A DNA stretch of 64,000 bases from Pristiophorus japonicus (taxonomy: Eukaryota): contig NW_027254627.1 in the NCBI RefSeq assembly GCF_044704955.1, positions 1-64,000 on the forward strand, read 5' to 3'. Numbering within the stretch: the first letter of the stretch is position 1; the number at the start of each line of letters is the position of its first letter. The notes under the pieces are model-generated. The model saw nothing but the letters and a program-made list of their open reading frames with translations, was not told where the DNA came from and ran no database searches. Positions 1 to 64,000 of the stretch are shown piece after piece. The translations under genes were made by a program, and so were the position numbers.

Positions 1-1650
1 GGGGAAAGGAGATGGGGGGGAAAGGGGATGGGGGGGAAAGGGGATGGGGGGGAAAGGAGATGGGGGAAAGGAGATGGGGGGAAAGGAGATGGGGGGGAAA
101 GGAGATGGGGGAAAGGAGATGGCGAGGAAAGGAGATGGGGGGAAAAGGAGATTGGTGGGGGGGGGAAAGGAAATGGGGGGGGGGGGGGAAAGGAGAAGTG
201 GGGGAGGCTGAATGGGCCGGGCTCGAGACTTTGGGCAGGGCCCGTCCCCAGCACCAGATTTACAGGTAGGTGGCGTTGGGTTGGGTTGGGTTGGGTCGGG
301 ATCGCGTTTCGTGTCGGGGGGAGCGCGGGTCGGGTTGGGGGGGTGGTGGGAGGGGGGTCGGTTCGGTTCGGGTCGGGGGGGGAGGGAGGGAGAGGGAGGT
401 CAGGTCGGGTGGAGGGAGGTCAGATCGCGACCAGTCGGGGGAGGGAAAGCGGGAGTCAGGTCGGGGTCGGTGTCGGGTCGGAGTTGGGGGCGGGTCCGGT
501 CCGGGGACGGGGGAAGCGGGAGTCGGGTTGGGGTCGGGGGCGGGTCGGAGTCGGGGGCGGGTCCGGTCCGGGGGCGGGGGAAGCGGGAGTCGGGTCGGAG
601 TCGGGGGCGGGTCCGGTCCGGGGGCGGGGGAAGCGGGAGTCGGGTCGGAGTCGGGGGCGGGTCCGGTCCGGGGGCGGGGGAAGCGGGAGTCGGGTCGGAG
701 TCGGGGGCGGGTCCGGTCCGGGGGCGGGGGAAGCGGGAGTCGGGTCGGTGTCGGGGTCGGGGGGAGGGGGGCGGAAGCGGGAGTCGGGTCGGGGTCGGGG
801 ATTGGGGGGGTGGTTGGGGGAAGCGGGAGTCGGGTCGGGGTCGGGTCCGGTCCGGGGGCGGGAGGGGGGGGGAGCGGGAGTCAGGTCGGTATCGGTGTCG
901 GGTCGGGGTCGGGGGCGGGTCCGGTCCGGGGGCGGGGGAAGCGGGAGTCGGGTCGGTGTCGGGGTCGGGGGGAGGGGGGCGGATGCGGGAGTTGGGTCGG
1001 GGTCAGGTCGGGTGTGGGGGCGGGGGGGGAAGCGGGAGTCGGGTCGGTGTCGGGTGTGGGGGCGGGGGGGGGAGCGGGAGTCGGGTCGGTGTTGGGTGTG
1101 GGGGCGGGGGGGGGGAGCGGGAGTCGGGTCGGTGTCGGGGTCGGGGGGAGGGGGGCGGATGCGGGAGTCGGGTCGGGGTCGGGGATTGGGGGGGTGGTTG
1201 GGGGAAGCGGGAGTCGGGTCGGGGTCAGGTCGGGTGTGGGGGCGGGGGGGGAGCGGGAGTCGGGTCGGGGTCGGGGATTGGGGGGGTGGTTGGGGGAAGC
1301 GGGAGTCGGGTCGGGGTCGGGTCGGGTCCGGGAGCGGGGGGGGGGAGCGGGAGTCGGGTCGGTGTCGGGTCCGGTCCCCAGGCGGGGGGCAGTAAGCGGG
1401 AGTCGGTGTCGGGTCGGGTCCGGGGGCGGGGGAAGCGGGAGTTGGGTCGGGGTCGGGGTCGGGGGGGGCGGTTGGGGGAAGCGGGAGTCGGGTCGGGGTC
1501 GGGGTCGGGGGGGGCGGTTGGGGGAAGCGGGAGTCGGGTCGGGGTCGGGTCGGGTCCGGGGGCGGGGGGGGGGAGCGGGAGTTGGGTCGGTGTCGGGTCC
1601 GGTCCCCAGGCGGGGGGCAGTAAGCGGGAGTCGGTGTCGGGTCGGGAGGA
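1..1650. repeat. G-rich low-complexity/minisatellite block: (GGGGGAAAGGAGAT)n at 1-200, then a ~50-bp unit GGGTCGGAGTCGGGGGCGGGTCCGGTCCGGGGGCGGGGGAAGCGGGAGTC and degenerate variants
   Basis: Tandem periodicity is directly visible (e.g. 541-740). The long Gly/Arg/Ser ORFs in all three + frames are a by-product of base composition. Confidence 0.95.
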
Positions 1651-1877
1651 AGTAGGAGCTGTAGTGCCCACTGTAGCGCGCATGTGCAGAGGTCCCGGCA
1701 CTGTTTTTAGCGCAGGGACCTGGCTCCGCCCCCTACAGCTCCTGCTGCGCTGCGCCGAGGGCCGAGGGCAGGGAGGTGGAGAATCTGGAGAGTTTTTTTA
1801 GGCGCACTTTGTGGCGCGAAAAACGGGCGTCCAGGTCAGGACTGCGCCGTTCTAGGCGCGTGTGGAAACTTGGGCCC
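1651..1877. mobile_element. Probable terminus of a non-autonomous DNA transposon (PIF/Harbinger-like MITE)
   Basis: GC-rich segment ending ...GGAAACTTGGGCCC. It cuts a CR1 ORF2 fragment right after the 'NVTPL' motif. The partner terminus is not in the window. Confidence 0.4.
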
Positions 1878-2182
1878 ATAGTGGGGTTACATTTTCTACC
1901 TTCCAATCCGCAGGAGCTGTTGTAGAATCTATGGAATTTTGGAACATGACAACCAATGCAGCCACTATCTCTACAGCCACCTCTTTTAAAACCCTGGGAT
2001 GTAGGCCATCAGGTCCAAGGGATTTAACTGCTTTTAGTCCCATTAATTTCTTCAGCACATTTTTTTACGAATAGTAATTTATTTCAGTTCCTCATTCTCA
2101 CTTAACCCTTGGTTCTCCACTATTTCCAGGAATGTTTTTTGCATCTTCTTCCGTGAAGACAGACCCAAAGTATTTGTTTAAT
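1878..2182 (-). mobile_element. CR1 LINE ORF2 fragment
   Basis: ORF 1852-2058: KSLGPDGLHPRVLKE...DWKVENVTP, the typical CR1 pre-RT motif. Confidence 0.85.
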
Positions 2183-2305
2183 AGGCAAAATATGGATTGT
2201 CAATGAAGAATGACAAATGCAGTGTACCAATAATATAGAATCTCATGGTGATGGGTTAATACTGTAGTATATACAGTGACAAGGGTTAATACAGTAGTAT
2301 AGAAT

Positions 2306-3790
2306 TATAGAATGGTTACAACACGGAAGAAGGTTATTTGACCCGTCGAGCCCATGGGAACAGTTTCTATCCTGTCCAGACCCCTCAAGATTTTGAACAT
2401 CTCTATCAAAGCTCCTCTCAATCTTCTCTGGTCTAAGGAGAACAACCCCAGCTTCTCCAGTCGAGCCATGTAACTGAAGTCCCTCATCCCTGGAATCATT
2501 CTCATAAATCTTTTCTGTACCTCTCTAAGGTCTTCACATCCTTCCTAAAGTGTGGAGCCCAGAATTGGACACAATACTCCAGTTGAGGCCGAACCAGTGT
2601 TTTATAAAGGTTCATCATAATTTCCTCGCTTTTGTACTCTATACCTCTATTCATGAAGCCCAGGATTCCGTCAGCTTTTTTATGCTTTCTGATTTTTTAA
2701 TGCTTTGCTGCTGTCTCAACCTGCCCTGCCACCTTCAACAATCTATGCACATATACCCCTAGGTCTCTCTACTCATGCATCCCCTTTAGAATTGTACCCA
2801 TTAGTTTATATTGTCTCTCCTCATTCTACCAAATTATATAAATTAACACTTTTCTGCATTAAATGTAATCTACCACGTGTCTGTCCATTCCACCAGCCTG
2901 TCTATGTCCTCTGGCAGTCTATCACTATCCTCCTCACTGTACACGATACATACATTGTGTCATCTTCAAATTTTGAAGTTGTGCCCTTATACACCTGCAT
3001 CCAAGTCATTAATATATATCAAGAAAAGCAGTGGTCCTAGAACCGACCTCTGGGGAACACCATTGTATAACTTCTTCAAGTCCGAAAAACTACCGTTCAC
3101 CACTACTCTCTGTTTCCTGTCGTTTAGCCAATGTTGTATCCATGCTGCCACTGTCCCTTTTATTCCATGGGCTTCAACTTTGCTGGCAAGCCTGTTAAGT
3201 GGCACTTTGTCGAATACCTTTTGGAAATCTATGTACACCACGTCAATCTCATTGCCCTCATCAACCCTCTCTGTAACCTCATCAAAAAGCTCCATCAATT
3301 TGGTTAAACACAATTTGCCTGAACAAATCCGGCTTTTCTTAATTAATCCACATCTGTCCAAGTGACTGTTCATTTTATCCCTAATTATTGTTACTAAAAG
3401 CTTCCCCACTACCGAGGTTAAAATGACTGGCCTGTAGTTGTTGGGTTTATCTTTACACCCATTTCTGAACAATGGTGTAACATTTGCAATTCTCCAGACC
3501 TCTGGCACCAGCCCTGTTTCTATGAAGGATTGGAAGATTATGGCCAGTACCTCCGCGATTTCTTCCTTCACTTCTCTCAGTGTCCTAGTATACATCCTAT
3601 TTAATCCTGGTGGTTTATCTAGGTTCAATACAGCCAGCCTTTCTAGTATATCCTCTTCATAATTTTTATCCCATCCAGTATCTCCTCTACCTCCTCCTTC
3701 ACTATGTTTATGGCAGCATCTTCTTCCTTGGTGAAGACAGATGTAAAGTGTTCATTTATCACTTCAGCCAAACCCTCTGCCTCAATGCAT
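2306..3790 (-). mobile_element. Decayed CR1 LINE, RT and 3' part
   Basis: ORFs 2987-3628 (NYRPV, DFQKVFDKVP, GVPQ-SVLGP) and 2305-2505 (RLEKLGLFSL..RRLRG). Confidence 0.9.
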
Positions 3791-4064
3791 GTGCCTGTTT
3801 TCTAGCCTTACACCTCATCTTACTACCCGATTACTATGTACGCAGTCTCGTTTGGTGGTGGCTGCCCATGTTTTTGTACCTTGTACTTTGGGCACCCACC
3901 TTTCATGTTTAAATTAAGGACCACCCCCAGACACCGCGTATTTCAATAGAGACCAGGGGGATTTTTGGCCCCAGCATCCCCAAAATTGCACAGTTTGCAG
4001 GAACTGATGGATTCGGTCAGTTAAGAAGAAAAAGTGCTTGTACCTTTCACAACCTCGGGCCCTC

Positions 4065-4192
4065 ACAAAGCACTGCATGGACTGCAACGGTTCAAGAAGG
4101 CAGCTCACTGCCACCTTCTGCGAGGGTCATTAGGGATGGGCAATAAATGCCGCCCTTGCCAGCAATGCCCACATCCCATGAATTAATAAGAA
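4065..4192 (+). mobile_element. 3' tail fragment of the single-ORF CR1/L2-group LINE family (related to 26333/30369-30830)
   Basis: GGTTCAAGAAGGCAGCTCAC...GGGATGGGCAATAAATGC...CCCACATCCCATGAAT matches the reverse complement of 30369-30455 and 26340-26363. Confidence 0.7.
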
Positions 4193-4572
4193 AGCAGCCA
4201 ATGAAGTACTTTTTGAAGTGCAGTCTCTGCTGTGATGCATGGTATCGCAGGGCCAATTTGCGCACAGCAAGCTCTCACAAATAGCAATGTGATAGCCTGT
4301 ATATTTTTGCTTTTTTCAGGGATTGGTATTGGCCAGGACACCAGGGAGAATCACTGCGCTTTAAAATAGTGCCATGGGATCTTTTACATCCATCTGTGAG
4401 GGCAGATGGGGCCTCGGTTTAACATCTCATCCGAGAGACAGCACCTCTGACAGTGCAGTGCTCCCTCAGTACTGCACTGGGAAAGTCAGCCGAGATTATG
4501 TGCTCGAGTGTGATTTGAAAACAAGACCTTCTGTCTCTGAGGCGAGAGTGCTACCCACTGAGCCACAGCTGA
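4192..4572 (-). mobile_element. tRNA-derived DeuSINE (SacSINE1/AmnSINE-like)
   Basis: Deu-domain-like core on the minus strand (TGCACTGTCAGAGGTGCTGTCTCTCGGATGAGATGTTAAACCGAGGCCCC...GATGTAAAAGATCCCATGGCACTATT) behind a tRNA-like head (TGGCTCAGTGGGTAGCAC...TTCAAATC). Family name is from recollection of the consensus, not a search. Confidence 0.75.
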
Positions 4573-4648
4573 TGAGTGTTTTGTGTTACACCGCCCGTCC
4601 TCACTGTACAACCTCTGTATACTGGAGAATGTAGGAATGGTTTCTTAC

Positions 4649-4999
4649 CATGTACGAGCTGCAGGCGTGTCTCAGTCTGGATCAGATTTATGTAATTGTC
4701 CCATCCCTTGTACTCCACCAGACACAGGTAAGTGTGGTTGTCCTTCACGCTCAGCTGCTTTATCCTGGTTGAAGCGTTTCCCTCCTTTGGGTTCCCGATG
4801 AGCTCGTACCGATTTCCACCATTTACAGTTGTCCAAGACCCTTTTGATTGGGCTCTAAATGTGACTATGTGTTGGTAGGGCTCCTTCCTCATCCATGTAA
4901 CAGTGGTCAGGTTGGTGTAGTCGCTGGGTGTGAACATACAGGGCAATGTAACCGAAGCTCCCTCGGTCCCTCTCACCACTGAGCCATTTCCACTAGCAG
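4649..4999 (-). CDS. Coding exon 3 of a Siglec-15-like Ig-superfamily gene: second V-set domain, no essential Arg
   Basis: Acceptor ...gtcctttcctcag|CT at 4999 and donor CATG|gtaaga at 4649; phase 1-1, 351 bp, open. Protein has VTLPC, VTW, RYELIGN, NAS..IKQL...D..TYLCLVE and TRLQLV. Confidence 0.9.
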
Positions 5000-5562
5000 C
5001 TGAGGAAAGGACAGACATCACAATATATCAGCGTTTTGATGAGAACTTTAATTTGTTTCAGTTCAGAGCTCTCCCTGTGGCCTATTGGTAGAGGCATTGC
5101 CCAGTGTCAGTAAGGATCCCAGGGAATGTGGGGTCAGGGGGCCAGGTAGCAGAATGGATTGAGAGATGCTACAAAACAGAAAATAGAGGATAGGAGACTA
5201 GCAGAAAGTGGGAGGTGGCATCCTTTGACTTACATTGAATGGTTCTATTAATACAACCCAATACCATCTGCTTTGGCTCTACATTGTTCCTGCACCGAGA
5301 GTGATCTATGCACAATAACACCTGGATCCCTTTCTCTCTGAACCACTTTCAGTGTTGTTCTCTGAAAATGGTAAGTGTATTCTGTGTTGATCCTACCTAC
5401 CTGCATCACACTGCATTTGTCGAGGTTAAATGCCGTATCAAATTTCTCATATGCTGTATCGCAAAATAGTATAACTGAAAGAAATCTATCTAATGTGCAT
5501 TTGCCTCACCCAAATGGCCTTCCTTAGAGCACAAGCCTGGTCAATGCATGTCAATGGACTAT

Positions 5563-8500
5563 TTAAGAACTTAAGAACATAAGAAATAGAAGCAGGAGTA
5601 GGCCATACGGCCCCTTGAGCCTGCTCCGCCATTTAATACGATCTTGGCTGATCTGATCATTGACTCAGGTCCACTTTCCTACCCTCTCCCCACAACCCCT
5701 TATTCCCTTATCGGTTAAGAAACTGTCTATCTCTGCTTTAAACGTATTCAATGTCCCAGCTCTCACAGCTCTCTGAAGCAGCGAATTACACAGATTTGCA
5801 ACCCTCTGAGAAAAGAAATTTCTCCTCATCTCAGTTTTAAATGGGCGGCCCTTTATTCTAAGATTATGCCCCCTAGTTCTAGTTCCCTTCATCAGTGGAA
5901 ACATTGGGCCCATACTCTCTACACCTTGTTAAGCACCCTCATAATCTTATACGTTTTGATAAGATCACCTCTCAATCTTCTGAATTCCAATGAGTAGAGG
6001 CCCAACCTACTCAAACTTTCCTCATAAGTCAACCCCCTCATCTCCGGAATCAACCTAGTGAACCTTCTCTGAACTGCCTCCAAAGCAAGTATATCCTTTT
6101 GTAAATATGGAAATCAAAACTGTACGCAGTATTCCAGGTGTGGTCTCACCAATACCTTGCATAACTGTAGCAAGACTTCCCTGCTTTTATACTCCATCCC
6201 CTTTGCAATAAAGGCCAAGATTCCATTGGCCTTCCTGATCACTTGCTGTACCTGCATACTAACCTTTTGTGTTTCATGCACAAGAACCAACAGGCCCCGC
6301 TGTTCTTCAGCACTTTGCAATCTTTCTCCATTTAAATGTTAGATGCAGGAAGAATGTTCCCGATGTTGGGAAAGTCCAGAACCAGGGGACATAGTCTAAG
6401 GATAAGGGGTAAGCCATTTAGGACTGAGATGAGGAGAAACTTCTTCACTCAGAGAGTTGTTAATCTTTGGAATTCCCTACTGCAGAGAGTTGTTGATGCC
6501 AATTCATTGGATATATTCAAGCGGGAGTTAGATATGGCCCTTAGGGCTAAAGGGATCAAGGGGTATGGAGAGAAAGCAGGAAAGGGGTACTGAGGTGAAT
6601 GATCAGCCATGATCATGTTGAATGGTGGTGCAGGCTCGAAGGGCTGAATGGCCTACTCCTGCACCTATTTTCTACGTTTCTTTGTAATAACTTGCTCTTT
6701 GATTTTTTTCTGTCAAAGTGCATGACCTCACACTTTCCAACATTATACGCATCTGCCAAATTTTTGCCCACTCACTTAGCTTGAAGATTTTTTGTGCCCT
6801 CACACATTGCTTTTCCTCCCATTTTGTATCATCAGCAAACTTGGCTACGTTACATTCGGTCCCTTCTTCCAAGTCGTTAACATAGATTTTAAATAGTTGG
6901 GGTCCCAGCACTAATCCCTGCGGCATCCCACTAGTTACTGATCTAACTTACTTCCTGCATCTAACCTGTCTAAACCCATCAGAATTTTAAACGTTTCTAT
7001 GAGGTCGCCTCTCATTCTTCTGAACTCCAGTGAATACAAGCCCAGTTGATCCAGTCTTTCTTGATAGGTCAGTCCCGCCATCCCGAGAATCAGTCTGGTG
7101 AACCTTCGCTGCACTCCCTCAATAGCAAGAATGTCCTTCCTCAGGTTAGGAGACCAAAACTGTACACAATACTCCAGGTGTGGCCTCACCAAGGCCCTGT
7201 ACAACTGTAGCAACACCTCCCTGCCCCTGTACTCAAATCCCCTCGCTATGAAGGCCAACATGCCATTTGCTTTCTTAACCGCCTGCTGCACCTGCATGCC
7301 AACCTTCAATGACTGATGTACCATGACACCCAGGTCTCGTTGCACCTCCCCTTTTCCTAATCTGTCACCATTCAGATAATAGTCTGTCTCTCTGTTTTTA
7401 CCACCAAAGTGGATAACCTCACATTTATCCACATTATACTTCATCTGTCATGCATTTGCCCACTCACCTAACCTATCCAAGTCGCTCTGCAGTCTCATAG
7501 CATCCTCCTCGCAGCTCACACTGCCACCCAACTTAGTGTCATCCGTAAATTTGGAGATACTACATTTAATCCCCTCGTCTAAATCATTAATGTACAGTGT
7601 AAACAGCTGGGGCCCCAGCACAGAACCTTGCGGTACCCCACTAGTCACTGCCTGCCATTCTGAAAAGTACCCATTTACTCCTACTCTTTGCTTCCTGTCT
7701 GACAACCAGTTCTCAATCTATGTCAGCACACTACCCCCAATCCCATGTGCTTTAACTTTGCACATTAATCTCTTGTGTGGGACCTTGTCGAAAGCCTTCT
7801 GAAAGTCCAAATATACCACATCAACTGGTTCTCCCTTGTCCACTCTACTGGAAACATCCTCAAAAACCATTTATCCATTTATCCCGGCTCTCTGTTTTCT
7901 GTTTGATAGCCAATCCTCTATCCATGCTAATATATTACCCGCAACCCCATTAACTTATATCTTGTACAGTAACCTTTTATGGGGCACCTTGTCAAATGCC
8001 TTCTGGAAGTCCAAATATACCACATCCACTGGTTCCCCTTTACCCACCCTCTTCGTTACATCCTCAAAGAATGCCAGCAAATTTGTCAAACATGACTTCC
8101 CCTTCATAAATCCATGCTGACTCTGCCTGACCTATAGAAACTTTTGATATCTGTTTTTATATTTTGTGTTAGTTTAATTTCATAGTCTATCGTCCCTTTC
8201 TTAATAATTTTTTAGTCATTCTTTGCTGGCTTTTAAAAGCTTCGAAATCTTCTGTCCTCCCACTAGTTTTGGCCACTTTGTATGCCCTTGTTTTTAATTG
8301 GATTTATTTCTTTAGTTAGCCGCGGCTGGCTATCTTTTCTCTTGCACCCTTTCCTCCTCATTGGAATATATTTTTCTTGAGAGTTGTGAATTATCTCCTT
8401 AAACGTACACCACTACTCATCAATTGTCCTACACTTTAATCTATTTTCCCAGTCCACTTTAGCCAACTCTGCCCTCATGCCTTCATAGTCTCCTTTATTT

Positions 8501-8612
8501 AAGCTTAGTACGTTGATTAGAGATTCAACTTTCTCACCCTCCATCTAAATTTGAAATTTAATCATGCTATGATCACTCATTCCAAGGGGATCCTTTACTA
8601 GGACATTGTTTG
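5563..8612 (-). mobile_element. Nested CR1 cluster: a minus-strand CR1 (5563-6336, 6681-6937, 7867-8612) interrupted by a plus-strand 3' fragment (6337-6680) and a minus-strand piece of a younger subfamily (6951-7866)
   Basis: RT and C-terminal motifs in ORFs 5665-5913, 6114-6320, 6336-6593, 6672-6926, 6935-7444 and 7448-7705. The host sequence is collinear across the inserts. Confidence 0.88.
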
Positions 8613-8692
8613 TCTATGGAGAGCATCACAGGCAGGCCCAATGTCTCATCCAATGTCCAAGAACACACCTACTGGAGAATGATCAGGAGCAG

Positions 8693-9283
8693 TGTTGTAG
8701 GAAGTAGGCACCTGCAGAATATATCAAAACACTAGGCATTAGGCACCTGTTAAATATATCTCAACTCATATAAGTTTAAAGTGTCCACACATAAAATGGC
8801 TGCCCAGGCATGATGGGAAATTAGGTAGTCAAGCTGTGAACTATTGACTGAGCAATGACCGAGCAATGACCCTGTGAGGCCCACTACCAGGAATGCCTTG
8901 GATACAAGATAAGAATAATAAACCAATTATTTCCCCAGGAAGAAAGAGATAAGGAGAGAACCTATCTCCTATAACAAGGTCATTAATCAGCCCGAGCTGA
9001 CAAAAACCGAACATGCAGTTCCTGAGGCACCAGGGGAATTCTATTGGGTTAAAAGAACCTATATAATCGTTATGATTGGATTATGTCCAGCCGTGATGGG
9101 CTGAGTAACTGTAGTAAACTGTTGTGAAACATATAAAAATCCATGTAACCCTTTGTTCTGTGGAGAGAAGCCTGGATACAGTCCTGAGACTTCCTCCCCG
9201 CTGAGCGTTAATAAAGGCCGCATTGGCGTTGGAACCGACTCTGAGTGTTGAGTGATTCTTCTGAGAAAACATTCACGCTAACA
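8693..9283 (+). mobile_element. Solo LTR (591 bp) with 5-bp TSD AGCAG
   Basis: TGTT...AACA termini; AGCAG at 8688-8692 and 9284-9288; TATAAAA at ~9133 and AATAAA at ~9210 on the + strand. Confidence 0.85.
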
Positions 9284-9427
9284 AGCAGGAACCCCAGGCA
9301 ATATACCCCCTTCATAGCCCGGGGTTGCTGAAAGTTTATTGATCCGTGTGGCTCAGGACCAGACCAGGTGGAGCCTTTCCCCACTAAGCTATCGGAGCAG
9401 CGACAGCCCCTGAGCATTGATCCTCAC

Positions 9428-9814
9428 CTCTCACACTCAGATCCGTTCCTTTCGATGTTCCAAATTTGCCAATATTGAGCTCCACACGACACAGATAACC
9501 AGCATTGTCCGCCTGGCTCAGCCGCTCCATCATTATCGAGGCATCTTTGTTGCTGAGGTTCCCCACGAATCTCAATCGATTCCCGCCTTCCTGCTGCCTC
9601 ACAATCTCACACAGCTCGCCCTGTTTATGGCCCAGACCAGAATATGTGCAGGTAAAAATAACGTTCCCTCTGTGACCTTTGAACCAAATCACAGTGCCGG
9701 TGAGCGGGCGATCAGTGGGTGGGTGGGTGAAACTGCACGGCAAGACAGCAGACCTCCCTTCCTCAGCACTCACTGTATCCGCGATGGTCATTGTCCAACC
9801 ATTGACAGAAAGCT
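9428..9814 (-). CDS. Coding exon 2 of the Siglec-15-like gene: N-terminal V-set sialic-acid-binding-type domain
   Basis: Acceptor ...tctctctccacag|AG at 9814 and donor AGAG|gtgagg at 9428; phase 1-1, 387 bp. WTMTIADTVSAEEGRSAVLPCSFTHP...IW...FTC...ELC...RFVGN...ERL..AD...YLCRVE has the 4-Cys pattern and F-strand Arg of Siglec-15. Confidence 0.92.
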
Positions 9815-9894
9815 CTGTGGAGAGAGAGACAACATTAACACAGCACTGGGTCAGACTCAGTGTTTCGAAAACATACTACGAGACGATATACTGA

Positions 9895-10168
9895 GGGGGC
9901 AAAATTGCCATTTTTATCGCCGGGAAATGGTTTCTGCCCGGGCGCGGAGCAAACATCGCCCCCCCCGTGGAATTGGGCGGGGGGTTTTGCGGAGGTGCTA
10001 CGAGGCAGCGCGGCGATGATGATGTCATCGTCCCCTTACTGACCCGCAAGTTAAATTGCCCCGAACAACCTACCTTAGCGCCTGGCGTTGACAACAACAG
10101 CTTCAGCTTGTAGTCAGGAACCGGATGGAGAGCGCTATTTAAAGTGCCATCTACCCAATCTATCATCA
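9895..10168. mobile_element. Possible Harbinger-like MITE fragment
   Basis: Abrupt GC-rich segment starting GGGGGCAAAATTGCC, resembling G-rich termini at ~3956-3972 and ~26057. Confidence 0.35.
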
Positions 10169-13100
10169 TAAGGTAACCCCCTCATCTCCGGAATCAGCCT
10201 AGCGAATCGTCTCTGTACCCCCTCCAAAGCCAGTATATCCTTCCTGAAGTAAGGTGATCAAAACTGCACGCAGTACTCCAGGTGCGACCTCACCAATACC
10301 CTGTACAGTTGCAGCAGGACCTCCCTGCTTTTGTACTCCATCCCTCTCGCAATGAAGGCCAACATTCCATTCGCCTTCCTGATTACCTGCTGCACCTGCA
10401 AACCATCTTTTTGGGATTCATGCACAAGGACCCCCAGGTCCCTCTGCACCACAGCATGTTGTAATTTCTCCCCATTCAAATAATATTCCCTTTTACTGTT
10501 CTTTTTCCCAAGGTGGATGACCTCACACTTTCCGACATTGTATTCCATCTGCCAAACCTTAGCCCATTCGCTTAACCTATCTAAATCTATTTGCAGCTTC
10601 TCTGTGTCCTCTACACAACCCGCTTTCCCACTAATCTTTGTGTCATCTGCAAATTTTGTTGCACTACACTCTGTCCCCTCTTCCAGGTCATCTATGTATA
10701 TTGTAAACAATTGTGGTCCCAGCACCGATCCCTGTGGCACACCACTAACCACCGATTTCCAACCCGAAAAGGACCCATTTATCCCGACTCTCTGCTTTCT
10801 GTTAGCCAGCCAATTCTCTATCCATGCTAATACATTTCCTCTGACTCCGTGTACCTTTATCTTCTGCAGTAACCTTTTGTGTGGCACCTTATCGAATGCC
10901 TTTTGAAAATCTAAATACACAACATCCATCGGTACACCTCTATCCACCATGCTCGTTATATCCTCAAAGAATTCCAGTAAATTAGTTAAACATGATTTCC
11001 CCATCATGAATCCATGCTGCGTCTGCTTGATTGCACTATTCCTATCGAGATGTCCCGCTATTTCTTTTTTAATGATAGTTTCAAGCATTTTCCCCACTAC
11101 AGATGTTAAACTAACCGGCCTATAGTTACCTGCCTTTTGTCTGCCCCCTTTTTTAAACAGAGGCGTTACATTAGCTGCTTTCCAATCCGCTGGTATCTCC
11201 CCAGAGTCCAGAGAATTTTGGTAGATTATAACGAATGCATCTGCTATAACTTCCGCCATCTCTTTTAATACCCTGGGATGCATTTCATCAGGACCAGGGG
11301 ACTTGTCTACCTTGTGTCCCATTAGCCTGTCCAGCACTACCCCCTAGTGATAGTGATTGTCTCAAGGTCCTCCATTCCCACATTCCTGTGACCAGCAATT
11401 TTTGGCATGGTATTTGTGTCTTCCACTGTGAAGACCGAAGCAAAATAATTGTTTAAGGTCTCAGCCATTTCCACATTTCCCATTATTAAATCCCCCTTCT
11501 CATCTTCGAAGGGACCAACATTTACTTTAGTCACTCTTTTCCGTTTTATATATCGGTAAAAGCTTTTACTATCCGTTTTTATGTTTTGCGCAAGTTTACC
11601 TTCGTAATCTATCTTTCCTTTCTTTATTGCTTTCTTAATCATTCTTTGCTGTCGTTTAAAATTTTCCCAATCTTCTATTTTCCTACTAACCTTGGCCACC
11701 TTATACACATTGGTTTTTAATTTGATACTCTCCTTTATTTCCTTGGTTATCCATGGCTGGTTATCCCTTCTCTTACCGCCCTTCTTTTTCACTGGAATAT
11801 ATTTTTGTTGAGCACTATGAAAGAGCTCCTTAAAAGTCCTCCACTGTTCCTCAATTGTGCCACCGTTTAGTTTGTGTTTCCAGTTTACTTTAGCCAACTC
11901 TGCCCTCATCCCACTGTAGTCCCCTTTGTTTAAGCATAGTACGCTCGTTTGAGACACTACTTCCTCACCCTCAATCTGTATTACAAATTCAACCATACTG
12001 TGATCACTTATTTCGAGAGGATCTTTTACGAGGAGATCATTTATTATTCCTGTCTCATTACACAGGACCAGATCTAAGATAGCTTGCTCCCTTGTAGGTT
12101 CTGTTACATACTGTTCTAAGAAACAATCCCGTATGCATTCTATGAATTCCTCCTCCAGGCTACCCCGTGCAATTTGATTTGACCAATCGATATGTAGGTT
12201 AAAATCCCCCATGATTACTGCCGTTCCTTTTTCACATGCCTCCATTATTCCCTTGATTATTGCCCACCCCACTGTGAAGTTATTATTTGGGGGCCTGTAA
12301 ACTACGCCCACCAGTGACTTTTTCCCCTTACTATCTCTAATCTCCATCCACAATGATTCAACATTTTGTTCATTAGAGCCAATATCATCTCTCATAACTG
12401 CCCTAATATCATCCTTTATTAACAGAACTACCCCACCTCCTTTCCCTTCTTGTCTATCTTTCCGAATTGTCAGATACCCCTGTATGTTTAATTCCCAGTC
12501 TTTGCCCCCCTGCAACCATGTTTCTGTAATGGCCACCAAATCATACCCATTTGTAATGATTTGTGCCGTCAACTCATTTACTTTATTTCGAATGCTGCGT
12601 GCGTTTAGGTAGAGTGTTTTAATCCTAGTTTTTAAACCATGATTTTTAGTTTTGGCCCCTCCTGCAGCCCTTTTATATTCAGTGGCCCTTTTTGTTTTTT
12701 GCCTTGGGTTTCTCTGCCCTCCACTTTTACTCATCTCCTTTCTGTCTTTTGCTTTTGTCTCCTTTTTGTTTCCCTCTGTCTCCCTACATTGGTTCCCATC
12801 CCCCTGCCATATTAGCTTAACTCATCCCCAACAGCACTAGCAAACACTCCCCCGAGGACATTGGTTCCGGTCCTGCCTAGGTGCAGACCGTCCGGTTTGT
12901 ACTGGTCCCACCACCTCCAGAACCGGTTCCAATGCCCCAGGAATTTGAATCCCTCCCTGCTGCACCACTGCTCAAGCCACGTATTCATCTGAGCTATCCT
13001 GCGATTCCTACTCTGACTAGCATGTGGCGCTGGTAGCAATCCTGAGATTACTACTTTTGAGGTCCTACGTTTTAATTTAGCTCCTAGCTCCTTAAATTCG

Positions 13101-13877
13101 TCTCGTAGGACCTCATCCCTTTTTTTTACCTATATCTTTGGTACCAATGTGCACCACGACAACTGGCTGTTCACCCTCCCTTTTCAGAATGTCCTGCACC
13201 CGCTCCGAGACATCCTTGACCCTTGCACCAGGGAAGCAACATACCATCCTGGAGTCTCGGTTGCGGCTGCAGAAACGCCTATCTATTCCCCTTACAATCG
13301 AATCCCCTATCACTATCGCTCTCCCACTCTTTTTCCTGGCCTCCTGTGCAGCAGAGCCAGCCATGGTGCCATGAACTTGGCTGCTGCTGCCCTCCCCTGA
13401 TGAGTCATACCTCTCAACAGTACTCAAAACGGTGTATCTGTTTTGCAGGGAGGTGACCGCAGGGGACCCCTGCACTACCTTCCTTGCACTGCTCTTCCTG
13501 CTGGTCTTCCATTCCCTACCTGGCTGTGGATCCTTCAGCAGCGGTAAGACCAACTCACTAAACGTGCTATTAACGTCATTCTCAGCATCGTGGATGCTCC
13601 AGAGTGAATCCACCCTCAGCTCCAATTCCACAACGTGGTCTGTCAGGAGCTGGAGGTGGATACACGTCCCTCACACATAGTCATCAGGTGTCCCTGAGTT
13701 CCCACATGGTACAGGAGGAGCATAACATGTGACCGAGCTCTCCTGCCATGACTTAACCCTTAGATACACTTAAATTGGCAACAACAATGCTAAAGTTTAC
13801 TCACTGTTATAGAAGAGAAAAAAGAAAAAATACTCACCAATCACCAGCCAATCATTTACCCCCTTGGCTGTGACGTT
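10169..13877 (-). mobile_element. Near-full-length CR1 LINE, 3'-truncated and frameshifted; sense to the host gene in intron 1
   Basis: ORF1 pieces 13113-13631 and 12812-13039 (GDS...DGLH esterase). ORF2 pieces 11337-12734 (APE: YLNARS, ETW, GDFN, SDH) and 10258-11337 (RT: QHGF, DFQKAFD, FADD). Confidence 0.95.
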
Positions 13878-13889
13878 TGGGTGGTTTAT

Positions 13890-16210
13890 ACATAGAATAT
13901 AGGAACAGGAGTAGGCCATTGGCAGAACAGGCTTGAAGGACTCATTCAATGAGATCATGGCTGATCTGCGACTTATTTCCATATATTGGCCTGTGGTCCA
14001 TATCTCTTAATACCTTTGGTTAATAAAAAGCTAACAAAATCCGATTTAAAATTAACAATTGATTTTGCGTGAATTGTCGTTTGCGGAACAGTGTTCCAAA
14101 CTTTTACAACCCTTTGAGTGTAGAAATGTTTCCTGATTTCACTCCTGAAAGGTCTGGTTCTAATTTCTAGTCTTCACCTGCTAATCCTAGAATCGCCAAC
14201 CAGTGGATGTGGTATCTCTCTATCGACCCTATCTGTTCGCCTTAATATCTTGAAAACTTTGATGAACCACTCAATCTTCTAAAGTCAAGAGAATACAACC
14301 ATAATTTGTGTAATCTCTCCTCGTAACTTAACCCTTGAAGTCCGGGTTTTATTCTGATAAATCTAGGCTGCATTCCTTGTAAAGCCAATATATAATTCCT
14401 AAGGTATGGTGCCAGAACTGCTTACAGTATCCCAGGTGTGGTCTAACCAAGGTTTTATATAGCTGCAGCATAACATCTACCCACTTGTATTATAGTCCTC
14501 TAGCTATAAAGGCCAGCATTCCAGTGGCCTTTTAACAATTATTTTCTGTACCTGTTCATGACATTTTTATGAACTTGCATGAATTGTCGTTTCCGGAACA
14601 GTGTTCCAAACTTTTACAACCCTTTGAGTGTAGAAGTGTTTCCTGATTTCACTTCTGAAAGGTCTGGTTCTAATTTCTAGTCTCGATGTACCTGAATCCC
14701 CAAGTCTCTTTGGACGTCCACTGTTTATAGACTTTCACCATTTAGAAAGTTCCCTGTTCTATCCTTTTTAGGTCCAAAGTGGATGACCTCATATTTGCCT
14801 ACATTAAAATCCATTTGCCACAGTTTTGCCCATTCAGTTAATCTGTCGATATCCCTTTGTAATTTTGTGCTTTCAGCTACACTGCCTGCAATGCCGCCTA
14901 TCTTTGTGTCATTGGCAAACTTGGATATATATGATTTTCTATCCCATCATCATGTTGTTAAATATTGTGAATAGTTGAGGCCCCAACACAGATCCCTGTG
15001 GGACACCACTAGACACAGCTTGCCAATTTGAGTACCTACCCATTATTCCTACTGCCTGTCTCCTACCGCTCAGCTAATTTCCTAACCAGGTCAGTAATTT
15101 GCCCTCAATTCCGTGGGCTTCTACATTAGTTAACAGTCTCTTATGTGGGATTTTATCAAATGCCTTCTGGATGTCCATATAAATAACCTCCATAGACATT
15201 CCCCTGTCTACTGCTTTAATCTTCTCCTCAAAAACTGCAATCAGGTTTGTCAGGCATGACCTACCTTTCACAAATCCATGCTGGCTCTCTCTGATCAACT
15301 GAAAATTTTCAAAGTCTTCAGTCAGCCTATCCTTAATTATAGACTCTAGCAACTTCTTGACAACAGATGTTCGGCTAACTGGTCTATAATTCCCCGGTTT
15401 TCCTCTCTTACCATTCTTAATTAGCAGACTGACTTATGCAATTTTCCAATCTAAAGGAACAGTTCCTGAATTGAGAGAACTTTGGAGGATTATAATTAGG
15501 GCATCTGCAATGTGCTCACCGACTTCTTTTAAACCCTGGGATGGAAACCATCTGATCCTGGGGATTTGTCAGTCCTCAGTGCTATTATTTTCTTCATTAC
15601 TGTTATTTTACTTACGTTAATTTTATTGCGTCCCTATCCCTGATTCAATATTAGTTCCCTTGGGATTTCTGGCATGCTATCATCCTCTTCTGCTGTAAAT
15701 ACTGACACAAAGTAATTATTCAACATGTCCACCATTTCCTCATCATTGACAGTATCACCACTTTCAGTTTTCATGGGGCCAACATTGCTCCTGACTGCCC
15801 TCTTTTTCCTAATGTAACTGTAAAAATTCTTTGTGTTGATTTAGATTTCCCTTACAAGTTTCTTTGCGTATTCCTTTGTTGTAGCTCTTACGATCTCTTT
15901 TGTGACCCTTTGCTGTTCTTTGTATCTTTCCCTTTCGTGAGCATCTACTTTGCTACTTTGCTACTTTGCATTGTTGTACACTTTTTCTTTTAGTTTTATG
16001 CTGTCCTCTTTAGTCGTCAATGGCTGTTTTTTGGGCAAGTACAGCTCTTGCCCCTCAGGGGTATAAACTGGTTCTGTATCATCTTAAATTCTTTTTGGGC
16101 CATTCCCCCACTGGCCTTCTGTCATTTTATCCATTAACAGGTTTTCCCAGTTTACTGAGGACAGTCTCTGTCTCATCCCGTTAAAATCGGCCTTACCCAA
16201 TCTTGAATCC
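13890..16210 (-). mobile_element. Old decayed CR1 LINE fragment
   Basis: 3' tail at ~13890 and ORF 15074-15352 (QHGF..RSCLTNL, KAFDKIPH). Confidence 0.85.
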
Positions 16211-16545
16211 AAGGCGCGATTTCACCTACCGAGGCGGGCTCAGTGTGGCGAAATAGGTGACGGGTTGGGACCCCACTTCCAGCTCCATCCCACTCTCTAA
16301 AAAATAATTTTACGTTGATGGGGCATGTTGGGGCCTGCGAGGTTCCTGGCCAATTAAAAAGAAGCGGGTTTGATGACATTATTTGATGACATGTCATCAG
16401 ACAGTTTCCTTAAAGGGACCATGTTCACAATCATTTTGACAGTTGTACTGTAAGTGTTTTGCAGCATTGCAATGCTGCACACACTGACAAGCACGGCACA
16501 AAGGTGCATGGCTGCACCCAGGCACTCCCATGACTCCCTCCATAC

Positions 16546-16750
16546 GCTTACATACCAAAGTTCCACCATACCACCCTTTTCAAATGGTGCAGCAGAGCAC
16601 ACAGTACAAATTGTAAAACATGCCCTCATCAAGCAAATGTTGTATCCAAATCCAAAGAAATGGCAATTGTTGTTGGACTACAAATTAGCTAATTTTCTGA
16701 TAACTTATCATAATACTCCTCATACAACTACTTGTAGAAAACCAGCAGAG
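16546..16750 (+). mobile_element. Gypsy integrase fragment (family of 31205-40458)
   Basis: SNGAAEHTVQIVKHALIKQM matches SNGAAERTVQIVKRALIKQM of ORF 31476-32090. Confidence 0.8.
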
Positions 16751-19700
16751 TTGCCTCCCTGGTGCAAGGGTCAAGGATGTCTCGGAGCTGGTGCAGGACA
16801 TTCTGAAAAGGGAGGGTGAACAGCCAGTTGCCGTGGTGCATATAGGTACCAACGATATAGGTAAAAAAAAATGGGATGAGATCCTACGAGACGAATTTAG
16901 GGAGCTAGGAGCTAAATTAAAAAGTAGGACCTCAAAAGTAGTAATCTCAGGATTGCTACCAGTGCCACGTGCTAGTCAGAGTAGGAATCGCAGGATAGCT
17001 CAGATGAATACGTGGCTTGAGGAGTGGTGCAGAAGGGAGGGATTCAAATTCCTGGGACATTGGAACCAGTTCTGGGGGAGGTGGGACCAGGACAAACCGG
17101 ACGGTCTGCACCTGGGCAGGACCGGAACCAATGTTCTAGGGGGAGTGTTTGCTAGTACTGTTGAGGAGGAGTTAAACTAATATGGCAGGGGGATGGGAAC
17201 CTATGCAGGGAGGCAGAGGGAAATAAAAAGGAGACAGAGGCAAAAGATAGAAAGGAGAATAGTAAAAATGGAGGGCAGAGAAACCCATGGGAAAAACAAA
17301 AAGGGCCACATTACAGCAAAATTCTAAAGGGGCAAAGTGTGTTAAAAAGACAAGCCTGAAGGCTCCACGCCTCAATGCAAGGAGTATTCAGAATAAGGTG
17401 GACGAATTAACTGTGCAGGTAGCAGTTAATGGATATGATGTAGTTGGCATCACAGAGACATGGCTCCAGGCTGCGGACTCAACATCCAGGGGTACTCAAC
17501 ATTTAGGAAGGATAGACAGAAAGGAAAAGGAGGCGGGGTGGCGTTGCTGGTTAAAGAGGAAATTAATGCAATAATAAGGAAGGACATTGGCTTGGATGAT
17601 GTGGAATCGGTATGGGTGGAACTACGGAAGACCAAAGGGCAGAGAACGCTGATGGGAGTTGTGTACAGGCCACCAAACAGCAATAGCGAGTTTGGGGACA
17701 GCATCAAACAAGAAATAAGGAATTTGTGCAATAAAGGTACAGCAATTATCATGGGCGAATTTAATTTACATACAGATTGGGCTAACCAAACTGGTAGCAA
17801 TGCGGTGGAGGAGGATTTCCTGCAATATATTAGGGATGGTTTTCTTGACCAATATGTCAAGGAACCAACTAGAGAGCTGGCCATTCTAGACTGGGTGATG
17901 AGTAATGAGAAGGGACTAATTAGCAATCTTGTTGTGCAAGGCCCCTTGGGGAAGAGTGATCATTTTATGGTAGAATTCTTTATTAAGATGGAGAGTGACA
18001 CAGTTAAATCAGAAACTAGGGTCCTGAACTTAAGGAAAGCTAACTTCGATGGCATGAGGTGTGAATTGGCTAGAATAGACTGGCGAGTGATACTTAAAGG
18101 GTTGACGGTGGATAGGCAATGGCAAACATTTATAGATCACATGGTTGAACTTCAACAATTGTACATACCTGTCTCGAGTAAAAATAAAACGGGGAAGGTG
18201 GCTCAACCGTGGCTAACAAGGGAAATCAAGGATAGTGTTAGATCCAAGGAAGAGGCATATAAATTGGCCAGAAAAAGCAGCAAACCAAAGGACTGGGAGA
18301 AATTTAGAATTCAGCAGAAGAGGACAAAGGGTTTAATTAGGAGGCGGAAAATAGAGTACGAGAAGAAGCTTGCCGGGAACATAAAAACTGACAGCAAAAG
18401 CTTCGATAGATATGTGAAGATAAAAAGAGCAGTGAAGACAAACATAGGTCCCTTGCAGTCAGACTCAGGTAAATTTATAATGGGGAACAAAGAAATGGCA
18501 GACCAATTGAACAAATACTTTGGTTCTGTCTTCACGAAGGAAGATACAAATAACCTTCCGGATGTACTAGGTGACCGAGGGTCTAGTGAGAAGGAGGAAT
18601 TGAAGGATATCCTAATTAGGCGGGAAATTGTGTTGGGGAAATTGATGGGATTGAAGGCCGATAAATCCCTGGGGCCTGATTGTCTGCATCCCAGAGTACT
18701 TAAGGAAGTACCCCTAGAAATAGTGTATGCATTGATGATCATTTTCCAACAGTCTATCGACTCTGGATCAGTTCCTATGGACTGGAGGGTAGCTAATGTA
18801 ACACCACTTTTTAAAAAAAGAGGGAGAGAAAACGGGTAATTATAGACTGGTTAGCCTGACATCAGTAGTGGGGAAAATGTTGGAATCAATTATTAAGGAT
18901 GAAATAGCAGCGCATTTGGAAAGCAGTGACAGGATCGGTCCAAGTCAGCATGGATTTATGAAAGGGAAATCATGCTTGACGAATCTTCTGAAATTTTTTG
19001 AGGATGTAACTAATAGAGTGGACAAGGGAGAACCAGTGGATGTGGTGTATTTGGACTTTCAAAAGGCCGTTGACAAGGTCGCACATAAGAGATTGATGTG
19101 CAAAATCAAAGCACATGGTATTGGGGGTAATGTACTGGCGTGGATAGAGAATTGGTTGGCAGACAGGAAGCAGAGAGTCGGGATAAATGGGTCCTTTTCG
19201 GAATGGGAGGCAGTGACTTTAGAGTGCCGCAGGGCTCAGTGCTGGGACCCCAGCTCTTTACAATATACATCAATGATTTGAATGAAGGAATTCAGTGTAA
19301 TATCTCCAAGTTTGCAGATGACACTAAACTGGGTGGCGGTGTGAGCTGTGAGGAGGATGCTAAGAGGCTGCAGGGTGACTTGGACAGGTTAGGTGAGTGG
19401 GGAAATGCATGGCAGATGCAGTATAATGTGGATAAATGTGAGGCTATCCACTTTGGTGGCAAAAACACGAAGGCAAAATATTATCTGAATGGCGGCAGAT
19501 TAGGAAAAGGGGAGGTGCAACGAGACCTGGGTGTCATGGTTCATCAGTCATTGAAAGTTGGCATGCAGGTATATCAGGCGGTGAAGAAGGCAAATGGCAT
19601 GTTGGCCTTCATAGCTAGGGGATTTGAGGTATAGGAGCAATTGTACAGGGCCTTGGTGAGGCCTCACCTGGAATATTGTGTTCAGTTTTGGTCTCCTAAT

Positions 19701-20219
19701 CTGAGGAAGGACGTTCTTGCTATTGAGGGAGTGCAGCGAAGGTTCACCAGACTGATTCCAGGGATGGCTGGACTAACATAGGAGAAGGGACTGGATCAAC
19801 TGGGCCTTTATACACTGGAGCTTAGAAGGATGAATCTCATAAAAACTCATAAGATTCTGACGGGACTGGACAGGTGAGATGCAGGATGATTGTTCCCGAT
19901 GTTGGGGAAGTCCAGAACCAGGGGACATAGTCTTAGGATAAGGGGCAGGACATTTAGGACTGAGATGAGAAGAAACTTTTTCACTCAGAGAGTTGTTAAC
20001 CTGTGGAATTCCCTGCCGCAGAGAGTTGTTGATGCCAGTTCATTGGATGTCTTCAAGAGGGAGTTAGATATGGCCCTTAAGGCTAAAGGGATCAAGGGGT
20101 ATGGAGAGAAAGCGGGAAAGGGGTACTGAGATGAAGGATCAGCTATGATCTTATTGAATGGTGGTGCAGGCTCAAAGGGCCAAATGGCCTACTCCTGCAC
20201 CTATTTTCTATGTATCTAT
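16751..20219 (+). mobile_element. 5'-truncated CR1 LINE (ORF1 C-terminal part plus frameshifted ORF2)
   Basis: ORFs 16791-17180, 17287-17574, 17460-18839, 18868-19281, 19140-19634 and 19890-20129; tail ...TTTTCTATGTATCTAT. Confidence 0.95.
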
Positions 20220-20378
20220 TAAAGGATTTGATTATTTCCTCTGGTGGGGTAGTGGAGAACAAGGGGCATGACAATAAAATTAGAGCTAGACCGTTCAGGG
20301 GTGATGTCAGGAAGCACTTCTTCACTCAAAGGGTTGTGTAAATCTGGAACTCGCTGCCAAAAAGCTGGTGATGCTGGG

Positions 20379-23300
20379 TGATAGGTCCTTACTACACAGT
20401 ATAAATGCACACGAGGCCCATGCTTGAGAGAAGGTCAGTCTGTGACCTGTCCTTTATTCCTTAGCACTCAAGTGATGAAGGTGGGTGGAGCTTCCCCTTT
20501 TATACCTGAAGGTCCAGGTTAGGCGTGTCTCCCACCTAGTGGTCAGTGTTCTCATGGTGTACAACTTAGGTCAGTTTATACATGGGTTACAATGCTGGTT
20601 GAATACATGACATCACCTCCCCCCCCAAAGTCTTATTGGGATCACAGGTTGAGTCTCTCTGGTAGTTTACGCTCCCTTGTAGAGCGCCTGAGTTGGGGCT
20701 CCAGTTGTTGGGCGCTGGCCTGAGTGTCTGCTGTTTGCGGTGCCTCAGGCCTGTCCGGACTGCCCACAGTGACTGGGCTCTCCTCCCTTTGGTTCTGGTG
20801 TTCGGTCACCTGTGGTGGAGTGAACTCTATATCGTGTTCTTCCTCTGCTTCTTCTATGGGGTTGCTGAACCTCCTTTTTGTTTGATCCACATGTTTGCGG
20901 CAGATTTGTCCATTGGTAAGTTTAACTACCAGAATCCTATTTCCCTCTTTGGCAATCCCAGTGCCTGCGAGCCATTTGGGCCCTGCAGCGTAGTTGAGTT
21001 CAAAAACAGGATCATTTACATCAATACATCGCGCCCTCGCATTCCTGTCATGGTAGTGATATTGTGACTGGCGCCTGCTCTCAACAATTTCTTTCATGGT
21101 GGGGTGTATAAGGGATAATCGGGTTTTGAGCGTCCTTTTCATTAGTAGCTCTGCGGGTGGAACCCCTGTGAGCGAGTGTGGTCGGGTTCTATAGGCCAAC
21201 AGGAGGCGTGATAAGCGGGTTTGTAGGGAACCCCCTTGGAATCTGAGCATCCCCTGTTTGATTATCTGCACTGCTCGTTCTGCCTGGCCGTTTGAGGCCG
21301 GCTTGAACGGTGCCGTTCTAACATGGTTAATTCCATTGCCTGCCATGAAGTCCTGGAATTCAGTGCTTCTGAAGCACGGGCCATTGTCGCTGACCAAGAT
21401 GTCCGGTAGACCGTGGGCGGCGGACATTGCCCGTAGACTTTCTACCGTGGCAGAGGATGTGCTTGAATTTAAAATGTCACACTCGATCCATTTGGAGTAG
21501 GCGTCTACTACAACCAAAAACATTTTCCCCATGAAAGGACCTGCGTAGTCCACATGGATGTGTGACCAAGGCTTGGCGGGCCATGGCCAGGGGCTAAGGG
21601 GGGCTTCCCTGGGCGCATGGCCCAGCTGGGCACACGTGTTGCACCTGCGAACACAAAGTTCCAGATCTGCGTCTATCCCTGGCCACCAAACGTGTGACCT
21701 GGCAATTGCCTTCATCGTGACAATGCCCGGGTGCCCATTGTGGAGTTCTCTGATGAAATCCTCTCTGCCCATCTGGGGCACGACTGCGCGGTTTCTCCAC
21801 AGTAGGCAATCGGCCTGAATCGAGAGTTCATCCTTGCGCCTGTGAAATGGTTTAAATTTTTCAGGGCATGCCCTGTACGTGGCTGCCCAGTCCCCATTCA
21901 GGACACATTTCTTGACTAGAGACAATAGCGGGTCTCTATTTGTCCAGACTTTAATCTGACAGGCTGTCAGGGGTGAGCCTTCGCTTCTGAAAGCTTCAAC
22001 AGCCAATGACCATCTCAGCACCATGCTCGGTAGCCCCCTCAGTGGTGGCTAGTTGGAGCCTGCTGAGTGCATCGGCGCAGTTTTCGGTGCCCGGTCTGTG
22101 CCGAATTGTGTAGTCATATGCAGCTAACGTGAGTGCCCACCTCTGTATGTGGGCCGATGCGTTTGCATTTATGGCCTTGTTGTCGGCCAAAAGGGACGTT
22201 AGGGGTTTGTGATCTGTCTCCAGCTCAAATTTCCTGCCAAACAGGTACTGGTGCATTTTCTTTACCGCATATACACATGCGAGCGCCTCCTTTTCTACCA
22301 TCCCGTAGCTCCTTTCTGCCTGGAACAGACTCCTGGAGGCATAAGCTACCGGCTGTAACTGACCCTTGACATTGACATGCTGTAACACACACCCGACACC
22401 ATAGGACGATGCATCGCACGTTAACACAAGTTTCTTACATGGGTCATATAGCGTTAACAGATTGTTGGAACATAACAAATTGCATGCTCTATTAAAAGCC
22501 CTTTCCTGGTTGTCCCCCCAGACCCATTCGTGACCTTTGCGTAGGAGCACGTGTAGCGGCTCTAGCAGCGTGCTCAATTTGGGAAGAAAGTTACCAAAAT
22601 AGTTCAGGAGCCCCAGGAATGAACGCAGCTCCGTCGTGTTACGGGGTCTGGGTGCTCTCTGGATCGCTTCCGTCTTGGATGCAGTAGGGCTGATCCCGTC
22701 TGCTGCTACCCTCATCCCCAGGAATTCTACTCTGGAGCTAGGAAGACGCACTTCGCCTTTTTCAGTCGCAGACCTACCCGGTCCAGTCTGCGTAGCACCT
22801 CCTCCAGGTTGTGGAGGTGTTCTTCAGTATCGTAACCCGTAATGAGGATGTCGTCCTGAAAAACCACCGTCCCTGGAATCGACTTGAGGAGGCTTTCCAT
22901 ATTTCGTTGAAAGATTGCGGCGGCCGAGCGAATCCCGAACGGACATCTGTTGTACTTAAACAACCCCTTGTGTGTCGTGATGGTGGTCAGCTTCTTCGAC
23001 TCACTCGCCAGCTCCTGGGTCATGTAAGCTGAGGTTAGGTCCAATTTTGAAAAAAGCTTGCCACCGGATAGCGTTGCAAAGAGGTCCTCCGCTCTCGGTA
23101 GCGGGCACTGGTCTTGGAGTGACACCCGATTGATGGTGGCCTTGTAATCACCACATATCCTGACCGACCCATCCGCCTTGAGCACCGGCACAATCGGGCT
23201 CGCCCAGTCACTGAATTCGACTGGCGAGATGATGCCTTCCCTCAACAGGCGGTCTAATTCGTCTTCTATCTTTTCCCGCATCATGTACGGCATCGCTCTG

Positions 23301-24499
23301 GCCTTGTGGTGTACTGGTCTGGCGTCCGGGTTTATGTGAATTACTACCTTGGCCCCCATGAAAGTGCCAATGACGGGTTGAAATAATGAGTCAAATTTGT
23401 CCAGGACCTGTGAGCATGATACTCGCTCCACAGAGGAAATTGCATTGACATCGCCCCATTTCCAGTTCATGACAGCAAGCCAACTCCTCCCCAGTAGTGC
23501 GGGACCATCCCCTGGGACAATCCAGAGTGGCAACCAGTTCTCCGAATCTTTGTGGGTCACGACTACCGTGGCGCTGCCTAGCACCGGAATGATCTGCTTT
23601 GTGTAAGTCCGTAGCTGTGCGTCAATCGGCGATAATTTTGGCCTCCTGGCCTTGGATGCCCACAACTTTTTGAACTGTTTGATACCCATCAGGGACTGGC
23701 TGGCACCCGTGTCTAACTCCATTGATACTGGGATGCCATTGAGGAGCACTTTCATCATTATCGGTGACGTCCTGGTGTATGAACTGTATACGTGCTCCAC
23801 ATGAACTCGCTGAACTTCAGCTCCCAGCGATTTCCCCCAGTGTCCATTTCTGCAATTTCTGCAGGTATTTTGCTCATCTCTGCAAACTCCGGCTGAGTGT
23901 ATGCCTCCCTGCCTCCAGCATGAGTTGCGGTTTGAAACAAAAGGTCCCTTGCCAGTCGATCGTCCCTGACTGCCCCTGTTATTGTCCTTGAGTGCACCAT
24001 TAACAGGTGTTGATGGCCCCATTACTGGCCGCATTGTCCCTTGCAATGGCGTGAATCGCTGTTCAGCTTGCCATTGTCTCTGTCGAACTCCCCCTCTGGG
24101 TTTGACTACATGTTGGGGCATGCCTGACTGCCCTAGTCTGCCTGGAGAACTGTGTGCTGCTTTAACAATGTTGAATCTCTGTCCCAACCATTCCTTAACA
24201 CAGTACCTCTCGTCTGTTCGGCTAGTGGCCATGCTCGCGTTTAAATCCCAGTTTCTTGTCGCCATTGATAGGTCCTTACTACACAGTATAAATGCACACG
24301 AGGCCCATGCTTGAGAGAAGGTCAGTCTGTGACCTGTCCTTTATTCCTTAGCACTCAAGTGATGAAGGTGGGTGGAGCTTCCCCTTTTATACCTGAAGGT
24401 CCAGGTTAGGAGTGTCTCCCATCTAGTGGTCAGTGTTCTCACGGTGTACAACTTAGGTCAGTTTATACATGGGTTACAATGCTGGTTGAATACATGACA
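20379..24499 (-). mobile_element. Ty3/Gypsy LTR retrotransposon with both LTRs, gag largely deleted, pol frameshifted
   Basis: 234-bp LTRs at 20379-20612 and 24266-24499 (3 differences seen); TSD CTGGG; PBS TGGCGACAAG; PPT at 20613-20627; PR (DTGA), RT (FQDD), RH (DAS) and IN (HHCC, DNG) in Gypsy order. Inserted into a CR1 fragment (20220-20378/24500-24670). Confidence 0.96.
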
Positions 24500-24944
24500 C
24501 TGGGGGTCAGTTGAAAATGTCAAAACTGAGATTGATAGGTTTCTGTTAGGCAAGGCTATTAAGAGTTGTGGAACCAAGGCGGGTAGATGGAGAGCAGACA
24601 CAGATCAGCCATGATCTAATTGAATTGCGGAACAGGTTGGAGGGGCTGAATGGCCTTCTCTGGTCCCAATGCAGAGGTAGGGAGTTACAGGGCTATGGAG
24701 GGATCTATAGACAAGGACAAGAGATTTAAATTGAATGTATGATGGGATGGGCTGCCAGAGAAGGTCAGGGGGTGATACACACAAGCAGACAAAAAAGACC
24801 AGCTGGCACCTTCAGAGATAAAGAGAGAGAGAATGATCATTTCTCCCAGACACCGACAGCTGCCTACACCAGCTCTCAGCTCCCTCTGCCACTTCCAATA
24901 TCTCCACCACCCTTGGTTACCCAGCTATACAATGGTCACGCCAC

Positions 24945-25600
24945 AGGACAGGTAGAAACATTAATCAAAAAGGCTGATGGAATATTAGCCCTTATGTCGA
25001 ATGGGCTAGAATAGGAAAGAAAGATATTTTGCTACAGCTATAAAAAAAACTCTGGTTGGACCACATATTGAGTACAGCTCTGGGCACCATATGTAAGGAA
25101 GGATATATTGGCCTTCGAAGGAGTGTAGCTCAGTTTCACCAGAATGTTACCAGGGCTCCAAGGGTTACATTTTGAGGAGAGATTACATAATGTAGACTTG
25201 TAGTCCATGGAATATAGAAGGTTAAAGGGTGATTTGATTGAGGTTTTTAAGATATTGAGAGGAATTGTTAGGGTAGATCAAGAGAAGCTTTTTTGCTGGT
25301 GGGGAAGTCGAGGATAAGGGAACATAACGTTACATTCAGAGCCAGACCTTCCACCAGAGGTCAGGAAAAACTTCTTGACACAAAGGGTGGTAGAACTGTG
25401 TGGAACTCTCTCTGTAAAAATACCCAGCGCAAGAAATAATTTTAGCTCTGAGATCGATAGATTTTTGCGAGCCAAGTGTAGTAAGGGATATGGAGCCAAG
25501 GCAGGTGAATGGAGTTAAGGTACACATCAGCCAGGATCTCATTAAATGGCAGGACAGACTCGAGGGGCTGAATGGCCTACACCTCTTCCTATGTTCCTTG
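24945..25600 (+). mobile_element. Decayed CR1 3' fragment
   Basis: Degenerate ORF2 C-terminus and the 3' UTR motif GGGGCTGAATGGCCTAC. Confidence 0.75.
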
Positions 25601-25762
25601 TGTCTCACTAGAAACCTGACACTCGCTCTGCCCCTCCCTGTTTCTCTGACTGACCGTCGCTCCCCTGGACTTTCACCCACTGCAACCCAGCGATGAAATA
25701 GTAAAAAGGAGCAGTTTATGCAACAAAATGAATGTGAACAGTTGTTATTGGAAAGCACCTAC

Positions 25763-25823
25763 TGTGACCCTGCACCGAGACCGACAGCAGGACTGCGGGA
25801 AGCCAAACGTAGAGAGAATTCAT
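25763..25823 (-). CDS. Coding exon 1 (signal peptide) of the Siglec-15-like gene: MNSLYVWLPAVLLSVSVQGH+A
   Basis: GCG-ATG start at 25823, a hydrophobic 20-aa leader, and phase-1 donor CACA|gtaggt at 25763. It splices in frame to the 9814 acceptor (A+AG = Lys) and lies in non-repetitive sequence. Confidence 0.8.
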
Positions 25824-25899
25824 CGCCAGCTCTCCGGTGTTTCGTCCTTCTCCTTCGCTGCTTCTTGTCTCCTGACACCGAAATACAGAAGTTGCTCAA

Positions 25900-25980
25900 A
25901 GTGTTTCTTCACTTCCTCTGCAACCTGCGTAAACTGTTGATCAATATCACTGAATTTAACAGGCTAACAGGAAGTGTCTT
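25900..25980 (-). promoter_or_regulatory. Putative promoter with two ETS/PU.1-type sites
   Basis: AGAGGAAGTGAA (minus strand, 25908-25919) and ACAGGAAGTG (plus strand, 25967-25976), about 85-150 bp upstream of the leader ATG. Confidence 0.5.
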
Positions 25981-26363
25981 TAGTTGAGCGTCAAGTGAGA
26001 ATGAGAGATATTGCATCTGCTTCCAATATTGTTGGCAGAATGTCCATCGAGCTCCAGGGGGTTAAATTGATTCGCGGGGAGAACGGGCGTGGGGATGGCT
26101 GTACGCGATGAACCCAGGCCCATAAAATCCATGCTGCCTGCTGATTTCCACCATTGCTGTGTGCAGCCAGCGCTACCCGTGCTGTTGATCAGTTGCAGGC
26201 ACCAGGAGGGGGATCAAAATCAGAAATGCACAATGCCATTTAAAGGCAGCCAGCTCTTCTTAAAGGGGATGTGGATTGGTGTGTCTAGAAGTGTATCCAT
26301 GTTTGCTGACAATACAAAGGTGGGACAGTAAGCCTATTTTTTTATTCGTTCATGGGATGTGGG

Positions 26364-29300
26364 TGTCATGTATGTAACTGTCATTGTAACCCATGTATAA
26401 ACTGACCTAAGTTGTACACTGTGAGAACATTGACCACAAGAAGGTCCTTCATCAGGGAGAACGTCCTGGATCCACAAACCGTCAGGAGATGAGCCCTGCG
26501 TTTGTCGGCCATATCCTGTCCCAGCCATTCCTTAGTGACGAAACTTTGCTGTAGTCTCTCAATAAAGTCGTCCCAATCATCACCAACACAATACCTCTCG
26601 TCTGTGCTGCTAGTGGCCATGCTCGCATGGTTTAAATCCCAGTTTCTCGTCGCCAATGATTTGTCCTTACTATACAGTACAAATGCACATGAGTCCCATA
26701 CTTGAGAGAACTTGTGGGAGACACTCCTAACCTGGACTTTCAGCAATAAAAGGGGAAGCTCCACCCACCTTCATCACTCCAGTGCTGGCTAATAAAGGTT
26801 ACTGGTCACAAAGTGACCTTCTCTCAAGCATGGGCCTCATGTGCATTTGTACTGTATAGTAAGGACATATCATTGGCGACGAGAAACTGGGATTTAAACC
26901 ACGCGAGCATGGCCACTAGCAGCACAGACGAGAGGTACTGTGTTGGTGATGATTGGGACGACTTTATTGAGAGACTACAGCAAAGTTTTGTCACGAAGGA
27001 ATGGCTGGGACAGGATATGGCCGACAAACGCAGAGCTCATCTCCTGACGGTTTGTGGATCCAGGACGTACTCCCTGATGAAGGACCTTCTAGCGCCAGAG
27101 AAGCCGGCGGACAAGACTTTCGAAGAGCTCAGTAAGTTGATCGGGGAACACTTTAAACCGGCGAGCAGCATGCACATGGCGAGACACCGGTTTTACACAC
27201 ACCGGCGGCGAGAAGGGCAAAGCGTTCCAGACTTCGAGGCAGACCTCCGGCGACTGGCGAGCCTATGTAAGTTCCCAGATGCAGAGAGCGGAGATGCTGC
27301 AAGACTTTTTTATTGAGGGCATCGAGCACGCTGGGGTTTTCAGGAAAATGATTGAGACCAAAGACTTGACCCTGGAAACGTCGGCTTTGATGGCCCAGAC
27401 ATTTATCTCAGGAGAGGAAGAGACCAGAATGATGTTTGACAAAAATCTGGGTTTAAATGCAACAAATGGACAGGGAGTCAACATTGTTAACACGGCACAC
27501 AGTTCTCCAGGCAAACGGGGCAATCGGACATGCCCGAGTATGCAGTTAAATCCAAAGGGGGAATTCAACAGAGACAATGGCTAGCTGAACGGCGATTCAT
27601 GCCATCGCAAGGGACAATGCGGCCAGTAATGGGGCCATCAACACCTATTAATGGTGTGCTTAAAAACAGTTACACAGACAGTCAGAGACGATTGACTGGT
27701 AATGGGCCCTTTGTTTCCAACAACGGCTCATGTTGGAGGTGTGGAGGCAAACACACAGCCAGAGCTTGCAGGTATCAGCAATACACCTGCAGAAATTGTA
27801 ACGTCAGCAGTCACTTGGCGCATCTGTGAAGGAAGCCTGCCGCCAGGTTGATGTACGAGGAGGACGGGGAGGATGTAAGCCCTACGGGGCCAAATGGGGG
27901 AAATCGCTGGAAGCTGAAGTTCAGCGAGTTCATGTGGAGCACATATACAGTTCATACACCAGGATGCCATCGATAATGATGAAAGTGCTCCTCAATGGCA
28001 TCCCAGTAACAATGGAGCAAGACACAGGGGCCAGTCAGTCCCTGATGAGTATCAAACAGTTCGGCAAGTTGTGGGTGTCCAAGGCCAGGAGGCCGAAATT
28101 ATTACCGATTGACGCACAGCTACGGACATATACAAAGGAGATCATTCCGGTGCTAGGCAGCGCCATGGTAGTCGTGACCCACAAAGATTCGGAGAACAGG
28201 TTGCCACTCTGGATTGTTCCGGGGGACGGTCCCACACTACTGGGGAGGAGTTGGCTGGCTGTCATGAACTGGAAATGGGACGATGTCAATGCAATTTCTT
28301 CTGTGGAGCGAATATCATGCTCACAGTTCCTGGACAAATTTGACTCAATATTTCAGCCCAGCATTGGCACTTTCATGGGGACCAAGGTAGTGATTCACAT
28401 AAACCCGGATGTCAGGCCAGTACACCACAAGGCCAGAGTGGTGCTGTACGTGATGCGGGAAAAGATAGAAGGCGAATTGGACCGCCTGCTGAGGGAAGCA
28501 TCATCTCGCCAGTCGAATTCAGTGACTGGGCGAGCCCGATTGTGCCGGTGCTCAAGACGGATGGGTCGGTCAGGATATGTGGTGATTACAAGGCCACCAT
28601 CAATCGGGTGTCACTCCAAGACCAGTACCCGCTACCGAGAGCGGAGGACCTCTTTGCGACGCTATCCGGGGACAAACCTTTTAAAAAATTGGACCTAACC
28701 TCAGCTTACATGACCCAGGAGCTGGCGAGTGAGTCGAAGAAGCTGACCACCATCACGACACACAAGGGGCTGTTTGACTCCAACAGATGTCCATTCGGGA
28801 TTCGCTCGGCCGCCGCGATCTTTCAACGCAATATGGAAAGCCTCCTCAAATCGATTCCAAGGACAGTGGTTTTTCAGGACGACACCCTCATCATGGGTTG
28901 TGATACTGAAGAACACCTCCGCAACCTTGAGGAGGTGCTAGGCAGACTGGACCGGGTAGGTCTGCGACTGAAAAAGGTGAAGTGCATCTTCCTAGCTCCA
29001 GAGGTAGAATTCCTGGGGATGAGGGTAGCAGCAGACGGAATCAGCCCTACTGCATCCAAAACAGAAGTGATCCAGAGAGCACCCAGACCCCATAACACAA
29101 TGGAGCTGCGTTCGTTCCTCGGGCTCCTGAACTATTTTGGTAACTTTCTTCCCAAATTGAGCACGCTGCTAGAGCCGCTACATGTGCTCCTACGCAAAGG
29201 TCGTGAATGGGTCTGGGGGGACAGCCAGGAACGGGCTTTTGATAGAGCACGAAATTTGTTATGCTCCAACAATCTGTTAACGCTATATGACCCATGTAAG

Positions 29301-30368
29301 GAACTTGTTTTAATGTGCGTTGCGTCGTCCTATGGGATCGGGTGTGTGTTGCAGCATGTTAATGCCAAGGGTCAGTTACAGCCAGTAGCTTATGCCTCCA
29401 GAAGTCTGTCCTAGGCAGAACGGGGCTACGGGATGGTAGAAAAGGAAGCGCTTGCGTGTGTATATGCTGTAAAAAAAAATGCACCAGTACCTGTTCGGCA
29501 GGAAATTTGAGCTGGAGACAGATCACAAACCCCTAACATCCCTTTTGGCTGACAACAAGGCCATAAATGCAAATGCATCAGCCCGCATACAGAGGTGGGT
29601 GCTCACATTAGCCGCCAATGACTATACAATTCGGCACAGACCGGGCACTGAAAACTGCACCGATGCACTCAGTAGGCTCCCACTAGCCACCACCGAGGGG
29701 GCAACCGAGCATGCTGCTGAGATGGTCATGGCTGTGGAAGCTTTTGAAAGCGAAGGCTCACCCGTGACAGCCCGTCAGATCAAAGTCTGGACAAATAGAG
29801 AGCCACTACTGTTTTTAGTTAAGAAATGTGTCCTGAATGGGGACTGGGCAGCCACATACAGAGCATGCCCTGAGGAATTCAAACCATTTCACAGGCACAA
29901 GGACGAACTCTCGATTCAGGCCGATTGCCTACTATGGGGAAACCACGTAGTCATGCCCCAGATGAGCAGAGATGTTCATCAGAGAACTCCACAATGAGCA
30001 CCCGGGCATTGTCATGATGAAGGCAATTGCCAGGTCACACGTTTGGTGGCCAGGGATAGATGCAGACCTGGAACTTTGTGTTCGCAGGTGCAACACGTGT
30101 GCTCAGCTAGGCAATGCATCCAGGGAAGCCCCTCTTAGCCCCTGGTCCTGGCCCGCCAAACCATGGTCACGCATCCATGTGGACTATGCAGGTCCTTTCA
30201 TGGGAAAAATGTTTTTGGTTGTAGAAGACGCCTACTTCAAATGGATCGAGTGTGACATTCTCAATTCAAGCACATCCTCTGCCACGGTAGAAAGTCTACG
30301 GGCAATGTTCGCCACCCATGGTCTACCTGACGTCTTGGTCGGTGACAATGGCCCGTGCTTTACAAGCA
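26364..30368 (+). mobile_element. Gypsy retrotransposon (same family as 20379-24499): 5' LTR, full gag and pol, 3'-truncated in integrase
   Basis: LTR 26364-26872 interrupted by an inverted duplication; PBS TGGCGACGAG at 26874; gag MATSSTDERYC..., Zn knuckles, RT FQDD, RH, and IN up to DNGPCFTS. Inserted into a LINE tail (26333-26363/30369-30830). Confidence 0.93.
26439..27090. repeat. ~272-bp inverted duplication (26439-26710 vs 26819-27090), ~108-bp spacer
   Basis: ORFs 26381-26764(-) and 26813-27316(+) encode the same gag N-terminus on opposite strands. Confidence 0.92.
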
Positions 30369-30833
30369 GGTGTCACTGGCAATGCCAGCATTTATTGCCC
30401 ATCCCTAATTGCCCCTTGAGAAGGTGATGATGAGCTGTCTTCTTGAACCGCTGCAGTCCGTGTGGTGCAGGTACTCCCACAGTGCTGTTAGGGAGGGAGT
30501 TCCAGGATTTTGAACCAGTGATGATGAAGGAATGGCGATAACTTCCAAGTCAAGAATGTGTGACTTTAAGGGGACCGTGGAGGTGGTGGTGTTCCCATGC
30601 ACCCGCTGCCCTGGTCTTTCTGGGTGGTAGATGTTGCGGGTTTGGGAGGTGCTGCCGAAGAAGCCTTGGCAAGTTGCTGTAGTGCATCTTGTAGATGGTA
30701 CACACTGCAGCCACCGTACATTGGTGATGGAGGGAGAGAAGTTGTGGATGGGGAGGCCAATCAAGTGGGCTGCTTTGTCCTGGATGTGACGAGTTTCTTA
30801 AGTGTTGTTGGAGCTGTACTCATCCAGGCAAGG

Positions 30834-31204
30834 AGGTTCTGCTGGGCTCAGTGCTGGGTCCCTTGCTTTTTGTGGTATATATCAATGACTTGGACTTGAA
30901 TATTGGGGGTATGATTACAGAGTACACTAAAATAGGCTGTGTGGTTGATAATGAAGGAGAAAGCTGCGGACTGCAGGAAGATATCAATGTACTGGTCAGG
31001 TGGGCGGAACAGTGGCAAATGGAATTCAATCCAGATAAATGTGAGGTAATGCATTTGGCGCGGTCTAACAAGGCAAGAGAATACACATTAAATGATACAA
31101 CATTGGAAAATGTAGAGGAACAAATGGACCTTGGAGTGCAGGTCCACAGATCCTTGAAGGTAGCAGGCCAGGTAGATAAGTTGGTTAAGAAGCCATATGG
31201 AATA
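30834..31204 (+). mobile_element. CR1 fragment, continuing at 40459-41020 after the Gypsy insertion
   Basis: ORF 30851-31303 RT motifs and ORF 40622-40906 C-terminal motifs; shared TSD GAATA. Confidence 0.85.
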
Positions 31205-34200
31205 TGTGATATATTCACAGAGCACAGCACACACAGCTTCCTAACATGGCAGGCAGCTCTCTCAGAAGTCTCCGGAAATCTGTCTGGTTCTGTTTATTAT
31301 TAACCCTGCACTTGCAGTACACAATACATCCACATCCACAGTGTGGAGCTACAAACATTACAAGCTGACAGACATTATGCTTCTCCCTCCTTAATGAAGA
31401 AGCCATCATAACAAACATCATACATAACTTTCATGTTTATACATAACACAGGATATAAACTTATTTTTTCCATATTCACAAATTTAACTTTACCACTTGT
31501 TTTCTGTTTTGAAGAGGATACCTTCGCTCTTGAACAGAACCTTCCAAACCTGGTGTTGAATATAAACTCATTCGAGGCTCATCCTGAGGAATGTTTCCCT
31601 CCACGGAATTTCCTTGATTTTCATTTGAACTCACTCTAACTTCAGGCTCTTTGTTTTCCTGACTCAGACTCAGACTTTCATTCTGATTCTCTCCTGGATT
31701 TGTTTCCAGTACATTGGATTTAGGATTTGCTACTGGTGTATCAAAACTATCTGATGAGTCAGAAATAATTGAATCATTCCCACCTTCAACTCCTTCCATG
31801 TCTGTAGGTAAAATATGATCAATATGAACAAACCTAACCTGTACATTATCAAACATCCTTACCAAATATGTGCGAGGACCACATATCTTCACCACTCTTC
31901 CTAGTAACGACAATGTTAGAACAAATGGATCTAACATTTGTTTTATGAGGGCACGTTTTACAATTTGTACAGTGCGCTCTGCTGCACCATTCGAAGCAGG
32001 ATGGTATGGTAGAACTTTGGTATGTTTCACACCATTTTTGCTCGTGAATTGTGCAAATTCTTTTGAACAAAATTGTGGTCCATTATCCAAAACAATTTCT
32101 TCAGGGAGGCCAAATGCAGAAAATAATTTTCATAAAACGTCCAATGTTTTACTTGTTGTTATTTTCCACATTGGAAACACCTCAGCCCACTTCGAATGGC
32201 TATCAATCACAATGAACAATTGTTGTCCTTCTAACTCAGCAAAATCAATATGTAGCCTTTGCCACACCCTGGGAGGCCATTTCCATGGCTGTAATGGTAC
32301 TGGTGGTGGTTACTTGCTTACCAATTGACATGTTGTACACTGGCTCATGATGCACTCTATATCTTTTATCACGACCTGGCCACCATAAATAACTGCATGC
32401 AAAACTCTTGGTCAAGCACATTCCCAGGTGTTGGTCATGGAGGTCTCCTAATAATTTGGACCTGAATTTATTTGGTATAACCACTCTTGCACCCCACATG
32501 ATACAATCTTTATCTACTGATAATTCATTCCTACGAATGAAGAATGGATGTGTACCTTTGTCTGTTACCTGCTTTGGCCATCCATTTGCAATATACACCT
32601 TTGACATCACTGGGTCACGTTTGGTTGCTCTACCAATCTCTTCAGCTGTGACTGGCAGTTCGTCAACGTATGAAAAATAAAACACTTCTTCCCTATCGGG
32701 TGTAACTAGTGATGGGGAAGGCAATCTAGACATTGCATCAACATTACTGTGATCAGCTGATCATCTGTATTCAATATCATATGTATATACTGACAAAATC
32801 AAAGCCCATCTTTGGAACTGGGGGCTTTGGATGGAGGATTGCTGTTAAGGGCTTAAGGTCCATAACGATGGTAAACGTACGACCATACAAGTATTTGTGA
32901 AACTTCTTGACCCCAAAAATGAATGCCAAAGCTTCCCTTTCAATTTATGCATAATTACTCTCACTGGCACTGAGAGTGCGTGAAGCAAAAGCAATTGGTC
33001 TCTCCTCCCCACTACTTAATACATGAGAGATTATTGCCCCAACTCCATACGGAGAGGCATCACATGCTCGCTTAATCTCCTTAGATATGTCATAGGGAAC
33101 TAACATGGTGCTTTCTACCAATTTGCTTTTACACTCCTTGAATGCTGTAACGCATTCTTTTGATCACTTCCAATGGACCTGTTTTTTCAAAAGTTGATTC
33201 AGTGGATGTAATACTGTAGCCAAATTTGGTAGGAACTTCCCATAATAGTTCAAAAGACCCAAGAATGAACGAAGTTCAGTGACATTCCTGGGAGTGGGTG
33301 CATTTCTGATCGCATCCAAGTTTTCCTTGGTCGGATGTAAACCATCTTTGTCTACTCTGTACCCTAAGTACTCCACTGAGTTTTTAAATAACTCACACTT
33401 ACGAGCAGACACTCGTACTCTGTGCTTCTCTAGCCGTTTGAGGACTTCATTCAACATGTTAATATGAATTTGCCTATTTGGTGCTGAAATTTGTATGTCA
33501 TCCAAATAACATACTACTCCTTCAATAACTTGCAAAATCTGGTTCATCACCCCTTGGAATATGGCAGGGGCAGAAGACACTCCAAATGGTAGCCTATTAA
33601 ATTGATATAGGCCTAGATAAATATTTATAGTCAAACATGACTTGGACTCCTCATCTAGTTCAAGCTGTAAGTAGGCATTCGTAAGATCCAGTTTTGAGAA
33701 GATCTGACTACCTGTCAGTGTTGTGAACAAATCTATATTTGGCAATGTATTGGAGACATTACCCTCTAGAACCTGGTTTACGGTTACTTTATAATCACCA
33801 TACAATCTTACCTTACCATCGGACTTAGGTACAACAACAATGGGTGTAGCCCAATTACATCGATCTATATTACAAATAATGTTCTCAGTCTCTAGTCTTT
33901 TGAGTTCTTGCTCAACTTTCTCCTTGAGTGCATATGGTACGGAACGTGGCTTGTAGTAAACCGATCTAGCGTCCTTCTGTACCCTGACACTCACCTTGAA
34001 GCCTTGGATCAAACTACTCGTTTCGCAGAACACCTTCGGATTCTGCTTGATAACCTCATCCGTTGATGAAAATCTCGCTTCCACACAGAAAATCTTCCTC
34101 CAATCCAGCTTCAGTGAGCTCAACCAATTTCTTCCTAATAGGGCCGGCTTGTCTCCCTTCACTACTATTAGAGGCAAGTTCTGAAATTGATCTTTATATT

Positions 34201-34878
34201 TCACCGGTACGGTGATACAACCTACCACAGGAATTTTCTCTCCCGAGAAACCCCGCAGCTCAATCTTGGATTTCTCCAGTTGGAAATCACGCAATTTGTC
34301 GAGGTACAGTGACTCCGGTACTACACTCATGGATGCACCCGTGTCAATTTCCATTGGTATCTTGAATCCCGCAGCATCTATGTGGATTTTGATGCTTTCC
34401 GAATCGCTGTCCGTTAACCTCGTGCTCCTGATGACATGTAACTCTAACATCTCCTTGTCCTGTTGTTGTTCTTCCATGTTATGTAGTCTCTTGGGATTTC
34501 TACTCATAGCTTTGAACGCTGGACTCATAGCTTTGGAAGCTGGTTTACCCTTCAGTCGGCATGCCTTCGCAAGATGCCTAGTCTTTCTGCAGAAGAAACA
34601 CTCTGCCTTCACGTATGGAAAACTTTTAGCAATGTGTTCTCCCAGGCACCTATAGCACGACTTCGATGCTCTGGTAGAATTTCCAGTTTCTGAGACTTTG
34701 GGCCCCCATCGTCTTTTACTTTGAACCTGCAGGTGATTTACCTCGGTTGACTGATGACCGTAATCATTATTTAATTCTCGGGAATATTTTTCGGCCATGC
34801 TCATCGACCTCGCTGTCTGACAAGCAAGCTCAAAAGTCAAGTCATCCGTCGTCAATAACTTCCTTCTGATCGCCTAAC

Positions 34879-35460
34879 TTCGAGAGCCAGCGGCAGTTGG
34901 TGAGAGGGGAGTGACCTATAAAAGGCCCAGCGGGAGATCGAGAGCCAGCGGCAGTTGGTGAGAGGGGAGCGACCTATAAAAGGCCCAGCGGGAGATCGAG
35001 AGCCAGCGGCAGTTGGTGAGAGGGGAGCAGCCTATAAAAGGCCCAGCGGGAGATCGAGAGTCAGCAGCAGTTGGTGAGACGCGGGAGCAGCCTATAAAAG
35101 GCCCAGCGGGAGATCGAGAGCCAGCGGCAGTTGGTGAGAGGGGAGTGACCTATAAAAGGCCCAGCGGGAGATCGAGAGCCAGCGGCAGTTGGTGAGACGC
35201 GGGAGCAGCCTATAAAAGGCCCAGCGGGAGATCGAGAGCCAGCGGCAGTTGGTGAGACGCGGGAGCAGCCTATAAAAGGCCCAGCGGGAGATCGAGAGCC
35301 AGCGGCAGTTGGTGAGACGCGGGAGCAGCCTATAAAAGGCCCAGCGGGAGATCGAGAGCCAGCGGCAGTTGGTGAGACGCGGGAGCAGCCTATAAAAGGC
35401 CCAGCGGGAGATCGAGAGCCAGCGGCAGTTGGTGAGACGCGGGAGCAGCCTATAAAAGGC
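34879..35460 (+). repeat. CR1 5' UTR tandem array of ~10 monomers of 58/60 bp, each with CCTATAAAAGGC
   Basis: TATA motif at 34915, 34973, 35031, 35091, 35149, 35209, 35269, 35329, 35389 and 35449. Confidence 0.95.
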
Positions 35461-35509
35461 AGCTACAGCGGGAGAGAAAGCAAAATAGAAGTAGAAAGTA
35501 ATCAAAAAG

Positions 35510-35551
35510 TGACGTCACAGCCAATGAGGTAAGTGATTGGCTGGTGATTGG
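35510..35551 (+). promoter_or_regulatory. CRE/ATF site plus three CCAAT/ATTGG boxes in the CR1 5' UTR
   Basis: TGACGTCA at 35510-35517, CCAAT at 35521, ATTGG at 35536 and 35547. The ATTGG pair is conserved at ~42268-42283 and ~13836-13851. Confidence 0.5.
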
Positions 35552-35635
35552 TGAGTAGCTTTTCTTTTCTTTTTTATATCAGTAAGTGAACTGTAACATT
35601 GTTATTACCAATTTAAGGGTATCTAAGGTTAAGAC

Positions 35636-36583
35636 ATGGAAGGAGAGCTCGGCCATGTGATATGCTCCTCCTGTACCATGTGGGAACTCGGGGACACTTC
35701 CGGTGTCCCTGGGCGCTACGTGTGTGGGAAGTGTATCCGCCTCGAGCTCTTGACGGTCCGCGTTGCGGAATTGGAGCTGAGGGTGGATTCACTCTGGAGC
35801 ATCCACGATGCTGAGAATGACGTGAGTATCACGTGTAGTGAGTTGGTCTTACCGCAGGAGAAGGGTCCACAGCCAGATAGGGAATGGAAGACCAGCAGGA
35901 AGAGCAGCGCAAGAAAGATAGTGCAAGGGTCCCCTGTGGTCATCCCCCTGCAAAATAGATACACCGCTTTGGGTACTGTTGAGGGGGATGACTCATCAGG
36001 AGAGGGCAGCAGCAGCCAAGTTCATGGCACCGTGGCTGGCTCTGCTGCACAGGAGGGCAGGAAAAAGAGTGGGAGAGCTATAGTGATAGAGGATTCGATG
36101 GTGAGGGGAATAGATAGGCGTTTCTGCGGACGCAACCGAGACTCCAGGATGGTATGTTGCCTCCCTGGTGCAAGGGTCAAGGATGTCTCGGAGCGGGTGC
36201 AGGACATTCTGAAATGGGAGGGAGAACAGCCAGTTGTCGTGGTGCACATTGGTACCAACGACATAGGTAAAAAAAGGGATGAGGTCCTACGAAACGAATT
36301 TAAGGAGCTAGGAGCTAAATTAAAAAGTAGGACCTCAAAAGTAGTAATCTCGGGATTGCTACCAGTGCCACGTGCTAGTCAGAGTAGGAATCGCAGGATA
36401 GTGCAGATGAATACATGGCTTGAGCAGTGGTGCAGCAGGGAGGGATTCAAATTCTTGGGGCATTGGAACCGGTTCTGGGGGAGGTGGGACCAGTACAAAC
36501 CGGACGGACTGCACCTGGGCAGGACCGGAACCAATGTCCTAGGGGGAGTGTTTGCTAGTGCTGTTGGGGAGGAGTTAAACTAA
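35636..36583 (+). CDS. CR1 ORF1p: zinc finger/leucine zipper plus SGNH (GDSL-type) esterase-like domain
   Basis: CSSC...CGKC, heptad Leu repeat, (E)DS block, HIGTND and DGLH; 315 aa, open. Confidence 0.92.
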   Translation: MEGELGHVICSSCTMWELGDTSGVPGRYVCGKCIRLELLTVRVAELELRVDSLWSIHDAENDVSITCSELVLPQEKGPQPDREWKTSRKSSARKIVQGSPVVIPLQNRYTALGTVEGDDSSGEGSSSQVHGTVAGSAAQEGRKKSGRAIVIEDSMVRGIDRRFCGRNRDSRMVCCLPGARVKDVSERVQDILKWEGEQPVVVVHIGTNDIGKKRDEVLRNEFKELGAKLKSRTSKVVISGLLPVPRASQSRNRRIVQMNTWLEQWCSREGFKFLGHWNRFWGRWDQYKPDGLHLGRTGTNVLGGVFASAVGEELN

Positions 36584-36660
36584 TATTACAGGGGGATGGG
36601 AACCTATGCAGGGAGACAGAGGGAGACAAAAATGAGGCAAAAGCAAAAGACAGAAAGGAG

Positions 36661-39567
36661 ATGAGGAAAAGTGGAGGGCAGAGAAACCCAAGGCGAAGAA
36701 CAAAAAGGGCCACTGTACAGCAAAATTCTAAAAGGACAAAGGGTGTTAAAAAAGCAAGCCTGAAGGCTTTGTGTCTTAATGCAAGGAGTATCCGCAATAA
36801 GGTGGATGAATTAACTGTGCAAATAGATGTTAACAAATATGATGTGATTGGGATTACGGAGACGTGGCTCCAGGATGATCAGGGCTGGGAACTCAACATC
36901 CAGGGGTATTCAACATTCAGGAAGGATAGAATAAAAGGAAAAGGAGGTGGGGTAGCATTGCTGGTTAAAGAGGAGATTAATGCAATAGTTAGGAAAGACA
37001 TTAGCTTGGATGATGTGGAATCTATATGGGTAGAGCTGCAGAACACTAAAGGGCAAAAATCATTAGTGGGAGTTGTGTACAGACCTCCAAACAGTAGTAG
37101 TGATGTTGGGGAGGGCATCAAACAGGAAATTAGGAGTGCATGCAATAAAGGTGTAGCAGTTATAATGGGTGACTTTAATATGCACATAGATTGTGCCAGC
37201 CAAACTGGAAGCAATACGATGGAGGAGGATTTCCTGGAGTGCATAAGGGATGGTTTTCTAGACCAATATGTCGAGGAACCAACTAGGGGGAAGGCCATCT
37301 TAGACTGGGTGTTGTGTAATGAGAGAGGATTAATTAGCAATCTCATTGTGCGAGGCCCCTTGGGGAAGAGTGACCATAATATGGTGGAATTCTGCATTAG
37401 GATGGAGAATGAAACAGTTAATTCAGAGACCATGGTCCAGAACTTAAAAAAGGGTAACTTTGAAGGTATGAGGCATGAATTGGCTAAGATAGATTGGCTA
37501 ATGATACTTAAGGGGTTGACTGTGGATGGGCAATGGCAGACATTTAGAGACCGCATGGATGAATTACAACAATTGTACATTCCTGTCTGGCGTAAAAATA
37601 AAAAAGGGAAGGTGGCTCAACCGTGGCTATCTAGGGAAATCAGGGATAGTATTAAAGCCAAGGAAATGGCATACAAATTGGCCAGAAATAGCAGCGAACC
37701 TGGGGACTGGGAGAAATTTAGAACTCAGCAGAGGAGGACAAAGGGTTTGATTAGGGCAGGGAAAATGGAGTACGAGAAGAAGCTTGCAGGGAACATTAAG
37801 GCGGATTGCAAAAGTTTCTATAGGTATGTAAAGAGAAAAAGGTTAGTAAAGACAAACGTAGGTCCCCTGCAGTCAGAATCAGGGGAAGTCATAACGGGGA
37901 ACAAAGAAATGGCAGACCAATTGAACAAGTACTTTGGTTCAATATTCACTAAGGAGGACACAAACAACCTTCCGGATATAAAAGTGGTCAGAGGGTCTAA
38001 TAAGGAGGAGGAACTGAGGGAAATCTTTATTAGTCGGGAAATTGTGTTTGGGAAATTGATGGGATTGAAGGCCGATAAATCCCCAGGGCCTGATGGACTG
38101 CATCCCAGAGTACTTAAGGAGGTGGCCTTGGAAATAGCGGATGCATTGACAGTCATTTTCCAACATTCCATTGACTCTGGATCAGTTCCTATCGAGTGGA
38201 GGGTAGCCAATGTAACCCCACTTTTCAAAAAAGGAGGGAGAGAGAAAGCAGGGAATTATAAACCGGTCAGCCTGACCTCAGTAGTGGGTAAAATGATGGA
38301 ATCAATTATTAAGGATGTCATAGCAGCGCATTTGGAAAATGGTGACATGATAGGTCCAAGTCAGCATGGATTTGTGAAAGGGAGATCATGCTTGACAAAT
38401 CTTCTGGAATTTTTTGAGGATGTTTCCAATAAAGTGAACAAAGGAGTACCAGTTGATGTGGTATATTTGGACTTTCAGAAGGCTTTCGACAAGGTCCCAC
38501 ACAGGAGATTAATGTGCAAAGTTAAAGCACATGGGATTGGGGGTAGTGTGCTGACGTGGATTGAGAACTGGTTGTCAGACAGGAAGCAAAGAGTAGGAGT
38601 AAATGGGTACTTTTTGGAATGGCAGGCAGTGACTAGTGGGGTACCGCAGGGTTCTGTGCTGGGGCCCCAGTTGTTTACATTGTACATTAATGATTTAGAC
38701 GAGGGGATTAAATGTAGTATCTCCAAATTTGCGGATGACACTAAGTTGGGTGGCAGTGTGAGCTGCGAGGAGGATGCTATGAGGCTGCAGAGTGACTTGG
38801 ATAGGTTAGGTGAGTGGGCAAATGCGTGGCAGATGAAGTATAATGTGGATAAATGTGAGGTTATCCACTTTGGTGGTAAAAACAGAGAGACAGACTATTA
38901 TCTGAATGGTGACAGATTAGGAAAAGGGAAGGTGCAACGAGACCTGGGTGTCATGGTACATCAGTCATTGAAGGTTGGCATGCAGGTACAGCAGGCGGTT
39001 AAGAAAGCAAATGGCATGTTGGCCTTCATAGCGAGGGGATTTGAGTACAGGGGCAGGGAGGTGTTGCTACAGTTGTACAGGGCCTTGGTGAGGCCACACC
39101 TGGAGTATTGTGTACAGTTTTGGTCTCCTAACTTGAGGAAGGACATTCTTGCTATTGAGGGAGTGCAGCGAAGATTCACCAGACTGATTCCCGGGATGGT
39201 GGGACTGACCTATCAAGAAAGACTGGATCAACTGGGCTTGTATTCACTGGAGTTCAGAAGAGTGAGAGGGGACCTCATAGAAACGTTTAAAATTCTGATG
39301 GGTTTGGACAGGTTGGATGCAGGAAGAATGTTCCCAATGTTGGGGAAGTCCAGAACCAGGGGTCACAGTCTAAGGATAAGGGGTAAGCCATTTAGGACCG
39401 AGATAAGGAGAAACTTCTTCACCCAGAGAGTGGTGAACCTGTGGAATTCTCTACCACAGGAAGTAGTTGAGGCCAATTCACTAAATATATTCAAAAGGGA
39501 GTTAGATGAAGTCCTTACTACTCGGGGGATCAAGGGGTATGGCGTGAAAGCAGGAAGGGGGTACTGA
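36661..39567 (+). CDS. CR1 ORF2p: APE endonuclease plus reverse transcriptase
   Basis: 968 aa, open: CLNARS, ETW, YRPP, GDFN, LDW, SDH; [25 protein letters not shown]. The frame is open upstream to 36559 and overlaps the end of ORF1. Confidence 0.95.
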   Translation: MRKSGGQRNPRRRTKRATVQQNSKRTKGVKKASLKALCLNARSIRNKVDELTVQIDVNKYDVIGITETWLQDDQGWELNIQGYSTFRKDRIKGKGGGVALLVKEEINAIVRKDISLDDVESIWVELQNTKGQKSLVGVVYRPPNSSSDVGEGIKQEIRSACNKGVAVIMGDFNMHIDCASQTGSNTMEEDFLECIRDGFLDQYVEEPTRGKAILDWVLCNERGLISNLIVRGPLGKSDHNMVEFCIRMENETVNSETMVQNLKKGNFEGMRHELAKIDWLMILKGLTVDGQWQTFRDRMDELQQLYIPVWRKNKKGKVAQPWLSREIRDSIKAKEMAYKLARNSSEPGDWEKFRTQQRRTKGLIRAGKMEYEKKLAGNIKADCKSFYRYVKRKRLVKTNVGPLQSESGEVITGNKEMADQLNKYFGSIFTKEDTNNLPDIKVVRGSNKEEELREIFISREIVFGKLMGLKADKSPGPDGLHPRVLKEVALEIADALTVIFQHSIDSGSVPIEWRVANVTPLFKKGGREKAGNYKPVSLTSVVGKMMESIIKDVIAAHLENGDMIGPSQHGFVKGRSCLTNLLEFFEDVSNKVNKGVPVDVVYLDFQKAFDKVPHRRLMCKVKAHGIGGSVLTWIENWLSDRKQRVGVNGYFLEWQAVTSGVPQGSVLGPQLFTLYINDLDEGIKCSISKFADDTKLGGSVSCEEDAMRLQSDLDRLGEWANAWQMKYNVDKCEVIHFGGKNRETDYYLNGDRLGKGKVQRDLGVMVHQSLKVGMQVQQAVKKANGMLAFIARGFEYRGREVLLQLYRALVRPHLEYCVQFWSPNLRKDILAIEGVQRRFTRLIPGMVGLTYQERLDQLGLYSLEFRRVRGDLIETFKILMGLDRLDAGRMFPMLGKSRTRGHSLRIRGKPFRTEIRRNFFTQRVVNLWNSLPQEVVEANSLNIFKRELDEVLTTRGIKGYGVKAGRGY

Positions 39568-41521
39568 AGTTGCATGTTCAGCCATGAACTCATTGAATGG
39601 TGGTGCAGGCTAGAAGGGCTGAATGGCCTGCTCCTGCACCTATTTTCTATGTTTCTATGTTTCTATGCATCATTTTTCACCCCACAAACAAAACGATGCT
39701 GTAATGCTCGGTTTTGAAAGTTTCCAAAATTACTGTGCATCGATAGCTTTTTTAATACTATGATGTAATCACTGATACATTAATCAGCCTTTTGATTTTG
39801 AATCCTGAAACGATAGCTTTCAGCAATTTCTAATGGTTTGGGGTTATAGTGCTGCTCCAGCTTTGTTAAAATCTCTTTAAGCGTTGTGTCCTTTGGCTCG
39901 TCAGGCACAAGCAGATTTCCAAGCGTTTTGTATAATGCCGGACCTGCCTCCGATAAGAAGATCGCTTTCTTACGTTCCAGCACAGCCCGGTTCTGGACTG
40001 CATTGTCTGGAACTTCGATTATGTTATTTGCAGTGAAATACATTTCTAGCCGATCCACATATGCTTTAAAACATTCCTGGTCATGTCTATATTCACCCAA
40101 ATATCCCAATACACCTGCCATTCTAATCTCTAGCTGTTCACACCGTTTGCTGTATTTTATCTCGGATTTTTGTAGCTTTTTCTAAAGACAGAAACTTCCA
40201 AAGTCTCTCTGTAGGCTGGCTGAATCCTTCACCAACAAAATTTTAGCTTTAAATCATCCAAAAAATACCATCTCAGTCGCCAAATGTGATATATTCACAG
40301 AGCACAGCACACACAGCTTCCTAACATGGCGGGCAGCTCTCTCTGAAGTCTCAGGAAATCTATCTGGTCTGTTTATTATTAACCCTGCACTTGCAGTACA
40401 CAATACGTCCACATTCACAGTGTGGAGCTACAAACATTACAAGCTTACAGACATTACAGAATACTTGCCTTTCTTAATCGAGGCATGGTATACAAGAGCA
40501 AGGACGTTATGCTTGAACTGTATAGAACATTGGTTAGGTTGCAGGTGGAGTACTGTGTGTAGCTCTGGTCACCACATTACTGGAAAGATGTACTGGAAAG
40601 GTGTAGAGAAGATTTACAAGAATGTTGCCTGGACTGGAGAATTTTGGCTATGAGGAAAGATTGGAGATGCTGAGACTGTTTTCCTTGGAACAGAGGAGGC
40701 AGAAGGGAGACCTGATTGAGGTGTATACAATTATAAGGGGCCGGGATAGAGTGGATAGAAAGGACCTGTTTCCATTGGCAGAGGGGTCAACAACCAGGGG
40801 AAATAGATTTAAAGTAATTGCGGAGAGCGTGAGAGGAGATATGAGAGGAAATTTTTTCACCCAGAGGGTGGTGTGGGTCTGGAACTCACTGCCTCACCAC
40901 ATTTAAAAAATACTTGGATGTGCACTTAAAGAGACGTAACCTACAGGACTACGGACCAAAAAATGGAAAGTGGGATTAGGTTGGATAGCTCTTGGTCGGC
41001 CGGCGCAGACACGATGGACCTTGGGGAGTCAAGAGGTGAGACACTCGCCGCAGATTACCCAGCCTCTGACCTGCTCTTGTTGACACTGTATTTATGTGGC
41101 TGGTCCAGTTAAGTTTCTGGCCGATGGTGACCCCCAGGATGTTGATGGTAGGGGATTCAGTGGTGGTAATGCCATTGAATGTCAAGTGGCAATGGTCAGA
41201 CTCTCGCTTGTTGGAGATAGTCATTGCCTGGCACTTGTGTGGCGCGAATGTTACTTGCCACTTATCAGCCTAAGCCTGAATGTCATCCAGGTCTTGCTCC
41301 ATGCGGCCATGGACTGCTCCATTATCTGAGGAGTTGTGAATGGCACTGGACACTGTGCAATCATCAGAAATTTCCCCATTTCTGACCTTATGATGGAGGG
41401 AAGATCATTGATGCAGCTGAAGATGATTGGACCTAGGACACTGCCCTGAGGAACTCCTGAAGCGATTTCCTGGATCTGTGATGAGTGACCTCCAACCACC
41501 ACAACCAGCTTCCTTTGTGCT

Positions 41522-44500
41522 AGAAAACATAGAACATAGAAAACATAGAAAATAGGTGCAGGAGTAGGCCATTCGGCCCTTCGAGCCTGCACCGCCATTC
41601 AATGAGTTCATGGCTGAACATGCAACTTCAGTACCCCATTCTTGCTTTCTCGTCATACCCATTGATCCCCCTAGGGGCCCAGCGTCGAGGAGGTGCATGG
41701 AGAGGCAGTCGGGACTTCGGTGAGAGGCCTATAAAAGGCACAGCAGGGAGTCCGGGGCCCAGCGTCGAGGAGGTGCTTGGAGAGGCAGTCGGGACTTCGG
41801 TGAGAGGCCTATAAAAGGCACAGCAGGGAGTCCGGGGCCCAGCGTCGAGGAGGTGCGTGGAGAGGCAGTCGGGACTTCGGTGAGAGGTCTATAAAAGGCA
41901 CAGCAGGGAGTCCGGGGCCCAGCGTCGAGGAGGTGCGTGGAGAGGCAGTCGGGACTTCGGAGAGAGGCCTATAAAAGGCACAGCAGGGAGTCCGGGGCCC
42001 AGCGTCGAGGAGGTGCGTGGAGAGGCAGTCGGGACTTCGGAGAGAGGCCTATAAAAGGCACAGCAGGGAGTCCGGGGCCCAGCGTCGAGGAGGTGCGTGG
42101 AGAGGCAGTCGGGACTTCGGAGAGAGGCCTCTAAAAGGCACAGCAGGGAGTCCGGGGCCCAGCGTCGAGGAGGTGCGTGGAGAGGCGTGGCTTGTACAGC
42201 TTCAGGGAGAAGGCAAAAAGAAGTAGAAAGAAATAGAAAGGTGATGTCACAGCCAAGGGGGTAAGTGATTGGCTGGTGATTGGTGAGTAGTTTTTCTTTT
42301 TTCTCTTCGAGAACAGTGAGTAACTTTTAACATTGTTGTTGCCAATTTAAGTGTATCTAAGGGTTAAGTCATGGCAGGAGAGCTCGGTCACATGATATGC
42401 TCCTCCTGTACCATGTGGGAACTCAGGGACACTTCCGGTGTCCCTGACAACTACATCTGCGGGAAGTGTATCCGCCTCCATCTCCTGACAGACCGCGTTA
42501 CGGAATTGGAGCTGAGGGTGGATTCACTCTGGAGCATCCACGATGCTGAGAATGACATGAGTAGTATGTGTAGCGAGTTGGTCTTACCGCAGGAGAAGGG
42601 TCCACAGCCAGCTAGGGAATGGAAGACCAGCAGGAAGAGTAGTGCAAGGAAGGTAGTGAAGGGGTCCCCTGTGGTCATCCCCCTGCAAAACAGATACACT
42701 GCTTTGAGTACTGTTGAGGGGGATGACTCATCAGGGGAGGGCAGCAGCAGCCAAGTTCATGGCACCGTGGCTGGCTCTGCTGCACAGGAGGGTAGGAAAA
42801 AGAGTGGGAGAGCGATAGTGCTAGGGGATTCAATTGTGAGGGGAATAGATAGGCATTTCTGCGGCCGCAACCGAGACTCCAGGATGGTATGTTGCTTCCC
42901 TGGTGCAAGGGTCAAGGATGTCTTGGAGGGGGTGCAGGACATTCTAAAAAAGGAGGGAGAACAGCCAGTTGTGGTGGTGCACATTGGTACCAAAGACATA
43001 GGTAATAAAAGGGATGAGGTCCTACGAAACGAATTTAAGGAGCTAGGAGCTAAATTAAAAAGTAGGACCTCAAAAGTAGTAATCTCGGGATTGCTACCAG
43101 TGCCATGTGCTGGTCAGAGTAGGAATCGCAGGATAGCGCAGATGAATACGTGGCTTGAGCAGTGGTGCAGAAGGGAGGGATTCAAATTCCTGGGGCATTG
43201 GAACCGGTTCTAGGGGAGGTGGGACCAGTCAATACAAGCCCAGTTGATCCAGTCTTTCTTGATAGGTCAGTCCCGCCATCCCGGGAATCAGTCTGGTGAA
43301 CCTTCGCTGCACTCCCTCAATAGCAAGAATGTCCTTCCTCAAGTTAGGAGACCAAAACTGTACATAATACTCCAGGTGTGGCCTCACCAAGGCCCTGTAT
43401 AACTGTAGTAACACCTCCCTGCCCCTGTACTCAAATCCCCTCGCTATGAAGGCCAACATGCCATTTGCTTTCTTAACTGCCTGCTGTACCTGCATGCCAA
43501 CCTTCAATGACTGATGTACCATGACACCCAGGTCTCGTTGCACCTCCCCTTTTCCTAATCTGTCACCATCCAGATAATAGTCTGTCTCTCTGTTTTTACC
43601 ACCAAAGTGGATAACCTCACATTTATCCACATTATACTTTATCTGCATGCATTTGCCCACTCACCTAACCTATCCAAGTCACTCTGCAGCCTCATAGCAT
43701 CCTCCTCGCAGCTCACACTGCCACCCAACTTAGTGTCATCCGCAAATTTGGAGATACTACATTTAATCCCCTCGTCTAAATCATTAATGTACAATGTAAA
43801 CAGCTGGGGCCCCAGCACAGAACCCACTAGTCACTGCCTGCCATTCTGAAAAGTATCCATTTACTCCTACTCTTTGCTTCCTGTCTGCCAACCAGTTCTC
43901 AATCCACATCACCACACTACCCGCAATCCCATGTGCTTTAACTTTGCACATTAATCTCTGTGTGGGAACTTGTCGAAGGCCTTCTGAAAGTCCAAATTCA
44001 CCACATCAACTGGTTCTCCCTTGTCCACTCTACTGGAAACATCCTCAAAAAATTCCAGAATATTTGTCAAACATGATTTCCCTTTTACAAATCCATGCTG
44101 ACTTGGACCTATCATGTCACCTCTTTCCAAATGCGCTGCTATGACATCCTTAATAATTGATTCCATCATTTTACCCACTACCGATGTCAGGCTGTCTATA
44201 ATTCCCTGTTTTCTCTCTCCCTCCTTTTTTAATAACATTTAATTTACATTGGCTACCCTCCACTCCATAGGAAATGATCCAGCGTCAATGGAATGTTGGA
44301 AAATGACTGTCAATGCATCCACTATTTCCAAGGCCATCTCCTTAAATACTCTGGGATGCAGTCCATCAGGCCCTGGGGATTTATCGGCTTTCAATCCCAT
44401 CAATTTCCCCAACACAATTTCCTGACTAATAAGGATTTTCCTCAGTTCCTCCTTCTTACTAGATCCTCTGACCCCTTTTATATCCGTGTCCTCCTGAGTG

Positions 44501-45491
44501 AATACTGAACCAAAGTACTTGTTCAATTGGTCTGCCATTTCTTTGTTCCCCGTTATGACTTCCCCTGATTCTGACTGCAGGGGACCTACATTTGTCTTTA
44601 CTAACCTTTTTCTCTTTACATATCTATAGAAGCTTTTGCAGTCCGTCTTAATGTTCCCTCCAAGCTTCCTCTCGTACTCTATTTTCCCTGCCCTAATCAA
44701 ACCCTTTGTCCTCCTCTGCTGAGTTCTAAATTTCTCCCAGTCCCCGGGTTCGCTGCTATTTCTGGCCAATTTGTATGCCACTTCCTTGGCTTTAATACTA
44801 TCCCTGATTTCCCTTGATAGCCACGGTTGAGCCACCTTCCCTTTTTTATTTTTACGCCAGACAGGGATGTACAATTGTTGTAGTTCATCCATGCGGTCTC
44901 TAAATGTCTGCCATTGTCCATCCACTGTCAACCCCTTAAGTATCATTCGCCAATCTATCCTAGCCAATTCACGCCTCATACCTTCAAAGTTACCCTTCTT
45001 TAAGTTCTGGACCATGGTCTCTGATTTAACTGTTTCATTCTCCATCCTAATGCAGAATGCCACCATATAATGGTCACTCTTCCCCAAGGGGCCTCGTACA
45101 ACGAGATTGCTAATTAATCCTCTCCCATTACACAACACCCAGTCTAAGATGGCCTCCCCCCTAGTTGGTTCCTTGACATATTGGTCTAGAAAACCATCCC
45201 TTATGCACTCCAGGAAATCCTCCTCCACCATATTGCTTCCAGTTTGGTTTTCCAATCTATATGCATATTAAAGTCACCCATGATAACTGCTGCACCTTTA
45301 TTGCATGCACCCCTAATCACTACTACTGTTTGGAGGCCTGTACACAACTCCCACTAACATTTTTTGCCCTTTGGTGTTCTGCAGCTCTATCCATATAGAT
45401 TCCACATCATCCAAGCTAATGTACTTCCTAACTATTGCATTAATCTCCTCTTTCACCAGCAATGCTACCCCACCTCCTTTTCCTTTTATTC
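41522..45491 (-). mobile_element. 5'-truncated CR1 (ORF2 43229-45491 plus tail 41522-41673) enclosing an opposite-strand CR1 5' half
   Basis: ORFs 44239-45255, 43951-44238, 43639-43827 and 43229-43660 are nearly identical to 36661-39567; the tail matches the 39568-39667 type. Confidence 0.9.
41674..43228 (+). mobile_element. CR1 5' half: ~6.4 x 80-bp TATA-containing monomers (41674-42186) plus ORF1 (42371-43213, premature stop)
   Basis: 80-bp periodicity, with the CCTATAAAAGGC motif or a 1-nt variant at 41728, 41808, 41888, 41968, 42048 and 42128. ORF1 is highly similar to 35636-36583. Confidence 0.92.
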
Positions 45492-47610
45492 TATCCAGCC
45501 AGTGGAGAGTTTTCCCCCTGATTCCCATTGACTTTAGTTTTACTCGAGCTCCATGATGCCACACTCGGTCAAATGCTGCTTTGATATCAAGGGTGGTCAC
45601 TATCACCTCACCTCTGGAATTCAGCTCTTTTGTCCGGGTTTGGAACAAGTCTGTAATGAGGTCTGTACCCAAGTGGTCATGGTGGAATCCAAACTGGGCA
45701 TCGGTGAGCAGGTTATTGGTAAGTGCCACTTGATAGCACTGTAGATGACACCTTCAATCACTTGATGATTGAGGTTTGACTGAAGGGGCAGTAATTGGCC
45801 AGATTGGATTTGTCCTGCTTTTTGTGGATAGGACATACATGGGCAGTTCTCCACATTGTCAGATAGATGCCAGTGTTGTAGTAGCACTGGAACAGCTTGG
45901 CGTGAGGCGCGGCTAGTTCTGGAGCACAAGTCTTCAGCACAACAGCTGGGATGTTGTTGGAGCCCATAGACTTTGCTGCATCCAGTGTGCTCAGTCATCT
46001 CTTGATATCACGTGGAGTGAATCGAATTGGCTGAAGAGTGACTTCTGTGATGGTGGGGACCTCGGGAGGAGGCCAATATGGATCATCCACTTGGCACTTC
46101 TGGCTGAAGATGGTTGTAAACACTGTAGCCTTGTCTTTTGTACTCACGTGCTGTTCTCCACCATCATTAAGGATAAGGATATTCATGGAGCCTCCTCCTC
46201 CCATTAGTTGTTTAATGGTCCACCACCATTCATGACTGAATGTGGCAGGACTGCAGAGCTTTAATCTGATTCGTTAGTTGTGGGATCACTTAGCCTTGTC
46301 TATAGCATGTATGTAGTCCTGTGTTGCAGCTTTCCCAGGTTTGCACCTAATTTGTTTTAGGTATGTCTGGTGCTGCTCCTGGCATGCTCTTCTACACTCT
46401 TCATCGAACCAGAGTTGGTCCCCTGGCTTGATGGTAATGGTAGAGTGAGGGATATGCTGGGCCATGAGGTTACAGATTGTGGTGGAACAGAATTCTGCTC
46501 CTTCTGATGGCCCACAGCACCTCACGGATGCCCAGTTTTGAGCTGCTAGATCTGTTCTGAATCTATCCTATTTAGCACGGTGGTAGTGCCACACAACGTG
46601 ATGGATGGTGTCCTCAGTGTGAAGATGGGACTTTGTCTCCACAATGACTATGCGGTGTCACTGCTACCAATGCTGTCATGGACAGGTGCATCTCCGACAG
46701 GTAGATCGGTGAGGACGAGGTCAAGTAGGTTTTTCCCTCGTGTTGGTTCCGTGACCACCTGCCGCAGGCCCAGTCTGGCAGCTATGTCCTTCAGAACTCG
46801 GCCAGTTCGGTCAGTAGTGGTGCTACCGAGCCACTCTTGGTGATGGATATTGAAGTCCCGCACCCAGAGTACATTCTGTGCCCTTGCTACTCTCAGTGCT
46901 TCTTCCAAGTGGTGATCAATATGGAGGAGTACTGATTCATTAACTGAGGGAGGGCTGAAGGTAGTAATCAGCAGAAGGTTTCCTTGCCCATGTCCATTCT
47001 TGCCCATGAGACTTCATGGGGTCAGGAGTCAATTTGAGGATTCCCAAGGTCACCCTCTCCTGACTGTATAGCACTGTGTCGCCACCCCCGGTGGGTCTGT
47101 CCTGCCAGTGGGACAGGACATACCCAGTGATGGTGATGGAGGAGTCTGGGACCTCAGCTGAAAGGTAGGATTGTGTAAATATGACTAGTTTGGGCTGTTG
47201 ATTGACTAGTCTGGGGACAGCTCTCCCAATTTTGACACAAGTCCTCAGATGTTGGTGAGAAGGACTTTGCAGGGTTGATTGGACTGGGTGTGCCGTTATC
47301 GTGTCCGTAGCCAGTGCCGTGGTTGATGCCGAGTGGTCCCACTGTTTTTTCTTAGTTTTCATAGCGGTTGTGTGCAACTGAGTGGCTTGCTAGGGCAGTT
47401 CAGAGTCAACCACATTGCTGTTGGTTTGGAGTTACATGTACGCCAGACCTGGTAAGATCGACAGATTTCCCTCTCGAAAGGACATTCGTGAACCAGATGG
47501 GTTTTTGTGACAATCTGGTAGATTATTACTGGTACTAGCTTTTTATTCAGGATTTATTTATTTAATTCACTGAATTTAAATTCCCCAGCTGCCATGGTGG
47601 GATTTCAACT

Positions 47611-47907
47611 TGTTATGTCTGTAATGTACTCTTGAATGACTCTACGAAGCAATGTGTCGTACTCACACTGTAGTGACCTTGGTCCTTTATTAGTAACTCC
47701 AGAGTGACATGGTGGGTGCCCTTTTATAAAGCCTCTGCCACCAAGGCAGGAAACCCCGGTCTCCACCAGTTGCACCCTCTAGTGGTGCCAGAATTGTATA
47801 TACACAGTGTAAACCTTATTGATAGTACATCAGGTAAACAAGTCTCCATCTTATACAACTATACAGTGACTACACAGAGAGTATATCTATAGTCTGCATA
47901 TATAACA
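47611..47907 (-). mobile_element. Solo Gypsy-type LTR (297 bp)
   Basis: TGTTAT...ATAACA termini; flanks CAACT/GAACT (TSD with 1 mismatch); TATAAAAG and AATAAA on the minus strand. Confidence 0.8.
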
Positions 47908-47964
47908 GAACTCATGTCTCTGGATCATTAGTCCAGGCCTCTGGATTACTAGCCCTCATACCAC

Positions 47965-49192
47965 ATGCTGAGGACGCAGTGGGAGAAGATCACAGGAGGT
48001 GAATGCAAGGAATGTGGGCCACGTACCTGGATGCCATTGAAACAAGTTCAATTATCTGACAAGAGTTGTCAAGGTACGATCGATCTTCAAATGGTTTCTC
48101 ATAACAGCTGCTCCGCTAGCCTCATCACTGCTGAATTAACACCACCCCCATTCCCCACCGCCTATAATCTCTATTAATCAGGACTGAACACTTCAATCAA
48201 CATGCTAGATACCATCCTCTCACACTCTGTACTGTAGAAAACCTCACACCAACAATTCGCTTCTCACACACTGTCAGCTATTCAGTCAGTGACATCACCA
48301 GACACAATGCACAACACTCACCAATACACTTCCCTCATTCTTACGGAAGAAGGTGACACGTAACAGGAGGCAGCAGCAAGAAACTGGAGCAGACAGTCTT
48401 TGCAATAATGGCAATGGGAAGGGGCATCGCTGAGGCCGTGGTCACTGGTGACACTGGAGGGATCGATGATCATGGGTTCGACCAATCTAATCTTCCTCTC
48501 CTCACTCCCCCCTCACCCCACACACACTGAATGAGAGGTTACAGATGGTGTCAGCACACACTTCTTTCTCTCTCCTCTCACCACAGCATTAACCTTTGTC
48601 CCTTTTTAATTTAAGCTCCCAAGAAGTGGAAGCTCCTCAGCCAGAGGCGGAGGAAGAAGAGAATGATGATGCAGATGCACCGTGCCTTGATTTCACTCTG
48701 CCAGCTCAGAGACTGACCTCTGTGGATTTCAGAGGCTCGGATAGAGGAGGGATCTGCACATGGTCACTGGGGAAATGTGCGAAGGAGCCAGGGCTGGAGG
48801 GGGGGAAAGGACACCACAGGTGGTGCTCACTGGAGGGTAAGGTCGTACACTAGAGGACTCAGATGGGTACGTCAATGGGCCAGGCTACAGAGGAAGGCTG
48901 ATGGGCGAGCACAACAAAATGCTTGTTGCACTGTGAGGCCTGAGCACAATGTCAAGGAGCATGGAGGAGTTGGTGCAGTGCTTTACACAGAGCTTGGAGC
49001 CCATCCTTTCCAACATGGGAAAGGGGGTCAGCCTGATCAGCACAGCTGTAGAATGCACCATTGTGGAGCATCTGAAGACCAATCTGGCAGCTTCTATCAC
49101 AGCACAAACTGCTTCCTTGGAGGCTGAGACTGCTGCCATCGTGGCTCTGGGTGCCAATGTTAAAAGGGCCTTCACAGGTGCATTATCAAACA
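47965..49192 (+). pseudogene. Decayed Myb/SANT-like (Harbinger accessory gene-like) remnant
   Basis: Frameshift-corrected reading QWEKI..EVNAR..GPRTWM...NKFN.LTRVVK|gt, followed by basic and acidic (EAEEEENDD) exon-like segments. Confidence 0.45.
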
Positions 49193-49577
49193 TCATGGGC
49201 CACCCCAACCTGTGTCGCACCGCAGGTCGGGACTATAAATAGAGCTGGAGCACTGGGCCCTGGAACATCCTGGGCGAATGTGCGGCGAATACAGGGGCCC
49301 AGATGAGCCGAGGGCCCAGGGGCAGCATGGTCCAGCCCACAATGCGATGTGTGTGTGCACTAGGTCAGTGTAACAGAGCAGATCTCCACTCGTCCTGGTT
49401 AACCCTTGCCACTGGATAAAGGCCGTGTGGTGGCTGATGTGCAACGGGTCACCACACGTTAAAAAAATCCACGCACAGGCATCTTCCACCACCTCAATTG
49501 GAGTTCAGGACTGGAACATCGGGTCCTTCATTGAAACATCTGTGAAGTCTTGTGGAAGCAAGTCATCCTCGTTCGAG
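49193..49577 (+). mobile_element. Short non-autonomous RTE-like retroposon
   Basis: Ends ...GGAAGCAAGTCATCCTCGTTCGAGG, resembling RTE-clade 3' ends; sits exactly between the two duplicated copies; no ORF. Confidence 0.55.
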
Positions 49578-49972
49578 GTCACTGGGGAAATGTGCTAAGG
49601 AGCCAGGGATGGGGGAGGGAGGGGTGCTCACTGGAGGGTAAGGTCGTACACTAGTTCTGCTGTAGAGGACTCAGATGGGTACGTCGATGGGCCAGGCTAC
49701 AGAGGAAGGCTGATGGGCGAGCACAACAAAATGCTTGTTGCACTGTGAGGCCTGAGCACAATGTCAAGAGCATGTAGGAGTTGGTGCAGTGCTTTACACA
49801 GAGCTTGGAGCCCATCCTTTCCAACATGGGAAAGGAGGTCAGCCTGATCAGCACAGCTGTAGAATGCACCATTGCGGGGCATCTGAAGACCAATCTGGCA
49901 GCTTCTATCACAGCACAAACTGCTTCCTTGGAGGCTGAGACTGCTGCCATCGTGGCTCTGGGTGCAACTATT

Positions 49973-52900
49973 AAAACATAGAAAATAGAAACATAGAAAA
50001 TACATGCAGGAGTAAGCCATTCAGCCCTTCGAGCCTGCAGCACCATTCAATAAGATCATGGCTGATCATTCACCTTAGTACCCCTTTCCTGCTTTCTCTC
50101 CATACCCCTTGATCCCTTTAGCCATAAGGGAAATATCAACAACTCTCTGCAGAAGAGAATTCCACAGGTTAACAACTCTCTGAGTGAAGAAGATTCTCCT
50201 CATCTTGGTCCTGAATGGCTTACCCCTTATCCTTAGACTGTGTCCCCTGGTTCTGGACTCCCCCAACATCGGGAACATTATTCCTGCATCTAACCTGTCC
50301 AGTCCCGTCAGAATTTTCTATGTTTCTATTGTGTTCCTAACACAGATGAGACTGCACACAGGGAGGTTAAAGTAACAGTGACCTCAGTTTTTAATATGAC
50401 ACTCCAGAGTGAGTAACTGGCCTTAGGGGCCGGCTTATATACAGTGCTCCCAAGGGATGCTGGGATCCCTTGGGACTTCAGGGGATGCGCTCCCTGGTGG
50501 CGGAACATGGGAGTGCATGCTTTACAGATACACAACATCACTCCCCGCCCCAAAGTCAAAGTGAAAACTATTTATAAGGTGAGGCAGTCGGGAACCTTTC
50601 TTTCCCTGGTAGACCGCCTCGGTACAAATGTCTGTTCTGGTGTGTTGGCTGTGCCCTCGCTGGGCTGGCGTGTTGTTGGCCCTGCAGGGCTGCTGGGTGA
50701 GCCCGGCCTTGCTGGGCTGTTGGGCGTGATGGGTTCAATTTCCTGGTCCAGCGTGGTGTCGTTGATCCTTTGGGTGTGTGTTGTGGGCTCGAAAAAGGTG
50801 GTGTCTGCTGTGGGTTGTTCAGGGCAGTCTGTGAACCGCAGCCTCGTTTGGTCCAGGTGCTTTCTGCAAATTTGTCCATTGTCTAGTTTGACTACAAACA
50901 CCCTATTCCCTTCTTTAGCTATCACCGTGCCAGTGATCCACTTGGGACTATGTCCATAGTTTAGCACATACACAGAGTCATTCAGATCAATTTCCCATGA
51001 CACAGTGGCGCGACCATCGTTTACATTTTGTTCTGCTGCCTGCTTGCTACCTGATTATGCAGGTTGGGGTGAACCAGCGAGAGTCTGGTTTTAAGTGTCC
51101 TTTTCATAGTAGCTCAGCCGGGGGCACCCCTGTGAGCGAGTGGGGTCTCATGCGGTAGCTGAGCAGTACTCGGGACAGGCGGGTTTGGAGTGAGCCTTCT
51201 GTGACTCGTTTAAGGCTCTGTTTGATTGTTTGTACTGCCCGCTCTGCCTGCCCATTGGAGGCTGGTTTAAATGGGGCCGAGGTGACATGTTTGATCCCAT
51301 TGCGGGTCATGAATTCTTTAAATTCGGCACTGGTGAAACATGGCCCGTTGTCACTGACCAGTATGTCACGCAGGCCGTGGGTGGCAAACATGGCCCTCAG
51401 GCTTTCAATGGTGGTGGTGGCGGTGCTTCCCGACATTATTTCATATTCAATCCATTTTGAAAAAGCATCCACCACCACCAGGAACATTTTACCGAGAAAC
51501 GGGCCCGCACAGTCGACATGAATCCTCGACCATGGTCTGGAGGGCCAGGACCACAAACTTAGTGGTGCCCCTCTGGGCGCGTTGCTCAACTGAGCACACA
51601 CGCTGCATTGCTGTACACAGGACTCTAAGTCAGAGTCGATACCGGGCCACCACATGTGGGATCTGGCTATCGCTTTCATCATTACTATCCCCAGGTGTGT
51701 GCTGTGGAGATCCGAGATGAACGTCTCCCTGCCCTTTTTTGGTAGCACTACGCGGTTACCCCACAACAGGCAGTCTGCCTGAATGGACAGCTCGTCCTTT
51801 CGCCGCTGGAACGGCTTGATTGGCTCTTGCATTTCAAAGAGGATGCTGGCCCAGCTCCCATGCAGTGCACAGTTTTTTACTTGGGACAGCAGAGAATCTT
51901 GGCTGGTCCAAGTCCTAATCTGGCGGGCTGTGACGTAGACAATGGACAAATTTGCAGAAAGCACCTGGACCAAACGAGGCTGCGGTTCACAGACTGCCCT
52001 GAACAACCCACAGCAGACACCACCTTTTTCGAGCCCACAACACACACCCAAAGGATCTACGACACCAAGCCAGATCAGGAAATCGAACCCATCACGCTCA
52101 ACAGCCCAGGCTCACCCAGCAGCCCTGCAGGGCCAACAACACGCCAGCCCAGCGAGGGCACAGCCAACATACCAGAACAGACATTTGTACCGAGGCGGTC
52201 CACCAGGGAAAGAAAGGCTCCTGACCGCCTCACCTTATAAATAGTTTTCACTTTGACTTTGGGGCAGGGAGTGATGTTGTGTATCTGTAAAGCATGCACT
52301 CCCATGTTTTCAGCATCTGCCTCCTCTCTCTGAGGCTCGAAATTGCTTTGATCCACCATGAACAGATCTTCCTCTGCCACGTGGTGTTTAGCAGGTTTTG
52401 CAGAGCTTGCAGCTCGTTTACAAGCTCATTGGAGGTGCTCCATTGTTCCACAGCTCTTGCAAACATACCCTTTGAAGCAGCATGAATAGGCTGAATTCAA
52501 GCCTCCACAATACCAACAAGGTGTGAATTGCCTTGCATTCATCCTTTGTTGGGGACTCTGACTCATCTGGGTCACCTGAGGCCTGCTGGCAGTTGCAGAC
52601 TCGTGGGTTCCTCCCTGTACATTTCTGCTCGCAAACACAGTTCCAGTTAATTTATGAACATTGCTAGCGCTTGTGTGCTGAGAGATTTGTTTGGTGTTAT
52701 CACTGGTGGACATAAACATCTGTGCTATCGCAATGGTCTTACTGAGGGTCGGTGTCTCTACAGTCAAAAGTTTTCGTAGGATGGTCTCGTGGCCAATGCC
52801 CAGTACAAAAAAGTCTCTGAGCATCTGCTCCAGGTAGCCATCAAACTCACATTGTCCTGCAAGTCGCCTTAGCTCAGCGACGTAGCTCGCCACTTCCTGA

Positions 52901-55406
52901 CCTTCAGATCACTGGCACGTGTAGAACCGATACCTCGCCATCAGCACGCTCTCCCTCGGGTTAAAATGCTCCCGAACCAGTGTACACAGCTCCTCATATG
53001 ACTTATCTGTGGGTTTCACCGGAGCCAGAAGATTCTTCATGAAGCTGTAGGTCGGTGCCCCGCAGACCGTGAGGAGGACCGCTCTCCTTTTTGCAGCGCT
53101 TCCTTCTCCGTCCCGCTCGTTGGCTATAAAGAACTGGTCTAGCCGTTCGACATGGGCTTCCCAGTCCTCACCCTCCGAGAACTTCTCCAGGATGCCCACA
53201 GTTTTCTGCATCTTTGCGTTGGATTCGTATACTTGTCGCCAGTTATTGTGTTCCTAACACAGATGAGACTGCACACAGGGAAGTTAAAGTAACAGTGACC
53301 TCAGTCTTTAATAAGACATTCCAGAGTGAGTAACAGGCCTTAGGGGCCGGCTTCTATACAGTGCTCCCAAGGAATGCTGGGATCCCTTGGGACTTTAGGG
53401 GATGAGCTCCCTGGTGGTGGAACATGGGAGTGCATGCTTTACAGATACACAACAGTTTCCATGAGATCCCCTCTCATTCCTCTAAACCCCAGTGAATATG
53501 GGCCCAGTTGATCCAGTCTCTCCTCATATGTCAGTCCTGCCATCCTGGGAATCAGTCTGATGAACCTTCGCTGCACTCCCTCAATAGCAAGAACGTCCTT
53601 CCTCAGATTAGGTGACCAAAACTGAACACAATATTCCAGGTGAGGCCTCACCAAGGCCCTGTACAGCTGCAGCAAGACCTCCCTGCTCATATACTCAAAT
53701 CCTCTAGCTATGAAGGCCAACATGCCATTTGCCTTCTTCACCACCTGCTGCACCTGCATGCCAACTTTCAATGACTGATGTACCATGACCCCCAGGTCTT
53801 GTTGCACCTCCACTTTTCCTAATCTGCCGCCATTCAGATAATATTCTGTCTTCATGTTTTTGCCACCAAAATTGTTAACCTCACATTTATCCACATTATA
53901 CTGCATCTGCCAAGCATTTTGCCCACTCACCTAACCTGTCTAAGTCACCCTGCAGCCTCTTAGCATCCTCCTCACAGCTCACACCGTCACCCAGCTTAGT
54001 GTCGTCTGCAAACTTGGAGATATTACTCTCAATTCCTTCATCTAAATCATTGATGTATATTGTAAATAACTGGGGTCCCAGCACTGAGCCCTGCGGCACT
54101 CCACTAGTCACTGCCTGCCATTCTGAAAAGGACCCATTTATCCCGACTCTCTGCTTCCTGTCTGCCAAACAGTTCTCTATTCACATCAGTACATTATTCC
54201 CAATACCATGTGCTTTAATTTTGCACACCAATCTCTTGTGTGGGACCTTGTCAAAAGACTTTTGAAAGTGCAAATACACCACATCCACTGGTTCTCCCTT
54301 GTCCACTCTACTAGTTACTCTCCTCAAAAAATTCTAGAAGATTTGTCAAGCATGATTTCCCTTTCATTATTCCATGCTGACTTGGACAGATCCTGTCACT
54401 GCTTTCCAAGTGCGCTGCTACTGCATCTTTAATAATTGATTCTAACATTGTCCCCACTACTGATGTCAGGCTAACCGGTCTATAATTCCCCATTTTCTCT
54501 CTCACTCCTTTTTTAAAAAGTGGTGTTACATTAGCTACTCTCCAGTCCATAGGAACTGATCCAGAGTCGAAAGACTGTTGGAAAATGATCACCAATGCAT
54601 CCACTATTTCTAGGGCCACTTCCTTAATACTCTGGGATGCAGACTATCAGGCCCTGGGGATTTATTGGCCTTCAATCCCATCAATTTCCCTAACACAATT
54701 GCCTGACTAATAAGGATTTCCTTCAGTTCCTCCTTCTCACTAGACCCTCGGTCCCCTCGTATTTCCGGAACGTTATTTGTGTCTTCCTTCGTGAAGACAG
54801 AACCAAAGTATTCATTCAGTTGGTCTGCCATTTCTTTGTTCCCCATTATAAATTCACTTGGTTCTGACTGCAAGAGACCTACGTTTATCTTCACTAATCT
54901 TTTTCTCTTCACATATCTATCGAAGCTTTTGCTGTCAGTTTTTATGTTCCTAGCCAGTTTCCTCTCATACTCTATTTCCCCCCTCCTAATTAAAACCTTT
55001 CTCCTCCTCTGCTGAATTCTAAATTGCTCCCAGTCCTCAGGTTTGCTGCTTTTTCTGAACAGTTTATATGCCTCTTCCTTGTATTTAACACTATCCCTAA
55101 TTTTCCTTGTTAGCCACGGTTGAGCCACCTTCCCCGTTTTATTTTTACTCCAGACAGGGATATACAATTGTTGAAGTTCATCCATGTGATCTTTAAATGT
55201 TTGCCATTTCCTATTCACCATCAACCCTTTGTGTATTATTTACCAGTCTATTCAAGCCAATTCACGTTTCATACCATCGAAGTTACCTTTCCTTAAGTTC
55301 AGGACCTTAATCTCTGAATTAACTGTGTCACTCTCCATCTTAATGAATTCTACCATATTATGGTCACTCTTCCCCAAGGGGCCTCGCACAACAAGATTGC
55401 TAATTA
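49973..55406 (-). mobile_element. 5'-truncated CR1 LINE interrupted by Gypsy 50327-53454
   Basis: Tail at 49973-50000; ORFs 50075-50278, 53439-53930, 53896-54168, 54311-54619 and 54610-55224. Confidence 0.92.
50327..53454 (-). mobile_element. Internally deleted Gypsy element (gag plus IN only; PR-RT-RH replaced by an inverted copy of its own 3' end)
   Basis: 211-bp LTRs at 50327-50537 and 53244-53454; TSD GTTTC; PBS TGGCGACAAG; gag 52426-53211; IN 50572-51935; inverted copy 51936-52308. Confidence 0.93.
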
Positions 55407-55754
55407 GGCCTTCACAGGTGTATTATCAAACAAAAATATAACACCGAGCCATTATTAGAGATACAGTGTAGATACAGCACTGGTTAAATAAAGAGTAAAA
55501 CTCCTTCTCCATGTCCATCCCACACATCAATCACTCAGTGAATTAACAGCCGGAGAGTCCCAGACAGTGCCCACAGATGAGGCTGCTCTCCCTCAGAACA
55601 GCAACACAGGTGCCTTCACAGGAGGAAAGAACAGAGCAGAACCAGACTGTGGATGAGCCAACGCTAAATACACAGCCGGATGATGCAATTCTATCTCAGG
55701 ACTTTAGAGGGCAGCGAGGATTCAACACGTTGTTGCAGGACTAGAGTCAGGATC

Positions 55755-55941
55755 ACAGGTTTCTTTCCCTAAAGGACATTCCTGAGCCAGTTGGGTTTTT
55801 CTGACAATCCGACAGCTTCATGGTCACTTTTACTGATGCCAGCTTTTTATTTCCAGATTGAACTGAATTCAAATACTGGGATTTGAACTCACGCTCTCTT
55901 CATTATTGGCCCAGTAACATAACCACTGCACCACCGTACCC
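55755..55941 (-). mobile_element. tRNA-derived SINE fragment homologous to the 5' end of the LINE at 47460-47960
   Basis: A-box-like GGTGGTGCAGTGG and B-box GAGTTCAAATCC; shared blocks AAAGGACATT, TGGGTTTTT.TGACAATC and AGCTTTTTATT. Confidence 0.65.
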
Positions 55942-57632
55942 AAACCTCTGAGTTTACCAGCGTAGAGTATTGGGAAGCAGCCCACCATTTGATCAACTGG
56001 GACCAGCCAACATGTTGGGGCGAGAGTTAGCAACTTAATCCAGAGCCGAGTGGGATAAATCCCAGCTCCCGCTGCCAAGTCCTAACTCGGCTGACTGGTT
56101 AAATATCATCGGAGAGCTGTGAACCTACTGGATTAAGGAATTTGCTGCAGTGTTGACTCGGCTGCATTCTCTCGTCACCAGAAAGGTCATCTGGGAGCCA
56201 AAGCAGCTCTAAATAAAACCTGATTAGTTCCCGCGAAGGAAAATAGCCAGCAATGTAAGGTACACAATTACACTAATGGGGCGGTGTCTATTCTTGTTGG
56301 GTAAGTGTATCGCGGGATATGTAATAAAGGTGGGGAAATAGAGTTGAGGTAATGTAAACCATGATTTGATTGAATGGCGGAGCAGGCTCGGGGGCTGAAT
56401 GGCCTCCTCCTGTCGCTTTGTTTCCACTGCTGCCAAGTTCATACCCGCTGAGATTACGTCGGTGAAATGTAAAGACCTCACACACTGGTGAATGGTTCTG
56501 CTCCCCAGCTTCCCCTTGGATAAGGTACTTTGGAATGCATGTTACACCAGGGATGTGCATTCTAGGAACAGGAGTAGGCCGTCCAGCCCCTTGAGTCTGT
56601 TCCGTTGTTCAATCAGATCGTGGTTGGTCCATACCTCAACTCTCTGTGTTCTTTCCAAGTTGGGAGTGGGGTGTGTAGCATTGCACACCCTCCTCCATCA
56701 CAGTATCCAGTGTGCTCCCAAATAAATGACGCTCATATAATCAGTCTCCCCTCGCGGCCAGCGTACTGATGGACAATATATTTCCAATATCCCTGATTTG
56801 TATTTGATGTTTCAGCTGAAAGAAGCTTCAGGCCATTTTTTTTTTCTTGAAGGTCTTCATCGGGGAAAATTAATCACAATTTTAGGGTTTATTCAACGAT
56901 TGAAGGTCTTACCTCACCAACCAGCGCACAAAGCTGAGCTTCTCTTCACAAGCCAACACTTTAGTGTGGAATCAGTGTTTCTATATTATTCACACGATAT
57001 TGTATTGTGCACATAACGGTTTAATAAACTGTTATAATTTAAACCTTTTGTAAGCAGTATCTGACCCTTTGTCTCACACCAACCACTGGATCTCCAGTAA
57101 AATATTGCAGCCATCGTGATGGCTTACTGCGTCGATGCTTGACACAAGTCAATGAATCAGATGTTAACACAAAGAAAGACCAGAATCAGTTCCTGCCCTT
57201 GTAGCACACTCTCAGCACATTGTTCATTCCCCAGGTACAAGAAAATAACTCACAACAATACAACGCAAGGATGGTGTTTAGAGTGATCCCCTTCTGACTA
57301 CATGGCGGGCGGAACCAGTTACAAACAGCCGTGCTGTTTACACACTTCAATCGTTGGTTAACAATTCATAAATAAACAATCCACGGATTACACTCTTTAC
57401 CACCTGGCAATTCCCTCAGATAATGCGTTGAACCTCGAGCTGGCCTGTCTGATTAGATTCACGATACACCAATCTAGAAAAGGATGGACACTGTTACTCA
57501 TTGGTTATCCTATAAAGCTTTAGGGGTTTTTATTTTTAACAGAAATTTAAATACATTTTGAATTCCATCTTAGAATTGGGCTCAGTCTGAACAGTTATAG
57601 TAAAGGTCACATACAAATTAAAGTGCCCCGAA

Positions 57633-57865
57633 TAGAAACATAGAAATCTACCGCGCAGAAGGAGGCCATTTCGGCCCATCGTGTCGCACCGGCCGACAAA
57701 GAGCCACACAGCCCCCAGTCAGCAGCCCTGAAGGTTACATATACACCTCTGAACAATGAACAATGGGGGAAAGGTAAAGAGCATCTGGCCTAACCAGTCC
57801 CCCCCACACAACTGCGACACCCCCTGCACCACAACATTCTACACTCCACCTCAACCGGAGCCATG
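57633..57865 (-). mobile_element. LINE 3' tail fragment (CR1 type)
   Basis: ATAGAAACATAGAAA tail and GGAGGCCATTTCGGCCC stem motif. Confidence 0.55.
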
Positions 57866-57969
57866 TTGGCCAAAGATTGCATCTTTGAAACCCAGCCTTA
57901 AGAAGACAGTCCAGCCCCTGCCAGTCTCCTGGCCTTTGCCAACAAGATTTCCAGTTTACTGTTGATTTT

Positions 57970-58091
57970 ATCTGGTGGATGTAAAAGATCTCATGGCCCT
58001 ATTCAAAGAAGAGCAGGGGAGTTATCCCAAACATCCTGGCTAATATTTATCCCACAACCAACGTCACTAAAACAGATTATCTGGTCATTAT
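57970..58091 (+). mobile_element. DeuSINE fragment
   Basis: GGTGGATGTAAAAGATCTCATGGCCCTATT...CCTGGCTAATATTTATCCC is homologous to the reverse complement of 4320-4395. Confidence 0.7.
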
Positions 58092-59760
58092 TGTTAAGTT
58101 CAGAATAACTCCACAAGACTGTGTTGTAAGCTCAAACCATTGTGACCTTGGTCTCTTTAATGTAACTCCAAAGTGAGGAAGCAGCATGGTGGATTGCCTT
58201 TTATACCTGCTTGCCCAGGGTGCACAGGTTTAGGTCTCCCACAGGTGTGCCCCCTGGTGGCAAGTCTTAGTCATTGGTGAGGTTATCAACATAACATTAG
58301 TCGTCCCCCCAAAGTCTTATGTACAAGTTATTTACAGGTTGAGGTGATCTGGCGCCCTGTGTTCCCGGGTTGATTGCCTGAGTTGAAGTCCTGGCATGGG
58401 TGAGTTGGTCTGATCGGACTGTCGGGCATGGTGGGTTCATCCTCATGGTTGACAGCGAGGTCGATTGCTGGTTGGATGTGTGTTGGTGGATCATAGATGG
58501 TAAAGTCTTCTTCAAACTGTTCTTGGTTGTCAGTGAATCGCAGTTTGGTCTGATCCAAGTGCTTTCTGCATGATTGCCCATTCAACAGTTTAACAACAAA
58601 CACTCTATTCCCCTCCTTGGCTAAAACAGTGCCAGCAATCCATTTGGGCCCATGACCGTAATTGAGAACAAACAGAGGATCATTAACCTCAATGTCACGT
58701 GATACAGCCGCATGATCGTGGTACGCGTTATGCCGGTGCTGCCGGGTTTCTATATGATCATCGAGATCCGGGTGGACTAAGGAGAGCCTGGTTTTGAGTG
58801 CTCTCTTCATTAACAATTCTGCAGGGGGAACCCCTGTGAGCGAGTGGGGGCGTGTGCGGTAGCTGAGCAGGACCCGAGATAACCAGGTCTGCAATGAGCA
58901 GTCCATTACGCATTTCAAGCTCTGCTTGGTGGTTTGGACTGCCCGTTCCGCTTGACCATTGGATGCGGGCTTAAACGGGGCAGACCTGACATGCTTAATG
59001 CCATTGCGGGTCATGAACCCGTTGAATTCTGAGCTGGTGAAACACAATCCATTGTTACTAACAAGGACGTCAGGCAAACCATGGGTGGCGAACATGGCCC
59101 GGAGACTTTCAATGGTGGCAGTGGACGTACATGATGACATTATTATACATTCAATCCATTTAGAGTAAGCGCCCACTGCGACTAAAAACATCTTTCCCAG
59201 AAAAGGGCCAGCAAAATCTACGAGGACCCTGGACCACGGTTTGGAGGGCCATGACGACAGGCTCAGTGGGGCCTCCCTGGGTGCATTGCTCAACCGTGAG
59301 CAAGTGTTGCAATGGTGTACGCATGACTCCAATTCGGAGTCAATGCCGGGACACCAAACGTGCGACATGGCAATAGCCTTCATCATGACTATGCTTGGGT
59401 GGGCACTGTGTGGGTCGTGTATAAATGTTTCCCTGCCTTTTCTTTGGCAAAACCACGCGATTACCCCATAGGAGACAATCCGATTGGATGGACAATTCAT
59501 CCTTATGTCGGCTTAATTTGTCTTGCATTTCCCTGGGAACAGTCGACCAGCTCCCCTTGAGGATGCAGCTTTTTACTAGTGATAGCACAGGGTCTTGGCT
59601 AGTCCTGATCTGGCAAGCCATGACGGGTGAGCCCTCACTCTCAAAAGCATCCATTACCAGAAGCAAATCTGCGGGTTGAGCTATTTCCACCCCGGTGGTG
59701 GGCAATGGTAGCTAACTGAGGGCGTCAGCGCAGTTCTCAGCGATTGGTCTGTGGCGGATT
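58092..59760 (-). mobile_element. Gypsy 3' LTR (58092-58296), PPT and integrase fragment
   Basis: TGTT...AACA LTR; ORFs 58328-59500 and 59340-59705 encode integrase. Confidence 0.88.
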
Positions 59761-61574
59761 AGAAACAAAGAAACATAGAAAATAGGTGCAGGAGTCAGCC
59801 TTCGAGTATGATATTCTATATGGTCATGGCTGAGCATGCGCTTCAGTACCCTATTCCTGCTTTCTCTCCGTACCCCTTGATCCCTTGAGCCTTAAGGGTC
59901 ACATCTAACTCCCTTTTGAATATATCTAACGAACTGGCCTCAACAACGTTCTGTGGTAGAGAATTCCACATGCTCACAACTCTCGGAGTGAAGAAGTTTC
60001 TCCTCATCTTGGCCCTAAATGGCTTACCCCTTATCGTTAGACTGTGACCCCTGGTTCTGGACTTCCCCAACATCGGGAACATTCTCCTTGCATCTGACCT
60101 TTCCAATCCCATCTGAATTTTATATGTTTCTATGGGATCCCCTCTCATTTTTCAAAATTCCATTGAATATAAGTCTAATCAATCGAGTCTTTCTTCATAT
60201 GTCAGTCCTGTCATCCCGGGAATCAGCCTGGTGAACTTTCACTGCACTCCCTCAATAGCAAGAATGTCCTTCCTCAGATTAGAGACCAAAACTGAACACA
60301 ATATTCCAGGTGAGGCCTCACCAAGACCCTGTACAACTGCAGTCAGACCTCCCTGCTCCTATACTCAAATCCTCTCGCTATGAAGGCCAACATGCCATTT
60401 GCCTTCTTCACCACCTGCTGTACCTATATGCCAACTTTCAATGACTGATGTACCATGATACCCAGGTCTCATTGCACCTCCCCTTTTACTAATCTGTCAC
60501 CATTCAGATAATAATCTGCCTTCCTGTTTTTGCCACAAAGCGGATAACCTCACATTTATCTACATTATCTGCCATGCATTTGCCCACTCACCTAACCTGT
60601 CCAAGTCACCCTGCAGCCTCTTAGTATCCTCCTAACAGCTCACACTGCCACCCAGCTTAGTGTCATCTGCAAACTTGGAGATATTACATTTAATTCCTTT
60701 GTCTAAATCATTAACGTATATTGTAAATAGCTGGGGTCCCAGCACTGAGCCCTGCTGCACACCACTAGTCACTGCCTGCCATTCTGAAAAGGACCCATTT
60801 ATTCCTACTCACTGCTTCCTGTCTGCTAACCAGTTCTCTATCCACATCAGTACATTACCACCCAATACCATGTGCTTTAATTTTGCACATTAATCTCTTG
60901 CGTGGGACCTTGTCAAAAGCCTTTTGAAAGTCTAAATACACCATATCCACAGGCTCCACCTTGTCCACTCTACTAGTTACATCCTCAAAAAATTCTAGAA
61001 GATTTGTCAAGCATGATTTCCCTTTCATAAATCCATGCTGACTTGGACTGATCCTGTCACTGCTTTCCAAATGCGCTGCTATTACAAATCTTTAATAATT
61101 GATTCCGACATTTTCCCCACCACCGATGTCAGGCTAACTGATCTATAATTCCCTGTTTTCTCTCTCCCTCCTTTTTTAAAAAGTGGTGTTACATTAGCTA
61201 CCCTCCAGTCCATAGGAACTGATCCAGAGTCTATAGACTGTTGGAAAATGATCACCAATGCATCCACTATTTCTAAGACCACTTCCTTAAGTACTCTGGG
61301 ATGCAGCCTATCAGGTCCTGGGGATTTATCAGCTTTCAATCCCATCAATTTTCCTAACACAATTTGCTGACTAAGGATTTCCTTTAGTTCTTCCTTCTCG
61401 CTAGACCCTCGGTCCCCTAGTATTTCCGGAAGGTTATTTGTGTCTTTCTTAGTGAAGACAGAACCAAATTGTTCAATTGTTCTGCCATTCCTTTGTTCTC
61501 CATTATAAAGTCACCTGATTTTGACTGTAAGGGACACACATTTGTCTTCACTAATCTTTTTCTCTTCACGTATC
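59761..61574 (-). mobile_element. CR1 LINE 3' half inserted in the Gypsy element
   Basis: Tail at 59761-59785; ORFs 59843-60148, 60855-61070 and 61082-61360. Confidence 0.9.
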
Positions 61575-64000
61575 TGTGGTGTTCCTGCACCGTACTACAA
61601 ACTCACACGAGGCATATACTGCAGACACAGTGACTACGTGACCTTAACCTTTATTCCCAGGACCAAGGCGTGCCGACCCTGGGTGGGACCTCCCCTTTTA
61701 TACCTGGAAACCCAGGTGAGGAGTGTCACCCACAAGTTCTCTCCCTGTGGTCAGGGTGTGCATTTCTAGGGTATAAGTACAGTGTACAGGAGTTGCATGA
61801 AGGTTACAGTTACATGAAGGTTACCGTTACATACATGACATCACCTCCCCCCTTACGTCTTTTTGTGTCAAAGGTTATGTATTTCAGGTGGTCGACGCTC
61901 TCTCGTGGAGCGCCGCAGTCTCTGGTGGCTGAGCCTCGGCATGTGTCTCTGTCACCTGAGGTGATTCCGGCCTGTCCGGGCTGGCCGCAGGGACTGTGCA
62001 TGCTGTGGATTGTCCTCGTTGCTCGTCCACTGGCAGTGGTGTGGGTGACATCTCATGCTCTTCCTCAGGTTCCTCAGTGTCTATGCTGAACCTTTTCTTT
62101 ACTTGGTCCAAGTGTTTGCAGCATATCTGTCCATTGTTTAGTCTGACCACTATAACCTATTCCCTTCTTTGCCAAATACGGTGCCCTCAAGCCACTTGGG
62201 TCCCAAAGCATGGTTAAGAACAAATACCGGGTCATCCATTTCTATACACCTCTCCCTTGAGTTTCGATCATGGAACTCGGTTTGGGACTGGCGCTTGCCC
62301 TCAACAATGTCTGACAGTGATGAATGAGGGACAGCCGCGTTTTAAGCTTCCGTTTCATGAGGAGTTCTGCTGGCGGGACTCCTGTGAACGAGTGCGAGCG
62401 GGACCTGTAGGCCAGCAGGAGGCACGATAGGCGGTACTGAAGGGAGGGTCCTTGGATGCGTAGCATGCCCTGTTTTAAGACTTAGACAGCACGTTCCGCC
62501 TAGCCATTGGAAGTCGGCTTGAACGGCGTTGTCCGGACGTGTTTGATACCATTGCCCGACATAAACTCCTGGAATTCATGGCTGGTGAAACACGGGCCAT
62601 TGTCGCTGACCAGGATGTCCGGCAAGCCGTGGGTCTCGAAAACCGTACGCAGACTCTCCACGGTGATGGATGTCGTGCACAAGTTCAATATGATGCACTC
62701 GATCCACTTCGAGTATGCATCGACAACAATCAGGAACATTTTCCCCATGAACGGGCCCGCATAGTCCACGTGAATACGTGACCATGGCCTGGTGGGCCAG
62801 GGCCACGGGCTGAGTGGGGCCTCCCTGGGGGCATTGCCCAGCTGGGCACACGTCGTGCACCTGCGAACCCAGTGTTCCAGGTCTGAGTTAATCCCCGGCC
62901 ACCATACATGTGACCGGGCAATGGCCTTCATTAACACGATGCCAGGGTGCTCGCTGTGGAGTTCCCTGATGAACGCTTCCCTGCCTTTCTGGGGCATGAC
63001 TACCCGGCTGCCCCATAACAGGCAGTTGGCTTGGATGGAGAGTTCATCCACCCGTCTCTGAAACGGCCTGACCTCCTCGGGGCACGCCCTGTGTGCGGGC
63101 GCCCAATCCCCAGTCAGGACACATTTCTTTATCATGGATCGGAGGGGGTCCCTGTTGGTCCAGAGTTTGATCTGGCGGGCTGTGATGGGGGAGCCTGCGG
63201 TGTCAAAAGCCTCAACGGCCATGACCATCTCAGCGCTTTGCCCTGCTGACCCCTCGGTGGTGGCTAGTGGGAGCCTGCTGAGCGCGTCAGCGCAATTTTC
63301 GGTGCCTGGCCAGTGCCGTATGGTGTAGTCATACGCAGCCAGCGTGAGCGCCCATCGCTGTATGCGAGCTGACGCATTGGCATTGACAGCCTTGCTGTCG
63401 GACAACAGGGATGTTAACGGCTTGTGGTCCGTCTCTAGCTCGAACCGTCTACCGAAAAGGTACTGGTGCATCTTTTTCACACCGTAAACACAAGCGAGTG
63501 CTTCCTTTTCGACCATGCCGTATCCACGCTCTGCCGGGGAGAGTGACCTGGAGGCATAAGCCACCGGTTGGAGTTGGCTGTCGTCATTACCCTGCTGCAA
63601 CACACACCCAACCCCGTAGGACGATGCATCGCACGTTAAAACCAGTTTTTTACAGGGGTCATACAAAGTCAACAGTTTGTTAGAACACAGCAGGTTCCTC
63701 GCCTTATTGAAAGCCTGTTCTTGACAGTCCCCCCAAAGCCATTCACAACCTATACGCAGGAGCATGTGTAACGGCTCCAACAATGTGCTTAAGTTCGGCA
63801 GAAAATTCCCAAAATAGTTCAAAAATCCCAGGAATGATCGCAACTCCGACGTGTTGTCGGGCCTGGGCGTCCGGCGATCGCCTCCGTTTTGGATTCAGTA
63901 GACCTGATCCCGTCTGCGGCTACCCTCCTGCTCAAAAACTCGACCTCTGGGGCCAAAAACACACACTTGGCCTTTTTCAGCCGCAAGCCTGTCCGGTCCA
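61575..64000 (-). mobile_element. Gypsy element 3' part (LTR 61575-61840, PPT, IN, RH) inserted in the CR1; continues beyond the window
   Basis: LTR TGTGGTG...CATGACA followed by a PPT; ORF 62500-63843 has RH (DASSYG) and IN (HHCC, DYAGP, DNG). Confidence 0.92.

Follow-up and report, generated by a model that had tools for sequence, protein, structure and literature searches.

A V-V receptor gene of a Siglec-15-related shark and ray family, likely activating, at a contig end in the sawshark Pristiophorus japonicus

The window, by which we mean the whole 64,000-nucleotide stretch analysed here, carries a receptor gene on the minus strand whose three exons are bounded by GT donors and AG acceptors, with every junction in phase 1 and an open spliced frame of 266 amino acids. 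Exon 1 (25763..25865) provides the leader, with a coding part at 25823-25763 (61 nt) and a 5' UTR reaching at least to 25865. Exon 2 (9428..9814, 387 nt) encodes a Siglec-15-type V-set domain, V1, with W27, the cysteine pairs C47-C129 and C76-C89, R130 (codon at 9488-9486) and F138, while exon 3 (4649..4999, 351 nt) encodes a second V-set domain, V2, in which the F-strand Arg is replaced by Leu and the extra cysteine pair is missing. Intron 1 (9815..25762, 15,948 nt) is filled with LINE pieces (endonuclease and RT) and a broken LTR retrotransposon (RT and integrase, about 20.6-24.3 kb of the window), elements that we take to be of the CR1 and Gypsy types, and intron 2 (5000..9427, 4,428 nt) consists mostly of repeats. 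Some 90 bp upstream of the ATG lies an ETS/PU.1-like motif, GAGGAAGT (25911..25918, minus strand), to which we would assign a promoter role; its GGAAGT core, presumably of ETS type, is kept in 3/4 aligned paralogue promoters, including that of a paralogue with an ITIM tail.

The preliminary description of this DNA had proposed in-frame splicing of these exons, and both joints are present in public sequence contigs, as expected of an expressed, spliced gene: 25763/9814 in contigs from 3/3 runs (99% likeness) and 9428/4999 in two of the three (90% likeness). One contig (X3) spans 25763-25865 joined to 9814, and another (X1) matched 197 exon-2 bases with 0 differences. The runs belong to a single study with the run kind unrecorded, and we took them as RNA because their contigs carry GT-AG joints; a processed copy was rejected as their source, every V1/V2 pair found in the genome being split by an intron. 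The gene had also been called hidden, which does not hold, because its 266-aa product is identical to an existing database entry, automatically named 'Siglec-10' of a sawshark. Taken singly, it is an ordinary, already auto-annotated family member whose annotation is misnamed and truncated.

Sequence, fold, both pairs of cysteines and the Trp/Arg pair all mark domain 1 as Siglec-15-type. Human Siglec-15 was its best PDB sequence match (E 7e-16, against 7.5e-6 for CD33) and its family-profile match reached 5e-29, while in a VIA re-alignment of Foldseek chains Siglec-15 ranked first among the 997 chains aligned, superposing over 120 residues at an rmsd of 1.7 A (Z 13.5), and CD33 chains reached Z 10.1-10.5. 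All the motifs picked out beforehand are there (W27-x-M, C47-x-FTHP, F-x-C76...ELC89 and Y-x-C129-R130-V-E). In alignment, C47-C129 and C76-C89 fall on Siglec-15 C64-C142 and C95-C104, which predicts the same bonds, and W44/R143/Y154 correspond to W27/R130/F138; V1 lacks an equivalent of the human contact Y87, and its FG loop is 3 residues shorter. Cysteines occur in the receptor only at 47, 76, 89, 129, 170 and 242, V2 having just two. The second domain is a V-set (E 5.5e-16), not the C2 domain of Siglec-15, domain 2 of SIGLEC15 orthologues scoring as I-set/Ig_3. TIM proteins were among the best V2 matches listed, and in the domain tree shark V2 forms a clade of its own that groups weakly with TIM-like domains (88/86).

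Contig G000:C4015 ends at window base 1, with no adjoining sequence on that side. Transmembrane and tail exons had been expected in an adjacent window to the left; the expectation of such exons downstream stands, and the adjacent window does not exist. Inside the window, tblastn gave no credible match to them among the matches listed, and genome searches gave none. The start of intron 3 (1878..4648, minus strand) is collinear with the intron that leads from V2 to a lysine-bearing transmembrane (Lys-TM) exon in activating paralogues, matching those genes at 87-94% across as much as 2.5 kb, whereas similarity to the ITIM gene covers only the exon and ~40 nt. It is followed to the contig end by the left half of a terminal-inverted-repeat element (1..1877, minus strand; TAT target duplication, G/C-rich simple repeat at the contig end), the right half of which lies ~1.26 kb before an orphan Lys-TM exon at G000:C1:12,687,126 and at C4093:1,723. 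Because the upstream DNA (39188..64000, minus strand) matches at 99.3% the 24.8 kb directly before a 200-N gap at G000:C1:12,685,157, we placed window positions 1-39,187 in that gap. The orphan exon beyond it encodes a Siglec-15-like lysine whose context recurs in the SIGLEC15 orthologues of vertebrates that include lungfish, coelacanth and frog, and the encoded peptide is identical in 4/4 copies found, each with intact splice sites of compatible phase. From intron-3 collinearity, the split element and the gap fit, this exon very probably belongs to the gene and would complete a protein of ~304 aa whose tail, a few residues long, lacks a tyrosine motif; among the contigs, none was seen joining V2 of this allele to a TM exon. 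Since the window fits the gap that precedes a Lys-TM exon, with a transposon split across the break, the receptor is most likely activating.

We therefore read the gene, with a probability of about 0.72, as a leader-V1-V2 receptor of a Siglec-15-related shark and ray family that likely signals through a Lys-TM segment and is predicted to recognize a glycan. On balance, alignment leans towards sialic-acid binding through R130 with W27 and F138, given that W27, R130, the G-strand aromatic and both disulfide positions are kept and that the Arg is retained in 53 of the 68 parsed family records. The Y-x-C-R-V-E string is not diagnostic by itself, as an identical or nearly identical Arg motif occurs in other V domains, which we take to be TIM-like and PILR-like. 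Both other Lys-TM genes of the same subfamily in this genome have Gly at the Arg position, and the Arg is kept in 6/17 and lost in 11/17 Lys-TM protein records against a loss in 2/29 inhibitory-type records, in crude regex classes of non-independent isoforms (22 unclassed, 3 lacking a parsed V1). With the Arg missing from so many activating members, these may be retained for something other than glycan binding, and a less likely reading, to which we nonetheless give real weight, has an activating receptor for a microbial protein or lipid in which the Arg is a passenger of conversion with an inhibitory gene. Besides the missing Y87 counterpart and the weak TIM-like grouping of V2, that reading can draw on a V1 dN/dS of ~1 (1.02 between the window copy and its nearest copy). 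With 1/21 pairs at p<0.05, uncorrected, the pairwise comparisons do not support positive selection on V1, and values near 1 are equally compatible with relaxed constraint and diversifying selection. Zebrafish Siglec-15 is described in the available text of PMC7226832 as binding the tested glycans weakly. Coupling to a DAP12-type adaptor is a probable consequence of the predicted lysine; a search of the genome for the DAP10 family came back blank, which is uninformative for so incomplete a first look at short exons.

The gene had been suspected to be a lineage-specific paralogue, and genome searches bear this out, revealing a cluster with 7 near-identical V1 exons and three further subfamilies, and with activating, ITIM-bearing and soluble forms among sharks and rays. 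The same genome holds Lys-TM genes and an ITIM-tail gene at C1:11.21 Mb (P0010) with V1 88% identical, that is, similar ectodomains with opposing tails, which is the pattern of a paired-receptor family. The V1 of the window agrees with the ITIM gene at 94.1% and with activating paralogues at a lower 89.8-92.3%, and the homology around it extends 533 bp at 94% to the ITIM gene as against ~870 bp at 87-92% to activating genes. V1 and V2 each reject the topology of the other (AU 0.0013 and 0.0006), and ectodomains cluster by species rather than by tail type. These patterns suggest that the V1 exon and an inhibitory paralogue have exchanged sequence by conversion, in the manner of primate Siglec-11/16; the Arg and other ITIM-like sites shared with the ITIM gene may be ancestral and do not determine the direction of conversion. 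The closeness of V1 to the ITIM gene, together with TM-skipped soluble isoforms in database records (P0011, P0040) that the reading frame would permit here too, could also indicate an inhibitory receptor or mainly a secreted decoy. This is unlikely, as a Lys-TM exon is where the gap, the split element and the start of intron 3 each point, and as ITIM tail exons were found, in the stretches examined and by genome search, only at C1:11.22-11.24 Mb.

Orthology was assessed with a V1 tree of 94 rows and 131 columns whose outgroup labels are mostly our own assignments, in which V1 fell with SIGLEC15 and Siglec-15-like domains in a 52-row clade (91/95), an alternative grouping of shark V1 with classical Siglec V domains not being rejected (AU 0.34). 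A Siglec-15-type V1 with a Lys-TM, and the lack of any Siglec-15-like V exon outside the cluster in two protein searches of the genome (best outside match E 1e-4), are what a one-to-one orthologue of mammalian SIGLEC15 would show. Such orthology is not supported and seems very doubtful: bony-vertebrate SIGLEC15 and SIGLEC15-like domains group together (80/81) with all shark domains outside, the gene has no C2 domain, and a V-V-C2-Lys gene at C1:12.76 Mb is closer in architecture. The urea-transporter and ATP synthase alpha-type genes, which we take to be the neighbours of human SIGLEC15, lie on C2 and not with the cluster on C1; the 200 kb downstream of the last C2 urea-transporter gene, a stretch too short to establish absence, yielded no Siglec-15-like V exon. 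Because of the many cluster copies, the position of these neighbours and the tree, the gene does not look like a single-copy, syntenic Siglec-15.

Membership in the CD300/TREM/pIgR-like MDIR family of skates, or among CD33/CD22-type Siglecs, is very improbable. MDIRs are described, in the available text of PMC3031540, as multigenic activating and inhibitory V-type receptors of cartilaginous fish, pIgR was the second profile match by summed domains, and a classical-Siglec grouping of V1 was not rejected (AU 0.34); yet no CD300 or TREM chain appeared in 28 V1 matches, the best 60 of 202 V2 matches or 16 profile matches, 0/42 homologues bear the MDIR name, and the cysteine pattern is that of Siglec-15 rather than the B-E type of classical Siglecs. 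The V1 of subfamily B retrieved no homologues, and no description of the shark and ray family appeared among the literature matches listed, though subscription journals and supplements may hold one. That the gene is an assembly duplicate or a decaying pseudogene is just as improbable: the contig is unplaced, its sister C4093 agrees with the window at 99.9% from 15 to 41 kb and 2/7 subfamily copies are disrupted by a stop or frameshift in V2, but the frames are open, the splice sites intact and spliced contigs from 3/3 runs carry exon 2 of this allele with 0 differences, and since V1 differs from that of C4093 at 20 nt and 14 aa, the window gene is a distinct allele or copy.

Under our preferred reading of an activating family member, the V1-V2 receptor would continue into the lysine-bearing transmembrane exon and, once V1 has bound its ligand, for which we predict a sialylated glycan, signal through a DAP12-type ITAM adaptor, and skipping of the Lys-TM exon would yield a soluble form. 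Probably this gene acts as the activating partner of the inhibitory ITIM gene at C1:11.21 Mb, the ligand domains of the pair being held alike by conversion limited to the exon; a microbe that exploits the inhibitory member would therefore set off the activating one. More tentatively, and at somewhat less than even odds, the cluster may be the cartilaginous-fish Siglec-15, an ancient, polymorphic paired system, comprising activating, inhibitory and soluble receptors, that reads sialic acid as self through a conversion-matched ligand exon, in which this gene and its sister copy are activating members with the inhibitory sugar site, single-copy mammalian SIGLEC15 is a remnant and paired-Siglec logic is far older than primates. 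The current view of Siglec-15 is of one conserved activating receptor, which is also a drug target, and the known Siglec pairs that gene conversion keeps similar come mainly from primates. With a Siglec-15-type family in sharks and rays that has a V-V ectodomain, includes members of both signalling types and has gained and lost the Arg, it becomes testable what Siglec-15 originally did and how old the recognition of self by sialic acid is.

Among known systems, CD33-related Siglecs, CD22, MAG and Siglec-1 combine B-E intrasheet and interdomain cysteines with subsequent C2 domains, and the sawshark receptor has neither that pattern nor a C2 domain. Siglecs 11/16 and 5/14 are CD33-related V-C2 Siglecs. 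These primate pairs (PMC5701461, PMC4042635) resemble the shark system in joining inhibitory and activating receptors with near-identical ligand domains, ligand-exon conversion and relaxed constraint, but the sharks build on a V-V scaffold of Siglec-15 type, and sharks and rays have both kinds of tail in common. Skate MDIRs, CD300 and TIM proteins share V-type domains and the activating/inhibitory multigene logic, TIM being among the best V2 matches; a Siglec-15-type V1 and a two-cysteine V2 would set the sawshark gene apart. Tandem V domains recur in a lungfish V-V-C2 Siglec-15 (P0085) and in chimaera, ray and shark V-V-C2 relatives (P0091, P0093, P0077), which share Lys-TM or tyrosine-motif tails; unlike the sawshark gene they keep the C2 domain, and both lungfish V domains are SIGLEC15-type where shark V2 is a separate clade. 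Human Siglec-15 itself (PDB 7zoz; W44/R143, C64-C142 and C95-C104 in its V-set, in the available text of PMC10264397 and PMC6941304) is matched in the B-F and C'-C'' disulfide positions, the W44/R143 equivalents, the top fold match and, by inference for the sawshark gene, a TM lysine for DAP12-type coupling, and it differs in that the sawshark second domain is V and not C2, Y87 has no equivalent, the tail is a few residues without a tyrosine motif, and the gene sits in a multigene cluster with inhibitory and soluble forms away from the urea-transporter chromosome.

The window gene comprises three minus-strand exons (leader, 25823-25763; V1, 9814-9428; V2, 4999-4649) whose canonical phase-1 splice sites and open frame of 266 residues once joined bear out the structure claimed in the preliminary description at the same coordinates. 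Among spliced contigs from three public runs, all of one study, junction 25763/9814 was joined in all three runs (99% likeness) and junction 9428/4999 in two of the three as listed (90% likeness). Because the sequence skipped in these contigs begins with GT and ends with AG when read on the strand of the gene, we took the runs to be RNA; several contigs matched exon 2 of the window copy with zero differences, indicating that the window allele is expressed. At junction 9428, a contig of one run (X2) combined a window-type V1 end with a V2 start carrying the Asp codon of the ITIM gene (the inhibitory-type paralogue at C1:11.21 Mb, protein P0010), and may represent a further allele or a recombinant. 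The introns contain LINE and LTR retroelement pieces. Elsewhere in the window, an apparently intact plus-strand LINE lies at 35633-39567 (ORF1, 316 aa, esterase-like; ORF2, 1002 aa, endonuclease/RT), and a gap in scaffold C1 starts within its counterpart. The gene is not "hidden" as had been claimed, being already a database entry, misnamed and truncated; we found no description of its family in searches of the open literature.

Both Ig exons encode V-set domains. The top match of V1 among solved structures was human Siglec-15 (E 7e-16, and 5e-29 with a family profile; CD33, 7.5e-6), and its AlphaFold model (pLDDT 82.9) aligned best, among 997 chains, to the human Siglec-15 structure 7zoz (Z 13.5, rmsd 1.7 A, 120 residues). 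Passages of PMC10264397 give disulfides C64-C142 and C95-C104 and sialic-acid contacts R143, W44, Y154 and Y87 for the human protein; V1 carries C47/C129, C76/C89, R130, W27 and F138, lacks a residue at the Y87 position and has an FG loop three residues shorter. Exon 2 had thus been correctly described as a Siglec-15-type V-set. V2, with Siglec-15 and TIM proteins as top matches, lacks the F-strand Arg and the extra cysteines.

When 1.84 billion proteins were searched with a profile, the matches included true SIGLEC15s, V-V-C2 proteins of lungfish, chimaera and rays, and Siglec-15-like receptors with uncharged transmembrane (TM) segments from bony fish such as sturgeon and bowfin. Lungfish P0063 has seven Siglec-15-type V domains in tandem, and newt P0090 and record P0095 are V-V forms with tyrosine-motif tails. 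The Siglec-15-like family thus extends beyond the one gene of mammals. In a 94-domain tree built on a short alignment, shark V1 grouped with SIGLEC15 and Siglec-15-like domains (91/95), bony-vertebrate SIGLEC15/Siglec-15-like domains formed a subgroup (80/81), and shark V2 formed a separate group (93/84) adjoining TIM-like domains (88/86). An AU test did not reject (p 0.34) a grouping of window-subfamily V1 with the domains of classical Siglecs. Given that p-value and the short alignment, the tree carries less weight in assigning V1 to the Siglec-15 type than do its sequence score, its cysteines, its fold and the TM-lysine context that the family shares with SIGLEC15.

The window gene belongs to a cluster, as expected of the lineage-specific paralogue proposed earlier, that covers C1:11.2-13.3 Mb and two unplaced contigs and holds seven V1 exons of the window subfamily alongside three further subfamilies (V-V with uncharged TM, V-V-C2 with a lysine-bearing TM exon or Lys-TM, and V-C2 with uncharged TM). 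Urea transporters and an ATP synthase alpha-type gene, which we take to be the neighbours of human SIGLEC15, map to another scaffold, C2 (a tandem pair of urea-transporter genes lies at 100.7-101.2 Mb), and neither genome protein searches nor the 200 kb downstream of the last urea-transporter gene on that scaffold yielded a Siglec-15-like exon beyond the cluster. A many-to-many relation to SIGLEC15, rather than one-to-one orthology, best describes the cluster.

The Arg is present in four of the seven subfamily V1 exons (window gene, contig C4093, ITIM gene and a frameshifted copy) and lost in three, including both other Lys-TM genes. Across 71 isoform-rich family records (V1 parsed in 68), sorted into crude classes, it was retained in 27/29 inhibitory-type, 6/17 Lys-TM and 20/22 unclassed proteins. 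Subfamily-B V-V genes with uncharged TM (C1:13.29 and 13.02 Mb; loci L029, L033) possess a Tyr in the V1 C-C' loop, like human Y87, with Arg in the 13.29 Mb copy and Gly in the 13.02 Mb copy at the Arg position. ITIM-gene homology around V1 is confined to 533 bp at 94%, whereas activating paralogues align over a longer region at lower identity, and V1 rejects the V2-preferred topology and vice versa (AU 0.0013, 0.0006). This pattern suggests exon-limited gene conversion, in either direction, as PMC5701461 describes for Siglec-11/16, although some sites common to the two V1 exons may be ancestral. Positive selection on V1 was not supported (dN/dS near 1). At the ITIM gene the leader exon is normal and the promoter conserved (C1:11,201,532-11,201,772; L083), and the differing N-terminus of its database protein P0010 is probably a mis-annotation or alternative first exon.

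TM and tail exons had been expected left of the window, but the window is C4015:1-64000 and its left edge is where that contig ends; such exons would lie beyond the break. In family proteins of other sharks and rays, the TM either is uncharged and comes with tyrosine motifs or bears a Lys and has a very short tail behind it. The V2-to-TM intron of Lys-TM genes runs collinear with window 1878-4848, where the ITIM gene aligns over no more than the exon plus some 40 nt. Two of the four Lys-TM exons that genome searches found are orphans, one directly after a 200-N gap at C1:12,685,157 and one at the start of C4093. Window 1-1877 holds the left half of an inverted-repeat element that went into a TAT site; its right half and the duplicated TAT, which run on into the same intron sequence as at the empty site in a paralogue, precede both orphan exons. 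Window 64000-39188 is matched at 99.3% by the 24.8 kb that lead up to the C1 gap, implying that the leader, V1 and V2 of the window are what is missing there. The splice phase of the TM exon is compatible, and the tail exon after it reaches a stop within a few residues; TM-exon skipping puts the tail exon in another frame, giving a soluble form (compare isoforms P0011 and P0040). No contig joining the window allele to the TM exon was seen among those of the three runs; on four lines of genomic evidence we infer strongly that the gene continues into a Lys-TM exon. C4015 and C4093, 99.9% identical over 15-41 kb with differences at 20/387 V1 and 6/351 V2 bases, may be either alleles or tandem copies.

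Judged from sequence, the window gene would work like a Siglec-15-type activating receptor within a paired system. Its product would most likely be a myeloid or lymphoid surface receptor, a cell type suggested solely by family knowledge and a promoter motif that we take to be ETS-like. V1 would bind ligand with V2 as spacer, and the receptor might counter microbes that engage its inhibitory twin. Glycan binding by V1 is an uncertain prediction, because fish Siglec-15 reportedly bound the tested glycans weakly (PMC7226832) and activating members frequently lose the Arg. An acidic residue in an ITAM adaptor would be the partner of the TM lysine, as PMC6941304 describes for Siglec-15; a DAP10-family search of the genome, for a target with short exons, gave no match, and the relevant passages of a 2014 survey report no FcR-gamma in sharks (PMC4016189).

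Compared with known systems, the window gene falls outside strict Siglec-15 membership by orthology and by its second domain, which is V-set here but C2/I-type in SIGLEC15 orthologues, so that the architectures differ. The minus-strand V-C2-TM gene at C1:12,735,492-12,723,979 (L095, L129), which has the F-strand Arg and an uncharged TM and lacks W-x-M and the extra Cys pair, resembles in architecture the Siglec-15-like receptors with uncharged TM known from sturgeon and bowfin. The cluster member nearest to SIGLEC15 by architecture is the minus-strand V-V-C2 gene at C1:12,765,232-12,756,232 (L025, L028, L127), with relatives in chimaera and rays; in this cluster gene Leu replaces the V1 Arg, and the Lys-TM and C2 domain share one open frame.

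Follow-up and report, generated by a model that had tools for sequence, protein, structure and literature searches.

The window, a stretch of 64,000 nucleotides from the sawshark Pristiophorus japonicus, holds two neighbouring exons for V-set domains (V1 and V2, Table 1), and raises the question of what kind of receptor carries a second V-set domain at the place where Siglec-15 has a C2 domain after its V. Spliced together, the two exons probably give the outer part of a Siglec-15-related and likely activating paired receptor; V1 is its predicted ligand tip, and V2 would likely be a folded, glycosylated spacer replacing a lost C2.

Table 1. Gene features and repeats of the window.
Feature	Position	Strand	Basis or remark
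Leader (signal peptide) coding exon	25763..25823	-	61 nt, phase 1, GT donor; 20/20 residues identical to the P0009 N-terminus
V1 exon, Siglec-15-type V-set	9428..9814	-	Pfam V-set, PDB sequence match, alignment, spliced contig
Codon of Arg109 (V1), aligned with Siglec-15 Arg143	9486..9488	-	Sequence alignment
V1-V2 intron, 4428 nt, GT-AG, without Ig exon	5000..9427	-	ORF scan, C2 profile, contig joint
Solo LTR inside the V1-V2 intron	8693..9283		TG...CA ends and 5-nt flanking repeat
V2 exon, second V-set domain	4649..4999	-	Pfam V-set, alignments, spliced contigs
GC-rich low-complexity tandem repeat at the end of the contig, within the intron that follows V2	1..1700		

Leader, V1 and V2 are exons of one gene, in that order. 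The V1 and V2 exons (387 and 351 nt) are each a multiple of 3, bounded by AG and GT and in phase 1-1, and are thus the symmetric cassettes described in the initial annotation. V1 is joined directly to V2 (9428 to 4999, 4428 nt out, CT..AC ends) in contigs of two of three public runs, which belong to one study, are of unrecorded kind, none being listed as RNA, and serve only for the joints that they show; a spliced contig is identical to the window over 9428-9624 of V1 and then continues into V2. A single leader, recognized by its identity to the N-terminus of P0009, serves both domains and, together with the spliced joint, excludes V2 as a separate gene with a leader of its own. Among the 70 minus-strand open frames of at least 60 amino acids between 1855 and 25758, V1 and V2 are the only Ig domains, and a C2 profile built from relatives found no match anywhere in the window; the initial claim that no C2 exon separates the two domains is borne out. 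The order then proposed, an Arg-positive V followed by an Arg-negative one within one gene, is likewise confirmed by the motifs YLCRVE and YLCLVE, the joint and the single leader.

The transmembrane exon has to be sought outside the window, where the best candidate is a Lys exon at G000:C1:12687129-12687224. Over C4015:39188-103000 the contig of the window copy agrees with C1 at ~99% until a gap of 200 N is reached (C1:12685156-12685355); 1.8 kb behind this gap, on the same strand, there is a Lys transmembrane exon. V2 of the window type is spliced to a Lys exon and a short tail exon; contigs of all three runs join V2 to this exon type, with window/C4093 letters in the joined V2 in two of them (X1, X2), and the two long V2-Lys contigs have a V2 that resembles C4093 and does not match the window allele exactly. 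Since the contig runs into the chromosome gap before the Lys exon and its V2 type is spliced to such an exon, the copy in the window very likely belongs to the Lys form and, as far as sequence can tell, is likely activating. Four Lys exons in the cluster encode an identical peptide, and the assignment therefore rests on the gap position and the short contigs. The Lys helix aligns with that of bird Siglec-15. Coupling of this Lys to a DAP12-type adaptor is proposed because the tail, of ~10 residues, lacks a signalling motif; a search for the DAP10 family gave no match, a result that the tiny exons make uninformative on adaptors. In the copies at C1:11.21 and 12.92 Mb, the sequence ahead of the transmembrane exons showed no trace of a C2.

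Both exons exceed the Pfam V-set cut-off of 26 bits, V1 with 45.8 (E 7.6e-12) and V2 with 59.1 (E 5.5e-16), while I-set and ig stay below their own cut-offs and C2-set families are absent from the Pfam listing, so their V-set classification stands. The best PDB sequence match of V1 is Siglec-15 (7zoz, E 7.3e-16), with 61.5 bits versus 29.1 for CD33, and the model of a paralogue superimposes on Siglec-15 over V1 with Z 12.9 and rmsd 1.8 for 120 residues. V1 has Trp6, Cys26/108, Cys55/68, Arg109 and Phe117, and by alignment retains the Trp, the Arg, the G-strand aromatic and the extra Cys pair of Siglec-15. These are equivalents of Trp44, Arg143, Tyr154, C64-C142 and C95-C104, and include the canonical B-F disulfide and the extra C'-C'' pair, in the structural reports (PDB 7zoz; PMC10264397, PMC6941304); the role of Arg143 is treated in PMC10264397. 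V1 does not keep the equivalent of Siglec-15 Tyr87, the FG loop is shorter in the alignment, and there is a single sequon (NLS), unmentioned in the initial annotation. Across the family the Trp is present in all 45 domains that cover the site, the Phe in 37/50 and the Arg in 38/50; hence "Arg-positive" describes the window copy correctly, and is not a fixed property of V1.

The GFC face of V1 would meet the ligand, which for Arg-positive copies may be a sialylated glycan. Binding of sialic acid, predicted from these sequence determinants, appears evenly balanced between yes and no; zebrafish Siglec-15 binds the tested glycans poorly despite its Arg (PMC7226832). Alternatively, V1 may have a Siglec-15 fold without being a sialic-acid lectin, reading microbial or host proteins, with the Arg as a relic kept by conversion from inhibitory siblings. 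Among V1 domains, the Arg is found in 4 of 10 from Lys-type against 22 of 24 from neutral-helix proteins (p 0.003, with rows that are not independent and 16 helix-unassigned domains left out), and two other Lys-type copies in the sawshark genome have Gly at this position. Furthermore, between the window V1 and that of the C4093 copy (P0009, 89% identical in V1 and 97% in V2) synonymous (0.051) and non-synonymous (0.055) differences are both raised, as expected from exon-limited conversion. Against this, the window V1 holds the Trp, the Arg and the G-strand aromatic together. We regard such a protein-reading V1 as a serious possibility to which we do not incline. The comparison of V1 and V2 that had been proposed gives a pN/pS of 1.44 (95% interval 0.90-2.80) and 0.82 (0.39-1.98), with overlapping intervals, so the two domains are not separated by this ratio, and positive selection on V1 is not supported, its interval not lying clearly above 1; V1 is the more variable domain among five intact copies (39/130 variable sites, versus 16/116 in V2), and from the V1 of the C4093 copy it differs at 20/387 nt, versus 107/9585 in introns (p 8e-8).

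The receptor proposed here, with V1 as its predicted tip, has relatives of the opposite predicted signalling type. P0010, P0021, P0046 and P0047 carry ITIM-like tails, and P0016, P0034, P0041 and P0043 Lys helices; the ITIM-tailed P0010 lies at C1:11.21 Mb with domains 88% identical, in the same cluster as the four Lys exons. As read from the sequences, linked genes thus combine similar outer domains with opposite motifs, a trait of paired receptors. Outer domains group by species and not by signalling type, for instance in Heterodontus (99/97 and 100/98) and in the sawshark (100/99 and 100/93), and their apparent homogenisation within species is a further such trait. An activating copy would counterbalance ITIM siblings open to microbial exploitation.

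V2 has Leu93 at the Arg position and Cys 20/92 only; the A-strand Trp and the extra Cys pair are absent, and four sequons (NGS, NLT, NAS, NHT) are present, all in agreement with what was first reported on the Cys pair and the sequons. In 56 V2 domains the variation is concentrated in the BC and FG loops, the equivalents of antibody CDR1 and CDR3, and FG-loop changes also dominate the V2 differences among sawshark copies. The hypervariability of these loops across species is more than a pure spacer would need. Family-wide, V2 averages 3.0 sequons and V1 1.9. Instead of serving as a spacer, V2 may help to recognize a non-glycan ligand, either as a second module in its own right or as one half of a surface shared with V1, which would suit the loop variation, the V2 model, a full V domain with pLDDT 90.2, and the gene models that repeat V2 three times or start with it. 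In a head-to-tail tandem, however, the V2 loops would be turned towards the base of V1, where they may set the hinge angle only; apart from these loops V2 is the more conserved of the two domains and the richer in sequons, and gene models without V2 still hold V1-TM. We therefore consider a recognition role rather unlikely, and keep the glycosylated spacer as the preferred role of V2.

On sequence and model, a Siglec-15-type V exon is the most likely source of V2. Siglec-15 is its best PDB sequence match and the closer structure (Z 14.9, rmsd 2.1, 110 residues, versus Z 12.9 for TIM-2), with VSIG4 and nectin-1 level with it to within 1 Z; the 'EPY' loop motif of Siglec-15 is retained in V2, whose profile scores are 169 for shark V1, 156 for bony-vertebrate Siglec-15-like V and 101 for TIM, the last depressed because there are only 2 TIM rows. 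Exon shuffling, with a TIM-type V as the source of V2 instead, is suggested by TIM-1 and TIM-2 as second and third sequence matches, by the missing N-terminal Trp strand, as in TIM, and by TIM-type rows adjoining the V2 clade in the tree (93/90), where their branches are nevertheless long. TIM V domains have four extra cysteines and a mucin stalk, whereas V2 has two Cys only and joins the transmembrane exon directly; with scores and model also favouring Siglec-15, a TIM origin is quite improbable. The Foldseek matches of the paralogue model with both domains were V-V proteins of a generic kind (such as JAML, pIgR and scFv), and those of the V2 model had nectin-1 and VSIG4 ahead of Siglec-15 at rank 15; therefore the family is not given by fold alone. 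A search of the ESM Atlas yielded generic V-set clusters.

The V-exon duplication put forward initially is retained as to its probable source, and its place in time has to be moved back: V1 and V2 are 35% identical, and a single clade (96/94) takes in the 25 V domains that stand second in shark, ray and chimaera proteins. The V-domain tree has 129 columns and unresolved deep forks, and in it V1 falls outside the bony-vertebrate Siglec-15 group. The count of V-V relatives that had been proposed gives the V1-V2 pair in 40/42 shark and ray homologues and C2 in 0/42. V2 is missing in 2/42 database gene models, and no skipping was seen in the run contigs examined. A sister subfamily, chimaera included, is V1-V2-C2, with V2-C2 in 23/23 of its proteins. 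The V-V architecture, judged by these homologues, is old and family-wide, neither a one-off nor a recent duplication. An origin of the pair by misassembly or by recent local duplication, or its division between two genes, has in its favour that the window ends an unplaced contig and that its region occurs several times in the assembly, but the exact-site splice joint, five further copies of the exon pair within the sawshark genome, the homologues and the single leader make these readings negligible.

The cluster spans C1:11.2-13.3 Mb and receives the top 18 of the 39 genome matches of a bird Siglec-15 query; best matches between the cluster and Siglec-15 thus run in both directions. We take the human SIGLEC15 neighbourhood to be SLC14A, EPG5, PSTPIP2, ATP5F1A and ARK2N; the neighbours located in the sawshark are not beside the cluster and lie on contig C2 (urea transporters at 100.7-101.2 Mb, ATP synthase alpha at 46.69 Mb, an ARK2N-like gene at 46.92 Mb); PSTPIP2 did not stand out in a search for FCH domains. 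The sawshark genome yielded no canonical V-C2-Lys Siglec-15 gene, which the cluster may therefore have replaced. A word-based search with V1 of a more distant cluster gene gave nothing at E 1e-12, leaving that subfamily untraced in other species. Automatic RefSeq/UniRef models, such as P0009, P0010, P0011 (a Gly copy) and P0016, have the same leader-V1-V2(-TM) structure as the window gene; they are named inconsistently (A33 antigen-like, pIgR-like, Siglec-10/12/15, uncharacterized) and not grouped as one paired family. Among the open-access papers covered, none on a shark V-V family was found; shark genome supplements may list such genes.

The tandem V, at first called non-canonical for Siglecs, has a precedent among them: primate Siglec-12 also carries two N-terminal V-set domains, the terminal one bearing an Arg-dependent site in chimpanzee (PMC7876704, PMC6288428). 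Siglec-12 is CD33-related, retains C2 and recruits SHP-2, whereas the shark receptors are related to Siglec-15, have no C2 and include both signalling types; their V-V arrangements would be convergent. Siglec-15 itself, in the structural reports, shares the transmembrane Lys, assigned to the window copy from outside the window, and the short tail; it is one conserved gene, in contrast to the multigene shark cluster with ITIM partners and a variable Arg. Siglec-5/14 and Siglec-11/16 are likewise linked gene pairs in which nearly identical outer domains go with either ITIM or DAP12-type signalling, and which duplication and gene conversion have shaped; they are mammalian, belong to the CD33-related group and have a single V followed by C2 domains (PMC13358205). 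PILR-alpha/beta are also paired, inhibitory versus DAP12-coupled, with a Siglec-fold V and an Arg (PMC13358205). Shark V1 differs from PILR in having the extra Cys pair of Siglec-15 and a Siglec-15-type Lys helix. PILR proteins are not known to have more than one V domain, or a C2. The reviews (PMC7226832, PMC13358205) count four conserved Siglecs, Siglec-15 among them, and see the CD33-related group as the one with pairing and rapid change.

Following the preferred reading, a Siglec-15-type V exon would have been duplicated before the split of chimaera from sharks and rays, giving V-V-C2-TM; the family would then have expanded into the cluster, and the window subfamily lost its C2. It is tempting, and still doubtful, to go further: the Siglec-15 lineage, with one conserved gene in mammals, may have become a KIR-like paired cluster in cartilaginous fishes before that split, with inhibitory members keeping the Arg for self sialic acid, activating members shedding it to face microbes, and the CDR-like loops of V2 adding a non-glycan surface. 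If true, paired Siglecs would have had an independent origin, and the "self sugar versus mimic" logic would have arisen separately in the oldest jawed-vertebrate lineage. Paired Siglec-like receptors and tandem V domains are already known in mammals, which limits the surprise. The cluster, with its class-biased loss of the Arg, would offer a direct test of the ligands of activating partners, and provides candidate innate receptors for shark leukocytes.

The V1-V2 intron, formerly ascribed to CR1 and LTR sequence throughout, is mostly, not wholly, repeat. It contains a solo LTR and LINE pieces, presumably CR1-type, with reverse-transcriptase segments at 6675-6947 and 7451-7717, and ~0.5 kb adjoining V2 is without high-copy repeat. 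Elsewhere, copies of this LTR come in pairs on one strand, spaced by 5-9 kb. The tandem repeat at the contig end is probably what lies behind the assembly break.

The tandem V-V build proposed in the initial annotation is carried by real exons: V1 and V2 alike pass the Pfam V-set cut-off, neither passes the I-set or ig cut-offs, both are symmetric cassettes, and they are joined at exact splice sites in contigs of two of three public runs (one study, run kind not on record). One joining contig equals the window over 9428-9624, where the genome's six other V1 copies differ by 6 to 24 nt. With this spliced joint and one leader exon, V2 does not belong to a separate gene with its own leader. The described contrast in the Arg site also holds: V1 carries Arg109 after the F-strand Cys plus an extra Cys pair, and V2 has Leu at that site, no Cys beyond two, and four sequons. 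The V1-V2 intron contains LINE pieces and a solo LTR. The 70 minus-strand frames between 1855 and 25758 contain no further Ig domain, and a C2 profile built from relatives detects no C2 exon in the window, in agreement with the claim that no C2 exon separates V1 from V2. LINE and LTR-retrotransposon sequence makes up most of the window.

Features of the window gene and related loci in the sawshark assembly (C4015, contig of the window; C1, chromosome scaffold with the gene cluster)
Feature	Coordinates	Strand	Remarks
V1 exon	C4015:9814-9428	minus	length multiple of three, AG/GT bounded, phase 1-1
V2 exon	C4015:4999-4649	minus	length multiple of three, AG/GT bounded, phase 1-1
Leader exon	C4015:25823-25763	minus	single
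LINE-type open frame	C4015:36559-39564	plus	1002 codons
Sister-subfamily gene (L080, L102, L107)	C4015:101644-102788	minus	V2 and C2-plus-neutral-helix exons, about 76 kb upstream of the leader
V1 of the sister-subfamily gene	C4015:132033-132206		partial match only
200-N gap	C1:12685156-12685355		
Broken V2 copies	C1:12480342-12480689, 11286431-11286774, 12405861-12406031		stop, frameshift, fragment
V-C2 gene (L064, L065)	C1:12735169-12735498, 12723985-12724362		sole one seen in the cluster
Further V exons (L015, L043, L044, L075)	C4:53.94 Mb, 76.99-77.04 Mb		Arg-less pair distantly like the V1-V2 family, and two more

The window spans C4015 from its start to 64 kb and therefore lacks the downstream exons. 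C4015:39188-103000 matches C1:12621274-12685155 at about 99%, and the match ends at the 200-N gap; C4015 continues into this gap and appears to hold sequence absent from the chromosome scaffold. At a distance of 1.8 kb beyond the gap, in the orientation that fits the match, comes an exon whose transmembrane helix contains a Lys; no V exons were detected ahead of it. In contigs of all three runs V2 is joined to this type of helix exon and then to a short tail exon; the contigs were placed on a paralogue at C1:12.92 Mb, but the two long ones carry the V2 letters of the window and of the copy on the unplaced contig C4093, not those of that paralogue. As four exons in the assembly code for the identical Lys helix, its assignment to the window gene, though strong, is inferential. 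In the predicted protein the order is leader-V1-V2-helix(Lys)-tail; the tail has about 10 residues and no tyrosine motif. C4093 is a third version of the region, about 98% identical.

The V1 search gave seven close copies, some in C1:11.2-13.3 Mb and the others on two unplaced contigs, each with a V2 partner 1-5 kb behind it, two of these V2 copies being broken. The Pristiophorus japonicus database proteins are identical letter for letter to cluster loci, and the broken V2 copies represent birth-and-death turnover. The V-C2 gene keeps the Arg and has a neutral helix; lacking both a Lys helix and the extra Cys pair, it is not a canonical Lys-type Siglec-15. Two of the C4 exons are presumably TIM-type. 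The 42 longer homologues come from sharks, skates and rays only, and the paralogue count called for initially bears out the V-V layout: V1-V2 in 40, V1 alone in two, C2 in none, with the pair or V2 repeated in some. They fall into two classes, one with a neutral helix and often an ITIM-like tail, the other with a Lys helix and a short tail. Searching 1.84 billion representatives with a profile recovered a sister subfamily with the build V1-V2-C2-helix, which occurs in sharks, rays and chimaera and likewise has both helix forms; V2-C2 occurs in 23/23 proteins found with its chimaera member. There, C2 and helix share one open frame; in the window-gene family the helix exon has 100 nt, and C2 may have been lost via trimming of the C2-helix exon. 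Database isoforms without the transmembrane exon, from four genera (P0011, P0040, P0013, P0026, P0035), would be secreted. The family is already on record as automatic gene models under mixed names. Literature searches found no published description; the accessible part of the whale shark genome paper has one generic mention of Siglecs (PMC8455134), and that of PMC4016189 does not cover the family.

In a tree, the outer domains, activating and inhibitory, cluster by species, as is typical of paired receptors subject to gene conversion (PMC13358205). Among five intact copies 39/130 sites vary in V1 and 16/116 in V2; pN/pS is 1.44 (0.90-2.80) and 0.82 (0.39-1.98), respectively, intervals by which positive selection is not shown. 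Between the window and the C4093 copy 5.2% of V1 bases differ, and 0.7% and 1.4% in introns. Across species, V1 is most variable near the C-C' loop and the G strand, V2 in its BC and FG loops. The V2 sequons are retained unequally (NAS 51/56 domains, NHT 35/56, NGS 26/55, NLT 5/56), and the Arg occurs in none of the 56 V2 domains of the subfamily. In V1 it is present in 4/10 Lys-type and 22/24 neutral-helix domains, these rows being related and 16 domains without an assigned helix left out; the window gene belongs to the Arg-keeping Lys-type copies. In V1 of the sister subfamily most Lys-type forms have Leu and most neutral-helix forms Arg (P0070, P0081, P0235, P0240-P0245), the chimaera Lys form P0079 being an exception.

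V1 would be the ligand-binding tip, and the chances that the ligand is sialylated are about even. V2, in place of C2, is most likely a folded, glycosylated spacer, though with its variable loops it may have a binding role. Through its transmembrane Lys the receptor would couple to a DAP12-type adaptor, as described for Siglec-15 (PMC6941304, PMC7226832), and the activating signal would balance the ITIM siblings. The receptor would thus work like a paired Siglec or PILR. It resembles Siglec-12 in the tandem V build at the N-terminus (PMC7876704, PMC6288428).

The best solved-structure sequence match of both V1 and V2 is Siglec-15. Equivalents of its Trp44, Arg143, Tyr154 and both disulfides (PMC10264397) are kept in V1; V2 lacks the Trp, the Arg and the extra Cys pair, and keeps an 'EPY' loop motif lost from V1. 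With a bird Siglec-15 query, the best 18 of 39 genome matches are in this cluster, and as identity reaches at most 42% among the best candidates scored, no close one-to-one copy is seen. Unlike Siglec-15, the receptor has neither the C2 domain nor the gene neighbourhood, hence it is termed Siglec-15-related. In a V-domain tree (73 rows, 129 columns) all 25 second-position domains form one clade (96/94). The V-exon duplication proposed initially is thereby placed before the chimaera-elasmobranch split, because chimaera second V domains join the clade. A clean Siglec-15 origin is opposed by the TIM-type rows adjoining V2 (93/90), the weak deep forks and the location of three genes that we take to be human neighbours of SIGLEC15 on a contig other than the cluster's. 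V2 profile scores and the V2 model lean to Siglec-15 over TIM. Two tandem urea-transporter genes (C2:100.71 and 101.06 Mb) lie 54 Mb from ATP synthase alpha, presumably their neighbour in human. Tandem Siglec-15-like V domains of lungfish, salamanders, gar and serrasalmid fishes lie apart from the clade of V2 domains and seem to have arisen by separate duplications; these proteins are mostly Arg-positive (P0045, P0072, P0075, P0092, P0080, P0099), those of lungfish having two and seven V domains.
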